A stretch of DNA of 20,000 bases. It comes from an uncultured Ignavibacteriales bacterium. Lineage in GTDB: Bacteria > Zixibacteria > MSB-5A5 > GN15 > JAAZOE01. The translations under genes were made by a program, and so were the position numbers. Under the pieces are notes generated by a model, which was not told where the DNA came from, did not search any database, and saw only the letters and a program-made list of their open reading frames with translations. Positions within the stretch are counted from its first letter, which is position 1. Each line of letters opens with the position of its first letter. The stretch spans positions 59,383 through 79,382 of the forward strand of contig CAZSYD010000007.1 of the NCBI GenBank assembly GCA_964611355.1, read 5' to 3'. Below, piece by piece: positions 1-20,000 of this stretch.

Positions 1-137
1 CCCTGGCGCGTTATAAGATGCCCGTCTTTATCCACCAGGAGGGCGCATTTTGCTTCCGCCCCCTTAAGCAGCTTGGTCAGCAGGGAGTCTATCCGAATAA
101 TCTCTTCCTCGTAAATAATCAGCGCATCTTCACTCAC
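1..137 (-). CDS. mglB: MglB-type Roadblock/LC7 GTPase-activating protein, 5' part only (runs off the window)
   Basis: Manual translation from GTG at 137 gives MSEDALIIYEEEIIRIDSLLTKLLKGAEAKCALLVDKDGHLITRQG, matching the Myxococcus-type MglB N-terminus (YEEE...A..vfLVDKnGqLI). GGAGG SD at 146-150 with an 8-nt spacer. Starts 16 nt after the mglA stop. Not in the ORF track. Confidence 0.88.
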   Translation of the reverse strand, partial: MSEDALIIYEEEIIRIDSLLTKLLKGAEAKCALLVDKDGHLITRQ

Positions 138-153
138 GGAGGTTTCCTCCTAC

Positions 154-1332
154 CTATTTTAACCCGAACAGGCGTTTGATGAATGATCGTTTCCCGGGCG
201 GCTTTTCAGCTCTCAGGGGCGGTTCCATTCGCGGCGCACCCGTCGGGGTTACATTCCTTTCCGGTTGACTATCTCCGCCAAATGCAGCGGCCGCTTCAGA
301 ATTGCGGGCAATACCGACGCTACCGGAATCCAAGGGCCCACCTATACGAGCGGAGTCATGATGTCTTCTCCGATTCATCCGCTGTTCATCCTCCATCGTA
401 TTTCCAGGGAAGGGACGAGACACCGGTTCAACCCTGACCGAGGGTTGAACATCCGGTTGAGCGGGCGCCGGTTGCCGGGGTTCCGGATTCCGGACAACTT
501 CCTGTCTTACCGGAGTCAATTCCGGCTGAGGCACCGGTTGGCGCGCAACGGGGGCGACCGTCTCCTGACGAATATGCTCCGGACGTGCGGGCTCCTGATA
601 TACCGGTTCACTAATTTCCTTATAGGCCGCCTGGACAGGCAGAGGCAGAGGCTGAGATATTGGTCGAGGGGGCGGCGAGACCGCTGCAGGTTGCGGCTGC
701 GTCGGTTGCGGCGCTTGTCCGGCGGCAGTTGCAGTGGACGGAACGGTACCGCCCGATTTGGCCTTTTCCAGAACCAGCTTCAGAATACATTTCAAAGTAT
801 CAAATACGCCGAACCCTTCGGTGGCCGAAGCCCTAAATTCCATCCAGCCGTGCGGATTAATCGTCGGGTTCATCTGCTCCGGGGTAAGAATTCCGGGCAG
901 ATCTTGTTTGTTATATTGAATAACGACCGGTATATCTTCCAATTTATATCCGTACTCAGTCAGATTTTCCTTGAGATTATTAAACGATTCGATGTTTTCA
1001 TCCATTTTGTCGGGTTGAGAATCGGCCACAAAAACCAGACCGTCAACCCCTCGCAGAACCAGTTTGCGGGTAGCATTATAATACACCTGCCCGGGGACGG
1101 TATAGAGCTGAAACTTGGCGGCAAAGCCGTTTATAGTACCGATATTTATCGGTAAAAAATCGAAGTAGAGGGTCCGATCGGCATCGGTGGCAAGCGAAAT
1201 CAGTTTCCCCTTGGTATCCGGGGGAACCTTTTTATGGACATACTGCAGGTTGGTCGTCTTGCCCGATAAACCCGGCCCATAGTAGACAATCTTGCAACTG
1301 ACCTCTCTGGAGGCGTAATTTATTGAAACCAT
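154..1332 (-). CDS. mglA: MglA-family small Ras-like GTPase with long Pro/Gln-rich C-terminal extension and terminal amphipathic helix
   Basis: N-terminus INYASREVSCKIVYYGPGLSGKTTNL (G1), DRTLYFDFLP (G2 with intrinsic Arg), YTVPGQVYYNATRKLVLRGVDGLVFVADSQ (G3), NKQD (G4), ASATEG (G5). Residues ~193-380 are low-complexity; the protein ends KRSFIKRLFGLK. Confidence 0.95.
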   Translation of the reverse strand: MVSINYASREVSCKIVYYGPGLSGKTTNLQYVHKKVPPDTKGKLISLATDADRTLYFDFLPINIGTINGFAAKFQLYTVPGQVYYNATRKLVLRGVDGLVFVADSQPDKMDENIESFNNLKENLTEYGYKLEDIPVVIQYNKQDLPGILTPEQMNPTINPHGWMEFRASATEGFGVFDTLKCILKLVLEKAKSGGTVPSTATAAGQAPQPTQPQPAAVSPPPRPISQPLPLPVQAAYKEISEPVYQEPARPEHIRQETVAPVARQPVPQPELTPVRQEVVRNPEPRQPAPAQPDVQPSVRVEPVSRPFPGNTMEDEQRMNRRRHHDSARIGGPLDSGSVGIARNSEAAAAFGGDSQPERNVTPTGAPRMEPPLRAEKPPGKRSFIKRLFGLK

Positions 1333-1342
1333 CTTTCCGCTT

Positions 1343-1693
1343 TCACTTAATCGCTTCCTGCCGGCTTAGCTTGCTAATCGCGTTTTTGATCTCCAGTCGA
1401 ACCAGTCCGATGTTAACCTCCGGTTCCGCCACGACAACCAGAATGCCTATTTCGGCATCGCAGAAAAACATCTTGGCATTATCGGCTTCAATCGTCACCT
1501 GAGTCAGTGGCCTTGATTCAAGACGCTCCAGCGACTTTTGAATATTGGAGGTTATGGACGCGGCAAGGGCACCGATGGCTTCCTCATCATACCGGGTGTT
1601 GAGATCGGCTGCGATCACAATTCCATCGTTGCCCACGACCATGCTGCCGATGATCCCGCTTGTTTTGTTTAATACCTCAAGAATTTGATACAT
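1343..1693 (-). CDS. Stand-alone Roadblock/LC7 (MglB/MglC-like) protein, ~116 aa
   Basis: GIIGSMVVGNDGIVIAA...IGALAA...VNIGLVRLEIK is a Roadblock signature. Start moved from 1738 to ATG 1693 because GGAGG lies at 1700-1704. Overlaps the upstream gene's 3' end by 17 nt. Confidence 0.9.
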   Translation of the reverse strand: MYQILEVLNKTSGIIGSMVVGNDGIVIAADLNTRYDEEAIGALAASITSNIQKSLERLESRPLTQVTIEADNAKMFFCDAEIGILVVVAEPEVNIGLVRLEIKNAISKLSRQEAIK

Positions 1694-2681
1694 AGCGTTC
1701 CTCCGCCCTGGCAAACATCGCCGGGCTATACCGTTCACTCATATATTTTCGAACCATATCCGCCGCCTGGGCAATGCGGATATGGATTGTTTCATCGATA
1801 TCCCTATCCGCCAGAATCATCAGATTTACGTGTTCAATACGCCTTAGGATTACCCTTATTCTGTGTGTGCTCAGGTCTATTCTTTCCGCTGATTCCTTGT
1901 GTTCGAACCGCTCCAGCAGGTCACGGCAGGCCTGTCTTAACATGATTGCCAGAGGGGCCCACATTTCAACATCGTCGCCGTTCCGATCATAGCGGGCCAG
2001 AAGCAACCCTTCCTCGTCAACCAGCAAAGCCATTTGGACGGCGTTTAATTCGCCGAGGTAAGCTACAGCCCTCTCAAACTGGTTTTCATCGGCGGTATAG
2101 GCTGACGCCTGAGCGCCCGCCCTGACGCTATTCGGGACCGCCTCTTCTCGCCGGTCGTTAGCCGTTCCCCCGCCGACCGCAATCTCGTTCACGGCCGGAT
2201 AAGCCTGATATTTGGTCGGTATATTGTCCGGGTAAATGACCGGCTTGGAAGCCGGTTCGGCACGGGAGGTTTTTTCTTTCCCGGCAGGCATCATTTGTTC
2301 CGCCAGACTCAGGTAAAACGGTCGCATGATGAATGGAGCCGCGATTACGTGCAAAATCACTCCGGGCAGATATTTTGTCATACCGAGCGAGAACGAAACG
2401 GAACTACCAAGACCGTACATTATAATTATGGCCAGTCCAAAGGCCGCTCCCAAAGCCATCCGGTATACAAGCGTTAAGGCCGAACTGACCATCAGGGCAG
2501 CCAGCGTGGTCTCGCGGCGGAAAAGAAAATAAACAAACCCGTAAAAGAGAAATTCGTAAAGCATATTAACAGCCGAGCCGCCGGCCAGCGGCAATCCCAG
2601 GCGGTTGGGGAAAATGACAATAGGAATGACCACCAGGATCAACGAGAACAACAAAATCAGTCGTCTGCTATTTTTATCCAT
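1677..2681 (-). CDS. Membrane protein with ~4 N-terminal TM helices, a linker and a C-terminal Roadblock/LC7 domain
   Basis: About four hydrophobic stretches in residues ~8-120, a Pro/Ala-rich linker, then AVQMALLVDEEGLLLARY... Roadblock-like motif and beta pattern. Confidence 0.8.
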   Translation of the reverse strand: MDKNSRRLILLFSLILVVIPIVIFPNRLGLPLAGGSAVNMLYEFLFYGFVYFLFRRETTLAALMVSSALTLVYRMALGAAFGLAIIIMYGLGSSVSFSLGMTKYLPGVILHVIAAPFIMRPFYLSLAEQMMPAGKEKTSRAEPASKPVIYPDNIPTKYQAYPAVNEIAVGGGTANDRREEAVPNSVRAGAQASAYTADENQFERAVAYLGELNAVQMALLVDEEGLLLARYDRNGDDVEMWAPLAIMLRQACRDLLERFEHKESAERIDLSTHRIRVILRRIEHVNLMILADRDIDETIHIRIAQAADMVRKYMSERYSPAMFARAEERYVSNS

Positions 2682-2702
2682 ACCAACTGTCTCCCGGCAG
2701 TA

Positions 2703-3611
2703 TCAGGCGGAAAGGCGCGGCAAGAGTGACGTCAACTTCATCTTCAAAGAACCAAGGTTGACAGTTTCCGAGCATACCACGGCCAGAAGCCGGCCGCAGG
2801 CGCCCGCCATATACGTCAATGAACCATCCGTTTCGATCATCATCGACTGCAAATCGCCAAATCCGCTTTCGCGCATCTGGATGGTACTGTACTTGGCCGT
2901 TTCGGCCGCCAGGGCGGCTACCAGATCGGTTTCGCCCGGAATATTCCATTCCGCCTCGATTACCAGACCGTCAGCATTAACCAATAGAACTCCTTCAACT
3001 CCCGGCGTTCCGACCAGCGACCGCAGCATCTGCTTAAAATCAATATCCGGTTGTGGCGGCGCTTCCGCAGGTGCAGGGGGCGGCGGCGGGGAGAATTGCG
3101 GAGCCTTTTGTACGGCCACAGGCGAAGTCGCGGAATATGCCGCGGAGGCGGGTTCCGGTGTGACGGCGGCCCGACCGCTATGATCGACGTTGAGCGGAAT
3201 CTTTCTGGCAATCTCAAGAAGCTTTTTTATCTGATCATTTTCGGGGTCTGCCCGGTGCAGTTTCTCAAGTAATCGGCAGGCCTTATTGAACTCGCCTTTA
3301 TATATATGGATTTCCGACAGGAGCAGTTCGGCGGCCCGGGTAGTCCCATCCAGTTCGATCGCCTTCTCAACCTCGGCCTCCGCCCAATCGTATAGCCCCT
3401 TATCCATGTTAATTTTGGCCATAACCATATGGGCGGAACCGTAGTTCGTATGTATTTTAAGACCATTCTGACAGATACGAAAGGCTTTATCCAATTCCCC
3501 CTTTTTGCGGTGCGCATCAGCCAGGGCGGCAAAAATTTGCGAACCCGGATTCTGATCCAGGATTTTATTGCACTTGGCAATTCTATCATCTATGTCTGAC
3601 CGGTCAATCAT
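2703..3611 (-). CDS. TPR-repeat protein fused to a C-terminal Roadblock/LC7 domain
   Basis: About three TPR-like repeats (FAALADAHRKKGELDKAFRICQNGL; AHMVMAKINMDKGLYDWAEAEVEKAIELD; AELLLSEIHIYKGEFNKACRLLEKL), a poly-Pro linker, then PGVEGVLLVNADGLVIEA...VAALAA...VNLGSLKMKL. Confidence 0.88.
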   Translation of the reverse strand: MIDRSDIDDRIAKCNKILDQNPGSQIFAALADAHRKKGELDKAFRICQNGLKIHTNYGSAHMVMAKINMDKGLYDWAEAEVEKAIELDGTTRAAELLLSEIHIYKGEFNKACRLLEKLHRADPENDQIKKLLEIARKIPLNVDHSGRAAVTPEPASAAYSATSPVAVQKAPQFSPPPPPAPAEAPPQPDIDFKQMLRSLVGTPGVEGVLLVNADGLVIEAEWNIPGETDLVAALAAETAKYSTIQMRESGFGDLQSMMIETDGSLTYMAGACGRLLAVVCSETVNLGSLKMKLTSLLPRLSA

Positions 3612-3704
3612 TCTTTTATTCCGCTATGAATAAGGCCATCCCATACTTTTTCGTTATCGAACGGATAATAACCGATGGCCAAATTTCAGTCAAACAAAAT
3701 CGAA

Positions 3705-4067
3705 TTATCCCAAAACCTTGCGGGTTTGGAATAATCCTATAAACCAAAGCGTTACCGTGGCCAGATACATTATTCCCGCTACGTCAAAAGTAATGGTAAA
3801 AAAGCCCAGTTTTTCGGCAAGAACAAATACCTGACCCGCCGCCAGGGTAATAAACGATACGACGAACAACTGCCAGCCTCGGGCCAGAGCCCCGCCCCTG
3901 ACCAGTCCAAGCAACTTAATCGCGACGCCAAGACAGGCTGCCGCGCCGATCAGGATGATTAGATTCAGCATCACCGGTACCTGGGCCAGGCTGGAAAAAT
4001 CAGCGGCTGCGGCGCGATTGGACGACAGGAAAACGATCGCCGCCGCGGTTATCAAAAGTTTACGCAT
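3705..4067 (-). CDS. Small membrane protein (signal peptide plus ~3 TM helices), unknown function
   Basis: Signal-peptide-like N-terminus ending AAAA|D and three hydrophobic segments. Start overlaps the upstream stop (TAATG at 4067). Confidence 0.8.
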   Translation of the reverse strand: MRKLLITAAAIVFLSSNRAAAADFSSLAQVPVMLNLIILIGAAACLGVAIKLLGLVRGGALARGWQLFVVSFITLAAGQVFVLAEKLGFFTITFDVAGIMYLATVTLWFIGLFQTRKVLG

Positions 4068-5278
4068 TATGACGCACCTGTAAGCATTTTAACGGTTCGT
4101 TCGGCTTTCCGGATCGAGTCATAAAGGTTTTCGTCCAGCCGATATTTCTTAACCAGTTCACGACGCAACGCCAATGGCTCGGAGATTTCCTTTTTCACGT
4201 GGCCGATGGCCTCATGGAACAGTTCCTGTCCCAGACGGTCAAAAATATATTCGAGCTGCTGGTGAAGCATATCTTCGAGCACGGTAAGCAGCCTATGCAA
4301 GCGCACCGATTCCGGAATCTTTCGCGCCTCGGTCAGGAACTTTTCGAATGACGGCCCCGAGTCCGACCTTATATCCCAACCGGGGAAAAAGACCAATACC
4401 CCGTGACGGAAACCCGACATAAACCGAGAATAGTCGGGATTGGACACCCCTACCATACTTTCTACTACTTTGCGAATCCTCAGAAAGCAGGCGTTGTAAA
4501 GCCTGAAAATAATGCCCAAGATGATTTCTTCTTCATCCTCTCCGGGGCCGATATCCTCGCCCGAAGCCCGCCCAGCGCCTTCCACCAGGCCGCTAACAAC
4601 CAGCTTATACAAGGCCCGGCAACTGGGGAATTCGCCGATTGGCGAAGCCTCGATAATATCGGGCAGGGTCCGTTCACCGTTTATTATAGAAAGGATTTTG
4701 AATTCATCCAGCGACAGCGTCACTTGATCGGAATCGGTTTTGGGCAAGGGCTTAACCCGCAACAGGACATCATTAGGCGGAATCACCTTCTGAATTTCCA
4801 TCCATTCATCTATGCGCCGTGTCCCCTCCATGATAATATTCATGGTCGGGAGATTAACCAGGTAGGCGGCGTCCTTTGGGGCGTCCCCTTCGGCAAAAGA
4901 AAATTCCCCCTCGGCCCAGCTAAAAAGATTATAAACGATTTCCTCAATCTGCATTCGCAGACATTCGGCCACTTCGTCCCGATCAAACAGCTCCATGTCG
5001 ATCAGTGTTGCACCAAGCGCGCGACCTGTCTGCTTATGGAGAGTGATCGCTCTTTCCAAATCTTTTTTATTGATCTTGCCGCGTTTAAGCAGGAGGCTTC
5101 CGAGAAGATCCTCACTGGTGTTCACGGACTTGGCATAGACAATATTCCCCTCCCGAAACGCAATCTCCTTCTTACGCGAACCGCTTTCAATCGCCAGTAT
5201 GCCGGTTTTCTTGCCGCTCGAAAGCAGTTGCAATACATCCGGGAATGAAACTGTTTTTAGATTCCCCGTAAGACCCAT
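4067..5278 (-). CDS. DUF4388 (PatA_N-like) domain protein with inserted MshEN-like tandem motif and probable winged-helix region
   Basis: MGLTGNLKTVSFPDVLQLLSSGKKTGILAI...IAFREGNIVYA and LFSWAEGEFSF...IIMEGTRRIDEW are typical DUF4388 motifs. LSLDEFKILSIINGERTLPDII...LYKLVVSGLVE resembles a winged helix. Confidence 0.85.
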   Translation of the reverse strand: MGLTGNLKTVSFPDVLQLLSSGKKTGILAIESGSRKKEIAFREGNIVYAKSVNTSEDLLGSLLLKRGKINKKDLERAITLHKQTGRALGATLIDMELFDRDEVAECLRMQIEEIVYNLFSWAEGEFSFAEGDAPKDAAYLVNLPTMNIIMEGTRRIDEWMEIQKVIPPNDVLLRVKPLPKTDSDQVTLSLDEFKILSIINGERTLPDIIEASPIGEFPSCRALYKLVVSGLVEGAGRASGEDIGPGEDEEEIILGIIFRLYNACFLRIRKVVESMVGVSNPDYSRFMSGFRHGVLVFFPGWDIRSDSGPSFEKFLTEARKIPESVRLHRLLTVLEDMLHQQLEYIFDRLGQELFHEAIGHVKKEISEPLALRRELVKKYRLDENLYDSIRKAERTVKMLTGAS

Positions 5279-5348
5279 ATCACCTTATCCGAAAACGTGT
5301 TAGCCGCACATATAGTCAACTGCGACAAATTGTACCATTTCTTTAGTT

Positions 5349-5375
5349 TTATCGGGTTTTGGAGGTAATACCTTA
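5349..5375 (-). promoter_or_regulatory. Putative sigma28 (FliA/WhiG)-type promoter for the Mgl/Roadblock cluster
   Basis: Minus strand reads TAAG-N15-CCCGATAA (consensus TAAA-N15-GCCGATAA), 70 nt upstream of the ATG at 5278. Confidence 0.6.
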
Positions 5376-5412
5376 ACCGATATCTTGCGCATCGGCAGCC
5401 ACGCCGCAGGAA

Positions 5413-7656
5413 CTAATCAGGATCGTCAAATGAATAATAGACATGCTCTCCTCTTTCGATCAAATTACCGAAAAGGTTTTCGTGAATCCTTTCTATTTCA
5501 CTATCACTCAATACATTATACGATTCCAGAGGGCGTTCGAGAAAAACCCTGTATTGCGAACAATATGACTGATCGACTGCTTCGGCCAAATCGTTGACCT
5601 TACATGCCATGAGGAAACAGGAGGTTAAATATCCGGAGTCAGGCTCCCGAAGAGATTTCAACGTCTCAATATCTTTCGAGAAAACCAACCGGCGAAAGTT
5701 GTCCGGTTCCAAAACGACCATGCCAGGAGCAATCCGGATGATATGGCTCGAATCGGTTTCGGCAGGATAATTACCGGGGAATATCCGCCAAACCGTTGGC
5801 GATTTGAGACCGGTCTCAATCTCGACAGGTTTGAATTTTATAAACGGTATTATTTCACAAGCCCGATTGAGCCGCCGCTCGGTCTGATATGCCGGCTCCA
5901 TAAAAACGAAATTTCGCGGGAATGAACCGCGCCGCCCGGCTAGATAAGGCAGGAGATTGTCGGTAAAATCGTCATGTCGGTTTTCCCGGTTTTGATTATA
6001 AATGACGATACCTCCGGCCCGGTTTATAATAACTGCCTGGGATGTGCCATGGTTGAAACTTTCCATATCGGGAAAAGACCGCGAGGTAAATAGGTCAACG
6101 CCCAGACAAGAAACCGCAATAAGCAAAACGAAAAAGCACGCCAACCGGCGCGCATAACGATATCTTATGGATAAAAAGAGAAGCGTTACCGCTATCAGAA
6201 TAACATAAACATAAACAGCTGGAAAAGACGGAGGACTGGCGGCCGCTATTTTCCATCGGCCAAACCACCCGACAAGGTAATGGGTGACGTTTAACAGCCT
6301 GTCCAGCACAATTCCCGGCACGATCGCCGCCGCAGGCAGCGCAAGGTTCACAAGAAGCAGGATGACTATCCCGATCACCGCCAGAGAAACCAGAGGAACA
6401 ATAACCAGGTTTGAAAAAACCGTCACCAGCGATGTCTGGCCGAAATAATACGACGTAATGGGCGCGGCTGTAAGCGACGCAATCAGCGACGACGAAGCGA
6501 TAAGCAACACGTACCGTACCGGAGTCCTCATTTTGAAACTTTCGAACAGGTAATTAACCTGCGGCAAAAACAGAATCAAAGCCCAGGCCACGGCAAAAGA
6601 AAGCTGGAATCCGATATCGAACAGGTTGCCGGGATCATAGATAATCAGTATGGCGGCGGCGGCGGCGATAATATTATTCAGATCGGTTCGGCGATAAAAA
6701 AAGTGGGCAGCCAGAATCAACGCCGCCATAAGCGAGGCCCGCACCACCGACGGCTGATTGTAAGACAGGTGGGAAAAGGCGACAATTATTACCAGCAGAA
6801 CCGTCAGCCGAACCGGCCGTTTCATGGGGAAAAAGCGCAGCAGAAAGACCATAACCAGAAGCACCAGCGCGACGTTCGATCCTGAGACGGCCAGAAGATG
6901 CATGGTCCCGGTGCGGCGAAAGGCCTGATAGATATCTTCCGGAATATCGCGCGTCTCCCCTATTAGAAATCCGGAAGCAAGAGAAGCCGGTATTTCGGTA
7001 AGATTATTTCGGAAACATTCAAGTATCCACTGCCGGATATTATTAATCGTTCTGCCGAACAGGTTATATACCGGTTGATGCACCATGACCCGTACCGGGT
7101 TGCTTATATAAACAGTCCCGCGAATACCCCTGTTAAACAAATAACGGCTGTAATCGAAACCTCCCGGATAGCCGGATCGGCGCGGTCGGCCAAGACTGCC
7201 GCTAAAACTAATTTGATCGCCCAGAGAAAACCGCGTTGTCTCTCTTCGGATATTCATCAGGATCGATCCCGAAGCAGGCCTTATCGAATCGTTGATCACT
7301 ATCGAATCGACACGGCAGGTTATAAGCGTCTTATGACGTTTGATGGCCGGCCATTTGTCTATCCGGCCGAAAAAGCGAAGCTGTTCGCGGTAACCGGCGA
7401 GGCGGCCGATATCATCAGTGGGGAATAAATGATACTTCATTCCGGCGCTTAAGAACGTGGCGGCCATCGCCAACGCCGCCAGTGGAAAGATAAAATATTT
7501 CCGGGGTAAACGAAAAAAGCCATAAAGGAGAAAAATAAATGCCGCAACCACCAGAGCTATCGGAATCGGCAGGCCCGGATCGATCTTCCACCCCAGCAGG
7601 GTTCCGATGATAACAAAAGTCAGGACAACAACCGCCGGATAACGGAAACTAAACAT
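5413..7656 (-). CDS. comEC: ComEC/Rec2 DNA-uptake channel with degenerate C-terminal domain
   Basis: N-terminal TMs, an OB-like region (PGGFDYSRYL), and Competence-domain motifs FRRTGTMHLLAVSGSNVA, PSVVRASLMA and FDIGFQLSF. ATG at 7656 (or GTG 7659) overlaps the murJ stop. Confidence 0.93.
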   Translation of the reverse strand: MFSFRYPAVVVLTFVIIGTLLGWKIDPGLPIPIALVVAAFIFLLYGFFRLPRKYFIFPLAALAMAATFLSAGMKYHLFPTDDIGRLAGYREQLRFFGRIDKWPAIKRHKTLITCRVDSIVINDSIRPASGSILMNIRRETTRFSLGDQISFSGSLGRPRRSGYPGGFDYSRYLFNRGIRGTVYISNPVRVMVHQPVYNLFGRTINNIRQWILECFRNNLTEIPASLASGFLIGETRDIPEDIYQAFRRTGTMHLLAVSGSNVALVLLVMVFLLRFFPMKRPVRLTVLLVIIVAFSHLSYNQPSVVRASLMAALILAAHFFYRRTDLNNIIAAAAAILIIYDPGNLFDIGFQLSFAVAWALILFLPQVNYLFESFKMRTPVRYVLLIASSSLIASLTAAPITSYYFGQTSLVTVFSNLVIVPLVSLAVIGIVILLLVNLALPAAAIVPGIVLDRLLNVTHYLVGWFGRWKIAAASPPSFPAVYVYVILIAVTLLFLSIRYRYARRLACFFVLLIAVSCLGVDLFTSRSFPDMESFNHGTSQAVIINRAGGIVIYNQNRENRHDDFTDNLLPYLAGRRGSFPRNFVFMEPAYQTERRLNRACEIIPFIKFKPVEIETGLKSPTVWRIFPGNYPAETDSSHIIRIAPGMVVLEPDNFRRLVFSKDIETLKSLREPDSGYLTSCFLMACKVNDLAEAVDQSYCSQYRVFLERPLESYNVLSDSEIERIHENLFGNLIERGEHVYYSFDDPD

Positions 7657-9211
7657 CACGTACCCGGGGCTTAATATCGCGCAGCGACGGAATAATGTTC
7701 AGGGCAAATGCAATCAACAGGTACCCGACCAGGCCCGCGCCGAAAAGTATCGCCACCCTGATAACCCGGTCGCCAAGCTCATCGCCGAAGGCAATAAACC
7801 ATTCCGCGCTCGAGACGAAATAAAGCAAAAACGCAAGCAGCGCCGCCGCCAAAGATGAACGAAAAAACAGCAGCGCCACCCGGCCGCATTTTATCTCTCC
7901 CACCATTTTGGGAATATTGTAAAGCAGGAGACCGAAATTAACCAGCCCGCCCAGCGCCGTCGCTGCCGCCAGCCCGGCAAAACCCATAAATGGAATAAAA
8001 ATAAAATTGGCCGCCAGATTGACCACGACCGCAATTATCGAATATCTCATCGGGTGGACCGCATCTTTGACGGCATAATAAATCGGGGCCGTCACCCGCA
8101 CTCCGGCAAAACCGATCAGGCCGACGCTGTACCAGATCAGGGCGTGATACGTATTGACGGTGTCAACGGCTGCAAATCGGCCGTGCTGAAAAAGAAGGCC
8201 GATAACTTCATCGCCGCAGGCGACGAAAAAGGCGGCCACGGGAAAAACCAGAAAAAAGCAAAGATGAATCGCCCGGTAAAATGTCGCGGCTATACCGGCG
8301 GCGTCATCATCGGCGGCCTGCGCGGAGGCCCTGGGCAGGGCCACAGTTCCCAGGGCGACGGCGATCATCCCGAGCGGAAGATGCATCAGGCGATACGAAT
8401 AAGTCAAATAGGATACCGACCCGGCCGCCAGCAGGGAAGCCAGCAGCGTATTGATAAAAATGTTGATGCGGCTGGCCGCCAGCCCTCCGATCATCGGCGT
8501 CATCAGACGCCCGATACTTCTCAGGCCGGGATGCATGATATAAGGGAGAAAACGAAATCGGAAACCGATCCTTCTCAGACTGGGAAGCTGAATGGCCAGT
8601 TGACCAAGCCCTCCCAGAAGCACGCCTGCGGCCATACCGAAGATAGGCCTCTCCAAATAGGGACAAATAAGATAGGCCGCAGAAATGACGCCGATATTGA
8701 AAAGCGACGGCGCCAGAGCCGGGATGCCAAAACGATCGAAGGAATTAAGAATCGACATAACCAGCGCCGCCAGCGCCACCAGAAGCAGAAAGGGAAACAT
8801 AAGAGCCGTCAGTTGAGAAGTAAGCTCCGCTTTGCCTGAGATCTCGCCAAATCCGGGCGCGATCAATTTAACCAGATATGGCGACAGTAACGCCCCGATA
8901 ACGACAACCACCGCAACGACGATAGTCATAATCGAAAAACATACCTGGGCCAGCTCAAAGGCGGCTTCTTTCCCGCCATATTTCAACTCCCGTTTGAAAA
9001 CCGGCACGAAAGCCGAAGATAAGGCTCCTTCGGCAAACAGATCGCGCAGAAGATTGGGGATTCGATAGGCGGCGAAAAAGGCGTCCGCCGCCAGGGAAGC
9101 TCCAAACAGGTGGGCAAAAACCTGTTCCCTTATCAGGCCGAGCACCCGCGACAGGAATGTTCCCGAGGCGACGCGCGAAAACGCTAATGTCAAGCCGGTC
9201 TTTGACGCCAT
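7649..9211 (-). CDS. murJ: Lipid II flippase MurJ (MviN)
   Basis: SRVLGLIRE, ADAFFAAYRIPNLLRDLFAEGALSSAFVPVF and YSYRLMHLPLGMIAVALGTVALP motifs; many TM helices. Confidence 0.97.
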   Translation of the reverse strand: MASKTGLTLAFSRVASGTFLSRVLGLIREQVFAHLFGASLAADAFFAAYRIPNLLRDLFAEGALSSAFVPVFKRELKYGGKEAAFELAQVCFSIMTIVVAVVVVIGALLSPYLVKLIAPGFGEISGKAELTSQLTALMFPFLLLVALAALVMSILNSFDRFGIPALAPSLFNIGVISAAYLICPYLERPIFGMAAGVLLGGLGQLAIQLPSLRRIGFRFRFLPYIMHPGLRSIGRLMTPMIGGLAASRINIFINTLLASLLAAGSVSYLTYSYRLMHLPLGMIAVALGTVALPRASAQAADDDAAGIAATFYRAIHLCFFLVFPVAAFFVACGDEVIGLLFQHGRFAAVDTVNTYHALIWYSVGLIGFAGVRVTAPIYYAVKDAVHPMRYSIIAVVVNLAANFIFIPFMGFAGLAAATALGGLVNFGLLLYNIPKMVGEIKCGRVALLFFRSSLAAALLAFLLYFVSSAEWFIAFGDELGDRVIRVAILFGAGLVGYLLIAFALNIIPSLRDIKPRVRDV

Positions 9212-9219
9212 TTAATTTA

Positions 9220-9249
9220 TTGACAGATCTCCGATAACAGGTATATTAT
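9220..9249 (+). promoter_or_regulatory. Putative sigma70 promoter of rpsT
   Basis: Perfect TTGACA at 9220-9225, followed by TATATT (16-nt spacer) or TATTAT (18-nt spacer), upstream of the SD AAGGAG at 9272-9277. Confidence 0.7.
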
Positions 9250-9282
9250 GGAGTTTTGACTGATAAAACGAAAGGAGATTTT

Positions 9283-9546
9283 TTGCCGTATCATAAATCG
9301 TGCAAGAAACGTTTGAAAACGTCGGCCAGGGAAAGAGTACGCAACCAGGCAGCGAAGACCATCTTCAGGACGGCGTTAAAGAACGCCCATAATAAAATCG
9401 CCGGCGGTGAAGCTTTTGACGTAAGTACCGTATACGCTAATATCGACAGCGCTTACAGCAAAGGCATCATTCACAGAAACAAGGCGGCCCGTTTGAAATC
9501 CCGGCTGGCCAAAGCCGCCTCGCGCATAAGCGCCAAAGAATCCTAA
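9283..9546 (+). CDS. rpsT: 30S ribosomal protein S20
   Basis: (M)PYHKSCKKRLKTSARERVRN...IDSAYSKGIIHRNKAARLKSRL. TTG start at 9283 chosen because AAGGAG lies 5 nt upstream. Confidence 0.96.
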   Translation: MPYHKSCKKRLKTSARERVRNQAAKTIFRTALKNAHNKIAGGEAFDVSTVYANIDSAYSKGIIHRNKAARLKSRLAKAASRISAKES

Positions 9547-10727
9547 AGGATATGCCGCGCCAGACGGATAAGGCGCGGTGAACCGGTAAAAGCCGATTTC
9601 ACAATTGTAACCGGATCGATTATCGGTCCGGGTTTTTCTTTATCGACCAGCTTCCTGAGGAAACGGATAAGGGTTTCCCAGTCGTCGTCGGAAAATTTCC
9701 TGAGAATCGGATAGATTTTTTGGCAAAAACTGAGTTCCCGCCCGATTTCATCGCCGACCGATTTACGGTAAAATTTCTGAAGAGCCTGTCGCGAAAGGTT
9801 ACTATCAACCGAAGCAATTATCGCCCCGGCGGCCAGCCGGCCGGTATGCATAGCCTTGGTAATACCGGCTCCGGTGGCCGAATCGAGTGTGCGCGCGGCG
9901 TCGCCGGCCAGGAGAAGGTTTTCTCTTCCCAGAATTTTCCGACCGACATACTTTGGCACCACGCCGCAGCTGATCGATTCAATTCTGAATTGGCCGTATC
10001 TTTCCCGAAGGAACCGATCAAGATAATCGCGCAGTTTACTACCGGCGTACCTGGCCGGATTGAAACCAAGACCAATATTGGCCGAATGATCCGACTTTGG
10101 AAAAACCCACAGGTATCCGCCGGGCGCATATGTTTTTCCAACGCAGAATTCAAGGCACTCCGAATCCGGATCGATATCCGTTACCCGGTACTGCAGGGTC
10201 GTTTCCGTCTGGGTAAGTCTGAGACGAGTATCTATTCCGGCCATCCGGCCGATCATTGATTCGACGCCGTCTGCGGCAATGACATATTCAGCCTCAACGA
10301 ATGATTTCCCGGCGCGGGTTTCTATCTCGATTTTGGCCGGGCCGTTGGCCGATACTTCGATTCCAGATGCGTACGCCTTTGTCATTAGTTCAACGCCGGC
10401 ATCAACGGCGCGTTCCGCCAGATATTGATCGAATTTGGGCCGGTCGAGCACATACCCCACCAGATAGGAAAACTGATGTCTATACCTGAACCCATTAGCC
10501 ACGGTGAACGCGATGGCGCGTATTTCGGTGGAAATAAAATCCGGATCGGGTTCCAAAAAATTGCGGAGTCCAAAATCCGATACGGCTTCGGCGCAGGCCA
10601 GCGGTCGACCGATTTCTTCGTCCCGCTCCAGAAGCAATACATCGAGCCCGTTTTTAGCCGCGGTCAAAGCAGCGTAACCGCCCGCCGGACCGGCTCCGAT
10701 AACAACCAATCGATAGCGGCTTTTCAC
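9543..10727 (-). CDS. Geranylgeranyl reductase-family FAD oxidoreductase (digeranylgeranylglycerophospholipid reductase-like)
   Basis: GAGPAG Rossmann motif, PLACAEAVS (active-site Cys region), LDRPKFDQYLA, IAADGVES, PGGYLWVFPK (YxWxFP) and LAGDAA...GAGI. Confidence 0.9.
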   Translation of the reverse strand: MKSRYRLVVIGAGPAGGYAALTAAKNGLDVLLLERDEEIGRPLACAEAVSDFGLRNFLEPDPDFISTEIRAIAFTVANGFRYRHQFSYLVGYVLDRPKFDQYLAERAVDAGVELMTKAYASGIEVSANGPAKIEIETRAGKSFVEAEYVIAADGVESMIGRMAGIDTRLRLTQTETTLQYRVTDIDPDSECLEFCVGKTYAPGGYLWVFPKSDHSANIGLGFNPARYAGSKLRDYLDRFLRERYGQFRIESISCGVVPKYVGRKILGRENLLLAGDAARTLDSATGAGITKAMHTGRLAAGAIIASVDSNLSRQALQKFYRKSVGDEIGRELSFCQKIYPILRKFSDDDWETLIRFLRKLVDKEKPGPIIDPVTIVKSAFTGSPRLIRLARHIL

Positions 10728-10927
10728 GCCGCCCTCCCTGATTGTCCGTTATCCCCTGGGGCGAGGGAAAGAGCGGCGACCGGACAGGACCTGACGCATA
10801 ACCGGCAGAGATTACATAGTTTTTGGTCAACTTTCAGATGTTCGAGATCAAGGAATAATGCCGATTCCGGGCATATTGATATGCACCCGGCGCAGGCGAG
10901 ACAGGTTTTGATATCAATAATCAGCAT
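10724..10927 (-). CDS. 2[4Fe-4S] ferredoxin
   Basis: Two CxxCxxCxxxCP motifs (CLACAGCISICP; CNLCRLCVRSCP). GTGA stop/start overlap with the reductase. Confidence 0.93.
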   Translation of the reverse strand: MLIIDIKTCLACAGCISICPESALFLDLEHLKVDQKLCNLCRLCVRSCPVAALSLAPGDNGQSGRAA

Positions 10928-10960
10928 AAAAAAACCCGACCAAAATTAGCAGGGCCGGGT
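10928..10960 (-). terminator. Intrinsic-terminator-like hairpin plus U-tract directly before the ferredoxin ATG
   Basis: Minus strand ACCCGGCC, 11-nt loop, GGTCGGGT (8-bp stem with one G-U pair), then TTTTTT ATG. Confidence 0.45.
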
Positions 10961-10961
10961 A

Positions 10962-11171
10962 ATTAATTCAAGGTTTTTCTTAATTGTTAAACATAAAGAT
11001 GAAACCGTCATAATAGNNNNNNNNNNNNNNNNNNNNNNNNNNNNNNNNNNNNNNNNNNNNNNNNNNNNNNNNNNNNNNNNNNNNNNNNNNNNNNNNNNNN
11101 NNNNNNNNNNNNNNNNATTAATTCAAGGTTTTTCTTAATTGTTAAACATAAAGATGAAACCGTCATAATAG
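10962..11171. other. 100-N scaffold gap (11017-11116) flanked by an identical 55-bp overlap; probable assembly artefact
   Basis: 10962-11016 is identical to 11117-11171. Confidence 0.9.
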
Positions 11172-11935
11172 ACAGCCCGATCTGACGACATGCGTATCCT
11201 GATTAACTCCTTCAGAAACGATTCTTTTTCCTCGACCGACGCCGGTTCTTTCAGAATCGACAAAGAATAGTCGATGCCCAGCATTCGACCCGGTTGGTCG
11301 ATTCGTACCAACCCGTAAGGCAAACGCATCTCCCGGTGCGCAATTTCACCCAGTTCATCAATTGAAAAAGCCGGAGGATAGATAACCGCCGAAGCCTGCG
11401 GGAAATCAGCCAGCGGATCCGGGTCTTCCGGGTTTAATTTGACACGGTAACTGTTGCATTTGCTGATAAAGCTATTGACAAAGCTGATACAGATATCGGC
11501 CCGGACAGGAAGCGAGTTCGAGACAAGTGAAATCCGGTACGAAGTCTTATCTTTAAATTTTATCTCGGCCTGCCGGGAGGTCAAGGGGCCGGAGATATTT
11601 TTCAACAACCGAATTTGCCGAGGAAATTTCCGGCAGAACCTGAGAAAATCGTCCTTATACCAGTTTTCGACTATTCGCTGCCAGGGATGAACCGTAAGGG
11701 ATTCGTTATTGGCTAGCTGAATAGGGATATGAGCGGCTTTAAGTTGTTTGAGGGCAAATAGTATGGTGACGTCGTCAAGCATCAGGTAGGATTCACCCAC
11801 GGGTCTGACCAGAAGGGGGTTCCTCACCTTTCCTTCCCGTTCAATTTCCCGAACCAACCACGGCAGACGCTTATTAGCCGGGGACTCAAAAGTAAGGATC
11901 TTTTCGGAGGATACGATCTTCAGTTTGTCCAACAT
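11135..11935 (-). CDS. SbnI/SerK-like (ParB/Srx-fold) protein with degenerate active-site motif
   Basis: LKIVSSEKILTFE..KRL...IEREGKVRNPLLV...YLMLD....LKQL....IPIQ...PWQRIV and the C-terminal LPYGLVRIDQPGRMLGIDYSLSIL follow the SbnI pattern. The DGxHR motif is replaced by DDVTI. Confidence 0.7.
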   Translation of the reverse strand: MLDKLKIVSSEKILTFESPANKRLPWLVREIEREGKVRNPLLVRPVGESYLMLDDVTILFALKQLKAAHIPIQLANNESLTVHPWQRIVENWYKDDFLRFCRKFPRQIRLLKNISGPLTSRQAEIKFKDKTSYRISLVSNSLPVRADICISFVNSFISKCNSYRVKLNPEDPDPLADFPQASAVIYPPAFSIDELGEIAHREMRLPYGLVRIDQPGRMLGIDYSLSILKEPASVEEKESFLKELIRIRMSSDRAVYYDGFIFMFNN

Positions 11936-11982
11936 ATACGTGTTCCTGTTCCGAGCCGGTTACTGTTGTCTGTACCGTTTTT

Positions 11983-11998
11983 AGCAAAACAGGTGCCG
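11983..11998 (-). promoter_or_regulatory. Putative sigma54 (-24/-12) promoter
   Basis: Minus strand CGGCACCTGTTTTGCT (GG-N10-GC; consensus TGGCAC-N5-TTGCW), 47 nt upstream of the ATG at 11935. Confidence 0.6.
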
Positions 11999-12175
11999 CC
12001 CGCAGGTTTTCGGGAGCTTGGAGGGCTTATTCAGGCAGATTAAATAGATTGCCCGACAACAGATTATAGAACAGGCATCGGTTTCCGGCTATTTCTGCCC
12101 AATCCAAACCGGATTAATCCTGCAACAATGGAAGTAAAAGTTAGCAAATATGCAAAAGCTTTCTCGAATGGTCGG

Positions 12176-13294
12176 TTATCGGATTATGAGTCTGGCCGCC
12201 TTTTCCGCCGTTTCCAGCATCACCGAATCGTCAATCGAAGAAAAGGCCGCCCGGGGAAATCCGACCCGCCAAGATTTATAGGTCTCCTGATGACGGATTA
12301 ATTTTTTTCCATCTGATGAAAAAATATAGAGATAACCCTCAACATGCCGCCTGTCTTTTGGTACCGATTTACCGCTGTTGACGTCGACGCCACAGACAAA
12401 ATATCGCCCATCCCTTGAAATAGCCAAAGAAGTAAACCGCTTTTCCATCTCATTCAGGCGGAATTCTCTCAATAGCTTTCCCGATGTCAGCCGATACACC
12501 TCGAATTTCTTTGAAGCCATCAGGATTAACAGGTCGGCTTCTACATGAACGGCCATATCTGTAATTTCCTGTTCGGAGAAGCTAACCTGCTTTATTTCAT
12601 CCTCGTTATGGTAAAGGCGGAAAAGACCGCCGGAGAAAGCGCCAACATACTGTTCCCTGCGGTCGAAAATAAAATGGTCGGCGGGCGGCAGCGTGGTCAG
12701 CGGATTCCCCGTTGAATCATGGACGAGCAGACCGGCATCGCCCTGGTCAATGATAAATCTCTCCCCCGACGGGGATATTGAAATACCGTGGTAATTATCA
12801 AAGGTCAGGACGTTGAAATGGTCGCCAGTCGATTTATAAAGATGCAATCGGGTGGGCGAAATTCCCTGAACGCCTTCTATGCCGAAAACGGCGCCGTTAT
12901 CAGCAATATAAAACATATTGGCCGCCGGTTTGGAAATTTTCCAGCGACGTTTTCCGTTGGAGTCAAAGACTTCCAGCTTGACCGTTTTCAAATCGGTAGG
13001 CGACCGGTCGGCATAGGTTACCAACCCCAAAAACCTGCCGTTCGGCGACAAGGTCGGCCTGACATTATTTTTTAATTTCCGTGAAAAAAGTTTTTTCCCC
13101 TGATTGTCATACATAGCAATGTACGGCCGACCATAGACAAGGAAATTTCCTTCCAATGATCCCAGAACCCGATCTTTTTCGTTGAGAGCAATGGAAAATT
13201 CGCTTTCCAGCCTGTCGGCCAGGGCGATCCGCGGCAGCCCGAGGATGGTTAAAACCAACGCGGTGACTATGATCCTGATGGCCAAAGAGAACAT
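12176..13294 (-). CDS. Secreted/periplasmic beta-propeller-like protein
   Basis: Signal peptide MFSLAIRIIVTALVLTILGLPRIALA|D from ATG 13294, with GGAG upstream. Repeated blade motifs LSPNGRFLGL, IADNGAVF, ISPSGERFII and ISRDGRYFV. Confidence 0.7.
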   Translation of the reverse strand: MFSLAIRIIVTALVLTILGLPRIALADRLESEFSIALNEKDRVLGSLEGNFLVYGRPYIAMYDNQGKKLFSRKLKNNVRPTLSPNGRFLGLVTYADRSPTDLKTVKLEVFDSNGKRRWKISKPAANMFYIADNGAVFGIEGVQGISPTRLHLYKSTGDHFNVLTFDNYHGISISPSGERFIIDQGDAGLLVHDSTGNPLTTLPPADHFIFDRREQYVGAFSGGLFRLYHNEDEIKQVSFSEQEITDMAVHVEADLLILMASKKFEVYRLTSGKLLREFRLNEMEKRFTSLAISRDGRYFVCGVDVNSGKSVPKDRRHVEGYLYIFSSDGKKLIRHQETYKSWRVGFPRAAFSSIDDSVMLETAEKAARLIIR

Positions 13295-13403
13295 AATACT
13301 CCATCTACCTATTGACATAATAGCAATATGCATAAGCAAAACGCATCCGCAGCGCAACTATATATCGCGGTATATTCCCGGTTAAATTGAAAGGTCTGGT
13401 AGA

Positions 13404-13883
13404 TCAGATTTTCGGTCTGTTGATGAGATCGGGAGGCGAATCCTTTGAAATGATGCCGGCGAAACTTTTAATTTTCAAGTTGGAATTGGCCGGCATATCG
13501 GGAATCCCGACGATTGAACCGGCCGCGCGGTTATCTTTATGATTTATCCATTTTACCCTAAGGATAATATCCTTCGCGTATTTTTGAGCCTGTTGACGAA
13601 CTGCTTCCATTCCCTGACCGGGGAAAGATCCTTCGTTCATCAAATAAACCAGAGGCGGAAAATCGGTGAAAATATGCAGTTCACGCTTCTTAAACAGGTC
13701 TTTGTTGTGTTCGGCAAATCGCAGAAAGGTAAGGAAAGATATAATCTGCAAATCGGCCGGTTTGCCGGATACGGCACAGCGAAAAAGAATGCCGTATTCC
13801 GGGACGGCAAACGAAATAATGCCTTGGTTTTCATTCCCTGGGAATACCTGCCCGGAGACGTAGCATTTGAGAATATCTTTCAT
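13404..13883 (-). CDS. RNase HI-like fold protein, catalytic acidic residues mostly lost
   Basis: CYVSG (for YxDG), LHIFTDFPPLVYLMN (for l.vygDSqLVv.qvn) and VKWINHKDNRAAG (for f.hvpRe.N..AD). Confidence 0.6.
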   Translation of the reverse strand: MKDILKCYVSGQVFPGNENQGIISFAVPEYGILFRCAVSGKPADLQIISFLTFLRFAEHNKDLFKKRELHIFTDFPPLVYLMNEGSFPGQGMEAVRQQAQKYAKDIILRVKWINHKDNRAAGSIVGIPDMPANSNLKIKSFAGIISKDSPPDLINRPKI

Positions 13884-13897
13884 GGGAGAAACAAAAA

Positions 13898-13913
13898 AGC
13901 AATTGATATGCCC
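13898..13913 (-). promoter_or_regulatory. Putative sigma54 (-24/-12) promoter
   Basis: Minus strand GGGCATATCAATTGCT (GG-N10-GC), 14 nt upstream of the ATG at 13883; no SD present. Confidence 0.45.
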
Positions 13914-14039
13914 GTGCCTGCCACCGGCGCAGGATATATAATCTGTTGATCTCCGGCAGATTAGAAGTAATAAACAGAGACTGGTCTTAATGATTATGCA
14001 AGAGGTTGCTTAATATATACTCGAATGGTTCGGATTACT

Positions 14040-14471
14040 TCACTCAAGAGAATCGAGAAGCATTTTGCTCAGTTCCTTTTTAGGCTTAACATATTTAGCC
14101 GTGGCTTCGGCGACGGTTTCGCTGTTTTGATTGACGGCGCGGCCTTCGGTGAAATAGACTATTCCTCTCTCGCCGGTTTTCCAACCTTCGAAATGCAGTT
14201 TATCGCCGGAATAGACCGGTTTTTTGTATCGAACCGTAATCTCGGCCGTGACTGCAAAAATATCCTCGGCTAAAAGCGCCTTTATCATAATCTCGTCGAG
14301 CAGCGTGGCGACGATACCTCCGTGAAATATATTTTTATAACCGGCGTATATCTCGTCGGCGATAACATCGCACACCGCCTTTTCGCCGTCCCAGAAGAAC
14401 CGGGCTTTAAGACCGATTTTGTTTTTCTGGCCGCAGACAAAACAACCCGAATATTTGGCGATCTCTTTCAT
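14040..14471 (-). CDS. PaaI-family (hot-dog fold) thioesterase
   Basis: CFVCGQKNKIGLKARF, HGGIVATLLDE and VTAEITVRYKKPV. Confidence 0.9.
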   Translation of the reverse strand: MKEIAKYSGCFVCGQKNKIGLKARFFWDGEKAVCDVIADEIYAGYKNIFHGGIVATLLDEIMIKALLAEDIFAVTAEITVRYKKPVYSGDKLHFEGWKTGERGIVYFTEGRAVNQNSETVAEATAKYVKPKKELSKMLLDSLE

Positions 14472-14507
14472 CTGTTCACTATATGCTGTTCGGAACCCGG
14501 TGCCCTA

Positions 14508-15410
14508 TTATGACATCACAAAAACCATGATCGCCTTCTGGATATGCAGCCGGTTCTCAGCCTCGTCAAAAACAACCGAATTGGGGCCGTCCATAACTTC
14601 GTCGGTGATTTCCCTTCCCCGTTCGGCAGGCAGACAGTGCATCACCAAACAGTCTGGTTCGGCCAGCTTTAACAGGTCGCTGTTAATTTGATAGCGACCA
14701 AGCAGGCGGGCCATCTCTTCGGCCTTATCCTTCCTGCCCATTGACGCCCAAACGTCGGTATAAACCACGTGGGCGCCTTCGACCGCTTTTTTGGGATCTT
14801 CGGTAAGGACAATCTCGGAAATACCGCTATCCTGAGCTTTCTTCAGAATACCCGCATCAGGCTGAGTATCGGCGGCGGTTCCGATATGGAGCTTCATCGG
14901 AATCTTTGAGGCCAGATTCAGCCATGAATTGGCGACGTTGTTACCGTCGCCCAAATAGGCGATCTTGAAATCATCCCGCCGACCTTTCTTTTCCAGAAGG
15001 GTAAAATAATCGCCCATTATCTGACACGGATGAGTCAGGTCGGTCAGGCCGTTGACAACCGGAACGTCGGCATGTTCGGCCAACTCTTCGACGTCGGAAT
15101 GCTTGAAGGTCCGAATCATGATAGTCGCCAGAAAACGCGAGAGCACTTTGGCGGCGTCGTAAATCGATTCGCGGACGCCGAGGGAAATTTCCTTTTCGGT
15201 TATATAGAGCGACTGCCCGCCCAGTTGAGATATACCGACTTCAAACGAAACCCGTGTCCGCAAAGACGGCTTGTGAAAAATGCAGCCGACAGTTTTTCCC
15301 GCGTAAGGTTTCGGGGCGATCTTTCCTTTTTTCATTCTCTCGCACAGATCAAAAACCCGCCGGATTTCATCGGTTGTCAGATCGGTTATTTGAACAAATG
15401 AACGAGCCAT
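14508..15410 (-). CDS. argF: Ornithine carbamoyltransferase
   Basis: FHKPSLRTRVSFE, NGLTDLTHPCQ, GDGNNVA, YTDVWASMG, MHCLPAERG and AENRLH. Confidence 0.97.
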   Translation of the reverse strand: MARSFVQITDLTTDEIRRVFDLCERMKKGKIAPKPYAGKTVGCIFHKPSLRTRVSFEVGISQLGGQSLYITEKEISLGVRESIYDAAKVLSRFLATIMIRTFKHSDVEELAEHADVPVVNGLTDLTHPCQIMGDYFTLLEKKGRRDDFKIAYLGDGNNVANSWLNLASKIPMKLHIGTAADTQPDAGILKKAQDSGISEIVLTEDPKKAVEGAHVVYTDVWASMGRKDKAEEMARLLGRYQINSDLLKLAEPDCLVMHCLPAERGREITDEVMDGPNSVVFDEAENRLHIQKAIMVFVMS

Positions 15411-15645
15411 ATCTTACCTCTTATTATGAAATGTCAGCCAAAATTGCCCTCAATTAACGCGGCTCCCGACTAAAGTCAAGGAAAAGTTGGAACGGGAAAA
15501 CTATCGTATTTCCCCCATAGGGACCGAAGGGAAGGAAGAAAAACCGGCAATCAATAAATGTAACATCGATGACTTTTGTTGACTTTCAATCGCCCTGTTA
15601 TTGAATTATATTAAATGTCAATCCGTGAAACGGGAAAGAAATATA

Positions 15646-16896
15646 ATGAAACGTTTGATAAAAGCGATGCCGTTTTTTCTGACCGCCCTGCTTATTGCGG
15701 CCTGCGCGGCAGATATTTCGGCTGATGATAAAATTCGATACGACGGGCAAATAAGACTGCGAAGCGAGCTTGATTTGAAATCATTAAATCCATCGCGACA
15801 CGCTCGGAATTTTAACGATCTGCGCACGCGGGTGGGGTTCAAATTTCAGCCGAGCGACGTTGTTTTCGCCTATATCCAGTTTCAGGATTCACGCCGGTTG
15901 GGGGGTCCCGATTCGGGAGAGTTGACCTCAACTGACAATGTTGATATTCACCAGGCATACTTTGTTATCGAAAACGCTATAATTCCCTGCCTGTATATCA
16001 AGGGCGGGCGTTTTGAATTGAATTATGGCAACCAGCGCGTCTTCGGTTCGGCCGGCTGGCATAATATCGGCAGAAGCTGGGAAGGCGGCCTGTTTTCATA
16101 TCGAAATGAGGCTTTGCAGATCGATCTGTTCGGTCTGAAAAAGATGGAACTTGGCGATTCCACCTATAACCGTGATTTTGATATCTTCGGGTTATATGGT
16201 AAGATAAAAAAGGCATACCTTGACCTGTTTTTCTTTTATGAGCTTGACGCCGACTCCAACGGCTATGTGCAGGAGAAATTGAAAAGGTTTAATGTCGGCG
16301 GGTATTATTCGAGCAGCTACGATAATTTTGATTTTACCATGCAGGGGGGCTTCCAGTTCGGCGAAATACCCCGCGATACCATTCCCGACAGCCTGGTTCA
16401 GGATATTTCGGCTTTTATGGCGGCGGGTGAACTTGGCTATTCCTTTGGCACCCGGACAAATGCGCGCATAGCCATCGGCGTCGATTACACTTCGGGCGAT
16501 GACGGTTCCGATTCCGCCAAATTCAAGGCGTACCGGAATGCTTATTACACGGGTCATAAGTTCCGGGGTTATATGGATTATTTCCTCGGATCACCGGAGC
16601 ACGGCCTGATAGATGCCATGCTGCGGGGAAAAGTGGGCATAAATCCCCAGTGGCTTTTCAAAGGCGATCTCCACTATTTCAAAGCCGCCGAGGATTATCT
16701 CAGCAAGGCAGACGGTATGACCATGACCGGTAACATCGGATACGAATTTGATTTCACGGTTGTAAATAAATCTGTAGCGGGCGCAGCATTTACCGGAGGC
16801 GTGTCATTGTTTTTCGCCGACAAGCATTTTGCAGAGGCCGGCGATAATCGCAAAACCGGCATATGGTCATACCTGATGACTACAATAAATTTTTAG
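15646..16896 (+). CDS. Alginate-export (AlgE-like) family outer-membrane beta-barrel protein
   Basis: Signal peptide from ATG 15646. GQIRLRSE, RTRVG, QFQDSR, DIHQAY, KGGRFELNYGNQRVFGSAGWHNIGRSWEG, DYTSGDD and YTGHKFRGYMD motifs. C-terminal YLMTTINF is a beta-signal. Confidence 0.85.
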   Translation: MKRLIKAMPFFLTALLIAACAADISADDKIRYDGQIRLRSELDLKSLNPSRHARNFNDLRTRVGFKFQPSDVVFAYIQFQDSRRLGGPDSGELTSTDNVDIHQAYFVIENAIIPCLYIKGGRFELNYGNQRVFGSAGWHNIGRSWEGGLFSYRNEALQIDLFGLKKMELGDSTYNRDFDIFGLYGKIKKAYLDLFFFYELDADSNGYVQEKLKRFNVGGYYSSSYDNFDFTMQGGFQFGEIPRDTIPDSLVQDISAFMAAGELGYSFGTRTNARIAIGVDYTSGDDGSDSAKFKAYRNAYYTGHKFRGYMDYFLGSPEHGLIDAMLRGKVGINPQWLFKGDLHYFKAAEDYLSKADGMTMTGNIGYEFDFTVVNKSVAGAAFTGGVSLFFADKHFAEAGDNRKTGIWSYLMTTINF

Positions 16897-16963
16897 GGTA
16901 ATAGCGTCTGAGCTATGCAACCAAAGCAAGTATTTTACCGTAACTTACGGCAAGGAGGAAAAT

Positions 16964-17515
16964 ATCAGTCATTCAAATAAAAGAAAACTATTCGGCCTGT
17001 TGCTGATTGTAGTCGGGCTGTTTATCATTCTGCATAATTTCGATTTCGTTGAACTGGAATGGTCCTACGTCTGGTCGATAATTCTTATTATCATCGGTGT
17101 TGCCCTGATCTTTCGGGCCGTAAGCCGGCGATCGACGGTTACCGTGGTAAAAGGCGGCGGCTCCAAATTTTTTGGCGACAGTTCCCATGATTACACCGGT
17201 GAAATTGATGGCTTGAGCATTAATCATTTCATTGGCGACATCGAACTAAACCTGACGAAAGCGACGCTGAAACCCGGCGTAAATAATCTCAACGTTTCAG
17301 CATTCATAGGCGACATTCGCGTCTTTGTCCCACAGGATATGGCTGTGGAAGTGAACTGCTCACTGACCATTGGCGATATTCACGTCTTTAATACAAGCAA
17401 GGGCGGCATCTTTCCTTCCGTAACCGAAAAGACATCAAATTACGATACCGCCGAAAAGAAACTTAAAATCGGCAGTAACGTCTTTATCGGCGACATTAAA
17501 ATAAGAAAGATATGA
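16964..17515 (+). CDS. LiaF-like cell-envelope stress membrane protein (N-terminal TMs plus DUF2154-like beta repeat domain)
   Basis: FGLLLIVVGLFIILHNF...WSIILIIIGVALIF and repeated FIGDI motifs. The best SD (AAGGAGG, 16952-16958) points to ATC at 16964; the ORF-track TTG at 17000 truncates TM1. Confidence 0.8.
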   Translation: MSHSNKRKLFGLLLIVVGLFIILHNFDFVELEWSYVWSIILIIIGVALIFRAVSRRSTVTVVKGGGSKFFGDSSHDYTGEIDGLSINHFIGDIELNLTKATLKPGVNNLNVSAFIGDIRVFVPQDMAVEVNCSLTIGDIHVFNTSKGGIFPSVTEKTSNYDTAEKKLKIGSNVFIGDIKIRKI

Positions 17516-17576
17516 CCTTAAGGATTCGCGGGTTAAATATTGATACTGCTGTTCAATAGAAATGCGAGAAGAATGA

Positions 17577-19094
17577 CTATCCCGGATTTCCTTCCCCTTC
17601 CGTAGCTGTCTCTTTTTTGAGCTTTTCCATCATGGCTTCCGGATCGAGCGGTTTCTTTTTCTCATCTGTAGATGATTCAGCCGGCGAATTCATACTTGTT
17701 GGCAGTACCACTCGGAAATCGGAACCGGCGCCGTCCCCTTCATCGCCCTGCAGAAAAGCCATCAATGTTTTCGGCTCGATTATTTCCAGAATAAATTGCG
17801 CCGCCTGGTGCAGGATAAGGTCAAGATCGGTTATCCTACCATATATATCCCGATGCTTGCGGGCATATTCCGTTTTCTTGTCCGTTATTCTGATAGTCAT
17901 ACACAACAGCCCATCATTGGCGATAATCTCACCGCTTATCCGAGCGGGATACCGGCCGAATAGTCGCTTAACCGGTAGTCCTATAGAATGAAGTGAGAAC
18001 CCGGAACCTGCCGCTATCATTTCCGGAAGAGACCCCGGTTTTTCCAGAACCGGGAACCGGGTCTTCCTGAAATTGGACTTCCCGCCATCGGCTATCATTT
18101 GCACCTGATCGAGTAATCTGTCGGTAAGCACTTCCGGAGAATACCCCAATTGCTGAAATTCAACCGGCACGCTGATGGGGGAAATAATAACAGCATTCCT
18201 CATTACCTCTCCTGCCAAAAGAACCAGAGAGAAAATGATGATGAAAATAACGACGGCGTTTAGTAATACCGCTCGTGTTTTGGCGATTAGTTGGAAAATC
18301 CCGCTCAAATGGCCGCCGCTTTTTGGAGGTTGTTTGGAAGCAGGCGTCTTTTTTGCCGGGGCGCTATCCATTTCACGCAATGACGTGTCGCGTTCCCGAA
18401 TTTCACGCACAGCCCCGGGCGGACTGCCATAAGGAGTATTTTTCTTCTTTACTTTAACAGCGTCCGACAGCATGGCAACCGTATCTTCCGATAATATCTT
18501 CAAATCCGCTTCGCAGTTGTAACATTTAACCGATTGGCCGACCGTGCGCCTGGTTTCAATCGGTGAATCGCACTGCGGACATTGAAAACTCAAAAACGTA
18601 TCTTCCGATTTGAATCCTTTAATCGGGGACCTGTCCGTCCCGGCGCCTCCAGAATGTTTCATAATCAACTGTCTCGGCCTGTCAACTTCTTCGGTTTCTT
18701 TTTCCCGCGGCTCTTCAGTAGATACCAGGGCTACCGCTTCTTCGGACAATATTTTCAGCGCGGCATTACAGTTTTCGCAGCGGATGAATTCGCCGACCCC
18801 GTAACGCGTCGCCAGCGGCGACCGGCACCTGGGGCAGACCAATCTTAAAAGCGAATCGGTTGGCCATGAAATATCGTCATTGCTTCCGGCAATCTTCGAG
18901 CTGTCCAATTCATATACTTCCGATGTATCGAATTCAGATCCTTCTTCCGCAGCGGCCGCGCCACCCGATACAACCGCCGCAATATCTTCGGAAAGGATTT
19001 TAAGATACGCATTACAGTTGTCGCAATTGATAAACTCTCCGACCGTCAGCTTAGTCCTGATCGGCCGGCCGCATTTCGGACAATCAAATTTCAA
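17577..19094 (-). CDS. Single-pass membrane protein with three tandem LysW-like zinc ribbons and an extracytoplasmic domain
   Basis: Three CxxC-x15-CxxC repeats, one TM (AVLLNAVVIFIIIFSLVLLAG), then VIISPISVP...GYSPEVL...ISGEI. TTG start with GGGAG SD. Confidence 0.8.
   Translation of the reverse strand: MKFDCPKCGRPIRTKLTVGEFINCDNCNAYLKILSEDIAAVVSGGAAAAEEGSEFDTSEVYELDSSKIAGSNDDISWPTDSLLRLVCPRCRSPLATRYGVGEFIRCENCNAALKILSEEAVALVSTEEPREKETEEVDRPRQLIMKHSGGAGTDRSPIKGFKSEDTFLSFQCPQCDSPIETRRTVGQSVKCYNCEADLKILSEDTVAMLSDAVKVKKKNTPYGSPPGAVREIRERDTSLREMDSAPAKKTPASKQPPKSGGHLSGIFQLIAKTRAVLLNAVVIFIIIFSLVLLAGEVMRNAVIISPISVPVEFQQLGYSPEVLTDRLLDQVQMIADGGKSNFRKTRFPVLEKPGSLPEMIAAGSGFSLHSIGLPVKRLFGRYPARISGEIIANDGLLCMTIRITDKKTEYARKHRDIYGRITDLDLILHQAAQFILEIIEPKTLMAFLQGDEGDGAGSDFRVVLPTSMNSPAESSTDEKKKPLDPEAMMEKLKKETATEGEGNPG
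18465..19094 (-). repeat. Three intragenic ~43-aa Zn-ribbon repeats (aa 1-43, 83-125, 168-210)
   Basis: CPKC..VGEFINCDNCNAYLKILSED, CPRC..VGEFIRCENCNAALKILSEE and CPQC..VGQSVKCYNCEADLKILSED. Confidence 0.9.
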
Positions 19095-19118
19095 CCGGCT
19101 CCCTTGCTCTTTACTACA

Positions 19119-19145
19119 TTATCGGACAACATAATGCGAAAATTA
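19119..19145 (-). promoter_or_regulatory. Putative sigma28-type promoter for the Zn-ribbon gene
   Basis: Minus strand TAAT-N15-TCCGATAA, 24 nt upstream of the TTG at 19094. Confidence 0.5.
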
Positions 19146-19299
19146 GGCGGCTTTTTTACCTTATTGCTATTTGGGTAGCCCCGCGCGAACCGGTTTATGA
19201 TGCGAAATCGCCATTCCCGGTTTTTTTTCTTGCCGGAATTTGGACATATTGTTTATGGTTGGGCAGATTGAACCTGTTTATTGTAAGCGGGGGTTCTTT

Positions 19300-19920
19300 G
19301 TGCGAACTAAAAGCTTTCTTCTGGTAATTTCGCTTGTAATTAGCGCCCAATTTTTATCCTGCGCGTGGGTCAGGACAAGGAAATTTATTCTCCCTGAAGA
19401 ATCGGCGGCTGAAAAAATCGCCGGATGGACCTTCAAACCGGACGTGCAGGCTTACCATCCGCCTGTCGAGAAAGGCCCCACAAAAGATATAAACGGACTC
19501 TGGCTCAACTTAACGGCATTCCATTCAAAGGCCACCGAGATGGACACGATATACGGCGTTGATATCGACACGGTATACATGATTTACGGCAAGTCGGGAA
19601 ATCAACGGCATATCTGGATCAAACATGCGTCGGCTTATGGGGATGTTCTGGAATATAAACAGCTCGTCAACAGATTCCGTTTCCGAAATTCTTCGGGTGA
19701 GTATTATTTTATCGTTCCTCCCGATGTTGACACGCTATACCTGGAATTTAATGCCAAATTCTACCGGGGTATCTTCAAAACTTTATCGCCCAACCCGGAA
19801 TACAGCACAAAAAATGACACAATTGTGGTTGATACCGCCAACCCGGAAAGGTTTTCCAGAAAAGTCAGGATAAAGCTGATTCACAGGGAATCAAAGACGC
19901 TGGTGCCGTCATTCATATAA
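19300..19920 (+). CDS. Putative lipoprotein, unknown function
   Basis: GTG at 19300 after GGGGG gives MRTKSFLLVISLVISAQFLS|C, a lipobox-like signal. The ORF-track start at 19240 is less likely. Confidence 0.65.
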   Translation: MRTKSFLLVISLVISAQFLSCAWVRTRKFILPEESAAEKIAGWTFKPDVQAYHPPVEKGPTKDINGLWLNLTAFHSKATEMDTIYGVDIDTVYMIYGKSGNQRHIWIKHASAYGDVLEYKQLVNRFRFRNSSGEYYFIVPPDVDTLYLEFNAKFYRGIFKTLSPNPEYSTKNDTIVVDTANPERFSRKVRIKLIHRESKTLVPSFI

Positions 19921-20000
19921 CCGCAAGCCGGTTCCCAACTATAAAATATACCGGCTGAGGTCTTTGTCCTGAATTATCTTCGACAGCTTCTCCGTTACTA

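Follow-up and report, generated by a model that had tools for sequence, protein, structure and literature searches.

Gene Content and Organization of the Locus

The window, the whole stretch of 20,000 nucleotides that was analyzed, holds seven co-oriented genes on its minus strand. They encode, in order, a PATAN/DUF4388 protein, a small membrane protein, a TPR-Roadblock fusion, a Roadblock protein with a membrane part (TM-Roadblock), a solo Roadblock, an MglA with a long tail, and MglB. The first-pass annotation had listed these seven genes as overlapping or lying 10-93 nt apart. This observation is confirmed: by their coordinates, two pairs of neighbors overlap, by 1 and 17 nt, and the remaining neighbors are separated by 93, 21, 10, and 16 nt. 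The features are as follows, in the direction of reading and beginning with the upstream neighbor:

5413..7659, minus strand: ComEC-like competence channel gene (Pfam Competence, E 1.9e-53, and DUF4131)
4067..5278, minus strand: PATAN/DUF4388 protein, 403 aa (Pfam DUF4388, E 1.5e-35)
4949..5104, minus strand: predicted MshEN-type c-di-GMP-binding motif, residues 59-110 of the PATAN protein (NCBIfam NF053729)
3705..4067, minus strand: small integral membrane protein, 120 aa (hydropathy)
2703..3611, minus strand: TPR-Roadblock fusion, 302 aa (Pfam Robl_LC7, E 7.8e-11, and several TPR families)
1677..2681, minus strand: TM-Roadblock, 334 aa (AF2 model and Foldseek)
1343..1693, minus strand: solo Roadblock, 116 aa from the Met at 1693 (Pfam Robl_LC7, E 2.9e-12)
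154-1332, minus strand: MglA, 392 aa
748..1332, minus strand: MglA G domain, residues 1-195 (phmmer to MglA structures, and motifs)
154..747, minus strand: MglA C-terminal tail, residues 196-392 and stop codon (conserved C-terminus)
1..137, minus strand: MglB, first 45 codons (nt 3-137); the gene runs past the window start to G000:C7:59031

The 1-nt overlap joins the PATAN stop to the start of the small membrane protein, and the 17-nt overlap lies between the end of the TM-Roadblock gene and the solo Roadblock gene, whose longest reading frame begins at 1738 but for which the later Met is the start in most orthologs. From this spacing we infer that mglA and mglB are arranged for co-transcription with the genes of three other Roadblock proteins, the PATAN protein and the small membrane protein. 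The comEC-like gene, which shares this strand and lies 134 nt upstream, is context and is left out of the module count. The seven genes are real, but MglB does not end the cluster: outside the window, after a gap of 66 nt, it continues directly into pilB-pilT-pilC and a gene for a PilS-like kinase (PilB scores 682 bits on TIGR02538, cut-off 675.65).

The GTPase, Its Tail and MglB

Residues 3-195 of MglA align without gaps to the MglA structures of M. xanthus (5ymx, E 1.9e-77) and T. thermophilus (3t12, E 1.7e-72) by phmmer, and the P-loop (19-26), Arg53, Thr78, Gln82, and NKQD (141-144) are present in 27/27 orthologs; judged by its sequence, the GTPase is a canonical group-1 MglA. The tail for which it had been singled out is present, although its conserved C-terminal anchor motif had been missed. 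The tail is rich in Pro, Gln, and Ala, disordered and unalignable between genomes. At its end lies KRSFIKRLFGLK (nt 157-192), a conserved motif that is polybasic and amphipathic, with a moderate hydrophobic moment (0.42) over the last 11 residues. All 24 Zixibacteria MglA sequences carry such a tail, 119-238 aa long and conserved at its basic/aromatic C-terminus, as does the MglA of a locus from a small candidate phylum (L046), while in the Armatimonadota MglA proteins (198-199 aa) the tail is absent. The composition and conservation of the tail end suggest that it is probably a membrane tether. The full MglB in the genome has 162 residues, matches Pfam Robl_LC7 (E 9.1e-14) and scores 92.7 bits on the NCBIfam MglB model, which is under its cut-off of 200; in a tree it clusters with the MglB proteins of other phyla (SH-aLRT 99).

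Four Roadblock Proteins and a Predicted Heterodimer

Four Roadblock domains had been counted around the one GTPase, and the count stands, with Pfam matches for three and the fold for the TM-Roadblock. The latter had no Pfam Roadblock match at E <= 0.01, and a six-frame search of the genome with Robl_LC7 gave it 17.1 bits (E 0.0088). In its AF2 model (mean pLDDT 82), residues 1-130 (nt 2292-2681) form a helical membrane bundle, residues 131-200 a disordered linker and residues 201-329 (nt 1695-2081) a Roadblock fold of the order alpha-beta-beta-alpha-beta-beta-beta-alpha. Foldseek matched this domain to Roadblock/LC7, LAMTOR2, and MglB structures at E ~1e-7 with target TM-scores of 0.72-0.86, and to a Streptomyces Roadblock, so that by its modeled fold the protein is clearly a fourth Roadblock despite the Pfam miss. 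Its profile is present in 199 of 201 sampled genomes of the phylum, and its identity across orthologs is 21-51%, against 67-89% for MglB. The 2.57 Mb genome has no Robl_LC7 match outside these four proteins, whose arrangement is conserved in the phylum; we therefore consider their clustering to be more than chance.

The TPR-Roadblock consists of TPR repeats (~2-136), a low-complexity linker and a Roadblock domain (~194-300). The solo Roadblock, 54-79% identical among 23 orthologs, has its best profile matches to Asgard Roadblocks (7e-13), followed by CvnB5 (1e-4) and MglB (4e-4), with MglC at E 0.89. By fold and by profile, LAMTOR2 ranks among the best matches of the cluster's Roadblocks. The small membrane protein has a signal-like N-terminus and approximately three hydrophobic helices (hydrophobic segments 22-62 and 64-114), belongs to no family in Pfam or NCBIfam, and had look-alikes in the atlas from Zixibacteria only. 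With the bundle of the TM-Roadblock it bears out the claim that the cluster encodes its own membrane components. In two Zixibacteria families (L042 and L043) the third Roadblock is without its membrane part, which implies that its anchor is dispensable or that the small membrane protein supplies it.

Roadblock heterodimers had also been proposed. A complex prediction for TM-Roadblock residues 196-334 with the solo Roadblock gave an ipSAE of 0.65 (runs 0.65, 0.54, and 0.75), relative to 0.02 for the best control; 116/157 solved complexes and 2/215 mismatched pairs attain the mark of this test. The partners had pLDDT values of at least 84, the runs had at least 71% of contacts in common, and the predicted interface comprises helix 2 and strand 3 on each side. 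The heterodimer is thus predicted, with the reservation that solved Roadblock dimers exist, so that a pass shows likeness, which alone could yield it, and is not proof of binding; the test covered this one pair and does not discriminate which Roadblock pairs with which.

The PATAN Protein and Its c-di-GMP Motif

The PATAN protein (AF2 pLDDT 79.6) has an N-terminal PATAN domain (residues 4-159), then an alpha/beta region and helical bundle (~171-400). A Pfam search found no receiver domain, and Foldseek against PDB folds found no global match (best E 0.1), including none that explains the C-terminal 230 residues. The MshE-related c-di-GMP motif NF053729 scored 44.1 bits (cut-off 38) and sits as a helical insert inside the PATAN domain, where Foldseek matches it locally to c-di-GMP-bound GSPII-B of T. 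thermophilus PilF (8pfa_B, 8pdk_B; 52 columns, rmsd 1.1 A, 35% identity, probability 1.00). In L046 and L047, the N-terminus of PilB matches these profile columns as well. The earlier suggestion that the PATAN protein is the cluster's input is plausible.

Conservation and the Pilus Neighborhood

Conservation of gene order had been set beforehand as a refutation test. The order PATAN, small TM protein, TPR-Roadblock, third Roadblock, solo Roadblock, MglA, MglB, PilB was held in all 23 further loci fetched (12/12 and 11/11), which represent 15 families across Zixibacteria. The PATAN protein and the TPR-Roadblock are kept in 23/23 loci, and the small membrane protein was found in 20/23 by BLAST and in the remaining 3 by position and hydropathy. 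However, the unrelated murJ is equally syntenic (22/23) and comEC holds the equivalent place in 21/23, indicating that the region is frozen in this phylum and that synteny within Zixibacteria is weak functional evidence. The argument is consequently carried by recurrence across phyla, with two loci per lineage. In Armatimonadota (L044, L045), a TPR-Roadblock, a 2-TM Roadblock-like protein, a solo Roadblock, MglA, MglB, and PATAN directly precede pilM-N-O and the secretin gene pilQ; a TPR-Roadblock match at E <= 1e-25 occurs in only 2/61 sampled genomes of that phylum. At L046 and L047, from the small candidate phylum, the set consists of TPR-Roadblock, solo Roadblock, tailed MglA, MglB, and pilB-T-C-S, with a REC-PATAN-Roadblock fusion upstream. 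Related sets, with PATAN nearby or fused, thus lie beside pilus genes in two phylum-level lineages other than Zixibacteria.

Comparison with Known Systems

The module shares with the M. xanthus and T. thermophilus systems a group-1 MglA with Arg53, Thr78, and Gln82 and an adjacent Roadblock GAP homolog, MglB; seen with MglC, RomR/RomX, and SgmX, those systems also have extra Roadblock paralogs, a TPR protein and an association with pilB, pilT, and pilC. It differs in the order mglA then mglB, in having three extra Roadblocks, each coupled to mglA and unlike MglC in sequence, in the fusion of TPR repeats to one Roadblock domain and of a membrane bundle to another, in the 119-238 aa tail and anchor motif of MglA, and in an operon that includes a PATAN/c-di-GMP protein and a small membrane protein. 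In Bdellovibrio, passages of PMC3983030 describe a hub of MglA, the TPR protein Bd2492, RomR, and CdgA, in which MglA binds Bd2492 and works with it and a c-di-GMP receptor to control pili at one pole; there, however, mglB is lost, the TPR protein is Roadblock-free and encoded with tamAB, and the c-di-GMP receptor is a different protein from PATAN. PATAN genes have been recorded near group-1 mglA and mglB, according to part of PMC4316618. Cyanobacterial PATAN regulators of the PatA and PixG/PixE type are encoded with, and act on, the type IV pilus motor, with which they interact in Synechocystis (preprint 10.1101/2021.06.11.447907, in part); whereas those have a receiver domain and phosphorylation input, the protein here has an MshEN-type motif inside its PATAN domain, then a helical domain.

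Two further comparisons had been drawn earlier. As in Ragulator-Rag, Roadblock-fold subunits, here a predicted heterodimer, would be membrane-tethered around a small GTPase; but neither a Rag-type GTPase with its own C-terminal Roadblock nor a lipidated wrap like LAMTOR1 is present, and anchoring falls to an integral membrane bundle, with a separate tail anchor on the GTPase. The likeness is an analogy of logic and does not imply membership. Conservons (CvnA-D) likewise have an operon that joins a Roadblock protein and an MglA-family GTPase to a membrane component, and the solo Roadblock profile matches CvnB5 at E 1e-4, but the comparison fails on the defining parts: CvnA-type kinase and CvnC are missing, the GTPase is of group 1, not group 2, and the sole nearby kinase is PilS-like, after pilC.

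Alternative Explanations

It is conceivable, although we regard it as unlikely, that the extra Roadblocks are MglC-like modulators of MglB or a RomR-like factor, tuning GAP activity or location with no MglA contact and no membrane scaffold, and with the pilus still as output. The M. xanthus MglB paralog MglC is described in part of PMC4719450 as lacking MglA binding and GAP activity yet binding MglB and RomR, and MglB is here far better conserved than the TM-Roadblock. Against this, the solo Roadblock profile matches MglC far less well than Asgard Roadblocks, CvnB5 or MglB, and MglC is encoded by an orphan gene, while the extra Roadblocks are tightly coupled to mglA; for these reasons we do not see simply an mglCBA/Rom module, in keeping with the first-pass annotation. 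The fusions to TPR repeats and a membrane bundle also point to adaptor or anchor roles, and it is a pair of extra Roadblocks that passes the complex test.

Another reading, to which we give rather little credence, is that the module serves DNA uptake, not motility, by placing or activating competence pili with the ComEC channel encoded upstream. Natural transformation is also powered by type IV pilus motors, MglA/MglB reportedly affect pilus functions and competence in Thermus, and the proximity and conserved position of comEC fit. The equal synteny of murJ weakens that argument, comEC does not adjoin the module in Armatimonadota, L046 or L047, and a pilB-pilT-pilC-pilS set that includes a retraction ATPase is usual for T4aP of the motility type. 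This reading is a choice of output and is compatible with the switch mechanism.

Finally, the cluster had been interpreted as a distinct, free-standing membrane switch. On such a Ragulator- or conservon-like logic, the Roadblocks would be a GEF/GAP scaffold for MglA with a non-pilus output and coincidental pil genes. The membrane components that the cluster encodes are consistent with this, as are the four Roadblock domains, the ligand-binding protein, the LAMTOR2 and Streptomyces Roadblock fold matches and the close solo Roadblock relatives that adjoin a histidine kinase at loci without pilus genes (L050 and L052, the two examined of four loci L050-L053, lack MglA, PATAN and pilus genes over 10 kb around). 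We nevertheless consider this very improbable. The module borders on pilus genes in each of three phylum-level lineages (pilBTC in two, pilMNOQ in one), group-1 MglA is the class known to control T4aP, and Pfam/NCBIfam searches of the locus found no CvnA-type kinase, CvnC, Roadblock-bearing Rag-type GTPase or LAMTOR1-like anchor. The earlier interpretation is partly supported overall, with its free-standing switch giving way to a canonical core in an elaborated form of known pilus control.

A Proposed Switch for Type IV Pili

As the GTPase/GAP core is canonical group-1 MglA/MglB, the cluster is most naturally read as elaborating the control that MglA is known to exert over type IV pili. With the functions that we infer for all proteins of the cluster, we believe, at a probability of roughly 60%, that it encodes an MglA/MglB switch, elaborated by a membrane tether, Roadblock adaptors and c-di-GMP input, that controls the T4aP machine encoded directly downstream. 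As in Myxococcus and Thermus, MglB would be the GAP for an MglA that alternates between GTP and GDP forms. The long flexible tail of MglA, with a polybasic amphipathic helix at the end, would keep it at the inner membrane. The TM-Roadblock and solo Roadblock would form a membrane-anchored heterodimer, a platform on which the TPR-Roadblock may dock via its Roadblock domain, leaving its TPR arm to touch MglA-GTP or the PilB/PilC motor, comparable to the TPR effectors SgmX and Bd2492. The MshEN-type insert of the PATAN protein would bind c-di-GMP, and the protein may link the level of this second messenger to the motor or the switch, much as the PATAN regulators of cyanobacteria target the pilus motor. 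The output of such a switch would be the place and time of pilus extension, for motility, adhesion or DNA uptake.

Gene Organization and the Adjacent Pilus Motor Genes

All seven genes that the first-pass annotation had described as co-oriented lie on the minus strand between positions 1 and 5278 of the window, with comEC and murJ directly upstream of them.

Genes of the module and its upstream neighbors (window positions)
5413-9211, minus strand, comEC (748 aa) and murJ (520 aa)
4067-5278, minus strand, PATAN/DUF4388 protein (Pfam DUF4388, E 1.5e-35)
3705-4067, minus strand, small membrane protein, 120 aa
2703-3611, minus strand, TPR-Roadblock fusion (Pfam Robl_LC7, E 7.8e-11)
1677-2681, minus strand, TM-Roadblock, 334 aa, hydrophobic N-terminus (no Pfam or NCBIfam Roadblock match)
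1343-1693 (longest ORF start 1738), minus strand, solo Roadblock (Pfam Robl_LC7, E 2.9e-12)
154-1332, minus strand, MglA, 392 aa (weak Pfam Arf/Ras/Gtr1 matches)
3-137, minus strand, MglB, first 45 codons in the window (full gene 162 aa, Robl_LC7, E 9.1e-14)

Adjacent genes of the module either overlap (by 1 and 17 nt) or have gaps of 93, 21, 10, and 16 nt between them. The window spans positions 59383-79382 of contig C7, and the MglB sequence was completed from the contig beyond the window start, where pilB begins 66 nt past MglB on the same strand and is followed by genes for PilT, PilC, a PilS-like histidine kinase and a PpiC-type isomerase. PilB has an MshEN N-terminus and reaches the equivalog cut-off of TIGR02538 (682.2 bits vs. 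675.65), which together with the adjacent T2SSE and T2SSF domains identifies these genes as those of a type IVa pilus motor. The small membrane protein has no family in Pfam or NCBIfam. Promoter-like (10 vs. 5.0 ± 2.4 in shuffles) and terminator-like sites (9 vs. 7.1 ± 3.1) within positions 1-5600 were near expectation and were not counted as evidence. None of the 23 sequencing runs listed as containing all or part of the locus is an RNA run.

Elsewhere on the minus strand of the window are three consecutive ORFs of 266, 393, and 159 aa (11135-13883) with no Pfam family at E ≤ 1e-5, and a 505-aa ORF (17577-19094) whose sole Pfam hits, near its N-terminus, are to small zinc-ribbon models (LysW-like, Lar-like).

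Conservation within Zixibacteria

The TM-Roadblock protein occurs in 41/41 genomes of the order, our own included, and its profile matches 199 of 201 genomes sampled from 19 families of the phylum; the two genomes without a match are 96% complete. Conservation of gene order was tested in relatives by comparing the 20 kb surrounding the gene in 12 genomes from four families and in 11 genomes from eleven further families, and all 23 loci have the same order as the window: PATAN protein, small membrane protein, TPR-Roadblock, third Roadblock, solo Roadblock, MglA, MglB, PilB. The small membrane protein was found by BLAST in 20 of these loci; in the remaining three, the corresponding gap contains an ORF of 121-128 aa whose hydrophobic segments are laid out alike. 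PilT, PilC, and PilS come next in 22/23 loci, with none of them detected in the remaining one (L040), and murJ is in place in 22/23. Synteny inside the phylum is nevertheless weak evidence of a functional link, because the order of genes around the module is generally frozen, as murJ and comEC illustrate. Among the best 120 of at least 500 matches to the TPR-Roadblock protein, every named homolog belongs to Zixibacteria or the FCB group.

In two families the third Roadblock protein has 160-171 aa and no hydrophobic segment (L042:9938-10453 and L043:9599-10081); the membrane bundle is missing, with no room for a separate membrane part, and the small membrane protein is kept. In a further Zixibacteria locus pilB is split into two ORFs of 149 and 445 aa (L019:12588-14281), which may reflect a frameshift or assembly error. 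Many TM-Roadblock profile matches in Zixibacteria genomes were flagged with one in-frame TGA, probably where the match extends a few codons too far and takes in the stop of the upstream neighbor gene.

Four Classes of Roadblock Protein

The first-pass annotation counted four Roadblock domains, and the count is right because the 334-aa protein, which falls below the cut-off of the Pfam sequence model (17.1 bits), folds as a Roadblock by AF2 and Foldseek. Its AF2 model, built on an alignment of 34 orthologs (mean pLDDT 82), comprises a helical bundle (residues 3-130), a disordered linker (131-200) and an alpha-beta-beta-alpha-beta-beta-beta-alpha domain (201-329) with pLDDT > 90. Foldseek against the PDB placed this protein in the Roadblock/LC7 fold at E ~ 1e-7 with TM-scores on target of 0.72-0.86, the top matches being a Streptomyces Roadblock/LC7 protein (3kye), LAMTOR2, MglB of Myxococcus and Thermus, and Asgard Roadblock3. 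Searching all 2.57 Mb of the genome in six frames gave exactly four Robl_LC7 matches, namely these four proteins.

The assignment of MglB rests on its Robl_LC7 match (E 9.1e-14), its position 16 nt after mglA and a clade with MglB of two other lineages; it scores below the NCBIfam equivalog cut-off (NF052242, 92.7 bits vs. 200) over a full-length alignment (1-160) to a model built on Thermus-type MglB. A profile of 24 solo Roadblock sequences (116 aa in the window) searched against the PDB matched an Asgard archaeal Roadblock (E 7e-13), CvnB5 (E 1e-4), M. xanthus MglB (E 4e-4), and LAMTOR2 (E 7e-3). In a tree of 55 Roadblock domains, of which several rows are long and the deep branches do not resolve, MglB of three lineages forms one clade (SH-aLRT 99), the Zixibacteria TM-Roadblocks another (98), and the solo Roadblocks of Zixibacteria and of L046/L047, two loci from a small candidate phylum, a third (82); a TPR-Roadblock clade of the same composition is weak (77). 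Judged from this tree, the four Roadblock classes are distinct and old rather than recent duplicates.

The genes of the TM-Roadblock and the solo Roadblock overlap, and this one pair was chosen for complex prediction. The TM-Roadblock domain (196-334) and the solo Roadblock gave an ipSAE of 0.65 (runs 0.65, 0.54, and 0.75; best control 0.02), passing a mark that is reached by 116/157 solved complexes and 2/215 mismatched pairs, with a partner pLDDT of at least 84 and at least 71% of contacts shared between runs. The predicted interface comprises helix 2 and strand 3 of each chain, the classical Roadblock dimer interface. As Roadblock dimers are already among solved structures, the pass may reflect likeness, and the predicted heterodimer is silent on which Roadblock pairs with which.

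A Canonical MglA with a C-terminal Tail

Over residues 3-195, MglA aligns ungapped to M. xanthus MglA (5ymx, E 1.9e-77) and T. thermophilus MglA (3t12, E 1.7e-72). It has the P-loop (GPGLSGKT at 19), DRT at 52 with the Arg finger Arg53, the G3 motif TVPGQ at 78 with Gln82, and NKQD at 141, and the motifs are kept in 27/27 orthologs examined. The G3 motif is of the TxxGQ form, with Thr in place of Asp, and this residue, Thr78, is named as a hallmark of MglA in the available text of PMC3000849. By similarity over the whole G domain and by these motifs, the GTPase is a canonical group-1 MglA. It exceeds the single-domain size of about 195-200 residues, as its 392 aa include a tail of 197 aa past the G domain; the tail is an added extension and not another family.

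All 24 Zixibacteria sequences have such a tail (119-238 residues), biased in composition to Pro, Ala, Ser, Glu, Lys, and Gln, which cannot be aligned from one family to another. At the end of the tail is a conserved basic run followed by a short basic/aromatic/hydrophobic motif, KRSFIKRLFGLK in the window, and the last 11 residues have a moderate hydrophobic moment (0.42). We infer that the tail binds membrane, and its motif is reminiscent of the amphipathic helices through which the C-termini of MinD and FtsA target the membrane. In the genome, which is 96% complete, no protein reaches the MinD cut-off of TIGR01968 (best match 53 bits vs. 212.9).

A PATAN Protein with a Predicted c-di-GMP Site

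The first gene product of the module belongs to the PATAN/DUF4388 family (PF14332; 122.3 bits vs. a Pfam gathering cut-off of 25). Its residues 59-110 score 44.1 bits against NF053729, the NCBIfam model of the MshE-related c-di-GMP-binding motif (cut-off 38), and in the AF2 model (pLDDT 79.6) they form helices inserted in the PATAN sheet. Local Foldseek matched this insert to the c-di-GMP-bound GSPII-B of T. thermophilus PilF over 52 columns (rmsd 1.1 Å, 35% identity, probability 1.00), and the insert columns also match the N-terminus of PilB in other genomes. Because the NF053729 cut-off is reached and the insert has a local match to bound PilF GSPII-B, c-di-GMP binding by this protein, as an MshEN-type receptor, is well predicted. 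Whole-model Foldseek gave no global match (best E 0.1), and the C-terminal 230 residues have no family; look-alikes in the Atlas are PATAN-bearing hypothetical proteins of other phyla and serve as leads only. PatA-type response regulators join PATAN to a receiver (REC) domain, whereas the PATAN protein here has no Pfam Response_reg match, and that assignment was rejected.

The genome has a second PATAN gene on contig C21 (L054:5873-6781, minus strand; 302 aa, two PATAN stretches, E 5.1e-39), whose neighbors are unrelated: radical SAM, NfeD/SPFH, and methyltransferase genes, then a 206-aa ORF without a family.

Related Clusters Outside the Phylum

When 1.84 billion representatives were searched with a solo Roadblock profile, 2143 relatives were found, of which 304 have E ≤ 1e-10; many have ~115 aa and an identity of 33-49%, and some are large and carry the Roadblock at the C-terminus. 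From these relatives three lineages outside Zixibacteria were followed.

In two Armatimonadota MAGs (L044/L045) the gene order is TPR-Roadblock, a protein of ~1000 aa without an assigned family, a Roadblock-like 2-TM protein, solo Roadblock, MglA, MglB, a short PATAN protein and a protein of 186-198 aa, followed by PilM, PilN, PilO, and the secretin PilQ (all four confirmed by Pfam in L044). The 2-TM protein, detected in L044 only, has 237 aa, with two membrane helices and a Roadblock-like C-terminus that matches the TM-Roadblock profile at E 1.4e-5. The Armatimonadota MglA is untailed (198-199 aa) and the PATAN homolog is without the c-di-GMP-motif insert. Occurrence is patchy, the TPR-Roadblock profile matching 2 of 61 sampled Armatimonadota genomes at E ≤ 1e-25. 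Two L044 proteins embedded between the Roadblock/MglA/PATAN genes and pilM, at 6041-9202 (1053 aa) and 12388-12948 (186 aa), have no Pfam family.

The candidate-phylum loci L046/L047 have the order TPR-Roadblock, solo Roadblock, tailed MglA, MglB, pilB-pilT-pilC-pilS, and the MglA tail ends in a C-terminal motif of the same kind as in Zixibacteria. The TPR-Roadblock profile matches 7/7 genomes of this GTDB phylum, of which one record is labeled uncultured Gemmatimonadota. Farther upstream are three more Roadblock-like genes and a 416-aa fusion of receiver, PATAN and Roadblock (L046:5559-6809), bringing the cluster to about seven Roadblock-like genes. The fusion is a Rosetta-stone link between the PATAN and Roadblock parts. 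The set of TPR-Roadblock, solo Roadblock, MglA, and MglB, with PATAN near or fused, recurs beside two different pilus operons.

The third lineage comprises loci L050-L053, labeled Vulcanimicrobiota/Eremiobacterota among others, of which L050 and L052 were examined (one titled Vulcanimicrobiota, the other Bacillota). At both, a close solo-Roadblock relative lies between a receiver-kinase and a protein of 847-865 aa whose C-terminus carries two Roadblock domains in tandem (L050:7427-9970, L052:5810-8407). Neither locus has a GTPase gene close by. No MglA, PATAN, or pilus gene was found within 10 kb, so the Roadblock family is also reused elsewhere.

Relationship to Known Systems

MglA/MglB is the model for bacterial front-rear polarity, with knowledge drawn almost entirely from Myxococcus, in which the genes of the partners are dispersed around the genome. 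SgmX is an effector of MglA-GTP that brings PilB to the pole. Two M. xanthus PATAN proteins appear in the proximity list around SgmX, without further study in the available text of that source (PMC11580455). In the parts available of the corresponding sources, the Bdellovibrio TPR protein Bd2492 is bound by MglA in a hub that includes a c-di-GMP receptor (PMC3983030), and the Synechocystis pilus motor interacts with PATAN regulators (preprint 10.1101/2021.06.11.447907). Some group-1 and group-5 mglA genes lie near PATAN genes, according to the available text of Wuichet and Sogaard-Andersen (PMC4316618), which cites Makarova et al. (2006) for MglB homologs near PATAN genes.

A search for literature linking "Zixibacteria" with "MglA" found none. 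The first-pass annotation did not recognize the architecture as a described system. The parts and some of their pairwise links are known; we did not find a description of the conserved seven-gene set, of the TPR- and TM-Roadblock fusions, of a c-di-GMP motif inside PATAN or, among the papers listed for MglA with an amphipathic helix or membrane targeting sequence, of a tailed MglA. Supplementary table S2 of PMC4316618, which gives MglA gene neighborhoods, may list related clusters.

A Probable Switch Dedicated to the Type IV Pilus

The observation from which the annotation started was borne out, and its interpretation is supported in part. The data show the domain identities, the coupling of the genes, their adjacency to the pilus motor genes and their conservation. 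We consider it probable (roughly 60%) that the module is an MglA/MglB switch devoted to the type IV pilus, in which MglA would be tethered to the membrane through its tail, a membrane-anchored Roadblock pair with the TPR-Roadblock would form a docking platform or effector arm, and the PATAN protein would pass the c-di-GMP level to the motor or the switch. On this reading the module is an elaborated MglA/MglB pilus controller and not a new class of system.

That the extra Roadblocks act solely on MglB, in the manner of MglC, is unlikely. MglC is defined as an orphan MglB paralog (McLoon et al., PMC4719450, available text), whereas the three extra Roadblock genes here are all at most four genes away from mglA. 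MglC orthology of the solo Roadblock was rejected because the solo Roadblock profile matches MglC (7ct3) at E 0.89 only. Less likely still is an output through competence pili acting with ComEC; comEC is directly upstream of the module and was detected in 21/23 loci, in a phylum where positions around the module are generally frozen.

An autonomous Ragulator- or conservon-like pathway without relation to pili is the least credible of these readings. Reuse of the Roadblock family at L050/L052, away from pilus genes, is compatible with it, and the recurrence of the set beside two pilus operons speaks for the dedicated pilus switch. In Ragulator, the lipidated LAMTOR1 wraps Roadblock heterodimers and the Rags bind via their own Roadblock domains. 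The likeness drawn by the annotation extends to the fold and a predicted heterodimer, but we rejected Ragulator as the family since MglA lacks a Roadblock domain and nothing resembling LAMTOR1 was seen. The conservon (CvnABCD) joins the histidine kinase CvnA, the Roadblock CvnB, CvnC (DUF742) and a group-2 MglA in one operon; this family was rejected too, as kinase and DUF742 are absent from the seven genes and the GTPase is group-1-like.

More tentatively, and by analogy, the module might be an ancient bacterial counterpart of eukaryotic small-GTPase membrane placement that serves specifically the type IV pilus motor under the control of c-di-GMP, although we regard this as doubtful. The layout of this MglA, a G domain, a hypervariable linker and a polybasic anchor, is like that of eukaryotic Ras/Rho, and its linker and polybasic amphipathic anchor would work like the Ras/Rho C-terminal region; a membrane-anchored Roadblock heterodimer with the TPR-Roadblock arm would be a docking and exchange platform like Ragulator. 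Since the four Roadblock classes form separate clades across phyla, such a platform would have arisen long ago and not by recent duplication.

Returning to the dedicated pilus switch, the whole presumed interaction set (GTPase, GAP, three Roadblock adaptors, TPR arm, membrane anchors, and second-messenger sensor) would be held in one short, predicted operon beside its target motor, fixed across the phylum, and a module so compact is a system suited to reconstitution. It offers direct tests of the role of the extra Roadblock paralogs, of the PATAN link to MglA systems, which was seen in genome context in 2006 and 2014 and never explained, and of whether, in bacteria, the tail of a Ras-like GTPase can tether it to the membrane. 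Being compact, conserved and open to direct testing, the presumed set of interactions is of interest for bacterial polarity and for the evolution of small-GTPase platforms. For the phylum itself, nearly all uncultured Zixibacteria appear to encode a regulated type IV pilus.

Follow-up and report, generated by a model that had tools for sequence, protein, structure and literature searches.

[quoted passage not shown] The locus described here, in a 20,000-nucleotide stretch of contig CAZSYD010000007.1 (hereafter the window) from an uncultured Ignavibacteriales bacterium placed by GTDB in the Zixibacteria, raises the question of whether one such switch, an MglA, carries a membrane anchor of its own. 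The gene (positions 154..1332; this and all features written start..end below lie on the minus strand) runs from an ATG to a TAG stop at 154-156, encodes 392 aa in one open reading frame and is the only MglA match in its own genome. An antisense ORF overlaps the same region. The initial annotation described an intact G domain, a Pro/Gln/Ala/Arg-rich linker and a MinD-type terminus, and proposed that the GTPase anchors itself to the membrane by an amphipathic helix on a long flexible tether. The reading frame, the extent of the G domain (aa 3-195) and the composition of the tail agree with that description; the interpretation placed on it is partly supported, membrane binding being a prediction from sequence.

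The G domain (aa 1-195, positions 748..1332) was identified as a group-1 MglA by PDB match and alignment. Residues 3-195 align over their full length with the same residues (3-195) of M. xanthus MglA (5ymx_A, E 1.9e-77) and also match T. thermophilus MglA (3t12_A, E 1.7e-72), giving whole-length homology to characterised MglA. The hallmarks of group 1, according to PMC4316618, are an intrinsic Arg finger beside the conserved G2 Thr and a G3 motif of the form TVPGQ rather than DxxGQ. Here, the Arg finger with its Thr (R53-T54) and the G3 motif T78-V79-P80-G81-Q82 are both present and, like the P-loop GPGLSGKTT, invariant in a 63-sequence alignment (A1). A Roadblock-type mglB gene is coupled to it, the product of which matches M. 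xanthus MglB (6izw_B) over residues 6-161 with an E value of 7.6e-41. By these sequence features, the G domain is predicted to be a catalytically canonical group-1 MglA, and it is paired with a canonical MglB. Among family models, Pfam returned Arf only (E 1.9e-06), Gtr1_RagA and Ras both failing to reach their cut-offs, and no NCBIfam family scored above its cut-off for the GTPase. Canonical MglA chains in the PDB have 195-203 aa, in line with the ~195 aa given by the initial annotation, and the 392-aa protein falls outside the 150-240 aa, single-domain size range of the group-1 survey. This reference survey (Wuichet and Sogaard-Andersen 2014, PMC4316618) left out MglA proteins longer than 240 aa, so that long forms were invisible to it.

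The extra length could in principle be an artefact, a normal 195-aa mglA having been extended by loss of its stop codon, by a frameshift or by chimeric assembly. The canonical size and the overlapping antisense ORF may be named in its favour, although we count neither as real support. Against it, the same long frame with the terminal motif in frame recurs in 118 further homologues from separate assemblies, and a sample of the phylum gives an MglA match in 196 of 201 genomes; among the matches listed, nearly all open frames exceed 300 aa and none holds an internal stop. In addition, mglB starts 16 nt past the mglA stop (GTG at 137-135, positions 1..137, 162 aa, running off the window) with its own Shine-Dalgarno sequence, AGGAGG. 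The artefact reading, which the initial annotation had itself named as a way to overturn its claim, is refuted by the homologue conservation and the phylum sample, and we assign it a negligible probability.

The 197 residues past the G domain (aa 196-392) carry three conserved motifs. They begin with a Pro/Ala/Gln-rich linker (aa 196-304, positions 421..747), the alignment columns of which have an identity of mostly 0.1-0.4 with many gaps, and which ranges in length from 33 to 151 aa among 119 homologues. The stretch 196-379 consists of P (20%), A (11%), R (10%), V (9%), Q (9%) and E (8%), among other residues, has a hydrophobic share of 18% versus 36% in the G domain, and is modelled by AlphaFold2 (AF2) as coil apart from two short helices. 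Neither the full-length model (pTM 0.46) nor that of the isolated tail module (97 aa, 296-392; pTM 0.24) shows a globular fold in the tail. The C-terminal ~80 residues nevertheless form a module, joined to the G domain by this variable, non-globular linker, and contain two further motifs that sequence comparison newly identifies here. One is R306-P-F-P-G310 (RP[FY]PG, positions 403..417), found in 119/119 homologues, invariant in alignments A1 and A2, and located 68-100 aa from the C-terminus. It is followed by a predicted helix, acidic then basic (aa 313-327, positions 352..396), with a pLDDT of about 70-83 in the full-length AF2 model; the same helix appears in the tail module folded alone (its residues 18-31, aa 313-326, pLDDT 73-79), so that the confidence of the full-length helix is no sign of docking on the G domain. 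The other motif is P367-R-M-E-P-P-L373 (consensus P-x-M-A-P-S-L, positions 214..234); P.M.P is present in 116/119 homologues, and in the module alignment A2 (39 tail sequences) P72 and M74 are invariant and P76 stands at no less than 90%. The long flexible tether proposed earlier stands insofar as the linker is variable and modelled as coil, and needs qualifying in that it is not featureless, RP[FY]PG and P-x-M-x-P being conserved and kept within a limited distance of the C-terminus.

RP[FY]PG and the tail module were also sought elsewhere. RP[FY]PG has 7 matches in the 1.46 million ORF residues of the own genome, mglA included, with no other in the cluster and no pattern to them. A phmmer search with the 97-aa tail module, a low-complexity query and hence of low power, against 1.84 billion cluster representatives gave 4 matches (90-243 aa) and did not reveal the module on other kinds of protein; all 4 align at their own C-termini; one starts within the G domain of an MglA, and the rest look like fragments.

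The third motif is the terminal peptide itself, GKRSFIKRLFGLK (aa 380-392, positions 157..195), which by sequence comparison and AF2 is MinD-like and predicted to bind membrane. Bases 157-192 encode KRSFIKRLFGLK, as previously annotated, and the last 11 residues have a net charge of +4. The translation of E. coli minD (NC_000913) ends in ...EEEKKGFLKRLFGG, confirming KKGFLKRLFGG as its terminus, and the likeness is as close as had been claimed: at its very C-terminus GKRSFIKRLFGLK shows the pattern K-K/R-G-F-hydrophobic-K-R-L-F-G, and KKRGFFKRLFG[IL]K is the consensus of the family. The terminus F-x-[KR]-[KR]-L-F-G-x-x is kept, in frame, in 118/119 full-length homologues, so the expectation that orthologues would keep F-x-x-R-L-F over a varying linker proved correct; in alignment A1, L388, F389 and G390 are invariant and F384 is invariant or nearly so. 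Among own-genome ORFs of at least 60 aa, the strict pattern occurs at an ORF end only once, in this mglA, which together with its retention in homologues places the feature far beyond chance. Across the phylum sample, 113 of 201 genomes have the exact F-x-K-R-L-F-G, with a concentration in the window's order (9/11, 63/73 and 16/21 in groups f1, f2 and f4), and 27 of 30 pattern loci fetched were an MglA C-terminus.

The claim of an amphipathic terminal helix fared less evenly. AF2 predicts a short terminal helix (384-388/389, pLDDT about 70-83), whether the protein is modelled in full or the tail alone. However, the hydrophobic moment (muH) of the peptide is 0.49, a value that 23% of its shuffled versions attain. 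The end of E. coli MinD has an equal muH (z +0.8), and a set of 32 diverse ends averages a z of only +0.51, with 8 of the 32 below the shuffle mean. Given the weak moment here and the equal score of MinD, the signal lies in composition (polybasic plus aromatic) and conservation rather than in a marked hydrophobic moment. Other types of anchor do not fit this end: Cys is absent from residues 196-392, so that no Ras/Rab-type motif (CaaX, CC or CxC) and no prenylation signal is present, and the 19-residue Kyte-Doolittle maximum of window-type ends (loci L010-L022) stays below 0.6, below a C-terminal transmembrane tail anchor. No MinD scored above the family cut-off in this genome or in any of 20 relatives, so that the peptide was not recently copied from a resident minD; with 11 residues, it is too short to show descent from MinD.

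In more distant relatives the end sequence drifts, and only its chemistry is retained. In other families of the class, all 14 of 14 MglA proteins end in a polybasic run with F/W/L-rich residues, and the neighbouring genes remain constant. Of the 46 complete long-tailed MglA proteins among the best 80 species loci, 28 have a basic and aromatic end, versus 3.7% of 2185 own-genome ORFs, by a criterion fixed only after the sequences were seen. Four long-tailed proteins of a Planctomycetota clade (L060, L063, L084, L088) have a hydrophobic end of at least 19 residues with Kyte-Doolittle values of 1.9-3.0, a different device that would give the same membrane attachment; at 4/46, such transmembrane-like ends are not commoner than the genome baseline of 7.6%, and all four come from this one clade. 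The other 14 of 46 have ends with no evident anchor, including 9 from Fibrobacter (DDEIELRPY.PKK) and 2 from Planctomycetota. On the G-domain tree, amphipathic-type and transmembrane-type ends fall into at least three separate clades.

The gene context is likewise conserved: a PATAN gene comes first, then several Roadblock genes and mglA-mglB, and pilBTC last. In the window, the cluster is headed by a PATAN (DUF4388) protein (4067..5278, Pfam E 1.5e-35), followed by a protein fusing TPR and Roadblock domains (2703..3611; Pfam TPR families, Robl_LC7 E 7.8e-11). Next comes a membrane-integral Roadblock protein (1677..2681) with hydrophobic segments at aa 4-34, 68-101 and 108-126 and a C-terminal Roadblock-like domain at aa 190-321, assigned by hydropathy and by a BLASTP match (E 1e-14) with the protein that occupies this position in locus L029 and is Roadblock by Pfam. 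A small Roadblock/LC7 protein (1343..1738, Pfam Robl_LC7 E 2.9e-12) lies directly upstream of mglA. For a 120-aa ORF at 3705-4067, BLASTP found no similarity to the Roadblock neighbour (E 1.5).

From the architecture, conservation, distribution and gene context observed here, we infer that the protein probably acts while attached to the membrane, in the manner of eukaryotic Ras, since a MinD-like end closes a conserved tail of ~200 residues. More fully, the sole MglA of this genome consists of a G domain, a variable linker and an ~80-residue module, the polybasic, aromatic, MinD-like end of which is predicted to put the GTPase on the membrane; we give this reading a probability of roughly 0.7.

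The same tail could instead be a flexible linker bearing a protein-docking motif, as in FtsZ, in which case it would bind a cluster protein (for example PilB, the PATAN or TPR protein, or one of the Roadblock proteins) and not lipid. Such docking would agree with the very tight conservation in the window's order (118/119, with L388, F389 and G390 invariant), with two more invariant short motifs that resemble docking sites, with several candidate partners encoded alongside and with an amphipathicity that is not significant. However, in other families of the class the peptide sequence changes freely while its basic and aromatic character stays (14/14), which would be unusual for a specific docking peptide given that the neighbouring genes stay constant. 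The hydrophobic, transmembrane-like helix at the same place in the Planctomycetota clade also speaks against it, as does a sequence nearly that of the MinD peptide reported (PMC8155659) to bind lipid. Retention of chemistry alone in distant relatives, together with the transmembrane-like ends, is easier to reconcile with a lipid anchor than with a peptide that docks on a specific protein, and we regard docking in its place as unlikely. More improbable still is that the tail is mainly a disordered spacer or condensate-forming region, its basic end binding another polyanion such as nucleic acid or polyphosphate. The low-complexity, Pro/Ala/Gln/Arg/Glu-rich composition, with balanced charge (20 K+R versus 20 D+E), and the lack of a globular fold in both models would suit this, but plain polyanion binding would not need F384, L388 and F389, which are invariant or nearly so, and the transmembrane-ended relatives point to the membrane.

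If the peptide does anchor MglA to lipid, it would lie against the inner membrane on its cytoplasmic side, folded into a short amphipathic helix and helped by the preceding basic residues, and the GTPase would be a peripheral membrane protein on a long leash, held beside the type IV pilus motor (pilB, pilT, pilC) and the membrane-integral Roadblock protein of the cluster. RP[FY]PG and P-x-M-x-P may serve as partner docking sites, and a protein partner could be a further cause of the near-invariance of KKRGFFKRLFG within the order, which exceeds what lipid binding by itself would require. According to PMC8155659, the E. coli MinD-type peptide in single copy is too weak to keep a monomer on the membrane, MinD deriving its affinity from ATP-driven dimerisation, and MglA is known as a monomer (PMC4316618). 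Since a single such peptide binds weakly, attachment would probably be reversible and might depend on anionic lipid and on avidity within the complex; "anchors itself", as originally worded, probably means reversible binding dependent on charge or avidity.

A broader scheme can be put forward tentatively, in which the MglA switch of Zixibacteria-like bacteria runs as a two-dimensional, membrane-bound reaction-diffusion system on a Ragulator-like platform at the type IV pilus base, with other anchors in Fibrobacterota, Chitinivibrionia and Planctomycetota. There, the weak polybasic MinD-type anchor on its long leash might bind reversibly through avidity or nucleotide state, and RP[FY]PG and P-x-M-x-P might dock the tail on the membrane Roadblock, TPR-Roadblock, PATAN or PilB protein. 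Membrane attachment alters the pattern-making of switches, as in the MinD and Cdc42 systems; if the anchor works, control of type IV pilus polarity in such bacteria would happen on the membrane, and the peptide, short and transplantable, would be a ready tool. The scheme would also amount to an independent bacterial invention of the Ras/Rho design of hypervariable region, basic patch and hydrophobic anchor, with other phyla reaching the same end by different means. In the full-text literature covered, to which subscription journals mostly do not belong, we came across no account of an MglA that has a membrane anchor or carries a long tail at its C-terminus. PMC10933270 argues that the C-terminal extension of Rab arose during eukaryogenesis; a phylum-wide extension on MglA is to be set against this view of the anchoring extension as a eukaryotic addition.

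Compared with the group-1 MglA of M. xanthus and T. thermophilus (PDB 5ymx, 6izw, 6h17, 3t12) and its GAP MglB, the protein shares the whole-length G domain, Arg finger R53, TVPGQ, an adjacent MglB orthologue and, through neighbouring pilB, the link to type IV pili. However, those proteins end, at 195-203 aa, where the G domain ends, whereas here the tail follows; moreover, mglB lies downstream of mglA, with four further Roadblock-type genes upstream. The likeness to the E. coli MinD end comprises the extreme C-terminal position, a similar length, a near-identical core K-[KR]-G-F-[FL]-K-R-L-F-G, an equal hydrophobic moment and a predicted short helix. The carrier differs, being a Ras-like GTPase rather than a ParA/MinD ATPase, as do the linker (~185 residues, whereas the peptide of MinD sits directly on the fold) and the preceding residues, which are basic here and EEE in MinD. 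We know of no equivalent of the ATP-driven dimerisation of MinD for MglA.

The C-terminal peptide of FtsZ binds the membrane-anchoring proteins FtsA and ZipA, not lipid. FtsZ thus shares the layout of globular GTPase, variable disordered linker and short conserved terminal peptide linking to the membrane, but its fold is unrelated and its peptide reaches the membrane via protein partners. In Ragulator-Rag, a Roadblock-domain scaffold keeps small GTPases on a membrane, and the cluster resembles it in placing several Roadblock-domain proteins, one membrane-fixed, around a small GTPase; it differs in that the GTPase has its own predicted anchor and in that the putative partners are bacterial and encoded beside pilus motor genes. 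Ras, Rho and Rab GTPases combine a hypervariable region with a polybasic or lipid anchor. PMC10933270 mentions Ragulator-Rag and describes the Rab extension. Like these eukaryotic GTPases, the long MglA has a G domain, a variable flexible C-terminus, a basic patch and a hydrophobic end that would insert into the membrane, whereas its tail lacks Cys, its predicted anchor is peptide rather than lipid, its linker is ~10x longer and its origin would be independent.

The long mglA gene occupies 154..1332 on the minus strand, runs from an ATG start to a TAG stop at 154-156, and encodes 392 aa. The last twelve residues, KRSFIKRLFGLK, are coded by bases 157-192, and ORF translation thus bears out the terminal peptide that the initial annotation had placed there. 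Residues 3-195 match residues 3-195 of M. xanthus MglA without gaps (5ymx_A, E 1.9e-77; PDB) and also match T. thermophilus MglA (3t12_A, E 1.7e-72; PDB), and the PDB matches ranking after MglA, to Rab and Arf family members, reach no better than E 6e-06. Pfam places Arf alone above cut-off (E 1.9e-06), and a search of NCBIfam returned no family above cut-off. Group-1 MglA is marked by an intrinsic arginine finger and a G3 motif, according to the accessible part of the survey by Wuichet and Sogaard-Andersen (2014, PMC4316618); on that description these correspond here to R53-T54 and to T78-V-P-G-Q82, none of which varies across 63 aligned sequences. Every sequence feature tested assigns the G domain to group-1 MglA, the size criterion of the survey being the only one it fails. 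In the source genome (2.57 Mb, 110 contigs, 96% complete), no second MglA match was found. On the plus strand, an open frame of 296 aa at 265-1155 lies antisense to mglA and overlaps the tail-coding region; since the in-frame conservation sits on the minus strand, this frame most likely arises from composition.

The tail differs from the G domain in composition. Residues 196-379 consist of 20% P, 11% A, 10% R, 9% V, 9% Q and 8% E, with 20 K+R against 20 D+E, and the hydrophobic share is 18% vs. 36% in the G domain. AlphaFold2 on the full-length protein (63-sequence alignment; mean pLDDT 62.8, pTM 0.46) predicts coil throughout the tail apart from helices at 313-327 and 384-388, although this model is a rough guide only, since the P-loop and switch regions scored low confidence. 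Modelled by itself from an alignment of 39 sequences, the tail module (aa 296-392) shows both helices again, at module residues 18-31 and 89-94 with pLDDT of 73-83, and lacks a globular fold (pTM 0.24).

A word-indexed homologue search gave at least 8000 candidates at E ≤0.001, of which the best 120 were examined; one (P0057, 284 aa) stops within the linker, appears truncated and was excluded, leaving 119 including the window protein. Among these best-scoring homologues, which span 328-421 aa, the C-terminal F-[FLIW]-[KR]-[KR]-L-F-G-x-x is present in 118/119, the sole exception terminating in SLFKRLFGLR. The tail of all 119 carries RP[FY]PG (R306-G310 here), and 116/119 have P-x-M-x-P (P367-P371) inside the last 35 residues. 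The spacer separating the G domain and RP[FY]PG ranges over 33-151 aa, whereas RP[FY]PG always lies within a narrow span, 68-100 aa, of the C-terminus. Columns of the G domain and of these three tail motifs reach an identity of 0.9-1.0; the remaining columns score 0.1-0.4 and contain many gaps. The tail is bipartite: a hypervariable spacer leads to a C-terminal module, about 80 residues long, in which the landmarks are fixed. The initial annotation had proposed checking whether orthologues retain the terminal motif across a varying linker, and this pattern was found. With its invariant motifs, the tail is not just the flexible tether described there. The conservation of the G domain and of the three motifs, with an end shared by nearly all homologues, rules out that the tail stems from a lost stop codon or from misassembly. 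A further, semi-conserved element, [KR][KR]-I-[ST]-x-x-x-F-x-P (e.g., RRDRRITVSDFQP), lies about 8-15 residues past RP[FY]PG (columns about 60-80 of the tail-module alignment) in many relatives, though not in the window's own subfamily.

The gene lies in a co-directional cluster (window 1-5278, minus strand, together with 1-1481 of locus L001). Downstream, 16 bases past the mglA stop and with AGGAGG ahead of its start, begins a 162-aa ORF orthologous to MglB over its full length (6izw_B, E 7.6e-41), followed by a gene for a PilB-type ATPase with T2SSE and MshEN domains. Upstream, all on the minus strand and listed by increasing distance from mglA, are a Roadblock protein (1343-1738), a 334-aa protein (1677-2681) with hydrophobic segments at aa 4-34, 68-101 and 108-126, a TPR-Roadblock fusion (2703-3611), a 120-aa ORF of unassigned fold (3705-4067) and a PATAN/DUF4388 protein (4067-5278). 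In the 334-aa protein, the C-terminal domain is a homologue (E 1e-14) of a Roadblock protein that Pfam recognises; the 334-aa protein is a membrane-integral Roadblock protein, and its gene lies near that of a small GTPase. Relatives repeat the cluster order with pilB, pilT and pilC at its end (Pfam for L020 and L029; ORF sizes for L011, L018, L021 and L026), and the order is partial in a Fibrobacteria locus (L035) and a Planctomycetota locus (L088). PATAN genes lie near some group-1 MglA genes, as the accessible part of PMC4316618 states, and a preprint (10.1101/2021.06.11.447907) bears a title connecting PATAN regulators with the motor of type IV pili. Elsewhere in the window, a 505-aa protein (17577-19094, minus strand) gave several weak zinc-ribbon matches and no other family.

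Long MglA is widespread in the phylum. An MglA match is present in 196 of 201 sampled genomes, which cover 19 families and 108 genera, and the listed open frames nearly all measure 313-483 aa; the two shorter ones are a frame of 238 aa and one of 191 aa that meets a contig end. A back-translated F-x-K-R-L-F-G pattern matches 113/201 genomes, concentrated in the window's order (families f1 9/11, f2 63/73, f3 1/3, f4 16/21) and near background in other families, the reversed-pattern control giving scattered matches in roughly one genome in five. Of 30 fetched loci with this pattern, 27 are the 3' end of the MglA gene. A 398-aa frame without the MglA P-loop motif (L091, G015:C26) carries ...HFIKRLFGRGPKSDI near its C-terminus, and the MinD-like peptide may thus occur on another protein of the phylum too. 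In 14 genomes from 12 other families of the class, every MglA is long (324-482 aa) and ends in a polybasic run, then F/W/L-rich residues, then more basic residues, with differing sequences (e.g., ...KKKKFFLFRWFSRDND, ...KKSGLFGWLKGKKQ, ...GGFFLWRWLSKLFK).

The best 80 loci, one genome per species, were then sorted by end class. Long proteins with a basic and aromatic end make up 28, and this class is about 16-fold enriched by criteria set after the sequences were seen, since 28/46 compares with 3.7% of the 2185 own-genome open frames of at least 200 aa. Four long proteins have a transmembrane-like end (L060, L063 and L088 from Planctomycetota, plus L084; all Planctomycetota-type, 356-400 aa, terminal hydrophobic stretch of at least 19 residues); they are kin, and the class is not enriched over its 7.6% baseline. 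L053 and L067, of the same clade, have long tails without such a stretch. Another 14 long proteins have other ends, nine being Fibrobacter (L064, L071, L074, L075, L081, L083, L085, L087 and L089; 313-331 aa) with a conserved acidic-then-basic motif, ...DD(D/E)EI(E/V)LRPY.PKK... Three more are long and cut by a contig end, and 31, from Gemmatimonadota, Krumholzibacteriia and others, are short, one of them cut. In a quick, unrooted maximum-likelihood G-domain tree (95 rows, none omitted; LG+G4, SH-aLRT support only), all 39 Zixibacteria-type rows form one starred clade, every row with an amphipathic-type end; short forms occupy two starred clades, and the Chitinivibrionia/Fibrobacterota amphipathic-type, Planctomycetota transmembrane-type and Fibrobacter ends fall in separate clades. 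The G domains (first 192 residues) of L026, labelled Ignavibacteria, and L033, labelled Terriglobales, are the same as those of L130 and L133, respectively, two loci grouped with the window's class; these NCBI MAG names clash with the genome grouping, and record labels here are unreliable.

The locus encodes a canonical MglA-MglB pair in which MglA bears a conserved non-globular tail, the end of which matches a known lipid-binding peptide in sequence and chemistry. We consider it probable (roughly 0.7) that this end attaches to the cytoplasmic membrane on its inner face. MglA would then be a peripheral membrane protein, leashed by some 185 residues and working next to the pilus motor and the membrane-integral Roadblock protein. 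Because one MinD-type peptide is weak, attachment is expected to be reversible, with help from the basic residues and from avidity in a complex. The main rival reading, that the end is itself a protein-docking peptide, is unlikely: its sequence drifts freely across the class while its chemistry is kept, relatives exist with transmembrane ends, and it is near-identical to a peptide reported to bind lipid. A docking role for cluster partners is conceivable, more speculatively, for RP[FY]PG and P-x-M-x-P. The tailed MglA seen in the initial annotation stands, and its reading of the end as a putative membrane anchor is supported at the level of sequence, though the hydrophobic moment is modest.

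A membrane-binding tail is unmentioned in the accessible text of the Wuichet and Sogaard-Andersen survey, whose size filter dropped 39/488 MglA-subclade sequences (PMC4316618), and we found no description of an MglA with a membrane anchor or long tail in the full-text literature, a scope mostly outside subscription journals. Newly described here are RP[FY]PG and P-x-M-x-P as extra invariant tail motifs with constrained spacing, together with a negative amphipathicity control, a C-terminus class baseline, a G-domain tree and a MinD search without a match above cut-off. In that search, MinD exceeded the TIGR01968 cut-off in 0/21 genomes (the window's own and 20 relatives), the best match in its own genome scoring 53 bits vs. 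212.9; these genomes gave just weaker ParA/MinD-superfamily matches. The terminal motif ends no other open frame of the own genome.

The translation of E. coli K-12 minD ends ...EEEKKGFLKRLFGG, as the initial annotation had stated, and nearly all positions are shared with the family consensus KKRGFFKRLFG[IL]K. The hydrophobic moment is 0.49 for the window end and 0.55 (z +0.8) for the MinD end, and 32 diverse MglA ends have a mean z of +0.51, with 24/32 above the shuffle mean. In amphipathicity, the MglA peptide therefore equals the proven MinD peptide; however, 23% of same-residue shuffles reach 0.49, and amphipathicity alone proves nothing for peptides so short. According to the accessible part of PMC8155659, a single copy of this E. 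coli peptide is not strong enough to bind to a significant degree, and ATP-driven dimerisation provides the avidity. The MglA peptide is more basic than that of MinD: the last 20 residues of the window protein contain 7 K/R and 1 E, and 22 ends with an [RK]LFG core (L010-L023, L025-L028) carry a net charge of +5 to +10 over the same length, whereas E. coli MinD has EEE ahead of its peptide, unlike the basic-flanked MglA.
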